A stretch of 64,000 nt of DNA from assembly GCF_013213975.1 (NCBI RefSeq), contig NZ_JABSST010000002.1, positions 3,758-67,757 on the forward strand. The letters are read 5' to 3'. Source of the stretch: Winogradskyella sp. (GTDB taxonomy: Bacteria; Bacteroidota; Bacteroidia; Flavobacteriales; Flavobacteriaceae). How positions within the stretch are numbered: the stretch's first letter is position 1; each line of letters begins with the position of its first letter. Below the pieces are notes generated by a model that worked only from the letters and a program-made list of their open reading frames with translations, did no database searches and had not been told where the DNA came from. The position numbers and the translations under genes are program-made. Of the stretch, positions 1 through 64,000 are shown piece after piece.

Positions 1-1047
1 CCCAATACAGTAATCACATGGAATCCTTCAATTCCCTTAGCCACAGAATTACATGGTGGTATGGGAGAACTTAGCGCTCAACATTTCACCAATTACCCAC
101 CAATAAATCAATTATGCTTCGTAATTGGCAATCTGTTTCCAGGTAAAGGCATTTTAAGCTCGGTCATTGGCATGCGTCTATTGATCATATCGGCTGATAT
201 CGGAACTCTATATTTTGGCAAAAAGCTACTAGAAGTATTAAAGCTACCATCAAATCGTATTTTTTGGTACATCCTTAATCCATTTATAATCATAGAATTC
301 ACAGGCAATCTCCATTTTGAAGGTGTGATGCTTTTCTTCCTTATCTGGAGTCTGTATTTATTACATTCAGGAAAATGGAAATGGGCCGCATTAGTTTTTG
401 CCTGTTCAGTGTCGGTTAAGCTCATCCCATTAATGTTTCTACCGCTTTTTTTCTGGTGGTTCGTTAAAAAAGACAAGATCATGGCAGGTCTTAAACAGCT
501 TACGCTTTTTTATACAATTGTTTGCCTAAGTATTGTGCTTCTGTTTTCACCCTTCTTTTCCATGGCATTTATAACCAACTATGCTGAGACAGTTGGCCTT
601 TGGTTTGGAAATTTTGAATTCAATGCAAGTATTTATTACATACTAAGAGAAATAGGATTTAGTATTACAGGATACAATGAGATACAAACCATTAGTAAAA
701 TATTACCTGTAATTACATTACTCTCTATTTTAGGTTTAGCATTCCTACAACAAAACAATGATTTTAAAACACTGGCAAGTTCAATGCTTCTAGCCTTTAC
801 GATATATCTCTTTTTAAGTACAACTGTGCATCCATGGTATATATCTACCTTAGTACTACTCTGCATGTTTACCAGTTATAGGTTTCCTTTGGTTTGGAGT
901 TTGGTCATAATTTTAAGCTACCTCGCTTATCTTGGCATTGGAACCTCCGAAAAATCGGAAAACCTATGGATTATTAGTTTAGAATACCTCTTGGTCTATG
1001 CTGCTTTCCTCTGGGAAGTGGTATTTAAAAAAAAGATTACGGTTTAA
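1..1047 (+). CDS. Polytopic membrane glycosyltransferase (GT-C fold, GT87/DUF2029 mannosyltransferase-like), 5'-truncated by the window edge
   Basis: Frame is open from base 1 (PNTVITWNPS... runs into MGELSAQ). Many TM segments; motifs NYPP, GNLHFE, SVKLIP, FNASIY, TTVHPWY typical of this family. Confidence 0.6.
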   Translation, partial: PNTVITWNPSIPLATELHGGMGELSAQHFTNYPPINQLCFVIGNLFPGKGILSSVIGMRLLIISADIGTLYFGKKLLEVLKLPSNRIFWYILNPFIIIEFTGNLHFEGVMLFFLIWSLYLLHSGKWKWAALVFACSVSVKLIPLMFLPLFFWWFVKKDKIMAGLKQLTLFYTIVCLSIVLLFSPFFSMAFITNYAETVGLWFGNFEFNASIYYILREIGFSITGYNEIQTISKILPVITLLSILGLAFLQQNNDFKTLASSMLLAFTIYLFLSTTVHPWYISTLVLLCMFTSYRFPLVWSLVIILSYLAYLGIGTSEKSENLWIISLEYLLVYAAFLWEVVFKKKITV

Positions 1048-1349
1048 TCTTCTAAATCCTCAGGAGGCTGCGCTGCTTCAGGATCATCATCAAACTTCTC
1101 ATAATCATCGTCATCGTAGTTCTCCATAGTTAATGCCAACTTCGTACTCACTTTTACTAAGTACTTGGTATCCTCTGTTGTTACTTCAACGGCCTCAACC
1201 ACCTCGTTTTTTAAATTTTTGAAGGTAATAATGTGATCATCATCATAGCCATCTGGATATTTCTCAACAAGCAAAGCCAGAATTTCTGGAGTCAATTTAT
1301 TAAAGTCAACAATAACGCGCTTTAAGTGTAGGTCTTTTTTATTCTTCAT
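1044..1349 (-). CDS. Small conserved Flavobacteriaceae hypothetical protein with acidic C-terminal tail
   Basis: 101-aa ORF with KRVIVDFNKLTPEILALLVEKYPDGY and a D/E-rich tail; no recognisable catalytic motif. Confidence 0.65.
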   Translation of the reverse strand: MKNKKDLHLKRVIVDFNKLTPEILALLVEKYPDGYDDDHIITFKNLKNEVVEAVEVTTEDTKYLVKVSTKLALTMENYDDDDYEKFDDDPEAAQPPEDLED

Positions 1350-1408
1350 GTTAGGTTGATTTACAAGTTAAAAAGTGAGAATAACATAGTTGTCCTATTG
1401 CTTTAAGA

Positions 1409-1532
1409 CATTGGCTGGTATGGGAAATAAAATCGGAAGTTAGCTTTAAAATTCGGTCACTTATCTGATAAGCAGTTTTTGAATACAACTTCCTAATGTT
1501 CAAAAACCCGAACGCAAAAACAGTTTTCAATG
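1409..1532 (+). ncRNA. ssrS: Probable 6S RNA (6S-Flavo-like)
   Basis: About 124-nt rod-like hairpin: CATTG(1409-13)/CAATG(1528-32), GGG(1422-24)/CCC(1507-09), a central A-rich bubble (1425-34 opposite 1494-1506), GGAAGTT(1435-41)/AACTTCC(1487-93), ATTC(1451-54)/GAAT(1481-84), apical CTTAT/ATAAG. Followed by a + strand terminator with no + strand CDS in between. Boundaries approximate. Confidence 0.65.
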
Positions 1533-1569
1533 TGTTCAGCTCAATCAAGAACGTACTTAATTAGTAGTT

Positions 1570-1600
1570 CCTAACTTAGAGTAAAGTTAGGCTATTTTTT
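1570..1600 (+). terminator. Rho-independent terminator downstream of the putative 6S RNA
   Basis: CCTAACTT-AGAGTA-AAGTTAGG 8-bp stem followed by CTATTTTTT. Confidence 0.65.
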
Positions 1601-1781
1601 AATGCACCAAACATTTTTAGATTTTTTTTAAAAAGGATTTAAATTGTCAATTTAACCTTTTGTTTTTCAAGTATTTATTCACCGAATAATACACACAAAT
1701 TTAATATTTTAAAACTTGGCTTGTCCCATAAATAACCCAGATAAATGCATATATTCGTTAGCATATTTTTAGAGATATTAC

Positions 1782-2345
1782 ATGATGAAAAAGAGTCTAT
1801 TATTATTGATAATTTGTTTGTTTTCAAATTTAGTTGAAGCTCAATTCATTAAAGAACGATCAATAAATGCTCAAGTTGGATATGGGTTGAGTGCGCCTTA
1901 TGACAGTGTTGATGAAATTGCAGATGATGGTTTTTTTGCCCAGGGAGACTTAGTTCTTGAGGTAAAATCTTGGCTCGAACTTAGACCATATGTTGGTTTT
2001 ATTATAACAAGCTCAAATGGTGAAGACTTAAATGGCAATCCCACTAATGAAAAAGCAGAATCAAAAGCCTTTTTACTTGGTGGAAAAGCACGAGTAAGAG
2101 CACCAATTCCTTGGGTAGCACCATATGTAGAATTTGGAATAGGAACTTCAATTGGAAAATTTGAAACCTTAACAGCATTTGACGATATAAAAAAAAGCGG
2201 AATCACATATCACATCCCATTTTCTTTCGGACTTGAACTTGGAAAGAATAATAATGTTGATTTAGGATTTACCTATTATTATCAGCCTTCGGTTAAACAA
2301 TATGTTGGTGCTCTTGCAGTTGGGATTACATTTCCGCTCAATTAA
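1782..2345 (+). CDS. Outer-membrane beta-barrel protein (8-stranded OmpA-like/porin family)
   Basis: Signal peptide, alternating amphipathic beta-strands, C-terminal ...VGITFPLN. Confidence 0.65.
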   Translation: MMKKSLLLLIICLFSNLVEAQFIKERSINAQVGYGLSAPYDSVDEIADDGFFAQGDLVLEVKSWLELRPYVGFIITSSNGEDLNGNPTNEKAESKAFLLGGKARVRAPIPWVAPYVEFGIGTSIGKFETLTAFDDIKKSGITYHIPFSFGLELGKNNNVDLGFTYYYQPSVKQYVGALAVGITFPLN

Positions 2346-2389
2346 AATCTAACTTTGACTAATTATCCAATGTAACTGTTAGACGTAAT

Positions 2390-3265
2390 TTGAAACAAGC
2401 ACAACACATAATTATATTTTTAGCGATTACTTTACTTTTTACCTGTGGCCAGAATTCTTATGAAAAAGAACTAAATGGAAAATGGTACGGAATTGATAAC
2501 GACGGCTATACAAGAATGCATTTTTATCCAGATAGTTTAGTTTTTTCTGAAGAATTTACTGAAAGTGTTGAATGGAAAGCATCTAAAGATAAAATAGAAT
2601 TTAGCTTACCAAGTAATTTATGGTTAGATTCCATTCAAGATGTGACTATAACATATAGATTATCTAAGACTCGAGACACCTTATTTGGCTCTTTTAGTAA
2701 TACAAACGGTCAATTTGATGCCAGTTTAATGAGAGTTGATAATTATATCGAATATCTCAATAAACGATATGGAGTTAATTTGTCCTTACCAGTAAATGAT
2801 TCAGTAAAAAATCTAAATTATTACCTTAAAAATAGTCTGGATCCGATGTATGGCTTAAAAGTATTTATTGGACAATCTGGTAAAAGCCTTTTTGCCAAAA
2901 CAGAACTTTCGAATAATCTAAGCACTCTTGAATCTGATATCAAAACGTTTAAATCTAGAATAAAACCCTCCCAACACCCACTAAATTATCACAGGGAAAT
3001 CTTAAATGATGAACATATAAGTCTTTTAGAAAATAGATTTCATTTCAGGGTTTTTGCAGACAAATCAATCTCTGATGAAATGATTACTAAAAGTCTATCT
3101 ATAAGCATTAGTGGCGATAATTCATTTTATAAAAGAATTCAATCGAAAACACCAGATTCATTACCAATAAAAGTTTTTAGAATTTATGACAATAAAGAAA
3201 TGGAAAAGAATTCTGGAATAAGGGGAAGAGAAATAAATACTAATGCCTTCTATTTTTATAATTAA
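2390..3265 (+). CDS. Hypothetical lipoprotein
   Basis: 291-aa ORF with TTG start and a lipobox-like LLFTC; ELNGKWYG lipocalin-like start; AT-rich. Confidence 0.55.
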   Translation: MKQAQHIIIFLAITLLFTCGQNSYEKELNGKWYGIDNDGYTRMHFYPDSLVFSEEFTESVEWKASKDKIEFSLPSNLWLDSIQDVTITYRLSKTRDTLFGSFSNTNGQFDASLMRVDNYIEYLNKRYGVNLSLPVNDSVKNLNYYLKNSLDPMYGLKVFIGQSGKSLFAKTELSNNLSTLESDIKTFKSRIKPSQHPLNYHREILNDEHISLLENRFHFRVFADKSISDEMITKSLSISISGDNSFYKRIQSKTPDSLPIKVFRIYDNKEMEKNSGIRGREINTNAFYFYN

Positions 3266-3356
3266 GAAATACTGTATACTGATTAAGCAAAACCCTAAAC
3301 TCAATAAAAACAAGACTTTACTCAACCAAATCCATTAGGAACTCAAACCCATTTTA

Positions 3357-3364
3357 TATCTTTG
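3357..3364 (+). promoter_or_regulatory. Bacteroidetes housekeeping -7 promoter box
   Basis: TATCTTTG matches TAnnTTTG; it overlaps the ORF-track TTG at 3362, favouring ATG 3407 as the true start. Confidence 0.5.
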
Positions 3365-3406
3365 ATAATGACTGTTAGCTTAGCTGTAAACAAAAACACA
3401 GGTATT

Positions 3407-3826
3407 ATGAAAACACAAGTCTTAACTCAAAAATCATCTATCAGCACTTTAAGTCTATTGACTTTATTGATACTCTTGTTTACACTAAACACTGCTATCG
3501 GGCAAACAAACACCGACACTCCTACCACAAACGAGCGTGTTATTAAAGGGCTTATTAGTGATGAGAATGGTCCATTAAAGGACGTTAATGTTAGAAAAAA
3601 AGGCAGTAGAAATGGTGTGGTGACTAATGAGAAAGGAGAATTTACCTTTCCTGAGAAACTTAAAACTGGTGATGTCTTGCTCATTTCATTTATTGGTTTT
3701 GAAACGCAAGAGTATATCATTGGTGCAGAAACCACGTTTGTTAGCTTAGTTTTAACCGAAGCTATGATAGAAATGATTGGTGCCTTAGACGCTAATACAC
3801 CGTACCGATCTAAACGTAAAAACTGA
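3407..3826 (+). CDS. Stand-alone CarboxypepD_reg-like domain protein (exported)
   Basis: IKGLISDENGPLKDVNV...TNEKGEF...LISFIGFETQE is the domain normally found at the N-terminus of SusC; hydrophobic signal segment. Start moved from 3362 to ATG 3407. Confidence 0.7.
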   Translation: MKTQVLTQKSSISTLSLLTLLILLFTLNTAIGQTNTDTPTTNERVIKGLISDENGPLKDVNVRKKGSRNGVVTNEKGEFTFPEKLKTGDVLLISFIGFETQEYIIGAETTFVSLVLTEAMIEMIGALDANTPYRSKRKN

Positions 3827-3840
3827 TAGCCCAGTTTACA

Positions 3841-4863
3841 TTGAAATCTCTTTTTTACATTGTTTTTGTCCTGATGATTGGCCAATCCCATTTCTATGGA
3901 CAAGTTTCTGATTTTAGTCATATCGATTTTAAAAAGGCAGATAGTATTGCATTATCGCTGAGCTCAGAACGATTAACTAATCTTCCTGAGCTTTCGTTAA
4001 AGCTTACCGAGCACCTCGATACAGATGTAGAACGTTTTAGAGCCATTTACAGATGGGTTTGTGATAATATTGCTAATGATTATAGTCTCTACCTAAAAAA
4101 CAGTCGTAAACGTCAACGTTACAAGGATGATAGCTTAAAGTTTAAAGCGTGGAATACAAAGTTTAGACAAATCATTTTTAAAAACCTTTTAAAACGTGAG
4201 CGTACCATTTGTACAGGTTATGCCTATTTGGTGAAAACTTTATCCGACTTAGCTAATATAGACTGCGAAATTGTACAAGGTTACGGACGCGTAAGTACAA
4301 CGAATATTGACAAATTAAACCTTCCTAACCATTCTTGGAATGCCGTAAAACTGAATGATAAATGGTACCTCTGCGACCCAACTTGGGCTAGTGGTATTCC
4401 TAATCCAGAAACCAACCGATTTAAGTTTGCTTATAACAATGGTTTCTTTTTAACCAACCCAAAACTGTTTGCCGTTAACCATTTCCCTGTAGACTCAACA
4501 TGGTGGTTACTCAATGATACGATTCCAACTTTTGATCAGTTTTTAGGTGCACCTGTTATTTATGGCAATGCTTACAAGCATTTAGAGTTTGTAGACCAGC
4601 CAAAACAAATGCATCATGACATTAAAAAGCATCAAAGTCTGAATTTAGTTATGACCGTAAAAGCTAACCTCAACAAAGAAGACCTTCATCTACTTATTGA
4701 TAATGGGATAGAACCTAAAAAGGTAAACTTAAGCAGCATAAATATTGAGGGCAAACAGCTAAAGTTATCTCATACTTTTGATAAGTTTGGGTTTTATGAT
4801 GTTCACCTTTATATAAAGAATGACCTTATTGCTACTTATACCGTAGACGTTGCTCAGAATTAA
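3841..4863 (+). CDS. Transglutaminase-like (Cyk3/KY-type) domain protein, exported
   Basis: Papain-like triad motifs ICTGYAYL (Cys), NHSWNAV (His), LCDPTW (Asp); RAIYRWVCDNI. Confidence 0.8.
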   Translation: MKSLFYIVFVLMIGQSHFYGQVSDFSHIDFKKADSIALSLSSERLTNLPELSLKLTEHLDTDVERFRAIYRWVCDNIANDYSLYLKNSRKRQRYKDDSLKFKAWNTKFRQIIFKNLLKRERTICTGYAYLVKTLSDLANIDCEIVQGYGRVSTTNIDKLNLPNHSWNAVKLNDKWYLCDPTWASGIPNPETNRFKFAYNNGFFLTNPKLFAVNHFPVDSTWWLLNDTIPTFDQFLGAPVIYGNAYKHLEFVDQPKQMHHDIKKHQSLNLVMTVKANLNKEDLHLLIDNGIEPKKVNLSSINIEGKQLKLSHTFDKFGFYDVHLYIKNDLIATYTVDVAQN

Positions 4864-5699
4864 AGCATTTTAAGGGTATTTACCTCTTGCTGCGTCAAAT
4901 GTTTCCAGTGACCACGAGGAATGTCTTTTTTGGTAAGATGTGCAATAGCCACACAATCTATCTTTACCAAATCGTATTTAAGTGTGTCAAAAATAGTACG
5001 AAGGATGGTATTACCTGTATTCTTAATTTTTATACCAATCTTGTTTTTAGACTCACCTTCGATATAACTAATCTCTTCTACAGTGATTAATTTTCCGTCT
5101 ACTTTAAATCCTTCCTGAATCTTTTTAAGATCTTCAAACTTTAAATTCTTATCCAATTCCACCTGGAATAAACGCGCCACCCCAGTTTTAGAATTGGTGA
5201 ACTTTTGGACCACTTTATCATCGTTTGTAAAGAGTAATAGTCCTAAAGAGTTACGCCCCAGACGTCCAATAGGTTTAATATTAGCATTTGTTGCATTGGC
5301 CACTAAATCCATAACCGTTCTTCCCTTACCTTCTGCTGTTGTTGTAGCAAAACCCTTTGGTTTATTTAAGAGTACATAAACTTTTGACTCTGGCGTTATG
5401 CGCTGTCCGTCAAACCTAACCTCATCGGTTGGCTTTACCTTATAGCCCATTTCTGTAATGACCTTACCATTAACCGTCACTAAGCCAATGGCGATATTTT
5501 CATCGGCTTCACGACGCGAACACATCCCAGAATTGGCGATGTATTTGTTTAAACGCATATCGTTAGAATCCGCTGATTTTTTTTGTTGTGTTTTCTTTTT
5601 GACTGGAGCATTACCTCTTGCAAAACTTTTAGATTTGCGATTAGCATTTCCTCTGCCCGAAGCTTTTCCTCTACCCTTGCTATCTTGTTGTCTGCTCAT
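4860..5699 (-). CDS. rluB: RluB/RsuA-family pseudouridine synthase homologue with the catalytic Asp replaced (S4 domain + Psi-synthase fold)
   Basis: S4 domain MRLNKYIANSGMCSRREAD and LLNKPKG; motif II reads GRLGRNSLGLLLFTND instead of GRLD. Confidence 0.8.
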   Translation of the reverse strand: MSRQQDSKGRGKASGRGNANRKSKSFARGNAPVKKKTQQKKSADSNDMRLNKYIANSGMCSRREADENIAIGLVTVNGKVITEMGYKVKPTDEVRFDGQRITPESKVYVLLNKPKGFATTTAEGKGRTVMDLVANATNANIKPIGRLGRNSLGLLLFTNDDKVVQKFTNSKTGVARLFQVELDKNLKFEDLKKIQEGFKVDGKLITVEEISYIEGESKNKIGIKIKNTGNTILRTIFDTLKYDLVKIDCVAIAHLTKKDIPRGHWKHLTQQEVNTLKML

Positions 5700-5712
5700 G
5701 TTGATTTTTTTG

Positions 5713-5720
5713 CAAATGTA
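5713..5720 (-). promoter_or_regulatory. -7 promoter box for the rluB-like gene
   Basis: Minus-strand TACATTTG, 13 nt upstream of the ATG. Confidence 0.55.
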
Positions 5721-5739
5721 CTACAATAGTTAACATAAC

Positions 5740-6687
5740 CTACTTAATTTCAACAGTTGTTTGGCGATCTCTGTTCACCGTTAATTTAGTCACATCTGGT
5801 CTTGAGTAGTGACCAACAGGATCAAAATTTTGACGTTCTTCCAAAACACGATTAAAATCTATAGTTTGTATAATTAGCCCTTCTTTGTGAAGTACCGGTG
5901 CTACAATCCACTCACCATCTGGTCCTGCAATACAACTTCCTCCATTGGCCAACGTCTCTGGAGCATTCTTCAATATAGCTTCTAAATATGGTGTGCCCTT
6001 AGGAAAATCCGTTTTGGACATTAAACTCGATACTGATACTACAAAAGAACGTGATTCTTTTGCAATAAATCGTGTAATATCTTTAGTGTTATGATCGCTT
6101 CCTGGCCATACGGCAATGTGTAAGTTTTCACCTTGTCCATATAATGCTGTTCTTGGTAATGGCATCCAGTTTTCCCAGCAGTTAAGACCACCAACCGTAA
6201 AGGCCTTTAACGGATGTACTTGTAAGCCATTTCCATCTCCTGGAGCCCAGGTTAAACGTTCATCGTAAGTTGGTTGTAATTTTCTGTGCACTGATTTTAT
6301 ATCTCCAGATGCATCAATATATACTAAGGATGCATAAATACTATGACCTCCACGATCTAAAGGACGTTCCATAATCCCCAGATAAATGGCCATCTCATTG
6401 TCTTTTGCCAATTGACAAACCGAATCTAACTCCCCTTTCTCAATGCACACAGCATTTCTTACATAATGGGCATGAAGTTCTTTATTCAAGTTAGTATTCC
6501 ATTCTGCACCACCTGTTAAAGCCAACCAGAATGGATATCCTGGCAATAAAGCTTCACCGAAAACAATAAGCTCGCAATGATCTTTTGCTGCTGCTTTAAT
6601 TTGTTCTTCTATTTTTAATAAGGTGGCACTTTTATCTAACCAAACAGGTGCAATTTGCGCCATAGCAATTTTTAAAGTCGTGTTCAT
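5740..6687 (-). CDS. Nitrilase (carbon-nitrogen hydrolase superfamily)
   Basis: Glu-Lys-Cys triad: FGEALLPGYP, HRKLQPTYDER, LNCWENW; C-terminal FDPVGHYSRPD. Confidence 0.9.
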   Translation of the reverse strand: MNTTLKIAMAQIAPVWLDKSATLLKIEEQIKAAAKDHCELIVFGEALLPGYPFWLALTGGAEWNTNLNKELHAHYVRNAVCIEKGELDSVCQLAKDNEMAIYLGIMERPLDRGGHSIYASLVYIDASGDIKSVHRKLQPTYDERLTWAPGDGNGLQVHPLKAFTVGGLNCWENWMPLPRTALYGQGENLHIAVWPGSDHNTKDITRFIAKESRSFVVSVSSLMSKTDFPKGTPYLEAILKNAPETLANGGSCIAGPDGEWIVAPVLHKEGLIIQTIDFNRVLEERQNFDPVGHYSRPDVTKLTVNRDRQTTVEIK

Positions 6688-7590
6688 TTAAATACGGTTT
6701 AATACAATAGAGCTGTCAATTAATAATATTGAAAATACACCTGCTACAATGATAAACTTTAGAATGTTATGTAGAATTAAATAGTGTGTTTTCTTATTTG
6801 ATTTCCACAGGATAAGTAAGAAAAGTATGAGCAACATTACACTCAGGTAAAAGAAATAAAACATGTGCCCAATATTAAAAAATAGTATCAAAGCTACAGC
6901 AGATACTATGGTGAAAATGACTAAAATGGTCAATATGGTTTTTGAGGTTTTCTCTCCATAAACAACAGGCACGGTCTTATAATCTAAAGCTAAGTCTCCC
7001 TTTAAATTTTCAAGATCTTTGGTGAGTTCTCGCATGGATACGAGCAAAAACAAAAATATAGCGTGAGCAAATATGACCAGCTCAAAATTTCGGTAATAAA
7101 TAAATATGGCAAAAAAAGGAATTACGGTCAATATCGCTGAGACTAAGTTTCCAGTCATAGGTTGCTTCTTAAAACGATGCGAATACAACCAAATGGCAAA
7201 AATGTAAATCGCAAAGAATATCACAGTTCTAAACGATACATAACTCGCAAAAACTAGAGCCAAAAAATTAAGGACAAAATAGAAGGACAACTTGGTGTTT
7301 TGACTTACCAAACGATCTAACATGGTCTTTCTTGGTCTGTTTATTAAGTCCTTTTCAGAATCATAAAAATTATTAATGATATAACCTGCTGCAATGGTTG
7401 CTGAAGAAGCTAAAACCAACATCAATAAGTTCACATCAAAAAGCACCTCTTTGATTGGTCTGTCAGGAGCAAAAATGTAAATAGAGGCTAAATATTGCGC
7501 AATAACAACTACCAAAATGTTGTAGCCACGAACAACAGAAAACAGACTGAAAAATTTAAGAAGAATGAGTTTCTGCCGTCTTGAAAGCAT
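6688..7590 (-). CDS. UbiA-superfamily prenyltransferase (DGGGP-synthase-like)
   Basis: Multi-TM protein; motifs GYIINNFYDSEKDLINRP and RELTKDLENLKGD; its stop codon abuts the nitrilase ATG. Confidence 0.85.
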   Translation of the reverse strand: MLSRRQKLILLKFFSLFSVVRGYNILVVVIAQYLASIYIFAPDRPIKEVLFDVNLLMLVLASSATIAAGYIINNFYDSEKDLINRPRKTMLDRLVSQNTKLSFYFVLNFLALVFASYVSFRTVIFFAIYIFAIWLYSHRFKKQPMTGNLVSAILTVIPFFAIFIYYRNFELVIFAHAIFLFLLVSMRELTKDLENLKGDLALDYKTVPVVYGEKTSKTILTILVIFTIVSAVALILFFNIGHMFYFFYLSVMLLILFLLILWKSNKKTHYLILHNILKFIIVAGVFSILLIDSSIVLNRI

Positions 7591-7602
7591 AAAATGAGAG
7601 TT

Positions 7603-7635
7603 AAAAAAACCTCACAAGTTCAACACTTATGAGGT
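7603..7635 (-). terminator. Terminator-like hairpin between mvk and the UbiA gene
   Basis: Minus strand ACCTCATAAGT-GTTGA-ACTTGTGAGGT (11 bp with one G-U) followed by a T run. Confidence 0.6.
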
Positions 7636-7656
7636 CTAGATATTCTAGTCTTAGTT

Positions 7657-8586
7657 TTAAAAGTTATAAACGACTTCTAACTTCTGTCCTTTTAGCGCTT
7701 CCTTAGCCTTTTCAATATTTTCAGTAAAGCCTAAGATATAGCCTCCACCACCAGAACCGCACAGTTTTAAGTAGTAATCGTTAGTTTCGATACCTTTTTT
7801 CCATAACTCGTGGAATTGTGTTGGTATCATAGGTTTAAAATTATTCAGAACCACCTTAGACAATTGCTTTGTGTTTCTGAATAGTGATTTCATGTCCCCT
7901 TTAAGAAAATCATCTACACAAGCATCGGTATGCTTAATAAATTGATCCTTAAGCATACTTCTGAAGCCTTCGTTCTTCATATTCTCCATGAAGATACTCA
8001 CCATTGGTGCCGTTTCACCAACAATACCACTGTCTAATAAAAAGACTGCTCCTTTTCCTTCGGTTTTTTGTGAAGGAATACCAGTGGCTTCAATATTATC
8101 CTTTGAGTTGATTAAGATTGGTAAACTTAAGTAACTATTTAACGGATCCAAACCTGAAGACTTGCCATGAAAAAACGATTCCATCTGAGAGAAAATTGCC
8201 TTTAAGGTCAGTAATTTTTCTCTTGTTAGGTTTTCCAGAACCGTAATTTTATTAGAAGCATACTTATCATAAATGGCTGCAACTAAAGCACCACTACTTC
8301 CCACTCCATATCCTTGAGGAATGGATGAATCGAAGTACATACCAGCAGCAACATCGTTCTGTAACTTTTCATTATCAAACTGCACCATATCCTCATCCAA
8401 TTGCTCTAAATAGTCAGCAAATCGTTTTAAACTCCTATTCGAAGCAATAGCCTCGTCTGAAGGATTTTCATCAACCTTTAGCGCACCATTGTAAAAGTTA
8501 TATGGAATAGATAATCCTTTGGAATCTTTAATAATGCCATACTCTCCAAATAGTAGAATTTTTGAGTAAAAAAGTGGTCCTTTCAT
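7657..8586 (-). CDS. mvk: Mevalonate kinase (GHMP kinase)
   Basis: KILLFGEY, SSIPQGYGVGSSGA, HGKSSGLDP, KLCGSGGGG; adjacent to mvaD. Confidence 0.85.
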   Translation of the reverse strand: MKGPLFYSKILLFGEYGIIKDSKGLSIPYNFYNGALKVDENPSDEAIASNRSLKRFADYLEQLDEDMVQFDNEKLQNDVAAGMYFDSSIPQGYGVGSSGALVAAIYDKYASNKITVLENLTREKLLTLKAIFSQMESFFHGKSSGLDPLNSYLSLPILINSKDNIEATGIPSQKTEGKGAVFLLDSGIVGETAPMVSIFMENMKNEGFRSMLKDQFIKHTDACVDDFLKGDMKSLFRNTKQLSKVVLNNFKPMIPTQFHELWKKGIETNDYYLKLCGSGGGGYILGFTENIEKAKEALKGQKLEVVYNF

Positions 8587-8662
8587 TTATGTTGGGCAAA
8601 TTTCTTTAACAAATATACGTATTAAATTCCTGTATCGTTCACAATCAAGACCTAAGCCTAAG

Positions 8663-9742
8663 TTAATTTTTAACACATTCTGATCCTTTACCAACCTGAT
8701 CTTCAATAAAATGACCATTTTGGCAATACCTTGACAATTGATTTTCAATAAACCTAAGGACGGTATCCTTTTCATTTTCAGGATATAAAAGGTGTACATT
8801 AGCACCTGCATCTAGAGTAAAGCACAGCTTTGAATCGCTTTCTTTGCGATACGACCAAATCTTATTAATAATCTCTAGCGTATTGGGTTTCATTAAAATA
8901 AAATACGGCATACTGGTCATCATCATGGCGTGTAAGGTTAAAGCCTCACTTTCAACAATGTTTATGAATTCATCTAAATCCCCAGACTTTAAGATTGCTG
9001 TTAATTTCTCTAAATTCTCATGCGCTTGATTAAAACGTTGCGCCGCAAAAGGATGTCCGAACATTAATTTATGACCAACCGTACTACTCACTTGTTTCTC
9101 GCCCTTATCTACAAGCAGAATGGTATCTTGATAATTCTTAAAATTAGCATGAACGTCTTCTGCATATCGTACACCAAATAAATCCGAACTGGCTGTACTT
9201 TTATTTTGACCCCAAACCACGAGTTCACCTTCAATACTGCGACATGCACTTCCTGATCCTAGTCTTGCTAAAAAAGACGCTTTTTTATTGAAAAAATCAG
9301 TATTATGCGTAACGCCTAATTGCTTTTCAATACTCATTAAACATAAAGCCAAAGCACTCATACCTGAAGCTGAAGAAGCAATACCAGAACTATGCGGAAA
9401 CGTATTTGACGTATCTATTTTAAAATGAAAATCTCTTAAAAAAGGAACGTAAGCTTCAATACGCTCAAAAAAGGTTTGAATCTTAGGCTTGAAGGCTTCA
9501 TTTTTTTCACCTTCAAAATAAACATCAAAACTAAAATCCGATCCTTCTTTTTTTGTGAAGCTGACTTCCGTTATGGTCTTACAATTAGATAATGTAAAAC
9601 TTATTGAAGGGTTTTCAGGAATTTGATGCGCTCGTTTTCCCCAATACTTGACTAAGGCAATATTACTTGGAGAGGTCCATTTCACAGCACCTTCATTAAG
9701 GTCAGAATCATAAGATTTGAGAATAAAATCTTGTTCGGTCAT
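8663..9742 (-). CDS. mvaD: Diphosphomevalonate decarboxylase
   Basis: PSNIALVKYWGK, GIASSASG, RLGSGSACRS, TLDAGANVH. Start set at ATG 9742 because the upstream TTG lies within a -7 box. Confidence 0.9.
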   Translation of the reverse strand: MTEQDFILKSYDSDLNEGAVKWTSPSNIALVKYWGKRAHQIPENPSISFTLSNCKTITEVSFTKKEGSDFSFDVYFEGEKNEAFKPKIQTFFERIEAYVPFLRDFHFKIDTSNTFPHSSGIASSASGMSALALCLMSIEKQLGVTHNTDFFNKKASFLARLGSGSACRSIEGELVVWGQNKSTASSDLFGVRYAEDVHANFKNYQDTILLVDKGEKQVSSTVGHKLMFGHPFAAQRFNQAHENLEKLTAILKSGDLDEFINIVESEALTLHAMMMTSMPYFILMKPNTLEIINKIWSYRKESDSKLCFTLDAGANVHLLYPENEKDTVLRFIENQLSRYCQNGHFIEDQVGKGSECVKN

Positions 9743-9760
9743 ATACTTTGATTTCTGATG

Positions 9761-9768
9761 CAAAAATA
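9761..9768 (-). promoter_or_regulatory. -7 promoter box for mvaD-mvk
   Basis: Minus-strand TATTTTTG matches TAnnTTTG, 18 nt upstream of ATG 9742. Confidence 0.5.
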
Positions 9769-9788
9769 ATGAAAATAGCGAGCAAGTC

Positions 9789-10325
9789 TCAGTTTTCTGA
9801 GGACAATGCCAGCAGTTTTACCATTGTTTTATAATTTCTTGCCGTTGCATCTACTTTTAATTTTCTTTCAAAATAATTTAAACTGAATTTTGCCTTACCA
9901 TAACCATTAGCACAATAGAAATACAAAGCATCTTCTATAATATCATACACTTCATTATCATAAGTTTTCTCTTTGGCCTCAATTACCAAAGCATGATCTG
10001 GTTTATGAGATAACATAGCAAAATAGCTATTGGTTTTTTGATCTTCTGGAAATGGACAACGATCAAAAATGGCCTGAATTTGATCTCTAGTTCTGACTAA
10101 AACAGCAACTTCAAATCCAAAATAATCAAGTATTGTATTTCGGAGTTTTGATTCAATATCTATTACATCTCCCTCTTCATCTTGACATATTATATTGCCG
10201 GTTTGGATGTAAGTTTTTACATTCTCAAAACCCGACTTAGTCAATAAGGCTCTTAATTCTGCCATTGGTACTTTATTATGGCCCCCAACATTAATACCAC
10301 GTAGCAAAGCAATATACGTCTTCAT
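9789..10325 (-). CDS. DUF1697 family protein
   Basis: Signature N-terminus YIALLRGINVGGHNKVPMAELR...VKTYIQTGN and C-terminal TARNYKT. Confidence 0.85.
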   Translation of the reverse strand: MKTYIALLRGINVGGHNKVPMAELRALLTKSGFENVKTYIQTGNIICQDEEGDVIDIESKLRNTILDYFGFEVAVLVRTRDQIQAIFDRCPFPEDQKTNSYFAMLSHKPDHALVIEAKEKTYDNEVYDIIEDALYFYCANGYGKAKFSLNYFERKLKVDATARNYKTMVKLLALSSEN

Positions 10326-10329
10326 ATGA

Positions 10330-11538
10330 TTATAATGATTGTGAAACTATGTAAGCTCCGGTCCACGCATTTTGAAAATTAAATCCACCTGTAACGGCAT
10401 CTATATTTAGCACCTCGCCTGCAAAATATAGATTTGGGATGCGTTTACTTTCAAATGTTTTAAAATTCACCTCCTTTAAATCAACACCTCCTGCAGTTAC
10501 AAACTCTTCCTTAAAGGTACTCTTTCCGGTTACTTTAAATATGGCTCTTGTGAGTTGATTTGCCAACTTTTCAACTTGGTGTTTATTAATATCTGCCCAT
10601 CGTTCTGTTTCAGAAATATCTGATGACAGAACTAATTTTTTCCAAAGTCGTTTAGGAAGTTCAAATTGAGTAGCACCTGTGACTTGCTTTCTAGCCAAGC
10701 CTTTTTTTATGTCTTTTAAATGCTCTAAGCATGCCTCTAAAGATTGTTGAATAAAATTAATTTGTATTTCAAACTGATAATTCCGTTTTGATAGCTCAAT
10801 TGCACCAAAAGCGGATAACTTTAGTATTGCAGGTGCGCTCATTCCAACATGTGTAATAAGCAAAGGACCATTAGACACCAAATCTGAATCTATAATCTTT
10901 ACTTCTACATTTTTAGCTACTACTCCTGGAATATCTTTGATGCGCTTATCTTTAATATCAAACGTAAATAATGAAGGTACTGGAGGAATAATTGTATGAC
11001 CTAATTGCTCTAACATTTGCCACATTTTAGGATTACTCCCTGTCGCTATTACAAGTTGCTCACACTCAAACTTGTCTTTAGAAGTCATTATCTCAAAACT
11101 GATTTCCTCAGCATTAATGGATTTTACCACTTCATTATAAAACACCTCAACCTTATGCTTTTTTGCTTCTTGTAAAAAACAATCTATAATTGTCTGCGAA
11201 GAATCCGTAACTGGAAACATTCTACCATCTTCTTCGATTTTAAGTTCTATACCTCGCTCTTCGAACCATGCTATGGTGTCACCTGTCATAAACCTATGAA
11301 ATGGACCTAAAAGCTCTTTCTCACCTCTAGGATAGTTTAATACCAATTCTGAAGGAATAAATTCTGCATGCGTAACATTACATCGACCACCGCCAGAGAT
11401 TTTTACCTTTTGTAAACCTAGTTTTCCGCGCTCTAAAATTGCAACCGAACGCCCTGGATATCGCTCTGCAATATTAATTGCCGCAAAAAAGCCGGCCGCT
11501 CCACCACCAATAATTATAATATCTTTGTATTTACTCAA
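10330..11538 (-). CDS. HI0933/BaiN/YhiN(RdsA)-family flavoprotein
   Basis: IIGGGAAG, KVKISGGGRCNVT, GRMFP, LLITHVGMSAPAIL, VTAGGV, LYFAGEVLNIDAVTGGFNFQNAW. Probable TTG start at 11538. Confidence 0.9.
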   Translation of the reverse strand: MSKYKDIIIIGGGAAGFFAAINIAERYPGRSVAILERGKLGLQKVKISGGGRCNVTHAEFIPSELVLNYPRGEKELLGPFHRFMTGDTIAWFEERGIELKIEEDGRMFPVTDSSQTIIDCFLQEAKKHKVEVFYNEVVKSINAEEISFEIMTSKDKFECEQLVIATGSNPKMWQMLEQLGHTIIPPVPSLFTFDIKDKRIKDIPGVVAKNVEVKIIDSDLVSNGPLLITHVGMSAPAILKLSAFGAIELSKRNYQFEIQINFIQQSLEACLEHLKDIKKGLARKQVTGATQFELPKRLWKKLVLSSDISETERWADINKHQVEKLANQLTRAIFKVTGKSTFKEEFVTAGGVDLKEVNFKTFESKRIPNLYFAGEVLNIDAVTGGFNFQNAWTGAYIVSQSL

Positions 11539-11566
11539 TGTCTTAAATAGAAAAGATAAAATTACA

Positions 11567-12376
11567 ATGATAAACTGCAAAAGACTAATATTTGTTTTCC
11601 TTATAATTTATAGTTGTCAATCCATGGGGCAACTTCAGTTTTTAGGAGATATTAATAATAGTTTAAAAGAAGTTTCTGCAGCTGAGTCTATACCACAATC
11701 TAATCTTATATGGACTATTCAAGATTCAGGAAATGATAGTGAACTTGTAGGTCTAAATGACAAAGGTAAAATCATTAAAACTATTAGTATAGACAACGTA
11801 AGTAATATTGATTGGGAAGATTTAACTTCAGATCAGGATGGTAATTTATACATTGGAGACTTTGGTAATAATCATAAAAAAAGAAAGATCTTCAGAATAT
11901 TAAAAATTAATATTGAAGATCTCAACAGCTCTAACGCTACAGCCGACATTATTGAGTTTACATTGCCAAAAAAACAAAGCTCTAAAGATTTTGAAGGTTT
12001 CTTTTTATGGAATAATACCTTTTACATCTTTAGTAAAGAAACTAAAAAATTTATTGTGATTAAAGTCCCTAATAAAGCGGGAAGACATGAAGCTATTATA
12101 CATTCAGATTTTAACTTAGATGGTAAAGACAATAAAATAACGGCTGCGGATATTAGTGATGATGGAAAAATCGTAGTGCTTCTCAATCACAATAAGCTCT
12201 GGAAATTAAGTGATTTTCTAGATGACGACTTCTTCTCTGGCAAGATTAAAAAACTTCCTTTTGACCACGACTCACAAAAAGAAGGTGTTACCTTTAAAAC
12301 AAACTCCAAAGTTCTTATAACAGACGAGCGTAATGGAACAACTGGCGGAAATCTTTATAGTTTTAACATTGACTAA
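11567..12376 (+). CDS. Exported beta-propeller-like protein (SdiA-regulated/phytase-like superfamily), probable lipoprotein
   Basis: Signal with IIYSC; repeated blade motifs EVSA, DWEDL...YIGDFGNN, DFEGF, ITAADIS, QKEGV. Start at ATG 11567. Confidence 0.55.
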   Translation: MINCKRLIFVFLIIYSCQSMGQLQFLGDINNSLKEVSAAESIPQSNLIWTIQDSGNDSELVGLNDKGKIIKTISIDNVSNIDWEDLTSDQDGNLYIGDFGNNHKKRKIFRILKINIEDLNSSNATADIIEFTLPKKQSSKDFEGFFLWNNTFYIFSKETKKFIVIKVPNKAGRHEAIIHSDFNLDGKDNKITAADISDDGKIVVLLNHNKLWKLSDFLDDDFFSGKIKKLPFDHDSQKEGVTFKTNSKVLITDERNGTTGGNLYSFNID

Positions 12377-12379
12377 CTA

Positions 12380-15300
12380 TTAAAAATCAAATCCTAATTG
12401 AAATGCAAATCGAAGTCCATCACTACTATTAAATGCAGACAACTGTGCGGTCATCATTTCTGCCATATTAACAAATAGCCCACCACCAAGAGAATTATGC
12501 CATTTATCTGAATTATCGTTGTCTAGCCATACACGACCGTAATCTACCCCTCCATATATTCCAATATGAATTGGCAAAAGCCCTGTTTTTAAACGCCCAA
12601 AATGCCAACGAACATCAGTGGATTGCGAAAAAGCAGTCTTTCCTGTAAACCTTTGAAATCTATATCCTCTTAAACCGGTTTTTGAACCTAAAGTAGCTCC
12701 TTGATAAAACTCAAAACCATCACCAAAATTTATATGCCCTCTCAAATTTGTTGCTAATACGAGCTTTCCGCTTGACACCAACTTGTAATCAACCCCTAAT
12801 TCTGATATGATATACCCAAATCCTTTAGTAGTAGTAGTATTATTTTTATAACCCGTATTTAATAGCGTTTGAAACCCCAATGTAGGAAAAGCATTATCAT
12901 CTTTATTCACATAGCTGTATACAGCGTCAATACCATAGAAATTTTGATTATCAAAAACAGCATCATCAGCAGAAATACTCTCTATAAACCTTCCTGAGGT
13001 ACGCTCTACTTCATTACTCTCATAGCTTATCCCAAACTTCAAACTTCCTCCCGTTTCCCCTCGCCAAATCAATGATGGCATAAAACTTAAGGTTCTAATT
13101 TTTACACGATTAAAATCCATATTCACATCCAATCCGTCATTTTCATCCGCTTCAGGGTTTGGGGTTTCATTTCCAAAACCGAAAAAATTAACTGCGAAGT
13201 TTGGACTATTAAACTGGGCTTCCAAGCCAAAATTTACATTTGGAAATATATTTGCAAATTCTCCTTTATAATTAAAATCAAAACCATTTGTAGCAAAATA
13301 GTAGACCGCAGAAAGTCTGTGTTGTGAGGTAAATGGATTACGCTCAAACCCATAAGCAGTATATGTGGCATTTGCCCCAACTCTGAAACCATCATCGGGA
13401 TTTGCACCAAAAGAAGGTAAAACCTGAGTAGTATTATTTTTTAATTTACGATAATCATAAGCATTAGTATCATAATTATCCGTAAACTTTTTGTGCCCTT
13501 TATTTGTCTTGACAATACTAGATTTTGATTTGTAATCATAATAAGTAATACGCTTTCCGTTTTCAATATTGTAAGTATCCTTATTCTGCCCACCAACTAA
13601 GCGTACTTTAATTTCCTTATCACTATTACTACCATAAACATAAAAAACATCATCATCACCTAAACCATAGATCCAAATTTCCTTAGTTTCATTATGATTA
13701 TATATTCGCTCAATAAACTTATCTTTTTTCTCACCTTTTTTAATGCGATATACTGTAATTTTTGTTTTCCCTTTTGGTAGACGTTCAATATCGAACCAAT
13801 CGTCTTTATTGGTTCCTTTGATGACCGCAACATTATTCAGTAAATCGTAATAGCGATCAGCAATCTTTTGAAGATTAGCTCTACGTGCCTTTAACTTCCT
13901 TTTAATTTCCTCTACTGTTTCATCTCTTACTTCTATTGGCATATTTAAAAATGCAGTCTCGATTACCTCATCCGTTAACCCGTCTTGAATCATTTTCACC
14001 TGAGCATTCCAAACCTTTTTATCGGATTGCACAATAAGCTCTTTATCCAATGGATAAGGTTCAAAATTAACCCCTTTCACATCTTTTAAGTCATCAGAAT
14101 AATTTCTCAATAATTTCGCGGCAGGTAGCAATTTTACTGCTAAATCAAGTAATAATCCGTCGCTCATTATTGAAAAGGCTTGGTCACGATCACGTGGCAT
14201 TGGTCGAAATACTTTTTTTCCATCTTCTTTGAATTGAATCCATCTCCACTGATCCTGATGTCTATCCCAATCACCTATAAGCATATCAAATAACCTTGCT
14301 CTAATATAGGATCCTTCATCAATTACGACATCCTCGTCTTTATGCAATTTCTCCATCATATCAATGGTACTTAACAACTTATCTTGAAATCCAAAACTGG
14401 CTAGGTCACTATGTCCTTCTGAAGTATGCTCTTCAATCATATAAAGCTCATTACCAAAGTCTGCATTATAGGCACCTAATGCATTTTGCTTGGGCACATA
14501 GTACAGTGTAGGATTCGTATGGTAAACATCAACTGCATCTGATAAATCACCAACAACAAAAGGTGCATAAGGATGAGAACCTGTAAACACATCTAAGAGT
14601 AAATCTTCTGTAGCTGTATCATCGAACTGCCCTTCTATATATTGATCTTTAAATAAAACAGCTTGTAAATACTGCAATGCCTGTTTGCGAAGTGCTCGCA
14701 TTACATATTGAGCTCCGTTTTTATCTTCTAAACGTAAAGACTTAGACTGGTTTCCACCTCCTTTACGCACAGGTTTCAAACCACCAAATAATGTATCTAA
14801 ATTCACAGTTGGAGCATTAACTTTAGTACCATAGTACTTTCGGTAACGTTTACCCCAAAAAAACCTCCTTGTCCCTGTCGCTTTAACCTCATCATCAGTG
14901 TAAATTGAAGCAGCTACAGTTTCAGGAAATTCAGACGGATAATTAGCTGGCTCCGGTTTTACATTCGGAGGTAAAACTTGACCTTCATAAACTAGTTTTT
15001 CGTCATCTGTTGAATAAAACTGAACGTGAGACGAACCGTCTTTATAAAGTTTTAAAATAGCATAGCCACGAGTACCATAACCAAAATTGGCATTCATATT
15101 TCTAACCGCTGAAACCTTAGATCCAGAGCCACTAACAATTTGATGTAAATTATCTTTTACTATATACTGCAAATTATGATCATGACCTGATACAAAAACC
15201 ACCTTTCTATTAACCTGAGCTAAGGCCACCAATTGACGTTTCATCTCATTATATCGAGCGTTTTGTAGATCTACATTAGCCACTCCACTAGTTTTACGAA

Positions 15301-16060
15301 TAACATTCTTTAATGTTCCTAACACAGGAAGAGGCTTCATATGGCTACCAAAAGAATACTGTCCTCCATGAGAACCATTTGTATATAACGGATGATGTAA
15401 TGCTACTATAGTTGTTTTTCCTCTTGCTTTTTTAATTAAGCTACTAAACTCATCGAGAAAATCATTTCGAGTCTTAAATTCACAATCATCATTAATTTTT
15501 GGGTGATTATTCCAATTTGTAATATACCATTGGGAATCTATAATGATGAGTTCGATATCATCTGAAACATGCACTTTTTCAATTGGGCAACCATTCTCGG
15601 GTAAAAATGTATTCTTACCTAATTTTTTTTCAACAAACTTTTCTTGTCGTTTAAGCCCATCTAAGCCGTGATACCAATCGTGATTCCCTGGAATAAAAAG
15701 AGCTTGTCCTTTAAAATTTTTTGTTGCTTCCGTTTGAACTCTCAAGCGATAAGAAGCCAAATCATAGTTCTCATCTCCTTTTTCAGGCAGTCCTTTTTCA
15801 TAAATATTGTCTCCTAAGAATATCGCTGTACTATTCGCTGAGGCTTTTTCTAACTCCTCTTCGAAGGCCTGAAGGGCTTTATCTTTTTTATTTAATTGAG
15901 AATTTCCTGCATCACCAATTAAATAAAATGTGTGCTCTACAGCCTTAGTTGTCGGCTCGATTTGATTTTCGGACTTTCCGTATTGTGGCTTATAAGTTGC
16001 ACAAGCGCTTAATAACAAGACTAATGATAAGGAACTAATGACTTTGATTGGCTTAGGCAT
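12380..16060 (-). CDS. Lipoprotein fusion: metallophosphoesterase + atypical kinase-like domain + Omp85/BamA-TamA-like beta-barrel
   Basis: Lipobox LLSAC; calcineurin-like motifs IGDAG, LGDNIY, PGNHDW, HHP, SGHDH; middle GGGNQS...IGDWDRHQDQW...PRDRDQAF; C-terminal barrel with GLRGYRFQRFTG (Omp85 L6-like loop), VDYGRVW and terminal QLGFDF. Confidence 0.8.
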   Translation of the reverse strand: MPKPIKVISSLSLVLLLSACATYKPQYGKSENQIEPTTKAVEHTFYLIGDAGNSQLNKKDKALQAFEEELEKASANSTAIFLGDNIYEKGLPEKGDENYDLASYRLRVQTEATKNFKGQALFIPGNHDWYHGLDGLKRQEKFVEKKLGKNTFLPENGCPIEKVHVSDDIELIIIDSQWYITNWNNHPKINDDCEFKTRNDFLDEFSSLIKKARGKTTIVALHHPLYTNGSHGGQYSFGSHMKPLPVLGTLKNVIRKTSGVANVDLQNARYNEMKRQLVALAQVNRKVVFVSGHDHNLQYIVKDNLHQIVSGSGSKVSAVRNMNANFGYGTRGYAILKLYKDGSSHVQFYSTDDEKLVYEGQVLPPNVKPEPANYPSEFPETVAASIYTDDEVKATGTRRFFWGKRYRKYYGTKVNAPTVNLDTLFGGLKPVRKGGGNQSKSLRLEDKNGAQYVMRALRKQALQYLQAVLFKDQYIEGQFDDTATEDLLLDVFTGSHPYAPFVVGDLSDAVDVYHTNPTLYYVPKQNALGAYNADFGNELYMIEEHTSEGHSDLASFGFQDKLLSTIDMMEKLHKDEDVVIDEGSYIRARLFDMLIGDWDRHQDQWRWIQFKEDGKKVFRPMPRDRDQAFSIMSDGLLLDLAVKLLPAAKLLRNYSDDLKDVKGVNFEPYPLDKELIVQSDKKVWNAQVKMIQDGLTDEVIETAFLNMPIEVRDETVEEIKRKLKARRANLQKIADRYYDLLNNVAVIKGTNKDDWFDIERLPKGKTKITVYRIKKGEKKDKFIERIYNHNETKEIWIYGLGDDDVFYVYGSNSDKEIKVRLVGGQNKDTYNIENGKRITYYDYKSKSSIVKTNKGHKKFTDNYDTNAYDYRKLKNNTTQVLPSFGANPDDGFRVGANATYTAYGFERNPFTSQHRLSAVYYFATNGFDFNYKGEFANIFPNVNFGLEAQFNSPNFAVNFFGFGNETPNPEADENDGLDVNMDFNRVKIRTLSFMPSLIWRGETGGSLKFGISYESNEVERTSGRFIESISADDAVFDNQNFYGIDAVYSYVNKDDNAFPTLGFQTLLNTGYKNNTTTTKGFGYIISELGVDYKLVSSGKLVLATNLRGHINFGDGFEFYQGATLGSKTGLRGYRFQRFTGKTAFSQSTDVRWHFGRLKTGLLPIHIGIYGGVDYGRVWLDNDNSDKWHNSLGGGLFVNMAEMMTAQLSAFNSSDGLRFAFQLGFDF

Positions 16061-16117
16061 TGTGTGATTTTAAATTTACTTTTAACTCAAGGTTACAGTA
16101 AGAGATTTGAAGCTATT

Positions 16118-16132
16118 GCGAAGTTACAAATA
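16118..16132 (-). promoter_or_regulatory. Extended -7 promoter motif upstream of the phosphoesterase-Omp85 gene
   Basis: Minus-strand TATTTGTAACTTCGC containing TAACTTCG; 14/15 identical to 21623-21637. Confidence 0.5.
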
Positions 16133-16286
16133 ACATTTATGCTTTCGAAGTTAAATTAATAATGTTTTAAAAATCATTTGATTTACAGGTAGTTATAAAT
16201 ACGTATTTAGAATTAATCCTTTACAATTCTCTATTTTGAGTCAAGTATTCTCATAATTTTTAATAGATTCATGAGCTTTAATTAGT

Positions 16287-17849
16287 TTACGAACTACAGG
16301 ACAACATGGAGCATCCAACTTTATGTCTCGCCCATTCTGGTCGTTTTACAAACCATTTTTCCATGTTGGGTTGCTCATCATAAGGTGCTTTGAGTAAGGA
16401 GAATAATTCACCTAACAGATTGTAGTCCCCTTTATTAGCATCATCAATGACTAATTGTGCCATAAAGTTTCGCAAAACATACTTTGGATTAACTGAGTCC
16501 ATCTTTACCTTGCGCTGAACGTCGTCTAATGGCTCTAATTGTAGTCTTTCGTCGTAACTCTTATACCATTCTTCCCATAGGTCAAGAATCTCTTCGTTTA
16601 AGTCATCGGGGTTATAAAGTGCTTCTCTTAAAATTTCAATTCCTGATAATGCATTTCCCTTTTTGAAATTTGACAACACCCTAAAGAAAATAGTCATGTC
16701 TGTTTCAGCCCTTGTTAAGCAATGCTCTAATGATTCAATCAAGGCTTGATCATTTTGATTTTGATTGACTAATCCTAGTTTAGAGCGCATCATCTCCAAA
16801 TGCTGTTGCTCAAAATTAAGCTGGTAGTCATTGAGAATAGACTCGAATGGCTCAGCCTCTTCTACCAATGGATAAAGGGCATTAGCGAGTTGCAATAAAT
16901 TCCATAACCCAATATTTGGTTGGTTACCATAACGATAGCGTTTATTGTGTTGGTCGGTTGTATTTGGTGTCCACCCGAAGTCATACCCTTCTAGCCAACC
17001 GTAAGGACCATAATCTATAGTCAAACCTAGAATAGACATATTATCGGTATTCATAACACCATGAACAAAACCAACGCGTTGCCAATGGATAATCATTCTT
17101 AGTGTATTCTCACTTACTGACCTAAAGAATTGGATATAGGATTGCTTAGAAGGTTCACCTAATTGAGGATAAAAATACTTTATAGAATAGTCAACAAGTC
17201 TTTTTAGGTTTTTATAATCCTTCCTTGCTGCAAACAACTCAAAATTACCAAAACGAACAAATGTTGGTGCGACACGACAAACAATAGCACCTTTCTCATA
17301 GTTAGCATTACCATTGTAAAGCATATCTCTTAAAACCTCATCCCCAGATAACATTAAGCTCAATGCTCTTGTAGTTGGAACACCTAAATAATACATGGCC
17401 TCGCTGCAAAGATATTCTCTAATTGAAGACCGTAAAACGGCTAAACCATCTCCTTGCCTTGAATAAGGTGTTTCACCAGCTCCTTTCAATTGCACAGCCC
17501 AACGCTTATGATTATGCTCTACTTCAAATAGATTAATAGCCCTACCATCACCTAATTGACCAGCCCAATTTCCAAATTGATGACCTGCGTATGCCATTGC
17601 AAAAGGTCTGGTTTTGGGTTGAAGTTTTGAACCAGAAAATACATCTAAAAAAGCATTTGAGCTTAAATCATCTTCATCTAATCCAATTGCCTTTGCCATA
17701 TCGGTAGAAACGTGGATTATTTTTGGATTCGATGGCACCTTAGGTTCTACAAAAGAATGGGTTGCCTCAAAAACTTTACGTCTCGTATTTTCTGTACTTG
17801 AATCAGCAGGCAATTCACAGCTAAATGTATCGCTGATGTTTAGTCGCAT
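16287..17849 (-). CDS. selO: SelO/YdiU protein adenylyltransferase (AMPylase pseudokinase)
   Basis: YAGHQFG, GQLGDGRA, QLKGAGETPYSRQGDGLAVLRSSIRE, GVMNTDNMSILGLTIDYGPY, NPKYVLRN, C-terminal GCSMLSCSS. Confidence 0.95.
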   Translation of the reverse strand: MRLNISDTFSCELPADSSTENTRRKVFEATHSFVEPKVPSNPKIIHVSTDMAKAIGLDEDDLSSNAFLDVFSGSKLQPKTRPFAMAYAGHQFGNWAGQLGDGRAINLFEVEHNHKRWAVQLKGAGETPYSRQGDGLAVLRSSIREYLCSEAMYYLGVPTTRALSLMLSGDEVLRDMLYNGNANYEKGAIVCRVAPTFVRFGNFELFAARKDYKNLKRLVDYSIKYFYPQLGEPSKQSYIQFFRSVSENTLRMIIHWQRVGFVHGVMNTDNMSILGLTIDYGPYGWLEGYDFGWTPNTTDQHNKRYRYGNQPNIGLWNLLQLANALYPLVEEAEPFESILNDYQLNFEQQHLEMMRSKLGLVNQNQNDQALIESLEHCLTRAETDMTIFFRVLSNFKKGNALSGIEILREALYNPDDLNEEILDLWEEWYKSYDERLQLEPLDDVQRKVKMDSVNPKYVLRNFMAQLVIDDANKGDYNLLGELFSLLKAPYDEQPNMEKWFVKRPEWARHKVGCSMLSCSS

Positions 17850-18007
17850 TTAATTTTAATTTGGTTAATTTAAGTAATTAATAAGACCAATTTACGTCCA
17901 AACAAAAGTTTAGACTTGCATAAAAATCAAGTTATTTAGCTAAGTTAGCACATTACTAACATAAATAGCTTGTAAATAATTCTTAATTTAGTCAAGATTA
18001 ATAGAAT

Positions 18008-19198
18008 ATGGAAAACCTCTTAGAAGACATAGAACAATATGTCACGTCGTATTTAAACGACCACCTAGACACCTCTTTTGTGTATCATAACTTAGCCCAT
18101 ACACAACGAGTTGTATCTAAAGCCAAAGAACTCATTGAAGAAAGTGATTTAACCGAAGCAGATGCAGAGCTACTATTGATAGGTGCATGGTTTCATGACA
18201 TTGGTTTTACTGAGACAATAGAAGGTCATGAAAAACAAAGCGAAATAATTGCATCTGAGTTTTTAAAATCCCGTAAAGTTTCTGATGAAAAGATTTCCAA
18301 TATCTCTAAGATTATATTGGCGACTGAAATGAGCTATGAACCCAAGAACACCTTAGAATGTCTAATACGTGATGCTGACTGCGCTCATATCTCAAGCAAA
18401 AATTACGAAGACTATGCTGCCTTACTAAGAAAAGAATGGGAGCTTACCAAGGGTAAAAAAGTTTCAAAGACGGAGTGGTTAGAAGAGAATATTGAGTTTT
18501 TAACCAATCACAGCTTCCATTCCGATATAGCTAATAGAAAATGGCAAAAACGGAAAAGGAAAAACTTAGCCAACCTTATACAAAGTCAAAATAAAATTAA
18601 AGCAAATACTGAGAAATTAAAACAGAAGAAAGCCGAATTAAAATTTAAAAAAGAAAAATTAGACCTACCTGATCGCGGTATAGAGACCATGTTCCGAGTA
18701 GCTCTAAGAAATCACATGACTCTTAGTGATATTGCAGACACTAAAGCCAATATTTTATTATCGGTAAATGCTATAATTATTTCTGTTGCTTTATCCAACT
18801 TACTACCCAAATTAGACAACCCATCGAATACTTATTTAATTTATCCAACTTTAATATTCCTAGTATTTACAGTAGCTTCAATTGTATTATCAGTATTAGC
18901 GACAAGACCAAACGTAACTATGGGAAAATTCACTAAAGAAGATGTTGCAAACAAAAAAGTAAACCTGCTCTTTTTTGGTAATTTTCATCAAATGAAACTT
19001 GATGAATTCGAATGGGCCATGAATGAAATGATGAAAGACAAAGACTATTTATACGGCTCACTCACTAAGGATCTTTATTTCTTAGGCTTAGTATTAAACA
19101 GAAAGTATGGTCTACTTAGGCTAACTTATACAGTATTTATGGTAGGTATAGTAATAAGTGTATTAGCTTTTGGTATTTCTTTTTACTTCTCTGCATAA
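18008..19198 (+). CDS. HD-domain phosphohydrolase fused to a Pycsar-type (PycTM/DUF5706) transmembrane effector
   Basis: N-terminal YHNLAHT, AWFHDIG, GHE, RDADCAH; basic coiled linker; C-terminal IADTKANILLSVN, LLFFGNF, RKYGLLRLTY with about 3 TM helices. Confidence 0.8.
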   Translation: MENLLEDIEQYVTSYLNDHLDTSFVYHNLAHTQRVVSKAKELIEESDLTEADAELLLIGAWFHDIGFTETIEGHEKQSEIIASEFLKSRKVSDEKISNISKIILATEMSYEPKNTLECLIRDADCAHISSKNYEDYAALLRKEWELTKGKKVSKTEWLEENIEFLTNHSFHSDIANRKWQKRKRKNLANLIQSQNKIKANTEKLKQKKAELKFKKEKLDLPDRGIETMFRVALRNHMTLSDIADTKANILLSVNAIIISVALSNLLPKLDNPSNTYLIYPTLIFLVFTVASIVLSVLATRPNVTMGKFTKEDVANKKVNLLFFGNFHQMKLDEFEWAMNEMMKDKDYLYGSLTKDLYFLGLVLNRKYGLLRLTYTVFMVGIVISVLAFGISFYFSA

Positions 19199-19226
19199 TT
19201 AAAAGTACCAAGACGCTAATAACACC

Positions 19227-21602
19227 TTATGACTTAATTTCTTTCATTAAATCATCATAGGTATAAAAAGCTTTGTCGTTTTTATCTTTATGATAGAGCA
19301 CGCTTACTCTAATAGCCTTTAAGCCAGTAACTGCTTGTAAGTCCTGTAATTCCACAATTTCGACATCATCATCCAGATACTTTTTTGATTGTAAGAATCT
19401 TACATATCGTAAATACTCTAATTCGTCCTCCTTTTGAGAATAAACGATGCTAATCTTTCCTTTTTCAGTAACTCTTTCTGTAGTACCTTTTATATAAGCC
19501 TTATCAACTCGCTTTTTCACAATTTCATATCGGGCATTATACGTCCCATCAACATCAAACTGTTTTTCATCCATTCTAAAGCTAATCGTCAAAGGTTGAT
19601 TAAAAACTAAAATCATCGAAGCAACATCTAACGCAACAGGAAAATCAGATTGCATTTGGTAGTAAGCATTTTCCATCTCTACCATAACTTGCAGCTGCCA
19701 CAATCTTAAATTATAAAGGTAAATTGGATTAAAACTGTCTTCCTTAGTCAAGGATTCGCCAATATACATATTGTGCTCAACACCATCAGTTTTAAAACGC
19801 TCAAAATAATGCGGATACATCAATTGAGCTTCTACTTGTTTTTGATCTAGCAAGGAAGCCATTTCCTTATTTATTGAAGCAATAGTATTATCGTATTGTT
19901 TTCTATGGTAATACAACACATCTACAAGATCATCAATACCATTAAAATAATCATCGATACCGGATTTTAATTTTTCATTAGCATACAAATGCTTTAGAAC
20001 TGGTTCTAATTCTTCTTTAATAAATCCTGATATCTGTTGCTCACTATCGACTTGGAAATTAGATTCAAGATTCGCCAGAAATGCATTGATTTGAAAAACA
20101 TATTGCTCAAAAATTGGCAAGGCTTCATCAACAGATGCCATTTGCAAAATTGTTTTGATAGCACTTAATTGCATGGTTAAGTCTTGCTGTGTAGCCCAAT
20201 TTCTGGCCTCTGAGGATCCTTTAATATCTATTTGACCATATAAAGGATAAATATTCTCAAAAGCTATTTTATTGAAATTAGGCTCTTGACCATTCCATTC
20301 AGCTTTAATATAATTTCTTGCCTCTTGCTCAAATCTCCAATGCACGCTGGAATGAATAGAGGTACACTCTTTTTGGATAATTGCCTCTATTAAGTTTTCT
20401 TCTTCATTTTTAGAACGTTCTACAGCAGAAATAATAAAAGGCATTACATCAACTAATTTGTTAGCATTTATACTATTGAGTACCTTAGCCTCTGTTGACA
20501 CAATTTCAATCACTCCCATTAATCCTTGATCCTTCGCAATCGGGGCGAATATTGCACTTTTAAACCCTTGATCGTGAAGTACTTTTACATGGGGAGGAAC
20601 TTTACCGTCATACTTTTCAAAGATGCGATCTACATCAGATACTGAAAAATATTTATTCTCTTCTAATAACCTATTATAAGACCACTCGCATAAGGCATCA
20701 CCACAAGTCATACTCTCCTTATCATTGAGTAAAAAACTATTCATACCTACGCCGTAGACGCGCTCAAATGCCCCTTCTTCTTCATTATAAATAGAAAATC
20801 CTACTTCTAAGTTTTTAAACCCAAATAGGGAACGGAAAATATCATAAAAACCTTCTATGAAATTTGCATCCTTACGTTGATCTTCACCAATTAATGAAGA
20901 CTTGATATTAGAAATAGACTGGTCGTCCGTAACATCAAAAATATTTGATATTACAAATCCTTTAAAGTCATATGAATTAGGTGGAAACTTCTCTTTCCAG
21001 AGGTCTATATTCTCAAAATTATCTAGTAATTCTTCGTAATCAGCTTCTGTAATTTTAGGCGCATTCTTTCTTGGAATTATTTCCGTAAAATCTGCATTAT
21101 AAAGAATTTTATAATAACGCATAATACCATCAGAATCAGGTATTTCGTAAAAAAATGGACGTTTAAAATTAAGATTATAACCGTAACAGAAATTTAGGAT
21201 TAATGTACAAGCAATGATATACTTTTCATCCGTAGGCATATTTTTGACTTGCAATTCAAAATCATCGCCTGCATTTTTTAAAATAGATTTAAAACGATCT
21301 GAGGTATTGAACACTAAATCCAAAAAGGGCACATATGCCGTCTTAATCTCATTATTGGTTAAAATTGGGCTAAATGAATCTTGTAGAATACCTTCAATTT
21401 CTTTTTCATAGGTTTTAAGCAAGGTTAAATCGGTAAATCCCTCTCTCAATATTGGATTCTTTTCTGCTATTTCTAAAACACGACGTGCATTTGCAGCAAT
21501 AAAACCGTTATCTGCTTTAATCAAATTTTCATATTGATTAAGCATTTTATTAAAGCTAACTTTAATAACTAATGGTGAATCTAAATTTTCGTTAATGTTC
21601 AA
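19227..21602 (-). CDS. GAF-domain protein with a C-terminal divergent class III nucleotidyl cyclase-like domain
   Basis: GAF motif SAIFAPIAKDQGLMGVIEIVS; cyclase-like motifs FENIYPLYGQIDIKGSS, ERFKTDGV, FDVDGTYNAR, GKISIVYS. Start moved to TTG 21602 because the ORF-track TTG at 21626 lies inside a -7 box. Confidence 0.7.
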   Translation of the reverse strand: MNINENLDSPLVIKVSFNKMLNQYENLIKADNGFIAANARRVLEIAEKNPILREGFTDLTLLKTYEKEIEGILQDSFSPILTNNEIKTAYVPFLDLVFNTSDRFKSILKNAGDDFELQVKNMPTDEKYIIACTLILNFCYGYNLNFKRPFFYEIPDSDGIMRYYKILYNADFTEIIPRKNAPKITEADYEELLDNFENIDLWKEKFPPNSYDFKGFVISNIFDVTDDQSISNIKSSLIGEDQRKDANFIEGFYDIFRSLFGFKNLEVGFSIYNEEEGAFERVYGVGMNSFLLNDKESMTCGDALCEWSYNRLLEENKYFSVSDVDRIFEKYDGKVPPHVKVLHDQGFKSAIFAPIAKDQGLMGVIEIVSTEAKVLNSINANKLVDVMPFIISAVERSKNEEENLIEAIIQKECTSIHSSVHWRFEQEARNYIKAEWNGQEPNFNKIAFENIYPLYGQIDIKGSSEARNWATQQDLTMQLSAIKTILQMASVDEALPIFEQYVFQINAFLANLESNFQVDSEQQISGFIKEELEPVLKHLYANEKLKSGIDDYFNGIDDLVDVLYYHRKQYDNTIASINKEMASLLDQKQVEAQLMYPHYFERFKTDGVEHNMYIGESLTKEDSFNPIYLYNLRLWQLQVMVEMENAYYQMQSDFPVALDVASMILVFNQPLTISFRMDEKQFDVDGTYNARYEIVKKRVDKAYIKGTTERVTEKGKISIVYSQKEDELEYLRYVRFLQSKKYLDDDVEIVELQDLQAVTGLKAIRVSVLYHKDKNDKAFYTYDDLMKEIKS

Positions 21603-21622
21603 TGTTTGATAATCTGTTAAAA

Positions 21623-21637
21623 GCAAAGTTACAAATA
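21623..21637 (-). promoter_or_regulatory. Extended -7 promoter motif of the GAF/cyclase-like gene
   Basis: Minus-strand TATTTGTAACTTTGC containing a perfect TAACTTTG. Confidence 0.6.
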
Positions 21638-21714
21638 TTTAAAAAAGTCGTTTAGGGTAAGACTACCTTACATCTAGTTTGTTACAATTCTTTAGAAAGA
21701 ATATCAAAAATTAA

Positions 21715-23385
21715 CTATTGCTTTTCAAGAAGAACAATATCAAATTCAGAATTTACATTAACCTTTCCTTCTGACACGATAATCTCTTGATTTGAATACG
21801 CATCTCGCAGTACATCACCATCTTCAAAAACTTTTGAAACGTCAAGAACTTTGTCGCCTTTGTTCAATTCCAAACCGACAACGACTAAATCTTTATATTC
21901 TCCTTTTTGATAGGATCTATAAAATGTGTAAGGTGATTGCGTAATCATTTGATGCACTCCAGCTCCTATAGCAGGATGTTTTGCTCTGAATGTCCCTAAC
22001 CTTTGCCAATGCGTTAAAACGTTCTTGGTATTGTCATCGTTAGCAATAGCATCCCAATTCATGAAAGAACGTAAGGTTGCATCACCTTGTGTACCTTCAA
22101 TTACTAAAGGTCTTGCCGATTCGTCGCCATAATATACCTGAGATGTTCCAGGAGATAATAAAAGTCGGTTAGCGGATTCATAACTTTTTTCACGATTAGG
22201 ATCGAAAGGGCTACCATCGTCATGAGAACTCAAATAATTTAATGTACCAAACCCTTGCAGTGCGGTACTTAAAGTATCTGAATACCTTTTAAAGTGTTCC
22301 TCAAAAGTGACCTGTTGCGCATTCCACTTGAATTCAAAATTGATTAGACTATGAAAGCTTGGTGGATTAAAGTAATTGACTTTTCTATCACCAAACTCAT
22401 AATACTGACCACTACTAATATTGTAATTATAAACCTCACCAACCAGATAAAACGCGTTATCATCTAAAACTTTATCTGGATTATTGCTTTTGAATAAGTT
22501 AAAAGCGGTATCACACTCCTCTTTAAATTCTTGCCAAACAAACTCTTCAGTGTGTTTTACAGTGTCAACTCTGTAACCATCTACACCAAATTCTTTTATA
22601 TAATCTGTAAGCCACTTCATGATATAAAAACGCGGAGCTCTTGGATGTCCTGTACGTTCAAAAAAGGCGTCTAGTTCTTTGACCTCGCGCTCGTAGCGCC
22701 CTTCTGCTTTCCATTTTTGAACGAGTTGTGGCGGTAATTCCACTGCCTCGTTACTTTCTGTTAAAATATCTGGTAAATTCTCTACCAAAGTACAAGTTAC
22801 CGTATGCTCATAAGTATCAAAAGCACATTTTGGACTAGTCCTTACCCAACTTTCTGGCCAAACAGGATCCTTTTCTGTTACAGGACCAGTATGATTAATA
22901 ACCGCATCCAAGACCACTCTAATTCCTCTTGCATGCGCTTCATTTACCAATTCGTGAAGGTCTTCTTTTGTCCCAAAGTTAGGGTCAATTTTGGTCCAAT
23001 CTTTGGTCCAGTAGCCATGAAATCCATAAGTAAATCCTGTTCCCTCGTCTGTTCCCCCATGTATTTGTTCTACGATTGGCGTCATCCAAATGGCGTTGAT
23101 TCCTAAATCTGAAAAGTAGCCCTCTTTGATTTTTTGGGTAATTCCTTTAATATCTCCACCTTCAAAACCTCTTAACTTTCCTGTCTCTCTAGTTCTATCA
23201 AAATTGATATCATTAGAAGGATCTCCATTATTAAAACGGTCAGTTAAAAGGAAATAAAGATTAGCACCTTCCCAATCAAAATGTTGTTTTGGTGGCTCAA
23301 TTACTTCTGCTAATTCTTCTTCAGAATTCCCTTGATTACAACTTAGAGTAAGGGTTAACATCAATAATGCTATTATTTTTTTCAT
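21715..23385 (-). CDS. GH13 alpha-amylase family lipoprotein
   Basis: Lipobox TLSC; GFHGYW, DAVINH, GYRVDTVKH (nucleophile), VGEVY, SSHD. Confidence 0.9.
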   Translation of the reverse strand: MKKIIALLMLTLTLSCNQGNSEEELAEVIEPPKQHFDWEGANLYFLLTDRFNNGDPSNDINFDRTRETGKLRGFEGGDIKGITQKIKEGYFSDLGINAIWMTPIVEQIHGGTDEGTGFTYGFHGYWTKDWTKIDPNFGTKEDLHELVNEAHARGIRVVLDAVINHTGPVTEKDPVWPESWVRTSPKCAFDTYEHTVTCTLVENLPDILTESNEAVELPPQLVQKWKAEGRYEREVKELDAFFERTGHPRAPRFYIMKWLTDYIKEFGVDGYRVDTVKHTEEFVWQEFKEECDTAFNLFKSNNPDKVLDDNAFYLVGEVYNYNISSGQYYEFGDRKVNYFNPPSFHSLINFEFKWNAQQVTFEEHFKRYSDTLSTALQGFGTLNYLSSHDDGSPFDPNREKSYESANRLLLSPGTSQVYYGDESARPLVIEGTQGDATLRSFMNWDAIANDDNTKNVLTHWQRLGTFRAKHPAIGAGVHQMITQSPYTFYRSYQKGEYKDLVVVGLELNKGDKVLDVSKVFEDGDVLRDAYSNQEIIVSEGKVNVNSEFDIVLLEKQ

Positions 23386-23389
23386 ACTA

Positions 23390-25282
23390 TTACTTTATTT
23401 TCAAAATAAATGATTCTAATGGTTTTATATCAATCCTGACTTGGGCTTCTCCCTTAAGTACTTTTAAATTAGAAGTATAATTATTATAAAGCTGATCCTC
23501 AAGCACATAGTCTCCGTCTTGGAGCTTCAATTTTTCTACTAAATCTTCTGGCAGCTGAAGTTCAAACCCATATGCATTATCGGCATTAAAGTTTGAAACA
23601 ATAATGAGTTGCTCACTGTCACTCCATCTTACAAATGACAACACCTTATCATTATACCATTCTGTGTGCTGCTGATTATACAAATGGATATCCTGATAGT
23701 TTCCCATTAAAGCTTCACTTTCCAGTGTAAAATTGAGTAGACGCTTATAAAAATCTCTAAGGCTAATTTCATCTTCAGTGGACTGACCACCATCAAACTT
23801 TTTGTCATTAACCCAACGTACCAAACTTGGAACAGAACCATAATCAAAAATTGATGTTCTTGAAGGGTCACCAAACCCTAAATCTTCGGCTCCAGGTTCC
23901 CCAAATTCTTGAGCAAAATAAATCATAGTAGGCGCTGTTGTTGATGTCGCTGAAACCACCATCGCTGGTTTACCCTTAAGTGCATTGCCTGCAAAGTCCG
24001 GACTTGCAATACGCTGTTCATCATGATTCTCTAAAAAATGAAGCATGTGATGCTCTATATCACTGAGCTCATCTAAAATGGGAGGAATATTATCGGTCTT
24101 TCCATGACCTTGCATAACGTGCTTTAAGGTATCATACAATTGAACCTTATCGTACAAGTAATCCATTTTACCTTTTTTAATATAATCCCGATATAAATGT
24201 GGCTGATACACCTCTGCTAGTAGAAAAGCGTTTGGATTATTCATCTTTATATGCGAATTCATATAACTCCAAAATTCTACTGGAACCATTTCTGCCATAT
24301 CAAATCTAAATCCATCAACCCCTTTATCTGTCCAATACAAAGCAATGTCTTTAAATTTCACCCAAGAACTCGGCACCTTTTTATCTTTCCAAAACTCAAA
24401 ATGAGTTTTATAGCCCTCACTATCAAATCCTTTTGGCAATTCATCAAAATCTTTATTTCCATCAGGGTCTATACCATAATTTACCTTTACGGTTTCATAC
24501 CAGTCGTACATGTCTGGTTGCGATTTTCTTGACCCATTACCAGTCCATTTTGCTGGTACTTCCCGAAATTTACCATCAGCTAAAGGATGATGGTTTCCAC
24601 CAAGTGGCTGGTAATCATTTTTCCATTCTGGAACCTGAAAGGATTCGCCTGGATTATAATAGAAATTATTGTCTACGTGATAAGTAATGGAACTATCATC
24701 TTCTGCACCAAAATCTGTTGCGCCATGAGGATTGGTTAAACCTTCATAATTTCGAGCTACGTGGTTAGGAACTATGTCTATGATTAGTTTTAAACCTACT
24801 TTATGAGTCCGCTCAATTAAAGCTTCAAACTCCTGGAGTCTCTGATCTACATTTACAGCTAAATCAGGATTAACATTATAATAGTCTTTAACAGCATAAG
24901 GTGAACCTGCTCTACCCTTTACAATGTCAGGATCATCATTTGAAATGCCATATTTTGAATAATCTGTAATTACATCATGATGCGGAACTCCGGTATACCA
25001 AATATGTGTTACCCCTAATTCTTTAATTTCAGTCAGGGCCCTCTCAGTAAAATCATTAAATTTCCCTACTCCATTATCTTCGAGCGTTCCCCAAGATTTG
25101 TTAGTGCTATTTGTGTTTCCAAATAAACGAGTAAAAACCTGATAAACAACTTGCTTCTTTTTCATCTGTGATTCGATTTCATTTTCCGTGTTCAGTTCGG
25201 CTTCAGTAGTTTTCTTTTCATTACTACAAGCAACTACAAATAAAATAATGGTGATCCAAGCACTATATTTTAGTGATTTCAT
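23390..25282 (-). CDS. GH13 alpha-amylase family lipoprotein
   Basis: Lipobox VVAC; GSPYAVKDYY, DIVPNH, GFRFDMAE, LAEVY, ENHDE. Confidence 0.9.
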   Translation of the reverse strand: MKSLKYSAWITIILFVVACSNEKKTTEAELNTENEIESQMKKKQVVYQVFTRLFGNTNSTNKSWGTLEDNGVGKFNDFTERALTEIKELGVTHIWYTGVPHHDVITDYSKYGISNDDPDIVKGRAGSPYAVKDYYNVNPDLAVNVDQRLQEFEALIERTHKVGLKLIIDIVPNHVARNYEGLTNPHGATDFGAEDDSSITYHVDNNFYYNPGESFQVPEWKNDYQPLGGNHHPLADGKFREVPAKWTGNGSRKSQPDMYDWYETVKVNYGIDPDGNKDFDELPKGFDSEGYKTHFEFWKDKKVPSSWVKFKDIALYWTDKGVDGFRFDMAEMVPVEFWSYMNSHIKMNNPNAFLLAEVYQPHLYRDYIKKGKMDYLYDKVQLYDTLKHVMQGHGKTDNIPPILDELSDIEHHMLHFLENHDEQRIASPDFAGNALKGKPAMVVSATSTTAPTMIYFAQEFGEPGAEDLGFGDPSRTSIFDYGSVPSLVRWVNDKKFDGGQSTEDEISLRDFYKRLLNFTLESEALMGNYQDIHLYNQQHTEWYNDKVLSFVRWSDSEQLIIVSNFNADNAYGFELQLPEDLVEKLKLQDGDYVLEDQLYNNYTSNLKVLKGEAQVRIDIKPLESFILKIK

Positions 25283-25306
25283 TATAATTCTATATGGCTA
25301 AACATT

Positions 25307-25888
25307 TTATTTATAACTAACACCTTTAGATGGTTTAGCACTTTTCACAATTTTATAAACGAAGTAAAGCATTAATAAGGCGCCAATTACCCATACACCT
25401 GTAGGGCCAATTGCCTCAGTAATATCAATCAAGATTTTCTTTAATCCTTTTCGTCTTCCATAGGCTTCTGCATGACCTCCATTTTGTGCATCGACTGCAA
25501 TACCATATAATGTCCAAAAAAGAAACGCTACAAAAAGAGCAATAATTCCATTAATAATCACTCCATTCTTGGCTGATTGAGTGCGCTCACCTTTTGAAAA
25601 ATTTTTCACCTCAGCAATAGATTCTAATAACGATTCCATGGTGGTGGTATCTTGTAATAACACTGGTTCTCGTTTAGTTTTACCATTTACATCATATTCA
25701 ATGAAGAAATACCCATTTGGATTTATATAAAATAACTCCTTTACGCTGCTCATAGGAACAATTTTTCTTTTAGCATCTGCCTGCAAACTTTCAATAGACT
25801 CATGCTCATTTCGACTAATTAGTATTTGATCATCAGTAAAGGCTAATACTTTGTCTAATGAGCCTAATGGTATTATTTTATTCTTCAT
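25307..25888 (-). CDS. Hypothetical membrane protein (soluble N-domain + 2 TM) inside the PUL
   Basis: 193-aa ORF co-oriented with its neighbours; two hydrophobic segments; no CAZyme motif. Confidence 0.6.
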   Translation of the reverse strand: MKNKIIPLGSLDKVLAFTDDQILISRNEHESIESLQADAKRKIVPMSSVKELFYINPNGYFFIEYDVNGKTKREPVLLQDTTTMESLLESIAEVKNFSKGERTQSAKNGVIINGIIALFVAFLFWTLYGIAVDAQNGGHAEAYGRRKGLKKILIDITEAIGPTGVWVIGALLMLYFVYKIVKSAKPSKGVSYK

Positions 25889-25919
25889 ATCATGTTAGAT
25901 TTAATTGGTTTAAACTGTT

Positions 25920-28352
25920 TTATTTATGGAGTTCTATTCTAACTTCCTTATCTTCTTGAGTATTCCAATTTATTGGTATTGTCAAGGTTTTATATGTTTC
26001 ATTGTATTTACCCTTAACTCTTTTCTTACAAATGTTAATTCGTTTTGGTTCTTTTGAAATATTATGAATGGTCAACTCAATAGCTTTAAAATTGGCCTCA
26101 AAATTGTTTCCAGTTTCTGCTTTGAATTCAATGTTTAGCGATTGCCCTTTAATTTCGGAATCAAAAGTCAGAATTTGATAGTTTCCACTTGCATATGCAC
26201 CTTCTGTAATGCCATCATCAAAATAAAAATCACGACGAGATTGACGAACTTCGTTATGATGGTAATACTGTAATTGAAAATTGGAGTCATCATAGTCTGC
26301 AGTAGTTTGCATTGGCTTTGCTAAAGGTATAAAGGCGCCCGCTCTTACAAAAGTTGGTATGTAAGCTGGATGCGTTTTTATTAATTTGGTTTGACCACCT
26401 GCCATTATTTTGTCAGTTTCGATATTAAACCAATGCGATGTAGCTGGAAAATATACCGCTTGTTCGGTCTTTTCTGATTCTAAAATGGGAGCCACCAAAA
26501 TATCGTTGCCCCATAGGTAAGTTTCTGTATAATCCAGCAAGTCTGGATTATCAGGTTCTTCAAAAAATAAAGGACGCATTAACGGAGTCCCTTTTTTATA
26601 ATTTTCAAACATCAAATTGTAGTTATAAGGCAACATTCTATAACGCATTTGAATAGCAAAAGATGCTAAACGCTTGGCCTCCTCACTTCGATAAACAGGT
26701 TCACTAGGCACATCTTCTTGAGCATGAGGTCTAAAAATGGGCTGAAAAACACCGTACTGTAACCAACGCGTATAAAGCTCATCGTCTAAATTAGAACCAG
26801 CAAACCCACCTAAATCAGAATGCATATACCCAATACCTTGCATTCCCATTTGTAGAGCTATTTCCGGTTGTGATTGTAATCCGCCCCAACTTCGACTCAC
26901 GTCACCGGACCATGGTACTATACCATAATGTTGAGAACCCGAAGAACCAGCGCGCATTAAAATAAATGGACGCTTATCTGGATTTGCTTCTAAACTAGCT
27001 TCATAAACTAACTTTGCCCAATCATGCCCATAGATATTGTGAACCTCATCCGCTGACCCTTTTGCGTGTTGCACCCAACCAGGATGTACTTCTGGCTCAC
27101 CTAAGTCTCCCCAAAAACCAGTAACTCCAATACTAGAGAGTCCTTTGTAAATGTTTTTAAACCAAGTATTACCTTTCTTAGAATAAATGTCAATAAGACC
27201 TGTATTACCAAAGTAGAAATCATAGGTTGCAGAATTACCTACTGAATCTTTTGCAAGGACCTGGGCAAAATCAGCTTCATTCCATCTCTCCGAGGTTGTT
27301 AAAACAAATGGTTCTGTAATTAAAATAGTCTCTATATTTTTAGACCTTAGGTCTTTAATCATTGCTTTAGGGTTAGGAAAAGAATCTTTATAAAACCCCA
27401 AATTGCCCATGGCGCCTTTGATATCTTTCCCAAACCAGTATAAATCTAGAATAATAGCATCAACAGGAATTTTGTCTTCTTTAAACGTATTGATGGTCTC
27501 AATAGTTTCTTTTTGAGAATGATATCCAAATCGACTAGAAAAATTACCAAAAGCCCAACGTGGTAACATTGGCTGTTTACCTGTTAAATCGGTATAATGC
27601 TCGACAATATCATACCAAGAATTCCCGGCAATAACCTGATACGTTTTACGGCCCGAAATTGTTTCGTAGGTTAACGTGTTGTCTTTTTTACTATCTAAAT
27701 CTAAGTAACCAATTGGTGCATTATCAAAATGAATCATGTATTTATTTGATGACAATACAATGGGCATTGTATAATTCATCAACTCACTGCGTGTTTCATA
27801 ACCATAATGCGCTCTATTGAATAATGGTAAACGATTCCCCCGACGATTCATACCTAAAGCTCTAGCTCCACCACCATATAAGGCTTCATCCTTAGTAAGA
27901 TTGAATTCTATCTTTTCAGTTTCATCAGCAATAATATTATCTTTAACCAAATCCATAGGTTGATGCTTACTTTTATAATAGCCAAGCCTCTCAGATATTA
28001 ATGGCTTGCCATTGTAAGAGTAACTAATCTGAAATGGCTCAGTTGTTATCATAACTGATATTCCCGCACTTCCAAAAGTGATAGTATTCCCCGTATATTT
28101 ATAAGTAGTTTCAACAGTTTCAGAGGTCATGACAACTGCATGAGATTTACTATTGTAGTTGTCTCCATTTGGAATAAAGCTAGTTTCTATTATTTCTGGC
28201 GCATAGAACTGAAACATATATTTACCATCACTAGTTACAACCGTAAAAAGTCCATTTTCTTCACTATGCGATTTATATATACGTCTTGTATTTTGAGCAC
28301 AAATTGAAATTGAAAAAAATACAAGTATTATGTATAAAAATCTATGATTCAT
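25920..28352 (-). CDS. GH31 alpha-glucosidase / alpha-transglucosylase
   Basis: IILDLYWFG, WGDLGEPE (nucleophile), WSGDV, HSDLGGF, GVFQPIFRPH; signal peptide follows ATG 28352. Confidence 0.9.
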   Translation of the reverse strand: MNHRFLYIILVFFSISICAQNTRRIYKSHSEENGLFTVVTSDGKYMFQFYAPEIIETSFIPNGDNYNSKSHAVVMTSETVETTYKYTGNTITFGSAGISVMITTEPFQISYSYNGKPLISERLGYYKSKHQPMDLVKDNIIADETEKIEFNLTKDEALYGGGARALGMNRRGNRLPLFNRAHYGYETRSELMNYTMPIVLSSNKYMIHFDNAPIGYLDLDSKKDNTLTYETISGRKTYQVIAGNSWYDIVEHYTDLTGKQPMLPRWAFGNFSSRFGYHSQKETIETINTFKEDKIPVDAIILDLYWFGKDIKGAMGNLGFYKDSFPNPKAMIKDLRSKNIETILITEPFVLTTSERWNEADFAQVLAKDSVGNSATYDFYFGNTGLIDIYSKKGNTWFKNIYKGLSSIGVTGFWGDLGEPEVHPGWVQHAKGSADEVHNIYGHDWAKLVYEASLEANPDKRPFILMRAGSSGSQHYGIVPWSGDVSRSWGGLQSQPEIALQMGMQGIGYMHSDLGGFAGSNLDDELYTRWLQYGVFQPIFRPHAQEDVPSEPVYRSEEAKRLASFAIQMRYRMLPYNYNLMFENYKKGTPLMRPLFFEEPDNPDLLDYTETYLWGNDILVAPILESEKTEQAVYFPATSHWFNIETDKIMAGGQTKLIKTHPAYIPTFVRAGAFIPLAKPMQTTADYDDSNFQLQYYHHNEVRQSRRDFYFDDGITEGAYASGNYQILTFDSEIKGQSLNIEFKAETGNNFEANFKAIELTIHNISKEPKRINICKKRVKGKYNETYKTLTIPINWNTQEDKEVRIELHK

Positions 28353-28366
28353 TATAAAATTTTTAA

Positions 28367-28396
28367 GACCTCGTAAATACAATTACCTACGAGGCC
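28367..28396 (-). terminator. Intergenic stem-loop between the esterase and GH31 genes (terminator or RNA-processing site)
   Basis: Minus strand GGCCTCGTAGGT-AATTGT-ATTTACGAGGTC, 12 bp with G-U pairs. Confidence 0.45.
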
Positions 28397-28410
28397 TAAA
28401 TTAGCTGCTA

Positions 28411-29403
28411 TTAATCTACTCCCTTGCCTAAAAGGAATGTAAGTGGCCTATCCAGACGGCGATTCCATGAATTCTCTGAATGATCTGTTCCTTCGAAAAA
28501 TAAGTTTTTTGAGTCCTTATTTGAATAGCCTTTCAAATCTAATATTCTATCAACTTCTGGGGCATATTGCGGGTAATGTTGATCTAAAGTTTTATCACCA
28601 TAATCAAAATAAACCTTGTGATTCCCAGCTTTGGGAAAGCTTGACTCCATATAGCTAAAAATAGCCTCCGGAAATGGATTGTTAGCTCTTGGCATTGCAC
28701 CGACCCAATGTGTTGAAATACAGGCTGCACCACCAAAAATATTTGGGTATTCTGAAATAGCATACATAGACATTAGACCGCCCATACTAGAACCCATTAT
28801 GAAAGTGTGAGATCTATCAGCATAGACAGCATATTCTTTATCTATTATTGGTTTAAGCTCTTCCACAATAAACTTTAAATAATTGTCACCATTAAATTTA
28901 GAATCAACACTGGCATTGATTGCTTCCTTTAACAATTGTTCTTGAACCGACTCATCTAATAACTTAAAGGCCTTTTGAGGAAATAAATCTTGCCATCGCA
29001 TCTGCGGGATATTATGAATGGCCACGACTATAAAATCATCAGTTGTATTCTCAGTCATAAGCTGGCTAGCCCATTCATCTACTTTCCATTCTTGTTTATT
29101 CCAAGTAGTAGTACTGTCAAATAACATTTGTCCATCATGCATGTAAAGAACACTGTAGATTTTGTTTTCCGAATAACTTTCTGGCAACCAAACATCAACA
29201 GGTCTAGATGTTATATATTCTGAACTAATACTGTCAAGTCGCATCAATCGTCCACTGGATAAATTCACGGTAGTCATTGTCTTCAACTCATAAGTCGAAT
29301 TCAAAGCCATGTCATCTTTTAACTCATCTAAGTTTTTCTGCGCATGAGTTTTGCAGGCGCATGTAAACGTGCATAGAAGCAAAATGAAAGCGGCCTTTTT
29401 CAT
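28411..29403 (-). CDS. Alpha/beta-hydrolase esterase (Fes/CE1-like), exported
   Basis: VLYMHDGQ, nucleophile elbow GSSMGG, HSENSW. Confidence 0.85.
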   Translation of the reverse strand: MKKAAFILLLCTFTCACKTHAQKNLDELKDDMALNSTYELKTMTTVNLSSGRLMRLDSISSEYITSRPVDVWLPESYSENKIYSVLYMHDGQMLFDSTTTWNKQEWKVDEWASQLMTENTTDDFIVVAIHNIPQMRWQDLFPQKAFKLLDESVQEQLLKEAINASVDSKFNGDNYLKFIVEELKPIIDKEYAVYADRSHTFIMGSSMGGLMSMYAISEYPNIFGGAACISTHWVGAMPRANNPFPEAIFSYMESSFPKAGNHKVYFDYGDKTLDQHYPQYAPEVDRILDLKGYSNKDSKNLFFEGTDHSENSWNRRLDRPLTFLLGKGVD

Positions 29404-29405
29404 AA

Positions 29406-31373
29406 TTAAAATTTTGTCGTTAAAATAGTCACCCCTTTAGCCTTTAGATCCATAACCTCATCCCATTTTACCATCTCGTTGGTAATAACATTTTTAAGGG
29501 TTTTACCCTTTAATCCCATTTCCGCATGATAGTTAAGATCAATACTCATAGGCTTTTCGTTCTTATTGAGAATCATTACAACAGTCTCGTCACCAAGAGT
29601 TCTGTACAAAAAGTAAGTTCCCATATTTGGCGCAAAATGAACTGTTTTACCTTCATGAATAGCTTTACATTGTTTTCTAAAGTTAAATAACTTTTTAATA
29701 AATGACTGCATATCGGTCTGCATATTAGTTAAGCCTTGACCTGTAAATGCATTAACTTCGTCCCCTTTCCACCCACCAGGAAAATCAGTTCGTATTAAAC
29801 CATGGTCACCAGGCTTTTCAAAATCATTCATCAATATTTCCGTACCATAATACATCTGCACTGTTCTTGGCATCATAGCATAGGTAGCCAACGCCATTTT
29901 AGTATACTCAATATTACCTTCCATTTGTGTAAAAATACGACTCATGTCATGATTATCTGGAAAGACTAAAATATCTTTAGGACTGGCATAATGGAAATCA
30001 TTTGCTAGACCTTCATAAATCTTAATCAACCCTTTGTCCCATGACTCAATATCTTTAATGCCTTCAACCACTTTTCGTTGCATGGCAAAATCCATTGTAG
30101 ATTTAAGATTCGAATCATAACCGTCCTTATTATTTGCCCCTTTTTGCCAATAACCAATTAATAATGGATTATAACTCCATTCTTCCCCGACAATATTAAA
30201 GTTTGGATATTCAGTCATTATAGCTTCCGCCCAATTACTCATAAAGGCTTTATCTGGATATGGATAGGTGTCTTGTCTAATACCACCTAACTTAGCAGTT
30301 TCAATCCACCAAATGCTATTCTGGATGATGTACTTTGCCATAAAAGGATTGCGCTGATTCAAATCTGGCATGGTAGCAACAAACCATCCTTCATTGTTGC
30401 CTTTACGGTCTGCTTCAGAAGCATAAATGTCTTGATTAGTCGTACGCCTATGATTTGAGTTAATAGTATAGTCATTGCCCCAGTTTACTAAATTATCCTC
30501 ATAATTTTCCTGGAGATTAACCCAATTTTTAAATGGTAAATCCTTCATCCACCAATGGTATAATCCACAATGATTGGCCACTTGGTCCATAATAAGCTTC
30601 ATTCCCTTGTCGTTTAATTTAGCAGATAACGTTTTATAATCTTCTAAGGTTCCAAAACGAGGATCTATTTGATATAAATCGGTAACCGCATAACCATGAT
30701 AAGATCCGTGTTGCATATCATTAGTTAGCAACGGTTGTGGCCAAACAGCTGTAAACCCTAAATCGTGGATATAATCGATATGTTTTATAATACCTTCTAT
30801 ATCACCACCATGTCTTGCATAATCATCACTTCGATTTATGGTTTTTTCTTGTAAATCCGGTAGCCCTTCAATACCTAAAGGTGTATCATTTTGAGCATTC
30901 CCGTTAACAAAGCGATCTGGAGTTATCAGATAAATGGCATCACTACTATTAAAACCCATGTAATCTTCTGCTGGCTTCAAACGCTCCTTTAATTCATAGG
31001 TTACTGTAAGTTCTTCTTCATATGCGTGAGTAAACTTAATATTGAACTTACCTGCCGTTGCAGTCTCCGAGACGATTACATCAATAAACAAATAATTATT
31101 ACTATTATCACCTTTAGATACCTTTCGAATATTGATTCCTTCAAAAGAAATACTCGGAGAATAATCCCCAATATTAGGATGCTTAACTAATAACTGAAGG
31201 CTATCATTTTTAAAACCAACCCACCAATTCGGTGGCTCAATACGCTCAATAGCATTGACCTCAACAATAGCAGCATCAGCCTGTTTATTAGAATTTATAT
31301 CTGGTTCATTTTCGCTGCAAGATGTCATAAAAACCAACACCAGAATGGAGAAAATAAACACTATTCTTTTCAT
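29406..31373 (-). CDS. GH13 cyclomaltodextrinase/neopullulanase (SusA-like)
   Basis: IERIEPPNWWVG N-domain, YHGYAVTD, GIRQDTYPY, VGEEW, DNHDM. Confidence 0.9.
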   Translation of the reverse strand: MKRIVFIFSILVLVFMTSCSENEPDINSNKQADAAIVEVNAIERIEPPNWWVGFKNDSLQLLVKHPNIGDYSPSISFEGINIRKVSKGDNSNNYLFIDVIVSETATAGKFNIKFTHAYEEELTVTYELKERLKPAEDYMGFNSSDAIYLITPDRFVNGNAQNDTPLGIEGLPDLQEKTINRSDDYARHGGDIEGIIKHIDYIHDLGFTAVWPQPLLTNDMQHGSYHGYAVTDLYQIDPRFGTLEDYKTLSAKLNDKGMKLIMDQVANHCGLYHWWMKDLPFKNWVNLQENYEDNLVNWGNDYTINSNHRRTTNQDIYASEADRKGNNEGWFVATMPDLNQRNPFMAKYIIQNSIWWIETAKLGGIRQDTYPYPDKAFMSNWAEAIMTEYPNFNIVGEEWSYNPLLIGYWQKGANNKDGYDSNLKSTMDFAMQRKVVEGIKDIESWDKGLIKIYEGLANDFHYASPKDILVFPDNHDMSRIFTQMEGNIEYTKMALATYAMMPRTVQMYYGTEILMNDFEKPGDHGLIRTDFPGGWKGDEVNAFTGQGLTNMQTDMQSFIKKLFNFRKQCKAIHEGKTVHFAPNMGTYFLYRTLGDETVVMILNKNEKPMSIDLNYHAEMGLKGKTLKNVITNEMVKWDEVMDLKAKGVTILTTKF

Positions 31374-31417
31374 ATTTTAAATGTTTCTATTGTTCTTGTT
31401 TTGGAACCTTTATAAAC

Positions 31418-33724
31418 CTAAACAGTCACTAAACCATTTGGTGAAATTGAAATAGGTTTACCATTAACTATTATTTCAAGGTTATTATCTCCTTCCAGTT
31501 CAAAATGTGTGTGTCCTTGTCCAACGTTAACCTTTAGGATTTGATTTCTGAAATTAACTTTAAAAGAATAAGCTTCCCATTGCTTCGGAATCCTAGGTTC
31601 GAATGTTAAATGGTTATCTCTAACTCGCATTCCCCCAAAACCTTCTACGATACTCATCCAAGTCCCTGCCATGGATGTAATGTGTAATCCTTCGTGTACC
31701 TCATGATTATAATCATCTAAATCTAATCTAGAGGTTCTTAAATAAAAGGTATAAGCTTGATCCATACGTCCTAATTTTGCCGCTTGGATACTATGTACAC
31801 ATGGCGATAATGAACTTTCATGTACCGTAAATGGTTCGTAAAAATCGAAATGTATTTCTAAAGCTTCAACGTCAAAATGCTCTTCAAAAAAGTAAAATCC
31901 TTGCAAGGTATCTGCTTGCTTGATATATGGAGAGCGTAAGATTCTATCCCAAGACCATTTCTGATTTATTGGGCGTTGCGACTTATCTAGGTCTGCTACT
32001 GTAATTAACTCCTTATCCAAGAAACCATCTTGTTGAAGAAACACTTTATGTTCCTCAGAATACGGCAAGAACATATCATCTGCAACAGATTTCCATTCAT
32101 TAACCTCAGACTTAGAGAGCTTAGCTTTGTGCATTACTCGTGTGTAATCTGTAGCATATTCTGTTGCTACTCGATTAATATTTTCAATGGCATAATTGAT
32201 ACACCATTTTGCGATGTAGTTTGTATACCAGTTATTATTTACATTATTCTCATATTCATTAGGTCCAGTTACACCAAGAATAACAAACTTGTTTTTTTGT
32301 TTTGAGAATGTCGCTCTCTGGTGCCAAAAACGAGCAATACCTATAAGAACTTCGAGTCCCATTTCTGGGATGTAGCTATAATCTCCTGTATAACGATAAT
32401 AATTATAAATAGCAAAAGCAATAGCGCCATTTCTATGAATTTCTTCAAAGGTAATTTCCCATTCGTTATGACATTCTTCACCATTCATTGTAACCATAGG
32501 ATATAAAGCAGCACCATTTGAAAAGCCAAGCTTTTCAGCGTTTTCAATTGCTTTATCTAAATGTTTATATCTGTAGGTTAATAGGTTTCTTGCAACACTT
32601 TGATCTTTAGTTGCCATGTAAAATGGAATACAATAAGCTTCAGTATCCCAATACGTACTCCCTCCATACTTCTCACCAGTAAATCCTTTTGGCCCAATGT
32701 TTAATCGTGCATCTGTACCAAGATAGGTTTGATTGAGGTGAAATATATTAAAACGAATTCCTTGTTGTGCCTTTACGTCACCCTTAATGGTGATATCTGC
32801 CATATCCCATATTTTGGACCAGGCTTCTTTCTGTGCATTTAACAAGGCTTCACAGCCCGATTCCTTCGCCTTCTTTAATACCGCCTTCGCCGCAGAGACT
32901 AGTTCATATTTATCATGATTTCTATCAACAGTATATCCTCCAAATTTATGTATGGAATAGGTTTCATTCTGTTTTACATCATAACTGTAGCTAAAGGTAG
33001 CACTATTAGAATCTGCACTAATCTTAGGATCAATGATGACAGAATTACCATTAATAAAAACCTGTGACTCCATGAAGGTACAGGTATAAAAATCTGTCTT
33101 CATAGTTTTAGCTTGTATGAAGGCTTGATTATTTTCATGGCTCACATTCATTGTATCCCAAAACTTATCATCCCAATTGGTATCTTCATTGGTAATACCA
33201 CTATCTATATAGGGCCTAAATGAAATAGTTGCATCTGAGTTTAAAGGTTTAATAGAGAAGTCTATAACACCCAATTCATCCATATCTAAACTCAAAAATC
33301 GTTTGGTAAAAACTTCAATTTGAATGCCATTATTAAGTGTTGCTTTAAAGCTTCTTGAAAGCCAGCCCTCCTTCATATTTAACTCACGTCTAAAATCTTC
33401 AACTTTGTTACAATTGTGTAGATCTAACTCTTCATTATCAACGATAACCCTAATTCCAATCCAATTTGGTGCATTCAGAACTTTTGCAAAATATTCTGGA
33501 TATCCATTTTTCCACCAGCCGACTTTTGTCTTATCCGGATAATAGACACCAGCAATATAACTTCCTTGAAAGGTTGGACCTGAGTACTTTTCTTCAAAGT
33601 TAGCACGTTGTCCCATCGCACCATTTCCAATGCTAAATAAGCTCTCTGATGCTTTTACATGGTCTGGATTAAATCCTTTTTCAATGATCGACCAAGTATT
33701 CGGTATGATATAATCTAAGTTCAT
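31418..33724 (-). CDS. GH65 maltose phosphorylase
   Basis: ESLFSIGNG, IGPKGFTGEKYGGSTYWDTE, GPNEYENN, IKQADTL, HESSLSPC. Confidence 0.9.
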   Translation of the reverse strand: MNLDYIIPNTWSIIEKGFNPDHVKASESLFSIGNGAMGQRANFEEKYSGPTFQGSYIAGVYYPDKTKVGWWKNGYPEYFAKVLNAPNWIGIRVIVDNEELDLHNCNKVEDFRRELNMKEGWLSRSFKATLNNGIQIEVFTKRFLSLDMDELGVIDFSIKPLNSDATISFRPYIDSGITNEDTNWDDKFWDTMNVSHENNQAFIQAKTMKTDFYTCTFMESQVFINGNSVIIDPKISADSNSATFSYSYDVKQNETYSIHKFGGYTVDRNHDKYELVSAAKAVLKKAKESGCEALLNAQKEAWSKIWDMADITIKGDVKAQQGIRFNIFHLNQTYLGTDARLNIGPKGFTGEKYGGSTYWDTEAYCIPFYMATKDQSVARNLLTYRYKHLDKAIENAEKLGFSNGAALYPMVTMNGEECHNEWEITFEEIHRNGAIAFAIYNYYRYTGDYSYIPEMGLEVLIGIARFWHQRATFSKQKNKFVILGVTGPNEYENNVNNNWYTNYIAKWCINYAIENINRVATEYATDYTRVMHKAKLSKSEVNEWKSVADDMFLPYSEEHKVFLQQDGFLDKELITVADLDKSQRPINQKWSWDRILRSPYIKQADTLQGFYFFEEHFDVEALEIHFDFYEPFTVHESSLSPCVHSIQAAKLGRMDQAYTFYLRTSRLDLDDYNHEVHEGLHITSMAGTWMSIVEGFGGMRVRDNHLTFEPRIPKQWEAYSFKVNFRNQILKVNVGQGHTHFELEGDNNLEIIVNGKPISISPNGLVTV

Positions 33725-33762
33725 TATGTTTTGATCTGTGGGTGTATATAAAACCCAATTCT

Positions 33763-34419
33763 TTAGTTAGTAATTAGTGAGTTAATAAACTCATTTGAGA
33801 TTTCAGTGAAATCCTTAAATATATAATTGGCATGTCCTAATACTGATTTATCACCAATACCAATTGAAATCATATTAGCGATATTTGCGGCCTCTACACC
33901 TGCAACGGAATCTTCGAAAACTAAACAATTTTCAGGTTTAACCCCTAATAATTCTGCAGCTATTAAGAACACCTCTGGATCTGGTTTTGCCTTGCTAACG
34001 TCATTACCGTCAACAATAGCATTAAAATAATCCATTAAATTTACTCTTTCTAAAATAGTTCGAGCATTTTTACTTGCGGAACCTAATGAAACAGGTTGAT
34101 TACGTTCCCTTAGAAAATTTAGTATTCTTGGAACATCAATTAAAATTTCACTTTCGTCCATCTCAGCAATATGACTTAAATAATCGTCATTTTTTTTAGC
34201 CATTAACGCGGTAAATTTTTCATCAGAAATGGACTTATTACCCCAATCCAATATTTTCTCTAATGATTTTACACGACTTACTCCTTTTAATTGTTCATTC
34301 TCTTCTTCGGTAAAATCAATACCTAAATCATTCGCTAATTTCTTCCATGCCAAAAAATGGTATTTAGCAGTATCTACAATAACACCATCAAGATCGAATA
34401 TGAATCCCTTTTTATTCAT
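33763..34419 (-). CDS. pgmB: Beta-phosphoglucomutase
   Basis: HAD motif FDLDGVIVDTA, SASKNA, KPDPEVF, FEDSVAG; directly upstream of GH65. Confidence 0.95.
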   Translation of the reverse strand: MNKKGFIFDLDGVIVDTAKYHFLAWKKLANDLGIDFTEEENEQLKGVSRVKSLEKILDWGNKSISDEKFTALMAKKNDDYLSHIAEMDESEILIDVPRILNFLRERNQPVSLGSASKNARTILERVNLMDYFNAIVDGNDVSKAKPDPEVFLIAAELLGVKPENCLVFEDSVAGVEAANIANMISIGIGDKSVLGHANYIFKDFTEISNEFINSLITN

Positions 34420-34705
34420 CCTATTTAATTGATATTTGTAATGACATCCCTGCTACAATAAGATTGTATAAATCTTGAAATCATATAACCACAAGAGTAA
34501 AGTGGTTTAAATCATTGATAATAAAATCAATAAAAAGTTCGATTATGATTAAAAAATCAGTACAAAATCAATCGTAATAGTCGTAGTGATGTCACTTTAC
34601 TATTCTGATATGTTTAATAATTCAAAACTTACGGTGAGAAGTAAAAATATAAGTTTAATTATGGGGTAAAGATATAAAAGATTTTAAAATAACACGATGT
34701 AATTA

Positions 34706-35755
34706 CTATTTGGTTGACGCTCGTTCAATCAATTCTGTATTGATGACAATGGTATTAAAGTGTTCTTCTTCATCTTCATTTAGTCCTTTTTCTAATTTAT
34801 CAATCAATAAATTTGCTGCTTGTTCACCCATTTTTTGAGCATGCTGACTCACGGTTGTTAAACTAGGAGTTGCATGCTTAGACAACACACCATCTGTAAA
34901 TCCAATAACTTGTAAATCATTTGGAATGTCTAAACCTAACTTTCTCGCAACTTTCATTGCTGATAACGCGTATAGCTCATTAACTGCAAATACACCATCA
35001 ATATTTTTATTTGCTTTGAAAAGCTGCTCAATTTCATTTTCCAGAGCATCAAGATGTACTTCATAATCCAAGCTATCATCAATTTTTAGAATTAACTCAG
35101 ACTTTGGTATTAATTTATGATCATTTAATGCGTCCATGTAACCTTGAGTTCTCAATTTACCAACGCTTACATAATCTTTTGTTGTGATTAACGCAATAGA
35201 TTTACAACCATTTTCTACAAGTTTAGAGACCGCTTTTTTTGATCCATCTAAATCATCAACAATAACCTTATCACAATTTATATCAGAAACAACCCTATCA
35301 AACATTACAATAGGCATGCCCTGGTTCATTGTTTCATTGAAATGGTGATAGTCTTGCTGTTGCAAGGTTTCTTTTGATATAGAGAGAATAAATCCGTCAA
35401 TACTGCCATTGGCTAGCATCTCCATATTTATAACCTCCTTTGAAAAAGATTCATTAGATAGACCTACAATAACATTATAACCTCTGGTATTAGCAACAAG
35501 TTCAACTCCCCTTATAACCTTAGAAAAGAAGTGATGAACAATTTCAGGTATTATTATACCTATGGTATTTGTTTTTCTGTTCTTAAGACTTAATGCAATA
35601 TTATTAGGTCTATAGTTATATAGTTTTGCAAAGGCTTGAACTTTCTGTTTCGTATCATCGCTAATTTCTACGCTATTTCTCAAGGCTTTCGAAACTGTTG
35701 AGATTGAAACATCAAGTTCTCTTGCTATTTGTTTTAGGGTGATTTTTCGTTTCAT
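34706..35755 (-). CDS. LacI-family transcriptional regulator of the alpha-glucan PUL
   Basis: HTH ITLKQIARELDVSISTVSKAL, YRPNNIA, periplasmic-binding-fold sensor, PSLTTV. Confidence 0.95.
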   Translation of the reverse strand: MKRKITLKQIARELDVSISTVSKALRNSVEISDDTKQKVQAFAKLYNYRPNNIALSLKNRKTNTIGIIIPEIVHHFFSKVIRGVELVANTRGYNVIVGLSNESFSKEVINMEMLANGSIDGFILSISKETLQQQDYHHFNETMNQGMPIVMFDRVVSDINCDKVIVDDLDGSKKAVSKLVENGCKSIALITTKDYVSVGKLRTQGYMDALNDHKLIPKSELILKIDDSLDYEVHLDALENEIEQLFKANKNIDGVFAVNELYALSAMKVARKLGLDIPNDLQVIGFTDGVLSKHATPSLTTVSQHAQKMGEQAANLLIDKLEKGLNEDEEEHFNTIVINTELIERASTK

Positions 35756-35908
35756 AAACGAGAATTGATTAACTAAGTTTCGAAACGAAGATACATTAAT
35801 TTAACATTTGCATATTCTAGTATTTCTAATTTTAACAGGCATTTTTTGCAATCATTATTATTTTTCATTAATTTTTTTAAGTGATTCTCAATGAGAAAAA
35901 GTTTTTAA

Positions 35909-35926
35909 CACGAAAACGTTTTCGTG
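35909..35926. promoter_or_regulatory. LacI operator 1
   Basis: Perfect 18-bp palindrome CACGAAAACGTTTTCGTG with the central CG typical of LacI sites, in the divergent lacI/susC promoter. Confidence 0.85.
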
Positions 35927-36035
35927 AGTACCAGCAAAGGTTTTAACAAAAAAAACACCTGAAATTTACATAGATTTAACCCGAGAAGTAAAAATATAAA
36001 CCAATCTAACTAAGTAATTAACTTAAAAATATTTT

Positions 36036-38951
36036 ATGAAAACATTCTTAAGTGCTTTAGTGTTCTGTTTAATGCTAGTACCCACAAGTTTGATGGCACA
36101 ATCAACCGTCAACGGTAATGTCACCGATAAAGTAAACGCAATGCCTTTACCAGGGGTTAACGTTCTGGTTAAGGGAACTTCTAGGGGAACATCCACCGAT
36201 TTTGATGGTAAGTATTCTATAGACGTTAACCAAGGGGAAATTATCGTTATTTCCTATGTTGGTTATAAAACACAAGAAATAATGTACACGGGGCAATCAT
36301 CTGTTGATGTAGCCTTAGAAGAGGATGCAGCGCAACTCGATGAAGTGGTTCTTATTGGTTATGGATCTACAACAAAACAAGATGCCACTGGTGCAGTTGA
36401 GAAAGTTGGGGATGAAGACTTTAACCGTGGAGCGATTGTAGCACCTCAACAACTAATTGCAGGTAAAGCTGCTGGTGTGAGAATAACCTCGGGTGGAGGT
36501 GCAGCTGGTGAAGGTGGTGAAATTAGAATTCGTGGTGGTGCATCATTAGGTTCAAATTTTGGTGCTACAAATGATCCTCTTATTGTAATTGACGGCTTAC
36601 CAATAGACCAACGAGGGGGTGCTCAAGGAAGTAGAAATGCATTAAATGCCATTAACCCAGCCGATATTGAAGACTTTGTTGTATTAAAAGATGCTTCTGC
36701 AACTGCCATTTATGGTTCCAGAGCATCGAATGGTGTTATATTAATTACTACTAAAAAGGGAAGTGCAAATCAGCCTTTAAAAATTGAGTATGGTGTACAA
36801 TTTTCCACGCGAAAAGTAACAAATACAGTAGACGTGCTTAATGCGACACAATACCAACAAATTGTAGAAAATAATGCTGGTGATATTACCAGTTTTGGTG
36901 AGGCTAATACCAATTGGCAAGACCGAATCTATTCAACAGGTACTGGTGCGATCCATAATCTAACGGTATCTAAAGGTTACGAACGTTTTAACTTTAGAGT
37001 TAATTTTAACCATGCATCCCAAGAAGGGCCATTAAACGATTTGTACGAAAGAACAGGTATTAACACCTCCTTTGTTCATCGTTTTCTAGATAACGATTTA
37101 AAATTAACATTAGTAGCTAAAGCTATCAAAGACGAGTTTGATTATGCAAATGAAGGTTCTATTGGTGCTGCTGTAGCATTTGACCCAACGCAAGCTGTCT
37201 TCGATGAGAATGGCAACTACACTCAATACGGTAATGGTGCAAATCTAGCTCCTGCGAACCCGTTATGGTTATTGGATGACAACAACTATAATAATAGACA
37301 ATCTATAAAGCGAATTATTTCTAATTTTAACATTGATTATAAGTTTTGGTTCTTAAAAGATCTGCGTTTTAACTTAAATGCAGGTATTGATTATGCAGAG
37401 AATGATGGTTACAAATTTGAAGGAGCCAATCCTAATGATTCAAATGCAGTTGCTTTAAATGAGGTATCTAGTGGTTTAAACAGAAATACATCTTTAGATT
37501 TTTATTTCAACTACAAGAAGAATGTTGAGTCAATAAATACTTTGGTTGATATCACTGCTGGTCATGCCTTCCAGGAGTTTTATATTAAGAGCTTTGTAGA
37601 TAGAGTAGCTGCTACAACACTGACTGACACAGATATTAACAGAAATGCTTTAGAATCTTATTTTGCCAGAGCTAGCTTTGATATTGCAGATAAGTATTTA
37701 ATTTCTGCAAGTTTTAGACGGGATGGTTCTTCAAGATTTAGTGAAGATAATCGCTGGGGATCTTTCCCAGGAGTATCAGTAGGTTGGAAACTAATGAATG
37801 AAAACTTTATGGAAAACTCATTCTTTTCTAATCTTAAATTAAGAGCTGGTTGGGGTGTTACTGGTCAACAAGAAATTGGTAGAAATTATGGCTATTTAGG
37901 TATCTATACACCTTCAAGAAATAACGCTGCTAATGTTCAGTTTGGAACCTTACCAAATGGCGATCCTATTTTTTTCCAAACATTAAGACCTGAAGGATTC
38001 GATGAAGAATTGAAATGGGAAGAAACAACACAATATAATGTTGCAATTGATTTTGGTTTCTTCAATAACAGACTCACAGGTACGTTAGATGCTTATTACA
38101 GAGAAACTGAAGATTTGCTATCTAGAGTTCCTGTTCCTGCTGGAGCAAACTTAACCGACCTCTTAATTACTAATGTTGGTGAAGCTACCAGTAGAGGTTT
38201 AGAGTTTAGCTTAAATGGTGTTATTGCTAAAAAAGAAAATTTTGGTTGGGATACAAACTTTAACCTTACATTTCAAGATGTTGAGATTACCAAGTTGAGT
38301 TTAAGTGATGACCCTGATTTCACTTTACCAACAGGAGGAATTTCTGGTGGTGTTGGAAATAATATTCAAATCTTAAGACCTGGTTACGATCCAACTACAT
38401 TCTTCGTCTTTAGGCAAGTTTATGATGATAATGGTAATCCAATTGCTGGTGCTTATGTAGATGTTAATGGCGACAACCAAATTACTGAGGCTGACCGACA
38501 AGCTTACAAAAAAGCAACCCCAGACGCCTTTTTCGGATTTACAAATAATTTCAGATACAGAAATTTTGACTTAAATTTTACCTTTAGAGGAAGTTTTGGA
38601 AATTATGTTTACAATAACGTTGCTTCTGATCGTGGAAATGCTAATGCCGTTGTAAACCAGCCAGGCTATCAAGCTAATGCACATGCGAGCATTTTAAATA
38701 CTGGATTTATCAATCAAGAATTATTCTCCGATTTATACATCCAACGTGCAGATTTTGTAAGATTAGATAATATCTCTCTAGGATATACAATTCCATTCTC
38801 AAAAATGAATTTGAGAGCATCACTAACGGCTACTAATTTATTTGTAATTACAGAATATGATGGTTTAGACCCAGAGATTGGTAATGGAATTGAGAATAAT
38901 TTCTATCCAAGAACAAGAGATGTTGTTCTTGGGCTAAACTTCACATTTTAA
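36036..38951 (+). CDS. susC: SusC-like TonB-dependent transporter
   Basis: CarboxypepD_reg N-domain, LDEVVLIGYG, plug KDASATAIYGSRASNGVILITTK, terminal LGLNFTF. Confidence 0.95.
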   Translation: MKTFLSALVFCLMLVPTSLMAQSTVNGNVTDKVNAMPLPGVNVLVKGTSRGTSTDFDGKYSIDVNQGEIIVISYVGYKTQEIMYTGQSSVDVALEEDAAQLDEVVLIGYGSTTKQDATGAVEKVGDEDFNRGAIVAPQQLIAGKAAGVRITSGGGAAGEGGEIRIRGGASLGSNFGATNDPLIVIDGLPIDQRGGAQGSRNALNAINPADIEDFVVLKDASATAIYGSRASNGVILITTKKGSANQPLKIEYGVQFSTRKVTNTVDVLNATQYQQIVENNAGDITSFGEANTNWQDRIYSTGTGAIHNLTVSKGYERFNFRVNFNHASQEGPLNDLYERTGINTSFVHRFLDNDLKLTLVAKAIKDEFDYANEGSIGAAVAFDPTQAVFDENGNYTQYGNGANLAPANPLWLLDDNNYNNRQSIKRIISNFNIDYKFWFLKDLRFNLNAGIDYAENDGYKFEGANPNDSNAVALNEVSSGLNRNTSLDFYFNYKKNVESINTLVDITAGHAFQEFYIKSFVDRVAATTLTDTDINRNALESYFARASFDIADKYLISASFRRDGSSRFSEDNRWGSFPGVSVGWKLMNENFMENSFFSNLKLRAGWGVTGQQEIGRNYGYLGIYTPSRNNAANVQFGTLPNGDPIFFQTLRPEGFDEELKWEETTQYNVAIDFGFFNNRLTGTLDAYYRETEDLLSRVPVPAGANLTDLLITNVGEATSRGLEFSLNGVIAKKENFGWDTNFNLTFQDVEITKLSLSDDPDFTLPTGGISGGVGNNIQILRPGYDPTTFFVFRQVYDDNGNPIAGAYVDVNGDNQITEADRQAYKKATPDAFFGFTNNFRYRNFDLNFTFRGSFGNYVYNNVASDRGNANAVVNQPGYQANAHASILNTGFINQELFSDLYIQRADFVRLDNISLGYTIPFSKMNLRASLTATNLFVITEYDGLDPEIGNGIENNFYPRTRDVVLGLNFTF

Positions 38952-38956
38952 AAAAA

Positions 38957-40588
38957 ATGAAAACTAAATATATAAACAACAAAGCTATGATGTTAAGAAC
39001 TTTTAAAAATCTATTCACGGTCTTAGCTATTGTACTAATTGTGCAATCTTGTGAGGACCGTCTAGATTTGCAGCCAGAAGACGAGCGTCTTACTGCTGAT
39101 GCTGCGTTTGAAGATCCAGAAGCTTATAAAGAGTTCCTAGGGAAAATTTATGCTGGGATTTCTTTAAGTGGCCAAGAGGGCCCTGCCGGAGCACCGGACT
39201 TAGAAGGCTTAGATGAAGGATTTTCCAATTACTTAAGATTGTATTGGAAAATGCAAGAACTTACAACAGATGAAGCTCTAATTGCTTGGAATGACGGAAC
39301 GATTCAAGATTTACATGGTCAAGTTTGGACCTCAGGTAATGAGTTCATAAGAACCATGTATAGTCGCTTATTATACCAAGTAGCACTGTGCAATGAATTT
39401 TTACGTCAAACAACAGAGGGTAAATTAGACAGTCGTGGTGTAAGTGCAGACTTAAGAGCGGAGATTCAAACCTTCAGAGCTGAGGCTCGTTTTATGCGTG
39501 CTTTGACTTATTGGCACGCTATGGATTTATTTGCAAATCCACCTTTTGTAACAGAAAATGATCCAATTGGTGCATTTTTACCACCTCAGATTCAGAGGGC
39601 AGATTTATTTACATATGTTGAGTCAGAATTATTAGAAATTCTTGACGATATGGCTGCACCTCGTGCAAATGAATATGGTCGTGCAGACCGAGGGGCTGCT
39701 TGGATGCTATTAGCAAAAATCTATCTCAATGCTGAAATTTATACAGGTACATCTCGCTATACCGATGTGATTACCTATACAAATAATATCATTGGTGCTG
39801 GATATTCTATTCCAAATATCCCTTATTTCCATTCATTCTTAGCAGATAATGATTCTAATGGTGCACAAGACGAAGTTATTTTTACAATACCTTTTGATGG
39901 ACTAAGAACACAAGCCTTTGGTGGCATGACATTTTTAACTCATGCGCCAGTTGGTGGATCAATGGAACCATCAGATTTTGGAATTAATGGTGGATGGTTT
40001 GGAATAAGAACAACTCCTACATTTGTAGAGCAATTCCCTGATGAAGAAAATTCAGCTGATGGTAGAGAATTATTATATACTGACGGTCAAAATAAAGACA
40101 TTTTGTCGGTAGCGACTTTCACAGACGGTTATGCTGTTGCAAAATACAGAAACGTAGATGTTAATGGTAATCCTGGATCTGATGCTACTGGAAATCATAC
40201 TGACATAGATTTTCCAATGTTTAGACTTGCAGATGCTTACCTCATGTATGCCGAAGCCGTTCTAAGAGGTGGTGGTGGTTCTACGAATACAGCAACTGGA
40301 TATATTAACCAATTAAGAGAACGTGCATACGGCGATACTAGTGGAAATATTTCAGAAGGAGATTTAACATTAGACTTTATCATTGACGAACGTTCAAGAG
40401 AATTATACTGGGAAGCACACAGAAGAACCGACTTAATTAGATTTGACCAGTTCTCTGACAACGGTGTTTGGCAATGGAAGGGTGGAGTTCAATCCGGAAC
40501 TACAACAGATTCGTTTAGAGATTTGATGCCACTTCCTGCTACCGATTTAGGAATCAACACTAACTTAGAACAAAACCCAGGATACTAA
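38957..40588 (+). CDS. susD: SusD/RagB starch-binding lipoprotein
   Basis: Lipobox VQSC; EARFMRAL, FRLADAYLMYAEA, ERSRELYWEAHRRTDLIRF, EQNPGY. Confidence 0.95.
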   Translation: MKTKYINNKAMMLRTFKNLFTVLAIVLIVQSCEDRLDLQPEDERLTADAAFEDPEAYKEFLGKIYAGISLSGQEGPAGAPDLEGLDEGFSNYLRLYWKMQELTTDEALIAWNDGTIQDLHGQVWTSGNEFIRTMYSRLLYQVALCNEFLRQTTEGKLDSRGVSADLRAEIQTFRAEARFMRALTYWHAMDLFANPPFVTENDPIGAFLPPQIQRADLFTYVESELLEILDDMAAPRANEYGRADRGAAWMLLAKIYLNAEIYTGTSRYTDVITYTNNIIGAGYSIPNIPYFHSFLADNDSNGAQDEVIFTIPFDGLRTQAFGGMTFLTHAPVGGSMEPSDFGINGGWFGIRTTPTFVEQFPDEENSADGRELLYTDGQNKDILSVATFTDGYAVAKYRNVDVNGNPGSDATGNHTDIDFPMFRLADAYLMYAEAVLRGGGGSTNTATGYINQLRERAYGDTSGNISEGDLTLDFIIDERSRELYWEAHRRTDLIRFDQFSDNGVWQWKGGVQSGTTTDSFRDLMPLPATDLGINTNLEQNPGY

Positions 40589-40611
40589 TGCAATTAACAC
40601 TTAATATAATT

Positions 40612-41952
40612 ATGAAAAAAATATCAATATTAGGCCTTTTCATCTTTGCCTTAATAAACATAAACAGTTGTGAAACAGAAGATGAATTTCTGTTCACAAC
40701 TCAAGACCCGGCCGGATTTGTGTTTACAAATTCTGTTCAGAGTAACTACGTATTGTCAAATGCAACTTCAAGTAATTTAGGAGAACGATTTACTTGGGGC
40801 AACGCAGATTTCGGTTCACCAACAAATATTACATATGAATTACAAAGCTCAATAACTGGTGATTTTACGGATGCAACTGTTCTAGACACTTCAATTGCTA
40901 ATGAAATTGCAATGACTATAGGTCAAATGATGTCCATTGCATCTGAAGCAGGATTGGATGATGACCCCGATTCTCCAGCACCTAATACAGGGGCTTTCTC
41001 AGTTAGGTTAAGAGCGTACCCAGGGGATACTGGTAATGGCACTGAAGCTTTTTCAGATGTATTAATTCTAAACGTAGAATTATTAGAAAGTACAGATTCA
41101 GGACCTGTAGGACCTATGATTGCAGAAGTTGGTATCGTTGGGTCTGGTTACAATAACTGGGGGGCGTATGCTGATGGGTTTTTCTATACAACTGGTATGT
41201 CTGATGTTTACGTATCTTATGTAACATTAGTAGACGGTGAAATTAAATTCAGATTAAATAATGATTGGGGAACAAACTGGGGAGGCTCAGGAGGTAACTT
41301 AGTACAGGATGGAGATAATATTGCTGTGACTGCAGGTGATTATAAAATTACTGTCGATTTAGCAAACTTAACTTACACTCTAGAGCCTTACTCTTGGGGT
41401 GTTGTTGGATCTGCTTGGAACGATTGGGGATCAGCTGGGCCAGACGGTAAGTTTTATTATGACTACACAACAGATACTTTCAAAAAAGGTATCCGTTTAA
41501 TGGATGGTGAAATGAAAGTACGCTTCAACAATGACTGGGGCTTAAATTATGGAGATACTGGTGCAGATGGTACTTTAGATCAAGATGGAGATAATATTGC
41601 AGTTACTGCAGGACATTACTTAATCACGATAGATTTAAATGCTGGTACCGTTACAGTAGATAACACTGCCAGTATACTTGGAATTGTAGGTTCAGGATTT
41701 AATGATTGGGGAGGAGCTGGAGACGACTTTGCTTTAACTGAAATTCAAGAAGGTGTATTCTATGGAGATCTTGTGACCTTATTGGATGGTGAAATTAAAT
41801 TCAGAGCTAATAACGATTGGGGATTAAACTATGGAGATACTGGTGCTGATGGCACAATTGATCAAGATGGAGATAACATTCCATCTGCTGCTGGACCTGC
41901 AAGAGTTTGGCTAAACACAAATACCGGAGAATATTCAGTATTACAGTTTTAA
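40612..41952 (+). CDS. SusE/SusF-like surface starch-binding lipoprotein with three tandem CBM repeats
   Basis: Lipobox INSC after ATG 40612; SusE N-domain; three copies of GxVGS..N.WG...DGE.K.R.NNDWG.N.G...QDGDNI. Confidence 0.85.
   Translation: MKKISILGLFIFALININSCETEDEFLFTTQDPAGFVFTNSVQSNYVLSNATSSNLGERFTWGNADFGSPTNITYELQSSITGDFTDATVLDTSIANEIAMTIGQMMSIASEAGLDDDPDSPAPNTGAFSVRLRAYPGDTGNGTEAFSDVLILNVELLESTDSGPVGPMIAEVGIVGSGYNNWGAYADGFFYTTGMSDVYVSYVTLVDGEIKFRLNNDWGTNWGGSGGNLVQDGDNIAVTAGDYKITVDLANLTYTLEPYSWGVVGSAWNDWGSAGPDGKFYYDYTTDTFKKGIRLMDGEMKVRFNNDWGLNYGDTGADGTLDQDGDNIAVTAGHYLITIDLNAGTVTVDNTASILGIVGSGFNDWGGAGDDFALTEIQEGVFYGDLVTLLDGEIKFRANNDWGLNYGDTGADGTIDQDGDNIPSAAGPARVWLNTNTGEYSVLQF
41125..41945 (+). 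repeat. Three intragenic ~90-aa SusE/F CBM repeats
   Basis: Near-identical DNA blocks, e.g. GGAGATACTGGTGC(A/T)GATGG...GATCAAGATGGAGATAA at ~41551 and ~41833. Confidence 0.8.
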
Positions 41953-41987
41953 AATTGACTCATAGTCCTAATGAGATAACTAATTAA

Positions 41988-42022
41988 AAAGGCATGTTTA
42001 ATTTTGGTATTGGCATGCCTTT
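41988..42022 (+). terminator. Stem-loop between susE and the secreted amylase (partial terminator or processing site)
   Basis: AAAGGCATG(41988-96)...CATGCCTTT(42014-22) followed by GTTTT. Confidence 0.5.
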
Positions 42023-42040
42023 GTTTTAAAAAATATTTAT

Positions 42041-44908
42041 ATGAAAAAGTATTACTTAACATTATTAACCATTGGTTTTTTTATTTTCTCTAATGCGCAA
42101 GTAACTATTTCCCCAGACCCATTTGAAGTTGATGAGAGTATTACAATAACTTTAGATACCAACAGCGGTGCGACAGACTGTAATGGTTTTAGCAATCCAA
42201 CAAAAATCTATATCCATTCTGGTGTTGGCACTTCTACTAACCCTTGGACTTATGTCACAGGAAATTGGGGACAAGATGATGGTATTGGAGAAATGACGAA
42301 TCAAGGTGGAGGTATTTGGTCTATAACCCTTACACCATTAACTCACTACAATCTAACTCCTACTCAAGCATCAAATATAGTAAGAATGGGTATGGTTTTC
42401 AGAAATGAAGATGGCTCTCAGGAATATAAAGCTAGTGGTTGTTCAGATTTCTTTTTTGACGTTGGCTCATTTCAAATTAGTCTTTCAACACCAACAGAGG
42501 ATACTACTATTATAACTTCTGGATCTAATTTTGATATTAATGCCACTAATATTGGAGGAAATGCGAGTTATTCCTTATCTGCAAATGGTACCATAATAGA
42601 TACGGATCCAAGTACAAGCAGCTATTCTTATACAGATACCAATATTACCAATAATACAACTTATGAGTTGACTGCCGAATTAGCTGGAACAATAATAACG
42701 AAAACGTTTAGCGTAATCGTTGATCCAGGAAGTATTGTTGAATTTATGACACAAGACTATGATGAAGGTATTAACTACATCGATGATAATACAGTTATTT
42801 TAGTACTTTATGCAACTGGAAAAGACTTTGTTTATGTTGCCGGAAGCTTCAATAATTACCAACCTGATCTAAGTTATGCAATGAAAAGAGATTTTTCTAG
42901 AAATCTCTTTTGGTTAGAGTTAACAGGTCTAACACCTGGGGAAATCGAAACATATGAATATTGGGTAGGTGACAAAACACCTCCTGCCAATTCACCCAAG
43001 ATAGTTAAAGTGGCTGACCCATACTCTACGCTAATATTATCATCATTTGATGATCCTTGGATTATTGATGCAACCTATCCAAATCTCCCTGATTTTCCAG
43101 AAAAAGCTGGAATGGAAGTGTCTGTACTTCAAACCGGACAGACCCCTTATGATTGGCAAGTAGACAACTTCACTAAACCTAAAAAAGAAGATCTAATTGT
43201 CTATGAAGTATTGGTAAGAGATTTTGATACTGACAGAAACTACCAAGATTTAATCGATAAAATTGACTATTTCAAAAATCTAAATATCAATGCTATTCAT
43301 TTGATGCCGATTATGGAATTTGAGGGTAATGAAAGCTGGGGTTACAACACATCCTACCATATGGCATTAGATAAGTTCTATGGAACTAAGGATAAGTTGA
43401 AAGAATTTATTGATTTATGTCATCAAAACGACATTGCTGTAATTTTAGATTTAGTATTAAATCATGCTTTTGGGCGTTCACCAATGGTACGCATGTGGAT
43501 GAGTGATGCAGACGGAAATGGGTTTGGTGACCCAACCTCCCAAAACCCATATTTTAATACGGCTCCAAGACATAGTTATAATGTTGGGTATGATTACAAC
43601 CACCAAGCACCAAGGGTACGAAATTATGTTAAGCGCGTCATTAGACAATGGATTGAAGAGTATAAAATCGATGGTTTCCGTTGGGATTTAACTAAAGGAT
43701 TTACTCAAAATTGTACGTCTAATGACGAAGGGTGTACAAATTCATATCAGCAAGATAGAGTTGATGTATTAAAAGAATATGCTGATTACTCTTGGTCATT
43801 AGATGACGATCACTACGTGATTTTTGAGCACTTAGGAACTGATAATGAAGAACAACAATGGGCAAACCATAGAATTGATGAAGGAAAAGGTATTATGCTT
43901 TGGGGTAAAATGACAGATCAGTATAATGAGCTAACCATGGGACAAAGCGGAAACAGAAATATTGATCGTATGGGTCATATTAGCCGTGGATTTAATGCAC
44001 CAAGATTAATGGGGTATCCTGAGAGTCATGACGAAGAACGCTTAATGTATAAAAATCTAGCATTTGGTAATACAAGTAATTCATCTCACAATGTTCGAAA
44101 TCTAAATGTTGCTTTATCTAGAATGTCTGCTTTAGCTGCAGTATCGGTAATGGTTCCAGGTCCAAAAATGATTTGGCACTTTGGAGATTTAGGAATGGAA
44201 AATTCCATTTTCACTTGTAGTAATGGTACTGTAAACTTACCAGGTGGTACAGATGGAGATTGTAAGCTAGACACAAAACCGCAACCGCAATGGGTAAATA
44301 ACTGGTTAAGTAATGCGATTAGAAGTGAAATTTATAATGATTGGTCTAAACTTCATAAGTTAAAAACTGATGAGCCTGTATTTGAAGGAGATTACGCGAT
44401 TACATCAGGTGATTTTACTCCAAGAATTGATGTTTTTAATAATTCTATTCCAGATACAGCATTAAAGAATGTTATTATTCTGGCAAATTTTGACGTTGTC
44501 TCACGAACTGTAAATACAAATTTCCCAGTTGGTGTAACCACAACATGGTACGATCTAATGGATCCAACAGGAAATACAACGGTTTCAAATGCGACCAGTA
44601 CAATTTCAATTCCTGCAGGTCAATTTAGAATCTTAGGTAATCAACCTTCGAACGTTTTAAGTATTAACGATGAAGCTTTGAATGGATTTACTATTTATCC
44701 AAATCCTTCACGTACAACTTTTAACATTAACGCTATAGTCTCTAATGTAGAAATATTTGACCTCTCTGGAAAGCTTGTCAAGTCTTTTAAAGGAGAGTTT
44801 AGCCAAACTGATAATTTCGATATTTCTAGCCTAAATACGGGTATGTATATTGTCAAGGCAGAAAATAATAGTAAACAAACAATGACAACTAAATTAATCA
44901 AGCTTTAA
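42041..44908 (+). CDS. Secreted GH13 alpha-amylase/pullulanase-like enzyme with a T9SS C-terminal sorting domain
   Basis: Signal peptide, N-terminal Ig/CBM-like modules, SWGYN, GFRWDLTKG, IFEH, ESHDE; CTD FTIYPNPS...TTKLIKL. Confidence 0.9.
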   Translation: MKKYYLTLLTIGFFIFSNAQVTISPDPFEVDESITITLDTNSGATDCNGFSNPTKIYIHSGVGTSTNPWTYVTGNWGQDDGIGEMTNQGGGIWSITLTPLTHYNLTPTQASNIVRMGMVFRNEDGSQEYKASGCSDFFFDVGSFQISLSTPTEDTTIITSGSNFDINATNIGGNASYSLSANGTIIDTDPSTSSYSYTDTNITNNTTYELTAELAGTIITKTFSVIVDPGSIVEFMTQDYDEGINYIDDNTVILVLYATGKDFVYVAGSFNNYQPDLSYAMKRDFSRNLFWLELTGLTPGEIETYEYWVGDKTPPANSPKIVKVADPYSTLILSSFDDPWIIDATYPNLPDFPEKAGMEVSVLQTGQTPYDWQVDNFTKPKKEDLIVYEVLVRDFDTDRNYQDLIDKIDYFKNLNINAIHLMPIMEFEGNESWGYNTSYHMALDKFYGTKDKLKEFIDLCHQNDIAVILDLVLNHAFGRSPMVRMWMSDADGNGFGDPTSQNPYFNTAPRHSYNVGYDYNHQAPRVRNYVKRVIRQWIEEYKIDGFRWDLTKGFTQNCTSNDEGCTNSYQQDRVDVLKEYADYSWSLDDDHYVIFEHLGTDNEEQQWANHRIDEGKGIMLWGKMTDQYNELTMGQSGNRNIDRMGHISRGFNAPRLMGYPESHDEERLMYKNLAFGNTSNSSHNVRNLNVALSRMSALAAVSVMVPGPKMIWHFGDLGMENSIFTCSNGTVNLPGGTDGDCKLDTKPQPQWVNNWLSNAIRSEIYNDWSKLHKLKTDEPVFEGDYAITSGDFTPRIDVFNNSIPDTALKNVIILANFDVVSRTVNTNFPVGVTTTWYDLMDPTGNTTVSNATSTISIPAGQFRILGNQPSNVLSINDEALNGFTIYPNPSRTTFNINAIVSNVEIFDLSGKLVKSFKGEFSQTDNFDISSLNTGMYIVKAENNSKQTMTTKLIKL

Positions 44909-44928
44909 TCATTGAGTGTTATTTGAGC

Positions 44929-44960
44929 AAAAGCGCTTCTTAAATAAGAAGCGCTTTTTT
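44929..44960. terminator. Bidirectional Rho-independent terminator
   Basis: AAAAGCGCTTCTT-AAAT-AAGAAGCGCTTTT between the convergent genes ending at 44908 and 44960. Confidence 0.9.
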
Positions 44961-46540
44961 TAGTTAAAACTTAAGGTATTTATATCACCACCTATATCAT
45001 GAGTAATAGTAAAACCAAAAGTTTTTAAGTTGGCCTGTAACTGAAGAGATTCTTTTCCGTTAATCCAAACCATGTCAATCTCCGATTCTGAATGATTATT
45101 AAACTTTAAATTACCATAAAAAGCTGACGATGTGTTTCTGACCTTTATAAGGTCCAGTTGTTTTAATACCACAGGATTCTTAAGACGATCCTCAACAGTT
45201 TTATATGATAAATTAGTTCGGTTTATTTCCTTATGGCCAGCCTTTCCTGCTGCATCTGCTGCCTTATAATCATTTTTGCCTGCAAAAATATCTAGATACC
45301 AAACCTGAGGAATACCTGGCATAAATAACTGAATGGCTCTTGCCAATAAAAACTTCTGATCGTTTTCGCCCAAGGCACTATAAAACGTGGCATTTACCTG
45401 ATAGTAAGAAATCTTTTTACCATCTGGACCATAAAGGTTCTTTACTCGGCCACCACGTTGTAATACAACATCCATGACATGCTCTATCTCCTTGTCTGAA
45501 AGCAATCCAGGATTATAATTACCATTAAAATTTTTCCCTTTTAAATCTAAAACTGGTATACCATCATGGCATCCTAACATATTAACCACCTTATGATCTT
45601 TAGCAATAATCTCTTGAGCCCATTGTAACAAAGCAGTACTCGATTTACTTTCAAGGGTATGAATTACTAAGCCAGGTAAAAAGAAATCGTAAATTTTAAA
45701 TCCTCTATCTGCGACCTTTTCATGAAGTGCTGAACCATATTCTGCATGAATTTCTGGTAACAACTGAAGCCCTTTCTCGTCCGCAATAGCTTTTATTCTT
45801 TCTAAATAATCCCAAGTTCCAGGTTCATTGAAAAAATTAGATTGCCCTATTTCTTTATGTAAATATGCAAACGCATCTAACCTTAATATCTTACAACCAT
45901 AGGATTTTAATTTGGATAGGGTATCTTCATAGAATTCCCAAACCAATGGAGAATTAGCATTAACATCCATCTGACCTAAATAACTCCCTTTTTCTAAATC
46001 TACTTCTTGATAAAAGGTATTCCAATAGGGTTGTTCTTCACCATCTGGAAATCTCACATTGAGAATTGGAAGACCTGCTTTTCTCATAAATAATTTTTCC
46101 AAAAAATATTTCTTTGGAATCACAATACCTTCCTCATTCTTTGATCCATGACCATCCCAGAATGTATTCCAATTAATAAAGAAATCTTTATACTTAGAGT
46201 TCTGCCCTTTTGCTAATAGATCTTTAAATTGAGGTGAAGCAACTGACAAATGGTTAAGAACAATGTCGAATTTTAATTTAATATTGAGCGCATCCAAGGC
46301 CACTAAATCAGATTCAGATACTAAATCTTCATTAAGATTATAGTCTATGATTGAAAATCCTCTATCCAAATCACTATTAAAACACGTTGGTAGAATATAA
46401 AAGAGTGAAAATGCATTTTTAAACTCTGGTAAGCTGAGCATTTTTATTATATCCCCTAAGTTATCGCCAATACTATCTGGGTAAGCATTTAGCATTACAC
46501 CGTTAAATAATTCGTGATTTACATTTTTTATATTTTGCAT
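44960..46540 (-). CDS. GH13_18 sucrose-phosphorylase-family glycoside phosphorylase (specificity uncertain)
   Basis: MLNAYPDSIG, DRGFS, DIVLNH, LRLDAFAY, LLPEIHAE, GCHDGIP, loop-A KISYYQVN, PGIPQVWY, HKEINR. Confidence 0.85.
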   Translation of the reverse strand: MQNIKNVNHELFNGVMLNAYPDSIGDNLGDIIKMLSLPEFKNAFSLFYILPTCFNSDLDRGFSIIDYNLNEDLVSESDLVALDALNIKLKFDIVLNHLSVASPQFKDLLAKGQNSKYKDFFINWNTFWDGHGSKNEEGIVIPKKYFLEKLFMRKAGLPILNVRFPDGEEQPYWNTFYQEVDLEKGSYLGQMDVNANSPLVWEFYEDTLSKLKSYGCKILRLDAFAYLHKEIGQSNFFNEPGTWDYLERIKAIADEKGLQLLPEIHAEYGSALHEKVADRGFKIYDFFLPGLVIHTLESKSSTALLQWAQEIIAKDHKVVNMLGCHDGIPVLDLKGKNFNGNYNPGLLSDKEIEHVMDVVLQRGGRVKNLYGPDGKKISYYQVNATFYSALGENDQKFLLARAIQLFMPGIPQVWYLDIFAGKNDYKAADAAGKAGHKEINRTNLSYKTVEDRLKNPVVLKQLDLIKVRNTSSAFYGNLKFNNHSESEIDMVWINGKESLQLQANLKTFGFTITHDIGGDINTLSFN

Positions 46541-46633
46541 AGGACGTTTTACTTTGAGCTATTTTCTTTAGATAAATGTACAATGCCAGTTTTAATTTAT
46601 GATTATACACATTTAAATCATATTGCCAAATTA

Positions 46634-46651
46634 TTCGAAAACGTTTTCGAA
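46634..46651. promoter_or_regulatory. LacI operator 2
   Basis: Perfect 18-bp palindrome TTCGAAAACGTTTTCGAA; its 14-bp core is identical to operator 1. Confidence 0.85.
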
Positions 46652-46736
46652 CACTATTATACAATTCAATCATCAGAAATTAAGCTTCCCTTGATAGGAT
46701 TTTCATATATTGGTAAAACTAACTAACTTCTAATTT

Positions 46737-48386
46737 ATGTTATCAATTATTAGCTTTATCGGTTTTACCGCTTTAGTAGCAATTATTGCTTGGTATGCCA
46801 CTAGAAAAACAGATGAAACCTCAGCGGATGGTTTTTATTTAGCAGGCCGAAGTCTTGGTGCCTTAACCATTGCAGGATCGCTTTTACTTACAAATCTTTC
46901 AGCCGAACAAATTGTTGGTCTTAATGGATCTGCTTTTAAAGAAGGTCTAATGGTAATGGCATGGGAAACGCTGGCTGCAATAGCTATAATTTTTGGCGCA
47001 CTGTTTTTGCTACCTAAATACTTGGGGTCTGGAATAACAACTATTCCTGAATTTATTGAAACCCGTTTTGATAAAAATACCAAAGCCCTTTTATCACTGC
47101 TCTTTTTAATAGCCTATGCTATAGTGCTATTACCAACAATATTATACTCAGGGTCATTAGCATTTAGCACCATGTTTGATTTGCCTCAACTTTTAGGGGT
47201 TTCACAGAATGCCGTAATATGGATTTGTGTGTGGAGTATTGGAATTATAGGTGTCATATATGCTATTTTCGGTGGCTTGAAAGCAGTTGCAGTTTCAGAT
47301 TTAATTAATGCTATTGGTTTACTTATTGGAGGTTTATTAATCCCAATTTTTGGATTAATATTGATTGGAGACGGAAATATTGGTGAGGGTTTGAGCGTTC
47401 TTTGGGAATCTAATCCTGATAAGTTTGATATGCGAGGGGAAGTTGACTCTTCTATACCATTTGGAACACTTTTTACTGGAATGATGCTTGCCCAAATATA
47501 TTACTGGGGAACTAATCAATCTATATTACAACGTGTATTTGCGGCTAAAAGTTTAAAGGAAGGCCAAAAGGGAATGTTATTGGCTGCGTTTGTCAAATTT
47601 GTAATTCCAGTTGTTGTTGTGTTACCTGGTATTATTGCTTGGCATATTTTTGATGGGAATCTCGAAAATGCAGACCAAGCCTATCCAGCATTAGTTAAAG
47701 AAGTACTACCTACAGCATTCATTGGATTCTTTGCCGCAGTACTATTTGGTGCTGTATTAAGCTCATTTAATAGTCTTCTAAACAGTAGTGCTACTTTATT
47801 TGGGTTTGATCTTTACAAACAATATTTCAATAAAGAAGCCACGGAGAAAGAAACAGTAAAGGCAGGTAAACGTTTTGGGCTAATTGTGGCTGCTATTTCT
47901 ATGCTTATTGCACCATTTATTGCTAATGCTCCTGATGGTTTGTTTAGTTACATACAACAATCCTTAGGAAGTCTTTCTGTTCCAATTCTAGCGGTTGTTC
48001 TTATAGGTGTATACACTAAAAAGGTACCCGCTATTGGCGCAAAATTTGTGTTAACTGTTGGTGTACTGCTTTACTTAGTTAGTTTAATTGGGCTAGAACC
48101 GCATTTTAGAGGAGTTGCTGAAGCTCAAGCCATTGCTGATGGTGTAACTAATATAAAGGAATTGAGTGTTATCAAAGCTAATGCTTACCCACATTATCTG
48201 CACGTTATGGGTATTCTTTTTGTGTTTAATATTATCGTTATGCTGGTTGCTGGTAAACTGAGACCTAAGGTAGATGAATATATTCCTAAGGAAACAGATA
48301 TTATAGATACCACACCTTGGAAACATGCCATTACAATAAGTATAATCATAGCTGTTTTAGTTCTGGCAACATACTTTGTTTTTTAA
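46737..48386 (+). CDS. Sodium:solute symporter (SSS, YidK-like sugar transporter)
   Basis: GFYLAGRSL, SLLLTNLSAEQIVG, YYWGTNQSILQRVFAAKS, about 14 TM helices. Confidence 0.9.
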   Translation: MLSIISFIGFTALVAIIAWYATRKTDETSADGFYLAGRSLGALTIAGSLLLTNLSAEQIVGLNGSAFKEGLMVMAWETLAAIAIIFGALFLLPKYLGSGITTIPEFIETRFDKNTKALLSLLFLIAYAIVLLPTILYSGSLAFSTMFDLPQLLGVSQNAVIWICVWSIGIIGVIYAIFGGLKAVAVSDLINAIGLLIGGLLIPIFGLILIGDGNIGEGLSVLWESNPDKFDMRGEVDSSIPFGTLFTGMMLAQIYYWGTNQSILQRVFAAKSLKEGQKGMLLAAFVKFVIPVVVVLPGIIAWHIFDGNLENADQAYPALVKEVLPTAFIGFFAAVLFGAVLSSFNSLLNSSATLFGFDLYKQYFNKEATEKETVKAGKRFGLIVAAISMLIAPFIANAPDGLFSYIQQSLGSLSVPILAVVLIGVYTKKVPAIGAKFVLTVGVLLYLVSLIGLEPHFRGVAEAQAIADGVTNIKELSVIKANAYPHYLHVMGILFVFNIIVMLVAGKLRPKVDEYIPKETDIIDTTPWKHAITISIIIAVLVLATYFVF

Positions 48387-48409
48387 TCTGAATTGATAGT
48401 TTTTAATCT

Positions 48410-50074
48410 ATGAAGCGCTCTTGGTGGAAAGAAGGTATTGTTTATCAAATATATCCACGATCTTATAAGGATACCACAGGAAATGGTATTGGTGATATTT
48501 ACGGTATCGTCGAAAAATTAGATTACATTAAATCTCTTGGTGTAGATATTATTTGGCTTTGTCCTGTTTACGAATCTCCCAATGATGATAATGGGTATGA
48601 CATTTCAGATTATAGAGCTATTTCTGAGGATTTTGGCGGATCGGAAGCCTTTGATACATTATTAAAAGGCATGCATGACAGAGGACTAAAACTGGTTATG
48701 GACCTAGTGCTTAACCACAGTTCGGACGAACATTTATGGTTTAAAGAATCTAGAAAATCTAAAGATAATCCATACCGCGACTATTACTTCTGGAAAGCAT
48801 CAGAAGATGATAATCCACCAAATAACTGGGTGTCTTTTTTTTCTGGATCAGCATGGAAAAAGGATGAATTAACCAACGAATACTTCTTACACCTGTTCAC
48901 CAAAAAGCAACCAGATCTTAATTGGGAAAACCCTAAGGTTCGCCGAGAAATCCATGACATTGTTGAATTTTGGTGCAAGAAAGGAGTTGATGGCTTTAGA
49001 ATGGATGTCATTTCTTTAATCTCAAAGCAATTAGATTTCCCAGACAGTCCTTTTCCTGACGATTATGGCAAAACCATTAAAAATTATTATGCCAACGGTC
49101 CTCGTATTCATGAATATCTTAATGAGCTAAATAAAAAGGTCCTCTCTAAGTATAATATTATGACTGTTGGTGAAGGCCCTGGAATTGATCTTAGCAATGG
49201 TTTAGATTATGTTGACGAAAGCAGAGAAGAACTTAATATGATTTTCCATTTCGATCATATGTTTATAGACAACGGTCCTGGTGGGAAGTATGATCCTGTA
49301 GAGGTTGCATTGCCAAAGTTTAAACAGGTTTTTACAGATTGGGATGAAAAACTAAAAGGCAGAGGCTGGGGAAGTATTTTTTTAGGTAATCACGATTTTT
49401 CGCGAATGGTTTCGCGATTTGGAAATGATAAAGATTATCATCAGGAATCTGCAAAACTGCTTGCCATGCTCTTATTGACCATGAGAGGTACAACATACAT
49501 TTATCAAGGTGATGAAATTGGTATGACTAATGTTGCATATCCTTCAATTGAAGATTATAACGATGTTGAAACACTTGGCAGTTGGAATGAAGCCAAAGCT
49601 CGAGGAGAAAATATGACTGCCTATTTAAAATTAGTACATAGACAAAGTAGAGATAATGCTAGAACTCCTGTGCAATGGGATAATTCCAAAAATGCTGGAT
49701 TTTCATCGGGTAATCCTTGGCTCAAAGTAAATCCTAACCATACATTGATTAATGTTGAAGCGCAATCCCATGATCCTAATTCCATCTTAAGTTTTTATAA
49801 GAACATGATTCGCTTTAGAAAAGCAAACCCAGTTATGGTCTATGGAGATTATGAATGTCTGTATCCAGAAGACAATAGTCTATTTATTTACAAACGCTGG
49901 GATGATCAAAGTAGTTACATTATTCTTTTAAATTTCAGTAATGAGACACAGCTATTAAAAAACAATCCTCTAAATCTAAACCAAAGTGAATTATTGATTT
50001 CAAATTTAGAGGACGGGAAATGTAATTCAAAGTTGTTGCCATGGGAGGCACAACTAAGGCGCTATTTAATCTAG
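48410..50074 (+). CDS. GH13 oligo-1,6-glucosidase/alpha-glucosidase (GH13_31-like), cytoplasmic
   Basis: WWKEGIVYQIYPRS, DNGYDISDY, DLVLNH, QPDLNW, GFRMDVI, GNHD, RDNARTP; no signal peptide. Confidence 0.9.
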   Translation: MKRSWWKEGIVYQIYPRSYKDTTGNGIGDIYGIVEKLDYIKSLGVDIIWLCPVYESPNDDNGYDISDYRAISEDFGGSEAFDTLLKGMHDRGLKLVMDLVLNHSSDEHLWFKESRKSKDNPYRDYYFWKASEDDNPPNNWVSFFSGSAWKKDELTNEYFLHLFTKKQPDLNWENPKVRREIHDIVEFWCKKGVDGFRMDVISLISKQLDFPDSPFPDDYGKTIKNYYANGPRIHEYLNELNKKVLSKYNIMTVGEGPGIDLSNGLDYVDESREELNMIFHFDHMFIDNGPGGKYDPVEVALPKFKQVFTDWDEKLKGRGWGSIFLGNHDFSRMVSRFGNDKDYHQESAKLLAMLLLTMRGTTYIYQGDEIGMTNVAYPSIEDYNDVETLGSWNEAKARGENMTAYLKLVHRQSRDNARTPVQWDNSKNAGFSSGNPWLKVNPNHTLINVEAQSHDPNSILSFYKNMIRFRKANPVMVYGDYECLYPEDNSLFIYKRWDDQSSYIILLNFSNETQLLKNNPLNLNQSELLISNLEDGKCNSKLLPWEAQLRRYLI

Positions 50075-50815
50075 TTCTTTTACTTTAATATTTCTATACC
50101 AAACTTTGTCTCCATGATCTTGTAAGGCAATATGACCCGTCCGATATTTACCAAATCCTTCCCATGCTGTAAACTTTGAATTGGCTATCATTTCATCCCA
50201 TTCTTCACCATGTAGTGGAAAAGTCATCACTTGTGTACCATTCATTGATACTTTAGCTTCATTGGCATCTTGATTAATTTCTATAACACAAAGATTCCAT
50301 TCACCAGCAGGATTAATATGTTCTGGCGGACATCCTATCATGTCATATAATGATCCCGCTTTATGAGTACCTTCAGCTACAAATGAGTCTGGGTGTTTTT
50401 CATTATCGAGAACTTGTATTTCAGGACCTGTCATATAAGCTTCAGGATAGCTATCGTCTTCATGAACTCCCCAAAAAATACCACTATTCCCACCTTCTGA
50501 AACCTTCCACTCTAAGGATAGAATGAAGTTGGTAAACTGATCTTTCGAGATAATATCTTTATTACCCTCACCTCCAGGTGTAAAAGCTAAGTTACCATCC
50601 TCAATCGACCATTGCGGATAAATACTATCCTGCCTATACCCTCTAAATGCATCAGTCGAGGTACCATCAAAAAGTACTTTCCATTGCGTTTCATTCACTT
50701 CAGGAGATTCTTGTTCTGTTTTATTCTCTTCTTTCATCTCTGTCTCTTTTTCACTTTTACAATTCATAAGTACTAATGCAAATGATAACAGGAGCATATT
50801 TGTTTTAATTTTCAT
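50066..50815 (-). CDS. DUF1080 family lipoprotein (3-keto-glycoside pathway hydratase/hydrolase-like)
   Basis: Lipobox LMNC; LFDG, GGNSGIF, PEIQVLD, GSLYD, GEWN, GHIALQDHG...YRNIKV. Confidence 0.85.
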   Translation of the reverse strand: MKIKTNMLLLSFALVLMNCKSEKETEMKEENKTEQESPEVNETQWKVLFDGTSTDAFRGYRQDSIYPQWSIEDGNLAFTPGGEGNKDIISKDQFTNFILSLEWKVSEGGNSGIFWGVHEDDSYPEAYMTGPEIQVLDNEKHPDSFVAEGTHKAGSLYDMIGCPPEHINPAGEWNLCVIEINQDANEAKVSMNGTQVMTFPLHGEEWDEMIANSKFTAWEGFGKYRTGHIALQDHGDKVWYRNIKVKELD

Positions 50816-50820
50816 AGTCT

Positions 50821-51879
50821 TTAATTTAATCCTAATATTTTTCTTAAATGGGCCTGATCAACTTCCCTTCCAGCAAAATCATCAAAACGTTTTTCAGTGG
50901 CCTCAATGATATGATCTGAAATAAACTTTGCACCTTCTCGAGCACCTTGTTCTGGACTCTTAATACAACATTCCCACTCCATAACTGCCCAAACATCGCA
51001 ACCATATTCTGTCAACTTTGTAAAAATGGTTTTAAAGTCAACCTGACCGTCACCAGGAGAGCGATAACGTCCTGCGCGATCTTTCCAGTCACCATAGCCA
51101 CCAAAGGCACCTTTCTTACCAGTCGGATTGAATTCAGAATCCTTGACATGAAAGGCTTTAATAAATTCATGGTAATGGTCTATATATTCTATATAGTCTA
51201 ATTGTTGTAATACAAAATGTGATGGGTCATAAAGTATATTTACACGCTTGTGGTTGTTTGTAGCCTCTAAAAATCGCTCAAAAGTTACACCATCGTGAAT
51301 GTCTTCGCCTGGATGCACTTCGTAACAGACATCTACGCCTTCTTCATCGAAATGATTAAGAATTGGTGTCCAACGTTTAGCAAGTTCTTCGAAACCCATC
51401 TCAACCAATCCATCTGGACGTTGAGGCCAAGGATGCATCGTATGCCAAAGTAATGACCCCGAAAATGTTGCATGCGCCTTTAGCCCTAACCTTCGACTCG
51501 CTGTTGCGGCATATTTAACCTGCTGAATTGCCCATTCTGTTCTTGCTTTTGGATTACCCTTGCAATTGTCTGGTGCAAAATTGTCGAACATTACATCATA
51601 GGCTGGATGCACTGCCACCAATTGCCCTTGAAGGTGGGTTGATAACTCAGTTATTTCTAAACCATAATCATTTATCTTTCCTTTAAACTCATCACAATAG
51701 GTTTGACTCTCAGCTGCCTTTTCTAAATCAATTAGACTAATATCAGTTGGTATTTGTATGCCTTTATATCCTAAATCACTCGCCCATTGACATAGACCAT
51801 CTAGAGAATTAAATGGTGCCTTATCATCCATAAATTGTGCTAAAAATATAGCAGGTCCTTTTATCGTCTTCATAGTCAT
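50821..51879 (-). CDS. Xylose-isomerase-like TIM-barrel sugar phosphate isomerase/epimerase family protein, cytoplasmic
   Basis: YEVHPGED, YDPSH, FHVKD, VMEWE metal ligands; no signal peptide. Confidence 0.85.
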   Translation of the reverse strand: MTMKTIKGPAIFLAQFMDDKAPFNSLDGLCQWASDLGYKGIQIPTDISLIDLEKAAESQTYCDEFKGKINDYGLEITELSTHLQGQLVAVHPAYDVMFDNFAPDNCKGNPKARTEWAIQQVKYAATASRRLGLKAHATFSGSLLWHTMHPWPQRPDGLVEMGFEELAKRWTPILNHFDEEGVDVCYEVHPGEDIHDGVTFERFLEATNNHKRVNILYDPSHFVLQQLDYIEYIDHYHEFIKAFHVKDSEFNPTGKKGAFGGYGDWKDRAGRYRSPGDGQVDFKTIFTKLTEYGCDVWAVMEWECCIKSPEQGAREGAKFISDHIIEATEKRFDDFAGREVDQAHLRKILGLN

Positions 51880-53022
51880 TTATTGTTTATCAATTTCAAC
51901 CCAAACATTTCCTTTTTTATGAGATTCCACCGCCTTTTCAATAAAATCCATACCTCTAAGACCATCAATAACCGTTGGGAATTCTCCATGATCGTAGTTT
52001 TCATTTCTTATGGCTCTTGCAACACCTTTATAAATATTACCCATTGAATCAAAGATTCCTTCAGGATGACCTGGTGGTAATTTAGTCCCTTCTAGAGATA
52101 AGTCACTATTATAACCATGACCTGGTTTTAGTACTCTCAATGGATGACCATCTTCTAATAAATAAAGGTAATTAGGGTTTTCCTGTTCCCACTTTAATCC
52201 AGCTTTATCACCATAAATTTGAACTGTGAAATTATTTTCTTCACCTGTTGCAATTTGACTTGCTCTTATCACTCCTTTAACATCATTATCACAATGAATT
52301 AAAACTGTTCCGTCAATATCCATCTGATTATCTTCATAGAGATAATTTAAATCTGCTAAAATTGAGTTTACTCTTAGTCCAGACATATATTCTACCATGT
52401 CAAAGGCATGCGTGCCAATATCACCAATGCAACAACTGATACCAGATTTTTCAGGGTCTAATCTCCATGTATTTTTACGTTTGTCTTTATCATGAATGAT
52501 CGGATTTATCCATCCTTGATAATATTGTGCATCAATCTTCTGTACGTTGCCTATATCACCATTGGCAATCATATGGCGCATTTGCCTTACCATAGGATAA
52601 CCGGTGTACGTATAGGTAACAGCAAATACCGTATTTGTTTTTTTAAGAATTTCGTGAAGAATTTTCGCCTCTTCGTAGGTGGTTGTCATAGGCTTTTCAC
52701 AGATGACATTAAACCCATTTTCTAATAGCTTTTTGGCCATTGGAAAATGAAGAAAATTAGGTGTTAAGATAGATACTACTTCCATACGCTTATCCTCAGG
52801 AAGCGCTAATTCTCTTTCTATTAGAGTGTCTAAATCCTTATAAACTTGATCCGTCGGAATTCCGATCTGGTTTGCAAATTTTATACTTTCCTCTATAGAA
52901 GGATTAAAAGATCCTCCTACGAGTTGAAATCTATCAAACATTGAGGAGGCTACACGATGTAATACTCCAATTAGGGAGTCTCCTCCACCCCCTAAAATCC
53001 CAAGTCTTATTTTACTACTCAT
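51880..53022 (-). CDS. Gfo/Idh/MocA NAD-dependent oxidoreductase
   Basis: LGILGGG, ILTPNFLH, CEKP, GDIGTH. Confidence 0.9.
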   Translation of the reverse strand: MSSKIRLGILGGGGDSLIGVLHRVASSMFDRFQLVGGSFNPSIEESIKFANQIGIPTDQVYKDLDTLIERELALPEDKRMEVVSILTPNFLHFPMAKKLLENGFNVICEKPMTTTYEEAKILHEILKKTNTVFAVTYTYTGYPMVRQMRHMIANGDIGNVQKIDAQYYQGWINPIIHDKDKRKNTWRLDPEKSGISCCIGDIGTHAFDMVEYMSGLRVNSILADLNYLYEDNQMDIDGTVLIHCDNDVKGVIRASQIATGEENNFTVQIYGDKAGLKWEQENPNYLYLLEDGHPLRVLKPGHGYNSDLSLEGTKLPPGHPEGIFDSMGNIYKGVARAIRNENYDHGEFPTVIDGLRGMDFIEKAVESHKKGNVWVEIDKQ

Positions 53023-53027
53023 AAAAA

Positions 53028-54257
53028 TTATGAATCTTTATATTCTACTTTTTCGTTTTTAAATAAAAATGCAAATAGTGCTAAAACTACCACCGCAAAA
53101 ATTGCTGGGAAAATCCAAATATCCTTCCAGCTATGTACTCCTTCACTTATTAAGTTTTTATCTACTATTTGACCTGCAATCCAAAACCCTATTAACATTC
53201 CTAATCCATAAGTAGCTAATGTTATTAGCCCTTGAGCTGCACTTTTTACTTTTTCACCTGCCTTCGAATCTGTATAAATTTGTCCTGACACAAAAAAGAA
53301 ATCATAGCAGATACCATGTAATGCAATACCAACAATTAACATAAAGGCACCTTCATCTGCATTACCAAAAGCAAATAGCGAATAACGCAGTGCCCAGGCA
53401 ATCATACCAACCATTAACGTTTTTTTGAATCCAAATTTTGTAAAAAACCAAGGTAATAACAACATAAATAGCACCTCAGAAACCTGTCCAATAGTCATTT
53501 TTCCTGTGGCATTTTCTACATTTATTTCTGTTAAAAACTGATTAGCATGTTGATAATAAAAAGCCAATGGAATACATATTAAGATAGAGGACACAAAGAA
53601 CATCAGGAAATTTCTGTTTTTTAGAAGTTTAAGTGCATCTAATCCTAAAATATCACTTACCGTGACCTTATCACCCTTACCCTTTGGAGGAGTTTTCGGC
53701 AATGAAAAACTAAATATCCCTAAAACAGCCGAGGCTACAGCTGTCATTAAGAAGGTATTCCTCAGCATTCCGTCAGCAATACCAGCCTCAGAATCCCAAG
53801 CAAAAACATAGGATATGCCTAATCCTGCAACTATCCAGCCTATAGTACCCCAAACTCTAATTAATGAAAATTGCTTAGTTGGATCAGTCATTTGATTAAA
53901 GGCAACCGAATTTACCAATGCCAAGGTTGGCATGTACGCGATCATATACCCTAAAACGTATGGAAAAAACACTGAAAAATCTGTCGCTACGCTTAATTGA
54001 TACATTAAAAAAGCACCTATCAAATGAAGCACACCGAGTATTCGTTCTGCATTAAAGAAGCGATCTGCAATTAAACCTATTATAAAAGGTGCAATTATAG
54101 CACCCCAGGATTGTGTTCCATAAGCTAAGGCCAAGTCGCCCCCTGAGGCATTAAGTGTATTTCCTAAATAGGTTCCCATTGTTACAAACCAGCCTCCCCA
54201 AATAAAAAATTCAAGGAACATCATAAATGATAACTGAAATTTTACATATGATTTCAT
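53028..54257 (-). CDS. MFS transporter (NupG/XapB nucleoside:H+ symporter-like)
   Basis: MMFLEFFIWGGW, GLIADRFF, RVWGTIGW, GQVSEV, LHGICYDFFF. Confidence 0.9.
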   Translation of the reverse strand: MKSYVKFQLSFMMFLEFFIWGGWFVTMGTYLGNTLNASGGDLALAYGTQSWGAIIAPFIIGLIADRFFNAERILGVLHLIGAFLMYQLSVATDFSVFFPYVLGYMIAYMPTLALVNSVAFNQMTDPTKQFSLIRVWGTIGWIVAGLGISYVFAWDSEAGIADGMLRNTFLMTAVASAVLGIFSFSLPKTPPKGKGDKVTVSDILGLDALKLLKNRNFLMFFVSSILICIPLAFYYQHANQFLTEINVENATGKMTIGQVSEVLFMLLLPWFFTKFGFKKTLMVGMIAWALRYSLFAFGNADEGAFMLIVGIALHGICYDFFFVSGQIYTDSKAGEKVKSAAQGLITLATYGLGMLIGFWIAGQIVDKNLISEGVHSWKDIWIFPAIFAVVVLALFAFLFKNEKVEYKDS

Positions 54258-54270
54258 GCTTTCTACATTT

Positions 54271-55233
54271 TTATTTTAATTCTTTTGCTGATTTTAAAAG
54301 CAGCTCTTTAGTAGCTAAAATACCTGCTTTCTCTGGCAAGCTCCCTTCAAACTCAACACCGATATGACCAGTATATCCAGCATCTTTTACAATTTGCAAT
54401 ATTCTTTGATAATCGAGGGTAGTTTCATTGCCATTTTCATCAAAAGCGTAAGACTTTGCACTAACTGCCTTTGCCATTGGCATTAACAATTCAATCCCTT
54501 TATATTTATCTGAATACTCTTCTTCACATTCACCCCACTTCTCACCATCTTTTCGCTTAACACACCAATTTCCAAAATCTGGAAGCGTTCCACAATTAGC
54601 CATATTCACAACCTTTAAGGCTGCAACTAATTTGTCTGCATCAGATGATAACCATCCGTGGTTTTCGCACAATACATTAATATTTTTTGTTGCTGCGTAT
54701 GCCGATAATTTTTTTAAACCGTCCACGACAGCATCATGCCATATTTCTGGATCATTGGTGCCAAATGTGTTCACTCGGATTGAATGGCAGCCTAAAGCTG
54801 CAGCTGCGTCTATCCATTTTTTGTGTAGCTCAACTGCTTCATCACGTTTTGCTTCGTCTGGATCGGCTAGATCACCTTCATTATCAACCATTATTAAAAT
54901 ATTCTTTTGGTTGTATTTTTTACTTTCTTCTGCCAATTTTGCTACTAAAGAATCTACTCCATGCTCATCATAAAACGGCTTGTATAATTGGCTTACATAT
55001 TCTAAACCATCAAAACCAAGTGAATCTGAAATTTTCGCAAAATCAAATGGATCCATTCCTTGAAATCTAACATTTTTATTCAATGACCATTGGGCTAAGG
55101 ATAACTTAAAAAATGGTTGTTTGTTCATTTCGGTGGACACTTCTTTTTGGGTTACTTCTTCTTTTTTATCGTCTTTACAGCTTTGAGCAACAAGCAATAA
55201 AATAATAATTGGAATACTTAATAATCGTTTCAT
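54271..55233 (-). CDS. Xylose-isomerase-like TIM-barrel protein with a lipoprotein signal (candidate 3-keto-glycoside eliminase)
   Basis: Lipobox AQSC; LSLAQWS, ENHG, PDFGN, VSAK, GVEFEG. Confidence 0.8.
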   Translation of the reverse strand: MKRLLSIPIIILLLVAQSCKDDKKEEVTQKEVSTEMNKQPFFKLSLAQWSLNKNVRFQGMDPFDFAKISDSLGFDGLEYVSQLYKPFYDEHGVDSLVAKLAEESKKYNQKNILIMVDNEGDLADPDEAKRDEAVELHKKWIDAAAALGCHSIRVNTFGTNDPEIWHDAVVDGLKKLSAYAATKNINVLCENHGWLSSDADKLVAALKVVNMANCGTLPDFGNWCVKRKDGEKWGECEEEYSDKYKGIELLMPMAKAVSAKSYAFDENGNETTLDYQRILQIVKDAGYTGHIGVEFEGSLPEKAGILATKELLLKSAKELK

Positions 55234-55323
55234 GAAATTAATATAGTTAGTTATTGAAATGTAATGTAAATAATAATACGGCTACTATTGTTTACTTTTA
55301 TTCAGTGAAAGAATTTAAACAAA

Positions 55324-56367
55324 TTAAATTTCTGGATATGCCGTTAAAGACTTCTCAATAGTATTCAATTTTCTGTATTCATTTGGAGAGCATTTTTCAT
55401 GCTTTTTAAAAACCGTCGAAAAATACTGACTCGTGGTAAAACCACACGAATATGCAACATCACTAACGGTTAAATTTTCATGCTCTAATAGTATCTTTTT
55501 AGACATTTCTAAACGACGCATAGTAAGGTATCGCATTGGTGTTAAATTTGTCAATTGTTTACAATGATGCGTAAATCTTGTTAATCCAACACCAGCACTT
55601 TTAGACATGCGCTCAATAGTCCAATCTTCAGATAGATTTTTATCCAGTTCTTTCAAAAAATATTGCACACTTCTAGAACTGTCAATTAAGGACTCGTTGA
55701 GTTCGATATTTTGTGTCTTAAGAAGGTCTAAAATCAATATCAACACGTAGTTAACTAACAACCTTATCCTAGAGGCATTGCTCCCTTTGTCGTCTGAATT
55801 TACAGCGACTTGAATTCGTTTAAAACAATCCCGCATCCGTTGATCAGTCTTTAAAATCGACTGTTCGTTTTGTCTTAAAAATGTGGTCAATTGTCCTAAA
55901 TCATCCTTTGTGAGGGTTATCCACGATGGCCAAACCCAATCTTGATGAGGACGCCTAACTCCTAAGTCTAATATTACCCAATAAAACTTACCCATTCCTA
56001 TATTTGGATTACCAACTTTGTGTGCCTCCCAAGGTCTTGTTATTGTTAGATGATTTGGAGTTAAAACAACCTCCTTATTTTCTTGAGAGTAAGGCATAGT
56101 TCCAGACTCTAAAAAATGAAATTCAATACCTTCATTTCGATGCCAATCTAAACCCCAATCTTGTGGTTCATTTGCATCCCAATATCCGATACTATTTAAT
56201 CCTAAAGTATTGTCATCTAAACGATCCCCTGGATAGGTATGCCTAGCTAATGCTTTAAACTTAATTTTCTTTCTATGATAAGCATCAATTAAAGGCAAGC
56301 ATGTATCGGCATGATAAACCACACCATCTGCTTCATATGGCTCAATTTCTTGTATATTTACTTTCAC
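55324..56367 (-). CDS. AraC-family transcriptional regulator
   Basis: Cupin N-domain (WHRNEGIE) and C-terminal double HTH (VAYSCGFTTSQYFSTVFKK). Confidence 0.9.
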   Translation of the reverse strand: MKVNIQEIEPYEADGVVYHADTCLPLIDAYHRKKIKFKALARHTYPGDRLDDNTLGLNSIGYWDANEPQDWGLDWHRNEGIEFHFLESGTMPYSQENKEVVLTPNHLTITRPWEAHKVGNPNIGMGKFYWVILDLGVRRPHQDWVWPSWITLTKDDLGQLTTFLRQNEQSILKTDQRMRDCFKRIQVAVNSDDKGSNASRIRLLVNYVLILILDLLKTQNIELNESLIDSSRSVQYFLKELDKNLSEDWTIERMSKSAGVGLTRFTHHCKQLTNLTPMRYLTMRRLEMSKKILLEHENLTVSDVAYSCGFTTSQYFSTVFKKHEKCSPNEYRKLNTIEKSLTAYPEI

Positions 56368-56508
56368 TGAAAAAATTTAAACATTTATAATGAGCAAAAT
56401 AGGTAATTTTCTTTTTTTAAAGAATTTATTTGATAATTAATAAACTTTTCTCAACTTTATTAAGAATTAATTATCAATTTTATCACAATACTGATTAACT
56501 AAGTTATT

Positions 56509-58227
56509 ATGAGCAATATGAAAGTAGATACGACAGAATTTGATGCCATAGTTGTAGGCACTGGAATTTCTGGTGGATGGGCTGCAAAGGAGCTATGTGA
56601 GAAAGGCTTAAAAACCCTTGTTCTTGAACGTGGTAGAATGGTAAAACACAGGGAAGATTACCCAACTGCTAATCTAGATCCTTGGGATTTACCAAATGGC
56701 GGTAGACCAAGCGCTGAAACACAAAGGAGAAAGTTTAAACAAAATAGAACCGGCTACACAACGCATGAAGCACGTCAGCATTTCTTTGTAGATGATCTTA
56801 AACATCCTTATAACGAAGAACGTCGTTTTGATTGGATGCGTGGCTATCATGTAGGTGGTCGTTCACTTATGTGGGGAAGACAAAGCTACAGATTAAGCGA
56901 TATGGATTTTGAAGCCAATAAGAACGAAGGTATTGCTGTAGATTGGCCTGTACGTTATAAGGATATTGAGCCATGGTACGATTATGTAGAGGATTATATC
57001 GGAGTTAGTGGTGAGAATTTAGGCTTAGAGCATTTCCCAGATCAGAAATTACTCAAACCTATGAATCTCAATTGTGTTGAGGAACATCTAAAAGAAGAAA
57101 TCGCTTCTAATTATGATGACGGTCGTGTTTTAACCATAGGTCGTACAGCTCATATTACTGAAGGTACAAAACCAGGTGATGGTCGTAGTACTTGTCAATA
57201 CCGTAATAGATGTATGCGCGGTTGTCCATATGGTGCCTATTTTAGTAGTAATTCATCTACATTACCAGCGGCAGAGGCAACTGGCAATATGACTTTGAGA
57301 CCGAATTCTATTGCCTACGAAGTTATTTATGATGACACGACTAAGCAGGCAACTGGGGTAAAAATCATTGATGCTGAGACTAAAGAAAAAATTGAATACA
57401 AAGCAAAAATTATCTTTTTATGTGCCTCTGCTATTGCATCTACAGCCATTTTGTTACAATCGAAATCCGAACGATTCCCTAATGGTTTAGGTAATGATAG
57501 TGGAGAATTAGGTCATAACTTAATGGATCATCATTTTCATGTAGGAGCGGTTGGAGATGCAGAAGGTTTTGATGATAAATATACGAAAGGACGTAGAGCT
57601 AATGGTATTTATATTCCAAGATTTAGAAATACTGGTGGAAAAACCAATACCGATAAATTTCTGCGCGGTTACGGTTACCAAGGCGGTGCCTCTAGAGGAG
57701 ATTTTTCTGAGCAAATTGCTGAGCTAAAATATGGTCCAGAATTAAAAAATGAAATACTGAAACCTGGCAAATGGCAAATGAATTTGTTAGCATTTGGTGA
57801 AGCATTACCAGACCATAAGAACAGATTGTATCTCGATTATGATAAGTTGGATGAATGGGGATTACCAACAGTGACTTTTGACGCTGCCTTTGGTGAAAAT
57901 GAGATTGCAATGCGAGAAGACATGAAAAACCAAGCCGTTGAAATGCTTGAAAAAGCAGGCTTTAAAAATGTGATTGGCTATGACAACAGAGAGCGTTTTG
58001 CAATGGGCTTAGGTATCCATGAAATGGGTACTGCCAGAATGGGTCACAACCCAGATACATCCGTTTTAAATAAGTGGAACCAAGTACATGCGTGCACGAA
58101 TGTTTATGTAACAGACGGATCTTTCATGACCTCTGCTGCATGTCATAACCCATCATTAGGCTACATGGCCTTTACAGCCAGAGCTGTAGATCATGCCGTA
58201 AATGAATTTAATAAAAACAATGCGTAA
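56509..58227 (+). CDS. GMC FAD oxidoreductase (glucoside 3-dehydrogenase LacA-like)
   Basis: VVGTGISGGWAAKEL, GGRSLMWGRQS, GHNLMDH, HEMGTARMG, NPSL. Confidence 0.9.
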   Translation: MSNMKVDTTEFDAIVVGTGISGGWAAKELCEKGLKTLVLERGRMVKHREDYPTANLDPWDLPNGGRPSAETQRRKFKQNRTGYTTHEARQHFFVDDLKHPYNEERRFDWMRGYHVGGRSLMWGRQSYRLSDMDFEANKNEGIAVDWPVRYKDIEPWYDYVEDYIGVSGENLGLEHFPDQKLLKPMNLNCVEEHLKEEIASNYDDGRVLTIGRTAHITEGTKPGDGRSTCQYRNRCMRGCPYGAYFSSNSSTLPAAEATGNMTLRPNSIAYEVIYDDTTKQATGVKIIDAETKEKIEYKAKIIFLCASAIASTAILLQSKSERFPNGLGNDSGELGHNLMDHHFHVGAVGDAEGFDDKYTKGRRANGIYIPRFRNTGGKTNTDKFLRGYGYQGGASRGDFSEQIAELKYGPELKNEILKPGKWQMNLLAFGEALPDHKNRLYLDYDKLDEWGLPTVTFDAAFGENEIAMREDMKNQAVEMLEKAGFKNVIGYDNRERFAMGLGIHEMGTARMGHNPDTSVLNKWNQVHACTNVYVTDGSFMTSAACHNPSLGYMAFTARAVDHAVNEFNKNNA

Positions 58228-58238
58228 TCCTTATTATA

Positions 58239-58883
58239 ATGAATAGAAGAGAAGCACTTAAAAATTTAGGTTTAGCAACAGGATTTGTAGTTGTAACACC
58301 ATCACTGATAAGTTTGTTACAAAGCTGCAATTCTGCTCCGGAAGGATGGCAACCTGTATTCTTTAACACAGATGAAACGACCTTTGTAAGTAGTATTGTA
58401 GATATTATTATTCCAAAAACAGAGGATTTACCTTCTGCTTCAGAACTCAATGTTATTGAATTTATAGATAAATATGTTGCTGAAGTTTTAGATGAACAAG
58501 AGCAAAAACATATGCGTGAAACATTAGCTGAAATCCTTAATAATTTGAAAGGTGGTGCAGAAAATTTAGATAAAAAAACATCGGACGATTATAAAGCTAT
58601 TCTTGACAAATATATGCTAGTTAAAGGAGAAATAGATGAAGAACGAGAAGCCAATCCTCCAAAACCGTGGGTAGATCATACTAATGTTATTAACGGTACA
58701 AAAGACTATCTTAAACCGACTAAAAACGAAGTTCTGAATAATCTAAAATGGTTAACCATAAATGCCTACAGAACAAATGAACAGATAGGTGAAAATGTGA
58801 TGCCATATGACCCGATACCTGCACAATACACATGTGGTGATCTGCAAGAGTTAACAGGAGGAAAAGCTTGGTCACTCTCATAG
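58239..58883 (+). CDS. Gluconate 2-dehydrogenase subunit 3 family (LacC-like partner of the GMC subunit)
   Basis: Twin-Arg-like MNRREALK leader, LQSC, IIPKT..PSA; directly downstream of the GMC gene. Confidence 0.85.
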   Translation: MNRREALKNLGLATGFVVVTPSLISLLQSCNSAPEGWQPVFFNTDETTFVSSIVDIIIPKTEDLPSASELNVIEFIDKYVAEVLDEQEQKHMRETLAEILNNLKGGAENLDKKTSDDYKAILDKYMLVKGEIDEEREANPPKPWVDHTNVINGTKDYLKPTKNEVLNNLKWLTINAYRTNEQIGENVMPYDPIPAQYTCGDLQELTGGKAWSLS

Positions 58884-58886
58884 AAT

Positions 58887-59663
58887 ATGCTAAGAATTAA
58901 GTCGCAGTATTTGTTCACTATTTTTATTCTTTTGGTACTTTTTAGTTGTCAAAAAGCCGAACCAAAAGAACAATGGATATCCCTGTTTAATGGAAAAAAT
59001 CTTGATGGTTGGCATGTAAAGATTAATGGATTTGAACTAGGCGATAATGCTTTCAATACATTTAGGGTTAGGGATAATTCTATTGTTGTAAACTACGATA
59101 ATTACTCAAACTTTAAAGATTATTATGGTCATATATTTTACAAAGACTCGTTTTCTAATTATCGTTTGAAATTTCAATACAGATTTATCGGTTCTCAAGC
59201 TCCTGGCGGACAGGCTTGGGCTACTAAAAATAGCGGTGTAATGTTGCATTGCCAATCTCCTCAAAGCATGGGAATAAATCAAAGTTTTCCTGTATCTCTT
59301 GAAACTCAATTACTAGGTGGTATTGATGAGGGAGTTGAAAGACCAACAGCAAATCTGTGTACTCCAGGCATCCACGTTACTTTAAATAATAAATTTGAAA
59401 CCACACATTGTATCAATTCTTCTTCTAAAACGTTTTACGATGAGCAGTGGATAGACATAGAAGTTGAAGTTTATAATGACTCTCTAATAAAGCATTTTGT
59501 AAATGGCAAAGAAGTAATAGCGTATTCAAATCCAGTAATTGGTGGCGAATACAATACGTTATTGGATAAAGAAGGGGATAAAGTAAAAGGTGGCTTTATC
59601 TCTTTTCAGAGCGAAAGCCACCCAATAGAATTTAAAAATATTCTGTTGCTAAATTTAGATTAG
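58887..59663 (+). CDS. Second DUF1080 family lipoprotein
   Basis: Lipobox LFSC; LFNGKNLDGW, NSGVM, ETQLL, GFISFQSESHPIEFKNI. Confidence 0.85.
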   Translation: MLRIKSQYLFTIFILLVLFSCQKAEPKEQWISLFNGKNLDGWHVKINGFELGDNAFNTFRVRDNSIVVNYDNYSNFKDYYGHIFYKDSFSNYRLKFQYRFIGSQAPGGQAWATKNSGVMLHCQSPQSMGINQSFPVSLETQLLGGIDEGVERPTANLCTPGIHVTLNNKFETTHCINSSSKTFYDEQWIDIEVEVYNDSLIKHFVNGKEVIAYSNPVIGGEYNTLLDKEGDKVKGGFISFQSESHPIEFKNILLLNLD

Positions 59664-59666
59664 CAA

Positions 59667-60182
59667 TTATTCTACAATAAATTTTCCTTGCATCAGTGCG
59701 AAGTGCGCTGGGAAACTACAGATAAAATCATATTCACCCACGTCTGGGGCATCAAACTCGATCGTTGTTATCTGTCCACCACCAATCATTTCTGTATGTG
59801 CAATTACCTCATCTGTACCATCTGGAATATAACCATTATCTTTTGCTGTTGCCGCTTTTGCCGCAAAAGCAGCTTTATCGGTGCCCTTTTTCAAAATAAC
59901 GATGTTATGTCCCATAATGTTAACATCCATTTTTCCGCTATGCTTTAAAGTAAGCTTAACTTTTTGACCAGCTTTTACCCGCAATTCTTTTTTGTCAAAT
60001 TGCATATTATCATCCCCTACTATACCTAAAACAGCAGTTTTGCCATCTTTTTTTACTTCTTTTTCAGTCTTGTAGTCGTACAAAGAATTTTCTTTTTTTT
60101 CCTCTTCCTTACCACCACAGTTAAACAGTATAAAACTTAGTACTGTTATTGCTATTATGCCGCGATTAAAATACTTTTTCAT
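59667..60182 (-). CDS. Azurin-like type-1 blue copper lipoprotein
   Basis: MGHNIV (His) and CSFPAHFALM (Cys/His/Met) copper ligands; lipobox LFNC. Confidence 0.9.
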   Translation of the reverse strand: MKKYFNRGIIAITVLSFILFNCGGKEEEKKENSLYDYKTEKEVKKDGKTAVLGIVGDDNMQFDKKELRVKAGQKVKLTLKHSGKMDVNIMGHNIVILKKGTDKAAFAAKAATAKDNGYIPDGTDEVIAHTEMIGGGQITTIEFDAPDVGEYDFICSFPAHFALMQGKFIVE

Positions 60183-60239
60183 GTTGAAATAATTAATAAA
60201 ATAAAGAATTTTAAATATACAAATTAAGTTAAGAATGAA

Positions 60240-61730
60240 CTATTCCACTGTCCAATTTTTGCTTCTTTTTACAGCTTTATGCCATTGTGATATTAATTGA
60301 AGTTGCTTTTGCGTATTTGTGTTTGGTAAAAACGTTTTATCCTTTTGCCATTGCCTACGAATTTCCCTTTTATTCTTGTAAATCCCTACTGCCAAACCTG
60401 CAAGATAAGCAGCACCTAAAGCTGTTGTTTCTAAATTAGTAGGTCTTACAACATTACATTCAAAAATATCAGACTGAATTTGTAACAATAAATCATTTGC
60501 AGAGGCACCTCCATCTACCCGTAGCTCTTTTAAATGCATATTAGAATCGTTCTCCATGGCTTTAACAATATCGTAAACTTGAAGCGCAATTCCTTCTAAA
60601 GTAGCTCGTGCAATATGAGATTTTGTGGTGCCTCGAGATATTCCTAATATACTTCCACGAGCATAAGGATCCCAATATGGTGCTCCTAATCCAGTAAATG
60701 CAGGTACCACAATTAAACCATCACTATCTTCAACCTGATTGGCTAAAGCTTCTATATCTTTAGCATTATCAATAAGATCAAGACCATCTCTTAACCACTG
60801 AACCGCAGCTCCGCCAACAAATACACTACCCTCTAAGGCATATTGTGTTTTTCCATTTATTTGCCAAGCTATGGTCGTTAGAAGCTGGTTCTGAGACATT
60901 ACAGGTTTCTTACCTGTATTCATGAGTAGGAAGCATCCTGTGCCATAGGTGTTTTTAACCATACCTTTTTTTGTGCAAAGTTGACCAAATAAAGCGGCTT
61001 GCTGGTCACCAGCAATTCCAGCAATCGGAATATCACAATCAAACAGTTTTGTTTGACCATATATTTCGGATGATGATTTTACCTCTGGAAGCATGCTTTC
61101 AGGTATTTCAAAAAGCTCCAAAAGCTCTTTGTCCCACTCCAGATTATGAATATTAAAAATCATTGTTCTTGAGGCATTACTAACGTCAGTAACATAAACT
61201 TTTCCTTGTGTTAGCTTATAAATTAACCAAGTATCTACTGTACCAAAACACAATTTATCATCTTTAGCTAATGTTTTTGCCTCTGGAATATTATCCAAGA
61301 TCCACTTGATTTTTGAAGCCGAGAAATACGCATCAATGATTAGTCCAGTTTTTTCTTGTATGAGCTCTTCGTAACCTTTTGCCTTAAGCTCATCACACCA
61401 AGACGCCGTTCTTCGATCTTGCCATACGATGGCATTATAAATAGGTTCGCCAGTTTGTTTATTCCAAACAATTGTAGTCTCCCTTTGATTGGTTATTCCT
61501 ATTGCAGCAATGTCATTTACATCAATTTCCTTTGAGGATAAAACTTTGTTAATTGTAGACAGTTGTGATTCCCATATTGCACTTGGATTGTGTTCTACCC
61601 AACCATTCTTTGGAAATATTTGTTCAAAATCTTGCTGAGCAACACTTAACCTATTCCCAGAAGCATCAAAAACAATTGATCTACTTGACGTTGTACCTTG
61701 ATCTAAAGCTAAAATATAATCTCTTGCCAT
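60240..61730 (-). CDS. glpK: Glycerol kinase
   Basis: [57 protein letters not shown]. Confidence 0.95.
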
Positions 61731-61735
61731 ATTTG

Positions 61736-63310
61736 TTATATTAAATATACCGACGCTAGGTCTTTAAAACTTTTTATTTGATCTTGTTTCCAGCTGTCGG
61801 TTCTACCCAACTCGCTTTGAAGAATTGTTGCAACATTGTCTGCTGCTTGTATTGCAGCTTTTGCATCGAGAAATAGTAATCGCATTCTTCTAGCTAGTAC
61901 ATCTTCGACCGTTCTTGCCATTTCATGTCTCGCTGCCCAAATAACTTGTCCCTTAGAAAAATTATAATCAGGATGAATTGCCTCTTTATAAGCTTTATCA
62001 GTTGCTATAAAAGTTTCTAAGTCAGCAGCATCACTTCCATAATACCAAAGTTCGCTATTTACATTTGCTTTTGCATCTTCTGATAAATTTCCATGAATTT
62101 CAAGAGTTTTAGTTTTGGCTTCAACTTTTGGAAGACTATATAAATTAATAGCCTCGTTGACAACATCCTCACTCATTTCTCTGTATGTGGTCCATTTTCC
62201 ACCAACAATTGTTAGCAATCCACTTTCGGATTGAATGATTTTATGTCCTCTAGAAATCTCCTTGGTATTGCTCTTATCGCCTTCTGGTGCAACTAACGGT
62301 CTTAACCCAGAAAACACACAAAGTACATCTTCTCTCGTTGGCTTTTTGGTAAGATATTCAGAAGCATTATCCAAAATAAAATCTATCTCTTCTTCTAAAG
62401 GTTTTGGCTCGTAACTTGGTTTTTTAATTGGTGTATCTGTTGTACCTACTACAATTTTATTATGCCAAGGAATAGCAAATAAAACTCTACCGTCACTTGT
62501 TTTTGGAACCATTAAAGCTGTTGACCCTTGTAAAAAGTGCTTATCTAAAACGAGATGAATACCTTGACTTGGTACGATTTTAAGTCCCTTTTTCTTTCGG
62601 CCCGCCAGCTTCAAAATTTTATTTGAAAACACACCTGTTGCATTAATAACAACCCTAGATGCTACTTTTAAGTGTTCGCCAGTCTCTCTATCTTCAACCT
62701 CTACACCATTAATAAATCCCGCTTCATTGAGCAGCATATTTACAACTTTACAATGATTAAGAATTACTGCTTCAGATTCAGCAGCAGTTTGCGCTAGATT
62801 TAGAGCAAGTCTTGCGTCATCGAATTGACCATCAAAATAAATAACACCTCCATGAAGACCTTGGTGGTTTAGATTCGATATTTTGGAACTTGCAGATTTA
62901 GCTGAAACTACTTTTGAACGACCAATTGATAGTCGTTTTGATAACAAGTCATAGATCGTTAAACCTATACCGTAATAATATTTATGCCACCATTGATAAC
63001 TCGGAATTAAGAATTGTTGCCTTTTAAATAAATGTCCTGCATTTTTTTCTAAAAGACCTCGTTCTCTTAGTGCTTCTGTAACTAATTTTATATTTCCCTG
63101 AGCTAAATAACGCACGCCTCCATGCACTAATTTTGTACTTCTGCTCGAAGTGCCTTTTGCAAAATCATGAGATTCAAACAATGCCACTTTAAACCCTCTA
63201 GAAGCGGCATCAACAGCTATACCAAGACCACTAGCCCCGCCACCAATAACAACGATATCAAACTCAGATGTTGATTTTAATTGTTTTAACTGAAAATCCC
63301 TTGTAAACAT
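61736..63310 (-). CDS. glpD: FAD-dependent glycerol-3-phosphate dehydrogenase
   Basis: [50 protein letters not shown]. Confidence 0.95.
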
Positions 63311-63346
63311 AAATAAGCTTTTGGTAGTTAATCCTAGAAAAGCTCT

Positions 63347-64000
63347 CTATTTTTTTAATTTAAATGCCGATACAATTACAGCTGAGCTTGTAAGACATAA
63401 TAAGAAGACAAAACTCATCTTAAGATTAAAACTGTCAGAAATATAACCCAAAATTATTGGTCCAAGTAAAAATCCGAGAAAACCTACACCAGAAACGAAC
63501 GAAATGCTTTTCGAAGCGGATATTTTTTCTGCTGTTCCTGCAATTCTTAAAAGTTCTGGAATTATAACTGACAGACCTAAGCCTATAATTCCGAATCCAA
63601 TGACGCTAGAAATAAGACCTTCTAGAAGTACAAAAAGGTAACCAACTGATGCTAAAACACAACCCAAAATTACAATTCTTGCAGACCCTATTTTTGCACT
63701 TATACCGTCACCAAAGAAACGTCCAACCGTCATCATAATTGAAAACAAGGTAAAGCCAATACCTGCTAAACTTTCTGAATTGACATTGACAACTTCGGTT
63801 AAATAAATTGAACTCCAATGTTCTATCGCTCCTTCATTTCCCATGATAACCATGGCTAAAAAGCCTAAAATAAATAATGGCTTCAATTTCCGTAATGGAA
63901 GTTTTACGTTTTCTTCTGATTCTTGTTGCGCTTCTTCAATTTTGAAATACTGCTTATATAACAGAATATTGGTGACAATAACAAATATTGTCATGGTTAA
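63347..64000 (-). CDS. MFS transporter, 5'-truncated by the window edge
   Basis: C-terminal half of an MFS: GNEGAIEHWSSIYL, MTVGRFFGD, GPIILGYISD. Confidence 0.8.
   Translation of the reverse strand, partial: LTMTIFVIVTNILLYKQYFKIEEAQQESEENVKLPLRKLKPLFILGFLAMVIMGNEGAIEHWSSIYLTEVVNVNSESLAGIGFTLFSIMMTVGRFFGDGISAKIGSARIVILGCVLASVGYLFVLLEGLISSVIGFGIIGLGLSVIIPELLRIAGTAEKISASKSISFVSGVGFLGFLLGPIILGYISDSFNLKMSFVFLLCLTSSAVIVSAFKLKK

Follow-up and report, generated by a model that had tools for sequence, protein, structure and literature searches.

Genes of the type studied here commonly carry the annotation 'pseudouridine synthase' or '23S rRNA pseudouridine2605 synthase'. One of them lies within the window, the whole 64,000-nucleotide stretch of DNA from a marine Winogradskyella that was analysed, and a preliminary description made from the sequence had noted Gly where the catalytic Asp of these enzymes is expected, proposing a pseudoenzyme maintained by selection. 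Is such a protein still an enzyme, is it a decaying remnant or an error in this genome, or is it kept for something other than catalysis?

Fold and family assignment

The reading frame was open throughout its 279 codons, with zero frameshifts, and its features are collected in Table 1. The protein scored 48 bits against the S4 model PF01479 (cut-off 22.8) and 49.9 bits against PF00849 (PseudoU_synth_2; cut-off 26.8), which places it in the S4-bearing RsuA/RluB/RluE/RluF family by domain content and fold, and the LLNKPKG motif was found. AF2 modelled both the S4 domain and the core at pLDDT ~90 and residues 1-44 at pLDDT <50, so that the N-terminal tail is predicted to be disordered; in the clade of orthologues sharing the motif GRLG, this tail has a median length of 50 aa and a net charge of +10. 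Foldseek returned the RluF-RNA complex 3DH3 as top fold match (TM 0.86, rmsd 1.9 Å), and the RluB-RNA complex 4LGT matched with a TM of 0.82. The S4 domain, LLNKPKG, basic tail and unbroken frame of the preliminary description were all recovered.

Table 1. Features of the gene and its upstream region, in window coordinates
Feature	Position	Strand	Remark
Whole gene	4860..5699	-	279-aa protein with S4 domain and RsuA/RluB/RluF fold, catalytic Asp absent; stop codon counted in
N-terminal K/R/G-rich tail, residues 1-45	5565..5699	-	Predicted disordered
S4 RNA-binding domain, residues 48-94	5418..5558	-	Pfam PF01479; Arg62 within
Pseudouridine-synthase-like domain with disarmed cleft, residues 108-279	4863..5378	-	PF00849
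Arg146 (CGT), equivalent of RluB Arg108, base-flipping wedge	5262..5264	-	HMMER alignment
Gly148 (GGG) where the universal catalytic Asp is expected (RluB D110)	5256..5258	-	ccc on the + strand; HMMER alignment
Phe178 (TTC, in RLF) where the conserved active-site Tyr is expected (RluB Y140)	5166..5168	-	HMMER alignment
Degenerate motif III GNTILRTIF, residues 229-237	4989..5015	-	Alignment and clade comparison
Cys249 (TGT) where the family-invariant Arg is expected (RluB R216)	4953..4955	-	Position in the fold inferred from alignment only
Predicted -7 promoter box of Bacteroidetes type, TACATTTG	5713..5720	-	21 nt upstream of the ATG

The label 'RluB-family' held for the S4 domain and the RsuA/RluB/RluF fold but not for RluB identity. 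Scores were 70.8 bits against the RluB equivalog NF007976 (cut-off 290), on which Bacteroidota orthologues that do bear the Asp get no further than 130-140 bits, and 124 bits against the RluF equivalog NF007784 (cut-off 318). The subfamily model TIGR00093 gave 81.6 bits against a curated cut-off of 109.3, compared with 141 and 146 for the Asp-bearing orthologues of Tenacibaculum and a Bacteroidales MAG and 99.6, itself below cut-off, for that of Flavobacterium johnsoniae. The protein thus fits RluF models better than RluB models and reaches no equivalog cut-off; among sequences, too, E. coli RluF (Ψ2604 synthase; 3DH3) is the closest match, at 33% identity and E = 2e-30. The genome has an RluF of its own, with GRLD and 328 bits against the NF007784 cut-off of 318. 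An assignment tree was built in which the E. coli sequences came from PDB alignments. This true RluF and its E. coli counterpart grouped there with 99% support and the present lineage formed a separate clade, which excludes RluF as the identity of that lineage. The Bacteroidota lineage did not group resolvedly with E. coli RluB, RluF or RsuA, and long branches kept the tree from deciding between RluB and RsuA as its identity. We regard the name 'RluB' as an annotation habit and not as a demonstrated identity, and the RluB/U2605 label as unproven.

The catalytic cleft

The protein was aligned with HMMER to the solved E. coli structures of RluF, RluB and RsuA. Its motif II reads PIGRLGRNSLGLLLFTNDD, and Gly148 falls exactly on the catalytic Asp of all three, as the preliminary description had proposed; the codon is two changes away from GAY. 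This catalytic Asp is described as common to all pseudouridine synthases (PMC3919597). Among orthologues, residue 148 was Gly in 82/82 rows of the GRLG clade and Asp in 47/47 canonical rows. The reported changes of KxY to RLF and of motif III to TGNTILRTIF were likewise borne out. Position 178 is Phe in 98% of the clade versus Tyr in 96% of Asp forms (RluB Y140F retains about 3% activity; PMC3919597), and NTGNTILRTIF aligned to EGRNREVRRLW, motif III of RluB, with Thr231 at R194, Thr235 at R198 and Arg234 retained. Neither the Tyr of [KR]xY nor the motif-III Arg (RluB Y140 and R194) is therefore present, their places being taken by Phe178 and Thr231. Position 249 is Cys in 99% of the clade versus Arg in 47/47 Asp forms.

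In total, five cleft residues are changed (RluB D110, Y140, R194, R198 and R216 to G, F, T, T and C), and residues essential for catalysis have been lost. Three of them are cleft-lining arginines, and binding of a flipped nucleotide may be weakened or altered by their loss.

The substitutions at Thr231, Thr235 and Cys249 had been missed in the preliminary description. We also considered a compensating acid elsewhere in the protein. Clade-wide, only position 161 has gained an acidic residue. In the model this residue starts helix 161-168 and has the length of strand 152-158 between it and the site; it was judged too distant. Positions newly invariant in the GRLG clade only were Gly148, Cys249, Gly229, Lys226, Ala118, Arg100 and the acidic 161.

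Descent and selection

An intact ORF was present in 61/61 sampled Winogradskyella genomes, and all 121 of the 121 closest homologues carried GRLG. Across the family the motif was found in 199/401 Flavobacteriaceae genomes (152 of 302 genera), as a single copy in each and with zero control hits. Leeuwenhoekiella and Algibacter, like Winogradskyella, have GRLG; relatives that bear the Asp are found in Tenacibaculum, Polaribacter, Zeaxanthinibacter and Flavobacterium johnsoniae. The preliminary description had taken GRLD in close relatives as a sign of recent decay or error; the nearest Asp-bearing orthologues belong to other genera and are only ~50-57% identical, which, with a Gly clade spanning 152 genera, excludes recent decay. 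Over 30 Winogradskyella genomes, dN/dS of the gene was ~0.05, with 0.036 in the dead synthase-like domain, 0.043 in the S4 domain and a looser 0.22 in the N-terminal tail. At 113 tabulated Gly-bearing loci, codon 148 was GGA in 39, GGT in 47, GGG in 18 and GGC in 9. Purifying selection and long retention after the loss are thus indicated by dN/dS, by the 152 genera within a single clade and by synonymous turnover of the Gly codon, and the proposal of a pseudoenzyme maintained by selection is supported by this dN/dS together with the five cleft replacements. All of the computational checks suggested in the preliminary description (the spread of GRLG among relatives, dN/dS and the search for another GRLD copy) favoured that proposal.

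These same data bear on the idea that the gene is an incipient pseudogene, or that the Gly arose through faulty sequencing or assembly of this genome. Some streamlined Flavobacteriaceae retain RluF but lack the gene, which is therefore dispensable in some backgrounds, and that absence would fit a decaying remnant, as would the sub-threshold scores against curated synthase models. Set against this are the 61/61 intact ORFs, the 121/121 homologues, the occurrence in 199 genomes, the low dN/dS, the turnover of the Gly codon and a conserved putative promoter box (see below). We therefore exclude sequencing error and pseudogene status, and give decay or error a practically negligible chance.

GRLG genes grouped in a single clade within the Asp-bearing orthologues, with support of 100/99 and a long stem branch (0.26-0.38). 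A second clade has G, H, S or N at the Asp site, Phe for the Tyr and one motif-III Arg lost, and one streamlined genome has QTTV where GRLD is expected. An AU test on a careful 59-row tree rejected a single origin of all non-Asp forms (p = 0.017), for a non-Asp group that had been chosen with the first tree already in view; on a 138-row quick tree the test was uninformative, its constrained search having found a tree better than that of the fast unconstrained one. We conclude that the common ancestor of about half of the Flavobacteriaceae genera lost the catalytic Asp in one event, the gene then being kept under strong constraint, and that other Flavobacteriaceae lineages lost the Asp independently.

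Could the protein nonetheless be an enzyme, forming Ψ through an unrecognised nucleophile or performing a new reaction on a uridine once it has been flipped out, for instance through Cys249? In other RNA-modifying enzymes, a Cys acts as nucleophile on C6 of uridine. In this protein an invariant Arg of the catalytic domain has become a Cys fixed at 99%, and Arg146, the base flipper, has been retained together with the architecture of the cleft. Yet the Asp that is gone is universal and catalytic and four more cleft residues went with it, and the only gained acid, 161, caps a helix that would lie ~13 residues along the strand from the site. The second clade, moreover, retains Arg249 and tolerates any of G, H, S or N at the Asp position, which points to relaxed constraint there and not to a new catalytic design. 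We consider continued catalysis very unlikely.

RNA binding and possible function

The residues expected to contact RNA are retained. Arg62, the equivalent of RluB R17, which anchors RNA (PMC3919597), is 100% conserved in the GRLG clade. So is Arg146, whose RluB counterpart Arg108 acts as a wedge to flip out the target base (R108A leaves 0.6% activity; PMC3919597). Nearly all conserved S4 positions are kept at 94-100% in the clade, and the net charge of the core is +11 in Gly forms versus +10 in Asp forms. The catalytic residues are thus lost, the fold and the RNA-binding residues are kept, purifying selection is strong and the distribution is old and family-wide.

Gene context and the putative target were also conserved. 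The order MVD-MVK-UbiA-(CN hydrolase)-gene is common to Gly and Asp forms, and this synteny identifies the gene, by position, as orthologous to the 'RluB-like' S4 pseudouridine synthase of Bacteroidota. The -7 box of its own that the preliminary description had assigned to it, TACATTTG, is indeed present, in a 40-nt gap after the CN-hydrolase gene, and a TAnnTTTG box occurs within 70 nt upstream in 112/125 orthologous GRLG loci versus a chance expectation of 4.6%. The genome contains five PF00849 genes (this gene, the true RluF, an RluE-like gene and two of RluA/D type), and a search among them for a GRLD copy of this lineage, suggested by the preliminary description, found none. The shared synteny and the lack of a second copy among the five exclude a paralogue with an active twin. 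Loss of the target uridines is excluded as well: the genome's own 23S rRNA keeps the target sequence GAGACAGUUCGGUC, including the UU target.

Strong purifying selection despite the loss of catalysis indicates that the protein is probably wanted for rRNA binding and not for modification. The reading that we favour, with somewhat more confidence than doubt, is a selected, non-catalytic rRNA-binding pseudoenzyme that has lost its chemistry and probably serves as a 50S assembly factor; binding of rRNA, the helix bound and the role in assembly are what we infer for the protein. Docking on the ancestral rRNA stem-loop would be through the basic tail and the S4 domain with its Arg62; this stem-loop most likely belongs to domain V of 23S rRNA, close to the peptidyl-transferase centre. 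The helix would be gripped by the cleft, which keeps the Arg146 wedge and is net positive at its surface, and a base may still be flipped. Without Asp148, Tyr178, Arg231, Arg235 and Arg249, isomerisation could not follow, so that the protein would act stoichiometrically, holding or shielding a folding intermediate of the large subunit as a chaperone or checkpoint before departing.

It is also conceivable, if rather improbable, that the protein was re-purposed: it would have abandoned the ancestral rRNA site, and the S4 domain and remodelled cleft would do another job, such as acting on the mature or stalled 50S, as S4 proteins do in ribosome rescue, or binding another RNA. The clade-only newly invariant positions and the long stem branch look like remodelling followed by new constraint rather than mere decay, and S4-domain proteins are reported to act in ribosome quality control (10.1101/2024.03.03.583159). 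However, neither the anchor and wedge residues for the ancestral RNA (Arg62, Arg146 and Arg176) nor any part of the S4 surface nor the gene context has changed, and no new domain has been gained.

Known systems offer partial precedents for a non-catalytic assembly factor. E. coli RluB (Ψ2605 synthase; 4LAB, 4LGT, 9CL9) likewise combines an S4 domain with an RsuA-type catalytic fold; its Arg17 and wedge Arg108 are matched here by Arg62 and Arg146, and it too has a basic disordered extension, C-terminal there and N-terminal here, although sequence identity is only about 25%. It sits on pre-50S particles (PDB 9CL9; PMC11912913), and rluB mutants of B. subtilis are cold-sensitive (PMC12485807). 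A chaperone role of RluB is nevertheless not established even in E. coli, since its re-expression did not rescue the assembly defect of the Δ10 strain (PMC11194073). In that strain, 50S assembly still benefits from RlmB (E198A) and from RlmL (N309A), the L domain of RlmKL, although both are catalytically dead (PMC11194073). Promoting assembly without modifying is the activity proposed here, but those proteins are engineered methyltransferase mutants, whereas the present one is a natural inactive form kept across about half of a bacterial family. Human RPUSD3, a mitochondrial protein, is another natural pseudouridine-synthase homologue without the Asp. It is considered a pseudoenzyme and is part of a module on which mitochondrial 16S rRNA and translation depend (PMC12710931). 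It is, however, a eukaryotic member of the RluA family that arose among paralogues, in contrast to the present bacterial RsuA/RluB-family protein, whose orthologous group has no other member in the genome. In a literature search of incomplete coverage, we found no earlier description of a bacterial or flavobacterial pseudouridine synthase lacking the Asp.

The repeated losses allow a bolder reading, which we think unlikely: the dead form would be more than a leftover chaperone, the selected function would have been non-catalytic throughout Flavobacteriaceae from the ancestor on, so that the active site decays again and again, and in the GRLG clade the cleft would have been rebuilt into a new recognition site (Gly148, Cys249, Gly229, Lys226 and the acidic 161). 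If this were true, the protein would be a stoichiometric factor dedicated to the ribosome, for example a late 50S checkpoint or a regulator bound to ribosomes, and model bacteria would have nothing comparable.

One practical consequence concerns annotation, as dead genes of this kind routinely carry synthase names. More broadly, do bacterial rRNA modification enzymes matter because of the modifications they leave, or because they are there while the ribosome is assembled? This old debate has so far been addressed with engineered active-site mutants in E. coli. The Flavobacteriaceae provide a natural version of this experiment. A natural separation-of-function allele is available, closely related species with Asp and with Gly can be compared, and Flavobacterium johnsoniae is a genetically tractable relative that still bears the Asp.

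Altered active-site residues in a retained fold

The preliminary description had presented the gene as a member of the RluB family lacking the catalytic Asp. Both domains expected of such a protein were recognized, but the RluB label was not borne out by score, with 70.8 bits against the curated NCBIfam RluB model (cut-off 290); the protein likewise remained below the cut-offs of the subfamily model TIGR00093 (81.6 vs 109.3), RluF (124 vs 318) and RsuA (81 vs 275). HMMER alignment with the solved E. coli enzymes confirmed the motif changes. Gly148 (in PIGRLGRNS) aligned with RluB D110 and with the GRLD Asp of RluF and RsuA, and Phe178 of RLF, which replaces KxY, matched the active-site Tyr (Y140). 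Within TGNTILRTIF, the stretch GNTILRTIF aligned with RluB motif III, GRNREVRRLW, placing Thr231 and Thr235 at R194 and R198.

Features of the gene, its surroundings and one distant orthologue (window positions unless stated)
Feature	Position	Strand	Detail
Studied gene	4860-5699	-	ORF reading; 279 codons, uninterrupted (no frameshift, as described)
S4 domain	residues 48-94		Pfam, 48 bits; retained, as described
PseudoU_synth_2 domain			Pfam, 49.9 bits (cut-off 26.8)
Gly148 codon	5256-5258		GGG
-7 box	5713-5720	-	TACATTTG
-7 box followed by A-rich stretch	5700-5720		also upstream regions of L046-L145
Transglutaminase-like gene	3841-4863	+	convergent
Shared bases of both frames	4860-4863		TTAA
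MVD-MVK-UbiA-(CN hydrolase) cluster	5740-9763	-	also loci L146-L267
Orthologue in G419	L269:1495-2214	+	directly after UbiA, overlapping start

To define clade-wide changes, we took 82 Gly rows and 47 Asp rows and listed the positions at least 85% conserved in the latter and replaced in the GRLG clade. Besides D148G (100% Asp to 100% Gly) and R249C (Arg 100% to Cys 99%), these were T151S/A, G161D/E, P170S, Y178F, V233I, R235T/x and G254H. R231, too, became T/S. Nearly all conserved S4 positions, Arg62 included, were kept at 94-100% in the clade, as were LNKPKG (the LLNKPKG of the preliminary description), G145-R146-L147, GLLLFTND, R234, F237, Y242, D248, K258 and the C-terminal RG-W--L---E. 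In RluB, RNA is anchored to the S4 domain through R17 (Arg62 here), R108 (Arg146) is the intercalating residue that flips out the target base (R108A activity 0.6%), D110 is the catalytic Asp, Y140F leaves about 3% activity and R194 of motif III binds substrate (PMC3919597). Set against these roles, the comparison indicates that binding and flipping residues were retained while those of the chemistry were lost. Median core net charge was +11 in the clade vs +10 in Asp forms, and the basic N-terminal tail was borne out at about +10 over about 50 residues.

An AlphaFold2 model (42-sequence alignment) had a mean pLDDT of 80.6, with a core of about 90 and residues 1-44 disordered. Its top Foldseek matches were the RluF-RNA complex 3DH3 (TM 0.86, rmsd 1.9 Å) and the RluB-RNA complex 4LGT (TM 0.82); 9CL9, E. 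coli RluB on a 12 °C pre-50S intermediate, was also matched. That the protein is still active, or is a new enzyme, appears very improbable. The single clade-wide acidic gain, at residue 161, maps to the N-terminal end of helix 161-168 in the model and, with residue 148 at the opposite end of strand 152-158, is probably too remote for a role as nucleophile.

Distribution, selection and origin of the Gly form

All 121 closest homologues (82-99% identity) carry GRLG, and an intact, stop-free copy is present in 61/61 sampled Winogradskyella genomes. Across an even sample of 401 Flavobacteriaceae genomes, a degenerate DNA pattern for G-R-L-G-R-[NGS]-x-x-G-L-x-x-x-T-N-D matched exactly once in each of 199, representing 152 of 302 genera, whereas the reversed control pattern matched none. 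Genera with Gly include Winogradskyella, Algibacter, Hyunsoonleella, Altibacter, Leeuwenhoekiella, Luteirhabdus, Gilvibacter and Pukyongia; Asp is kept in Tenacibaculum, Polaribacter, Zeaxanthinibacter, Flagellimonas, Capnocytophaga, Chryseobacterium, Flavobacterium (GRMD) and other Bacteroidota. The motif is thus clade-wide, and on these counts the Gly148 form is old and is no error; decay or error, which such intact and widespread copies contradict, has next to no likelihood.

Selection, which had been proposed, was supported by a median dN/dS of 0.05 among 30 Winogradskyella genomes (pairwise Nei-Gojobori; tail 0.22, S4 0.043, 'dead' domain 0.036), values that are approximate since dS, at about 1.5, is near saturation, yet far under 1. 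Gly148 is encoded by GGA (39), GGT (47), GGG (18) and GGC (9) across 113 tabulated Gly-bearing loci, showing prolonged synonymous turnover at a fixed amino acid. The proposed promoter of the gene was also supported: TAnnTTTG, the Bacteroidetes -7 box, occurs within 70 nt upstream in 112/125 orthologues (chance expectation 4.6%), mostly 21-27 nt ahead of the ATG. Together with the A-rich stretch that follows the box, this spacing implies that the leader is very short and, as in Bacteroidetes generally, has no Shine-Dalgarno sequence. At the 3' end, the four-base overlap with the transglutaminase-like gene leaves no space for a terminator between the two.

All 82 GRLG rows of a 138-row tree fell into a single clade (SH-aLRT 99) on a long stem (0.38) within Asp-bearing Flavobacteriaceae orthologues, and a careful 59-row tree recovered it (support 100/99). 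By these trees, the clade is of one origin, by descent. Gly and Asp forms share, family-wide, the order diphosphomevalonate decarboxylase, mevalonate kinase, UbiA prenyltransferase, (CN hydrolase), studied gene; this makes the Gly genes orthologues by position and rules out paralogy. No functional connection between isoprenoid genes and an rluB-like RNA-binding protein is evident despite this adjacency. Two loci filed as MAGs of Pseudanabaena sp. UWO311 (L236) and Bifidobacterium breve (L249) contain Flavobacterium-type MVD-MVK-UbiA-rluB-like clusters with GRMDK, and are probably mis-binned flavobacterial contigs.

Ancestry and predicted role

The assembly (97% complete) contains five PF00849 genes: two of RluA/RluD type, one RluE-like (GRLDEKSEG), a genuine RluF (GRLDKPSEG, 328 bits, above the cut-off of 318) and the studied gene. 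The search for another GRLD copy of this lineage among them found none. The genome's own 23S rRNA keeps GAGACAGUUCGGUC, the stem with U2604/U2605. For Asp-bearing Bacteroidota orthologues, scores against E. coli RluF and RluB were roughly equal and exceeded those against RsuA. In a tree including the E. coli sequences, flavobacterial and E. coli RluF grouped together (support 99) and the studied lineage formed its own clade (support 92), with no resolved grouping with RluB or RsuA, both long-branched. By elimination, RluB is the likelier ancestor.

We consider it probable, from sequence comparison, that this is an rRNA-binding factor without catalytic activity: it would still dock on the ancestral stem-loop and, once there, help or monitor folding of the large subunit. 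RluB builds up on stalled pre-50S particles (PMC11912913), B. subtilis rluB mutants grow poorly in the cold (PMC12485807), and RlmB and RlmL (the L domain of RlmKL) promote 50S assembly even when inactive (PMC11194073). Against this, RluB gave no rescue of Δ10, the E. coli strain in which those inactive proteins were tested (PMC11194073). That an S4 factor has instead been re-purposed seems to us fairly unlikely. Eukaryotic organelles are known to have pseudouridine-synthase pseudoenzymes, human RPUSD3, which lacks the Asp, among them (PMC12710931), whereas the present case is bacterial; our literature search found no description of a bacterial or flavobacterial Asp-less pseudouridine synthase. 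Public annotations call GRLG genes pseudouridine synthases.

Other losses of the catalytic Asp in Flavobacteriaceae

In a second group, which spans six genera, GK[LM] precedes G, H, S or N where the catalytic Asp would be (L114, L119-L122, L125, also L150; genomes G215, G441, G487, G305, G201, G223); Tyr is replaced by Phe in 4/6 and motif-III R234 is lost in 4/6. The group is sister to Asp-bearing genes (support 96/92 and 100/96) and so looks like an independent loss, such losses being counted on the gene tree. None of 200 bootstrap trees gave all non-Asp forms one origin, and an AU test on the careful 59-row tree rejected such an origin (p = 0.017, the group being named after an earlier tree had been seen); when the test was run on the quick 138-row tree, the constrained search yielded a better tree than the free one.

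Further variants were found. The streamlined flavobacterium G419 (1.7 Mb) has QTTV where GRLD is expected; its protein is without the basic tail and its motif II is wholly degenerate (RPIQTTVKQFSGLVLISNDN), with the S4 domain and C-terminal motifs retained. An Aquimarina MAG (L225) has DRLG (PVDRLGRNS), with Gly at the catalytic position and Asp three residues upstream, and Maribacter (L216, L221, L226, L255) has PVDK[LM][DE]K. Glu occupies the Asp position in two lineages (GRLE or GRME; L107, L020), and Gramella-type genes combine GKLD with a degenerate motif III. In several small Flavobacteriaceae genomes (1.1-2.7 Mb; G275, G552 (g184), G312, G574 (g221), G250, G379, G439, G473; loci L270-L280), some of them incomplete assemblies, no copy was detectable, indicating that some backgrounds can do without the gene; these genomes keep RluF with intact GRLD. 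Taken together, the second group, QTTV, the motif variants and the small genomes without the gene suggest that Flavobacteriaceae came to manage without catalysis by this protein, but usually not without the protein itself.

Follow-up and report, generated by a model that had tools for sequence, protein, structure and literature searches.

In the 64,000-nucleotide stretch of Winogradskyella sp. DNA analysed here (the window), two neighbouring genes, one for a protein with a divergent nucleotidyl cyclase-like domain and the other for a membrane protein that joins an HD domain to a PycTM-type module (HD-PycTM), point to an undescribed cyclic-nucleotide circuit of the core genome and not to a mobile phage-defence island. 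We put at roughly 0.6 the probability of the whole model, in which a sensor-regulated, divergent class III-type cyclase and an HD-PycTM receiver form a vertically inherited signalling module of the Bacteroidia. This model is built on what was observed of the domains, the fold, the conservation of residues and the linkage of the genes, and the features concerned are collected in Table 1.

Table 1. Features of the gene pair and of a nearby gene, in window coordinates
Feature	Position	Strand	Basis
Possible third partner, 1226-aa lipoprotein with calcineurin-like phosphoesterase domain	12380..16060	-	PF00149
HD-PycTM gene, 396 aa (HD phosphohydrolase in the cytoplasm, then a Lys-rich linker and a PycTM-type membrane module)	18008..19198	+	ORF
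HD domain, aa 26-196, intact H...HD...D metal site	18083..18595	+	PF01966, E 1e-6; PF24391 HD-CE, E 2e-7
PycTM module, aa 232-390	18701..19177	+	PF18967 at aa 270-380, E 4e-38
Intergenic gap between convergent stop codons, 28 bp	19199..19226	.	Sequence
PAS-like / GAF / class III cyclase-like gene, 799 aa from TTG 21626	19227..21626	-	ORF
Class III nucleotidyl-cyclase-like catalytic domain, aa 455-776	19299..20264	-	AF2 + DSSP + Foldseek
D614 codon, candidate second metal-binding Asp	19785..19787	-	T613-D614-G615 turn of β2-β3 hairpin (DSSP)
Helical insertion between β1 and β2, ~130 aa with five helices (aa 471-603)	19818..20216	-	DSSP
D467 codon, candidate first metal-binding Asp	20226..20228	-	C-terminal end of β1 (DSSP), then IKGSS and helix; canonical motif D-I-x-G-F-T
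GAF domain, aa ~255-405	20412..20864	-	Family profile against PDB GAF domains, 3p01, E 2e-4
PAS-like N-terminal domain, aa ~20-250	20877..21569	-	AF2, pLDDT 93

The two convergent open reading frames and the short gap between them had been proposed in a sequence-only reading of this DNA and are present as described. Every motif quoted there is found in the translations, namely FENIYPLYGQIDIKGSS with D467, ERFKTDGV with D614, FDVDGTYNAR with N697 and GKISIVYS in the cyclase-like protein, and YHNLAH, WFHD, RDAD, ADTKANILL, LLFFGNF and RKY in the 396-aa protein. The cyclase-like protein probably starts at a second TTG at 21602, giving 791 aa where homologues have 790 aa; the 799-aa numbering is kept here. 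No hairpin resembling an intrinsic terminator was found in the gap, and the genes, being convergent in the window, are therefore not co-transcribed.

The cyclase-like protein belongs to a large family, with 3626 homologues at E<=1e-3 among 8000 scored; these form 1077 clusters at 50% identity, are nearly all ~790 aa long and carry the public names 'GAF domain-containing protein' or 'hypothetical protein'. The GAF domain itself, already recognised from the sequence, is borne out by the family profile and by matches that reach the Pfam threshold in two homologues (P0252 and P0534), PF01590 in the window protein alone staying under threshold (E 0.05-0.13), and it is absent from a 578-aa Bacteroidales member of the family (P0266). 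For the N-terminal domain the top Foldseek matches are PAS/LOV domains exclusively, if weak ones (E 0.05-0.4, best probability 0.84-0.92). PAS-like and GAF domains upstream of a catalytic domain are the typical layout of regulated cyclases, and this was therefore counted for the cyclase reading.

Searches by sequence found no cyclase in the 799-aa protein. PF00211 gave no match in Pfam even at E<=10, no cyclase model of NCBIfam or PADLOC matched, that of PycC included, phmmer and profile searches of the PDB returned no cyclase, and hhalign of the cyclase-like domain against 116 real cyclase domains gave a non-significant E of 0.3-0.5. We attribute this failure to the helical insertion. As sequence matches the cyclase-like motifs are not significant, but in fold and conservation they go beyond chance.

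It is possible, if doubtful, that the family is the long-known but unstudied 'class V' adenylate cyclase, of which the sole representative is the cAMP-making CyaA of Prevotella ruminicola D31d (AAC12946.1 / O68902). The Prevotella enzyme is reportedly of ~67 kDa, possibly similar in size to the GAF-less Bacteroidales members of our family, and it too comes from the Bacteroidales; it is reported to be unlike every other class, and the window family is undetectable against class III by sequence. Class V, represented by this enzyme (Cotta et al. 1998), is an orphan class in which no likeness to the remaining cyclases can be recognised. Against this identity, no family member among the matches listed carries the name 'adenylate cyclase', and in the class V literature we found neither a structure, a domain analysis or a partner gene nor any connection with GAF, PycTM or the class III fold. 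If true, it would mean that the enzyme class has already been described, which is compatible with the model favoured here and affects its novelty only.

The case for a cyclase comes from structure and conservation. A template-free AF2 model of aa 420-799 (pLDDT 94.2) was assigned secondary structure with DSSP and compared with the PDB using Foldseek, and ranks 1-43 were class III cyclases without exception (E 3.9e-4 to 2e-2, probability ~1.0, target-normalised TM ~0.5), among them Cya2 (2w01), sGC, CyaC (1wc0), Rv1900c and the uridylate cyclase 8jsz. The E-values are modest, the RMSD is 5-9 Å, and the alignments span 330-360 columns against cyclase domains of ~195 residues. DSSP places β1 at 455-469, β2 at 607-612, β3 at 616-623, a helix at 634-661 and β4 at 667-674, and a conserved helix follows at 696-709. 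The class III fold suggested by the sequence-only reading is thus upheld by the model, as are its two candidate metal-binding aspartates, D467 and D614, which lie at canonical positions of the fold and are each invariant in 304/304 unique homologues drawn from Bacteroidota, Fusobacteriota and high-GC soil contigs. In the same set S471, D482, Q601, G615, G623, G694, K704, R706, K709 and R718 are also invariant, and position 617 is E or D throughout with a single Ala exception; the insertion contributes D482, E529, Y572, R575, N586 and Q601 as invariant or near-invariant residues.

The best structural matches are sensor-regulated bacterial class III cyclases such as the cyanobacterial Cya2 and CyaC, a group that also includes GAF/PAS-cyclases such as CyaB1. 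The window protein follows the same plan, with PAS/GAF sensor domains leading through a linker helix into a catalytic domain at the C-terminus, and it has acidic residues where β1 ends and in the β2-β3 turn, as they do; it differs in that its catalytic domain has no detectable sequence homology to theirs and carries the insertion in the α1 region. Its motifs are altered with respect to class III cyclases, reading D-I-(K/R)-G-S-S, K-T-D-G-V-(E/D) and F-D-V-D-G-x-Y-N-x-R-Y-E-I-x-K-K-R-I-D-K, and their registers are non-canonical, with KTDG in place of KT(I/L)GD, N697 six and not seven residues past the Asp of FDV(D)G, and R699 at N+2 and not N+4. Tentatively, K/R612 and D691 may form a Lys/Asp-like pair, a hint of ATP as substrate. 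Class III-like cyclases of Bacteroidetes have been recognised computationally before, in the DUF2652 proteins, found also in Actinobacteria and Proteobacteria, which have conserved metal-binding Asp residues and a βααββαβ motif (Ramakrishnan et al. 2016, PMC4886424). That is a different family, whose Pfam DUF has no match in the window protein and for which no association with GAF, PAS or PycTM is described in that paper.

We think it unlikely that the palm-like domain is instead another enzyme, such as a cyclic di-/oligonucleotide synthase or other nucleotidyltransferase, or a non-catalytic regulatory pseudo-cyclase. The non-canonical registers and the lack of PF00211 membership by sequence would fit such a domain, the big conserved insertion could reshape the active site, the DGVE(Y/H) hairpin loosely resembles GG(D/E)EF, and the partner's PycTM half matches models of CBASS 2TM effectors, which respond to oligonucleotides. 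However, the Foldseek top 50 contained no GGDEF, Cas10 or CD-NTase domain, and DNA polymerase palms appeared only from rank 44 downward; catalysis is favoured by two Asp and several Lys/Arg residues that never vary across several phyla, and in Persicobacteraceae a canonical class III cyclase holds the corresponding place beside HD-PycTM.

The HD-PycTM protein has >8000 homologues, many of them named 'Pycsar system effector family protein', and is 75-80% identical between Flavobacteriaceae genera. The PycTM features and some three transmembrane segments seen by eye in its C-terminal half are confirmed by the PF18967 match and by hydropathy, with strong segments at aa 247-267, 275-303 and 367-396. 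The PADLOC PycTM models match at E 9e-17 with 15-151 of 160 model positions aligned, and several CBASS 2TM effector models match the same half at E 4e-12 to 9e-7. In the HD domain H27, H31, H63, D64, H74, D122, D124 and H127 are at least 97% conserved (78 sequences, 36-76% identity). It had been likened to cNMP phosphodiesterases, and of this the HD assignment with intact metal residues stands but the cNMP specificity is unsupported: the closest solved structure is the uncharacterised E. coli YedJ (3gw7, E 0.08), and PDEase_I gave no match.

Pycsar is reportedly made up of a PycC cyclase and a PycTM effector. The window pair resembles it in the genetic coupling of a cyclase with a predicted class III fold to a PycTM membrane protein, which covers the PADLOC PycTM models almost end to end, and in being operonic in some lineages. 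Judged by sequence it is not a member of Pycsar, as the cyclase lacks a PycC/PF00211 match and has PAS-like and GAF sensors and the insertion, the effector bears an N-terminal HD hydrolase, and the genes are core, vertically inherited, slowly evolving, mostly convergent and outside defence islands. CBASS 2TM effectors, which are small proteins of the membrane that respond to a nucleotide signal, are matched more weakly than PycTM, and the CD-NTase is absent here.

These likenesses would suit an anti-phage variant of Pycsar in which PAS and GAF sense infection, cNMP is made, PycTM brings about abortive infection by collapsing the membrane and HD serves as a safeguard against self-activation, a reading that we regard as improbable. 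Defence genes are patchy and fast-evolving, whereas both genes occur in nearly all Flavobacteriaceae and their products are 75-86% identical from genus to genus; the window surroundings are housekeeping and starch-utilisation genes, with SelO, amylases and a metallophosphoesterase among the neighbours and no defence island; and plasmid matches number at most six, all on non-mobilisable megaplasmids of Cytophagia or Fusobacteriota, neither gene being found on mobilisable plasmids. The cyclase-like family also occurs alone in other phyla. The place of the two genes in the core genome and their slow evolution make housekeeping signalling a likelier role than Pycsar defence, and the earlier caution that the pair may be physiological holds. 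The metallophosphoesterase may be a third partner, and an orthologue of this lipoprotein additionally has a ShlB-type barrel. Its gene is divergent-adjacent to HD-PycTM in 50/80 Flavobacteriaceae loci, adjoins it in Fulvitalea, and in locus L088 lies 4 bp past PycTM in the same co-directional string; SelO (16287-17849) separates the two in this window.

Linkage of the cyclase-like and HD-PycTM genes is conserved through several arrangements. They lie tail to tail in 69 of 80 Flavobacteriaceae loci (50-77% identity) with a median gap of ~39 bp while other neighbours vary, and the partner is missing from the flank in five, two of these flanks being too short to judge. HD-PycTM lies directly upstream of the cyclase-like gene, co-directional, with a 12-bp gap in one clade (P0251) and a 1-2 bp gap in a Bacteroidales MAG. 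The cyclase-like protein of the Flavobacterium difficile clade carries the HD domain as a C-terminal fusion (39% identity to the window HD domain, E 3e-37), and PycTM is encoded there by a gene of its own 1 bp downstream; the stand-alone PycTM of L088 is 61% identical to the window module. Composite enzymes that make and break a second messenger are known in GGDEF-EAL and GGDEF-HD-GYP proteins, and the F. difficile-clade protein similarly combines in one polypeptide an HD hydrolase with a synthase-like domain of palm fold, although the window-type HD is YedJ-like and not HD-GYP, and the palm domain is nearer to class III than to GGDEF. In Fulvitalea and Persicobacter (Cytophagales, Persicobacteraceae) a canonical PF00211 membrane cyclase, with no sequence relation to the 799-aa family, adjoins HD-PycTM, co-directional in one and convergent in the other.

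The proposed co-occurrence thus holds in the Bacteroidia, through rearrangement, fusion and canonical-cyclase replacement, and is confined to them: outside, none of six sampled distant members and none of 80 metagenome loci of the cyclase-like family has an HD or PycTM neighbour, so that the enzyme does not need an HD-PycTM partner. That adjacency is mere inherited synteny between proteins of unrelated processes is very improbable, since, despite the mostly convergent and hence separate transcription, the restriction to Bacteroidia and the separate replicons that carry the genes in Chondrinema, it outlasts three arrangements while the flanks change, includes a Rosetta-stone fusion, and has a counterpart in the independent pairing of HD-PycTM with canonical cyclases.

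In the favoured signalling module, catalysis and its product, the sensing of a ligand by PycTM, the hydrolytic action of HD and the physiological role are inferences. The 799-aa protein would be a cytoplasmic sensor-enzyme in which PAS-like and GAF domains sense small ligands and are joined through a conserved helix to the cyclase domain. By analogy with class III cyclases this domain would dimerise, D467 and D614 would hold two divalent metals, and an NTP would be converted to a cyclic nucleotide. The partner would sit in the inner membrane, where its PycTM-type module, by analogy with Pycsar and CBASS 2TM effectors, may receive the nucleotide and alter a membrane property, and the HD domain, with its intact catalytic site, would most likely hydrolyse the signal as a built-in off-switch. 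The outer-membrane metallophosphoesterase may be an additional member. The module would in this way link the membrane to a cue from metabolism or from a ligand, and would not be a mobile abortive-infection system.

The two open reading frames lie in a window of about 35% GC from a marine flavobacterium, and the closest named relatives of both the 396-aa HD-PycTM protein (N-terminal HD domain, C-terminal PycTM-type membrane module) and the 799-aa protein are found in Winogradskyella species and in Flavobacteriales bacterium ALC-1; the sequencing runs that contain the stretch are all DNA metagenomes, of marine (sediment) origin. As the sequence-only reading had it, the frames converge with a gap of 28 bp, and every motif quoted in that reading is found at the residue and nucleotide positions assigned to it. 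A scan of the 28-bp junction found no intrinsic terminator. Translation of the 799-aa frame could start at either of two in-frame TTG codons separated by 24 nt, at 21626 (799 aa) or 21602 (791 aa), of which the downstream one is favoured because most homologues are 790 aa long; an A/T-rich stretch, TAAATATTTG, lies just 5' of these candidates on the reverse strand. The SelO gene separates the metallophosphoesterase gene from HD-PycTM in a Winogradskyella-like subset of genomes only, and is therefore regarded as inserted into an otherwise conserved block of three genes. The pair lies beside a starch-utilisation locus, as two α-amylase genes and a LacI-type regulator indicate, and the window also carries two 3-keto-disaccharide hydrolase genes.

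Coordinates of genes (in the window unless a homologous locus, L, is named) and of predicted structural elements (residues of the 799-aa reading)
Feature	Location	Strand	Remark
HD-PycTM ORF, 396 aa	18008..19198	+	
PAS-like/GAF/cyclase-like ORF, 799 aa from TTG 21626	19227..21626	-	
SelO protein adenylyltransferase gene	16287-17849	-	between metallophosphoesterase and HD-PycTM
Metallophosphoesterase gene	12380-16060	-	
Metallophosphoesterase gene, F. difficile clade	L088 11528-15196		
Metallophosphoesterase gene, Persicobacteraceae	L173 910-4590		
Two α-amylase genes and LacI-type regulator	21715-25282, 34706-35755	-	
Two 3-keto-disaccharide hydrolase genes	50066-50815, 58887-59663		
Canonical cyclase genes, Persicobacteraceae	L173 7468-8676, L176 7815-9002		adjoin HD-PycTM
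Split HD-PycTM frame, Bacteroidales MAG	L179 4847-5999, L180 712-1864		
Tandem cyclase-like paralogues	L081 3596-8355		one metagenome contig
Cyclase-like gene, Haliovirga abyssi	L178 4804-7125		megaplasmid pHIC
β1	aa 455-469		DSSP of AF2 model
Five helices (insertion)	aa 471-603		DSSP
β2	aa 607-612		DSSP
Three-residue turn T613-D614-G615	between β2 and β3		DSSP
β3	aa 616-623		DSSP
α helix	aa 634-661		DSSP
β4, then further strands	aa 667-674 (β4)		DSSP
Conserved helix YNARYEIVKKRVDK	aa 696-709		DSSP

By sequence the C-terminal part of the 799-aa protein does not qualify as a class III cyclase, whereas by predicted fold it does. Against Pfam the whole protein gave a sub-threshold GAF match alone (E 0.13), NCBIfam, PADLOC and PDB sequence searches returned nothing, and the C-terminal 380 residues matched no Pfam family, PF00211 included, even at E<=10. 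A profile of the family recovered GAF domains only from the PDB, with the solved structure 3p01 at E 2e-4, and PF01590 passes its cut-off in the family homologue P0252 (23.7 bits against 22.4) although the window sequence alone stays below it; the proposed GAF domain thus has a significant match to both a structure and a model. In profile–profile alignment, hhalign against a cyclase profile of 116 genuine PF00211 domains (the AC5-C1 query behind that profile agrees with the PDB 'VC1' chain, P0413, at 100% identity) gave E 0.3-0.5 and was never significant, whether the helical insertion was kept or excised (five ways), and canonical Persicobacteraceae cyclases used as bridging sequences had no similarity to the GAF family. 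We attribute the failure of sequence methods to the insertion of ~130 residues between β1 and β2. A Pfam 'SLOG cluster3' match (aa 196-263, E 0.02-0.04) was taken as noise, that region being modelled as PAS-like, and PF27174 ('YeeD') appears in precomputed annotations of homologues in a patchy and often weak manner. The family is large and uniform, with 1077 clusters at 50% identity, almost all of ~790 aa.

A template-free AlphaFold2 model of residues 420-799, built with 82 diverse homologues, has a mean pLDDT of 94.2, and its first 43 Foldseek matches in the PDB are all class III nucleotidyl cyclases, as expected of the cyclase domain that had been proposed from motifs. These include Cya2, soluble guanylate cyclase, CyaC, Rv1900c, mammalian adenylyl cyclases and the Anabaena uridylate cyclase (8jsz, rank 26), the top match having E 3.9e-4, a probability of ~1.0 and a target-normalised TM-score of ~0.5. 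Polymerase palms enter the list at rank 44, and GGDEF and other palm enzymes were rejected, being absent from the top matches (no GGDEF in the top 50). The model therefore has the βααββαβ palm-like core of the cyclase homology domain. In class III cyclases the first metal-binding aspartate lies at the end of β1, in the motif D-I-x-G-F-T, and the second in the β2-β3 turn, the two converging on one site. D467 is found where β1 ends, ahead of I-K-G-S-S and a helix, and D614 in the β2-β3 turn, so that secondary structure and the known fold suggest that they are equivalent to the first and second of these residues respectively. The N-terminal 255 residues are also modelled with confidence (pLDDT 93), and their Foldseek matches, although weak, are all PAS or LOV domains; with the GAF domain this gives the order PAS-like, GAF, helix and cyclase-like, an arrangement usual among regulated cyclases.

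Conservation was assessed over 304 unique C-terminal domains, drawn from representatives, 80 Flavobacteriaceae genomes, other loci and 80 metagenome contigs whose median GC of 68.5% places them in other phyla. D467 and D614, both put forward as metal ligands, are invariant in all 304, as are S471, D482, Q601, G615, G623, G694, K704, R706, K709 and R718. Position 617 is Glu or Asp throughout save for one Ala, position 612 is Lys or Arg in 90%, D691 and R699 are conserved in 95% and 97% respectively, and position 697 is Asn or Asp. Class III cyclases form head-to-tail dimers with active sites at the interface. They carry a transition-state Asn and Arg on helix α4, in the pattern N-x-x-x-R, together with Arg/Lys residues that bind phosphate. 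Here N/D697, R699, K704, R706, K709 and R718 lie on or after the equivalent helix, with a spacing unlike the canonical one. The overall pattern of conservation fits an enzyme rather than a decayed domain. K/R612 and D691 would tentatively resemble the Lys/Asp pair that suggests ATP as substrate, in a register taken from a non-significant alignment.

The partner protein is more readily classified. The 396-aa sequence matches HD (PF01966, E 1e-6, 29.3 bits against a cut-off of 22), HD-CE (PF24391, E 2e-7) and PycTM (PF18967, E 4e-38) in Pfam, and aligns with almost the full extent of the PADLOC PycTM models (E 9e-17); matches to several CBASS '2TM effector' models were obtained as well. With three strongly hydrophobic segments in its C-terminal half, it agrees with the PycTM features and about three transmembrane segments that had been described. 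Of the earlier account of the N-terminal half, the H...HD...D metal-ligand pattern stands (H27, H31, H63-D64, D122 and D124 are conserved in at least 97% of 78 sequences of 36-76% identity) and the likeness to cyclic-nucleotide phosphodiesterases does not: PDEase_I, HD-GYP and solved phosphodiesterases gave no match, with just generic HD, HD-CE, HDIG and YedJ-like hits, and the YHNxxH motif is not diagnostic by itself. Among HD proteins of solved structure, the closest in sequence is E. coli YedJ (E 0.08), which is uncharacterised. Since the ligands are intact, this HD domain, assigned to the metal-dependent phosphohydrolases, is probably active, on a substrate that homology does not indicate. 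Homologues of the protein number more than 8000, many of them named 'Pycsar system effector family protein'.

The association of the two genes was followed in 80 Flavobacteriaceae genomes (50-77% identity), where HD-PycTM is directly downstream and convergent in 69 (median gap ~39 bp), convergent with an insert between in six, and absent from the available flank in five, two of these flanks being too short to tell. Other neighbours, such as the amylase and SelO genes, vary, and taken alone this adjacency could be inherited synteny. It is found rearranged elsewhere. In the clade of the homologue P0251, HD-PycTM lies directly upstream and co-directional at 12 bp; in a Bacteroidales MAG it is again upstream and co-directional, 1-2 bp from a cyclase-like protein of 578 aa that lacks the GAF domain. 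The HD-PycTM frame of this MAG is split into ORFs of 310 and 69/77 aa, both matching PycTM, in two independent assemblies. The cyclase-like protein of the Flavobacterium difficile clade (WP_166077240.1 and ten cluster-mates, 968-974 aa) carries at its C-terminus a fused HD domain that is 39% identical to that of the window (E 3e-37). A PycTM gene standing alone begins 1 bp after the fusion, with 61% identity to the C-half of the window's HD-PycTM. Finally, in two Persicobacteraceae (Cytophagales), the neighbour of HD-PycTM is a membrane class III cyclase of canonical type, which Pfam recognises and which has no sequence relationship with the GAF family; the two genes run in the same direction in Fulvitalea axinellae and converge in Persicobacter sp. 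JZB09. These two cyclases are 42% identical over 226 aligned residues, with a hydrophobic, apparently multi-TM N-terminal half and a canonical catalytic domain (FLDLKNST, YVGDE, YHGEVLNVAAR). An adjacency that survives rearrangement, a Rosetta-stone fusion and replacement by a bona fide cyclase together provide good comparative evidence that HD-PycTM works with a cyclase and that the GAF protein fills this role; the anticipated co-occurrence of the pair is borne out within Bacteroidia.

HD-PycTM has a frequent further neighbour, the gene for a 1226-aa lipoprotein that contains a calcineurin-like phosphoesterase domain and, in an orthologue, a ShlB-type barrel as well. This gene is divergent-adjacent to HD-PycTM in 50/80 Flavobacteriaceae loci, lies close by in Fulvitalea, and in the F. 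difficile clade belongs to the same co-directional string, 4 bp after the stand-alone PycTM gene. Bacterial class III cAMP phosphodiesterases belong to the calcineurin-like phosphoesterase superfamily, and judged by gene order this metallophosphoesterase may belong to the module as its third component.

Outside these groups the pairing ends. Neither an HD nor a PycTM gene was found near six distant family members, including that of Mangrovivirga and a tandem pair of paralogues of 786 and 784 aa, nor in 80 metagenome loci of the high-GC clade (0/80; L091-L170, among the many soil contigs of ~68% GC in which the family occurs). In the Fusobacteriota the gene occurs alone on a megaplasmid, in Chondrinema the cyclase-like and HD-PycTM genes are on different replicons, and a Pfam census of 137 nearest neighbours returned varied metabolic genes only. 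The catalytic-type residues are unchanged in all non-Bacteroidota members (Haliovirga and L091-L170). From the missing partner in distant members, we infer that the cyclase-like enzyme is a general stand-alone signalling protein which the Bacteroidia coupled to HD-PycTM.

Whether the family already has a name was also considered. It is not DUF2652, the cyclase-like proteins of Bacteroidetes, which is a different family (PMC4886424, Biol Direct 2016), and a search of the available literature found no paper that joins HD with PycTM, or this GAF family with cyclases. The family may, although this is less likely than not, belong to class V adenylate cyclase, a class with one known protein, CyaA of Prevotella ruminicola (Bacteroidales; AAC12946.1 / O68902), which is said to be unlike all other classes. 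Were the family class V, the novelty of the enzyme class would change while the fold assignment and the PycTM partnership keep theirs, and an enzyme class orphaned for 25 years would gain a fold, a mechanism and a partner.

Pycsar, the other point of reference, has a PycTM or PycTIR effector, of which this pair shares the PycTM module. Its cyclase and effector stand in one operon; the genes considered here are convergent in the window and in 69/80 Flavobacteriaceae, and co-directional with gaps of 1-12 bp in the P0251 clade, the F. difficile clade and the Bacteroidales MAG. The 799-aa protein matches no PADLOC model of the pyrimidine cyclase PycC, and whereas Pycsar is patchy, mobile and associated with defence islands, both proteins here are near-universal in Flavobacteriaceae and 75-86% identical across genera, a core and vertical distribution; neither gene was found on mobilisable plasmids. 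The neighbours in the window are SelO, the metallophosphoesterase lipoprotein, amylases and the starch-utilisation locus, in keeping with the earlier caution that the surroundings are those of housekeeping genes. Taken together, these features do not resemble a Pycsar defence island, and a role in anti-phage defence, for which the shared effector module speaks, is considered improbable. Regulated physiological signalling is the leading reading.

Fold, conservation and linkage thus support, at the computational level, a cyclase-fold protein with an HD/PycTM effector: on the predicted structure and the comparisons made, the pair would be a class III-fold cyclase and a PycTM effector, a combination of known kind whose architecture is new and whose setting is the core genome. 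A mechanism can be sketched from the observed domains, fold, invariant acidic and basic residues, intact HD site, three TM segments and gene linkage. The PAS-like and GAF domains would sense a ligand, upon which a dimeric cyclase-like domain would cyclise an NTP by two-metal chemistry; the PycTM module would receive the product, by analogy with Pycsar and CBASS effectors, giving an output at the membrane, and the HD domain would probably hydrolyse the signal. More broadly, and with a probability of about 0.3, the family may be an unrecognised ancient branch of class III cyclases, possibly the structural identity of class V, which with HD-PycTM and perhaps the metallophosphoesterase forms a core-genome nucleotide-to-membrane circuit in Bacteroidia.

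On this reading thousands of entries named "GAF domain-containing protein", in 1077 clusters from several phyla, would acquire a predicted enzymatic function, a cognate signal generator would be at hand for many "orphan Pycsar system effector family proteins" of Bacteroidota, and the cyclase-plus-PycTM logic of phage defence would also exist as a conserved chromosomal signalling module. This touches the question of how immune signalling originates in housekeeping circuits or degenerates into them, and the present circuit, if real, would be the housekeeping counterpart of Pycsar or the source from which it evolved. For the synthesis of cyclic nucleotides in Flavobacteriia, the 799-aa protein is a concrete candidate; if the circuit exists as proposed, its family would be the main source of cyclic nucleotides in these bacteria, and a metabolite-gated cyclase would control membrane permeability or dormancy in every cell.
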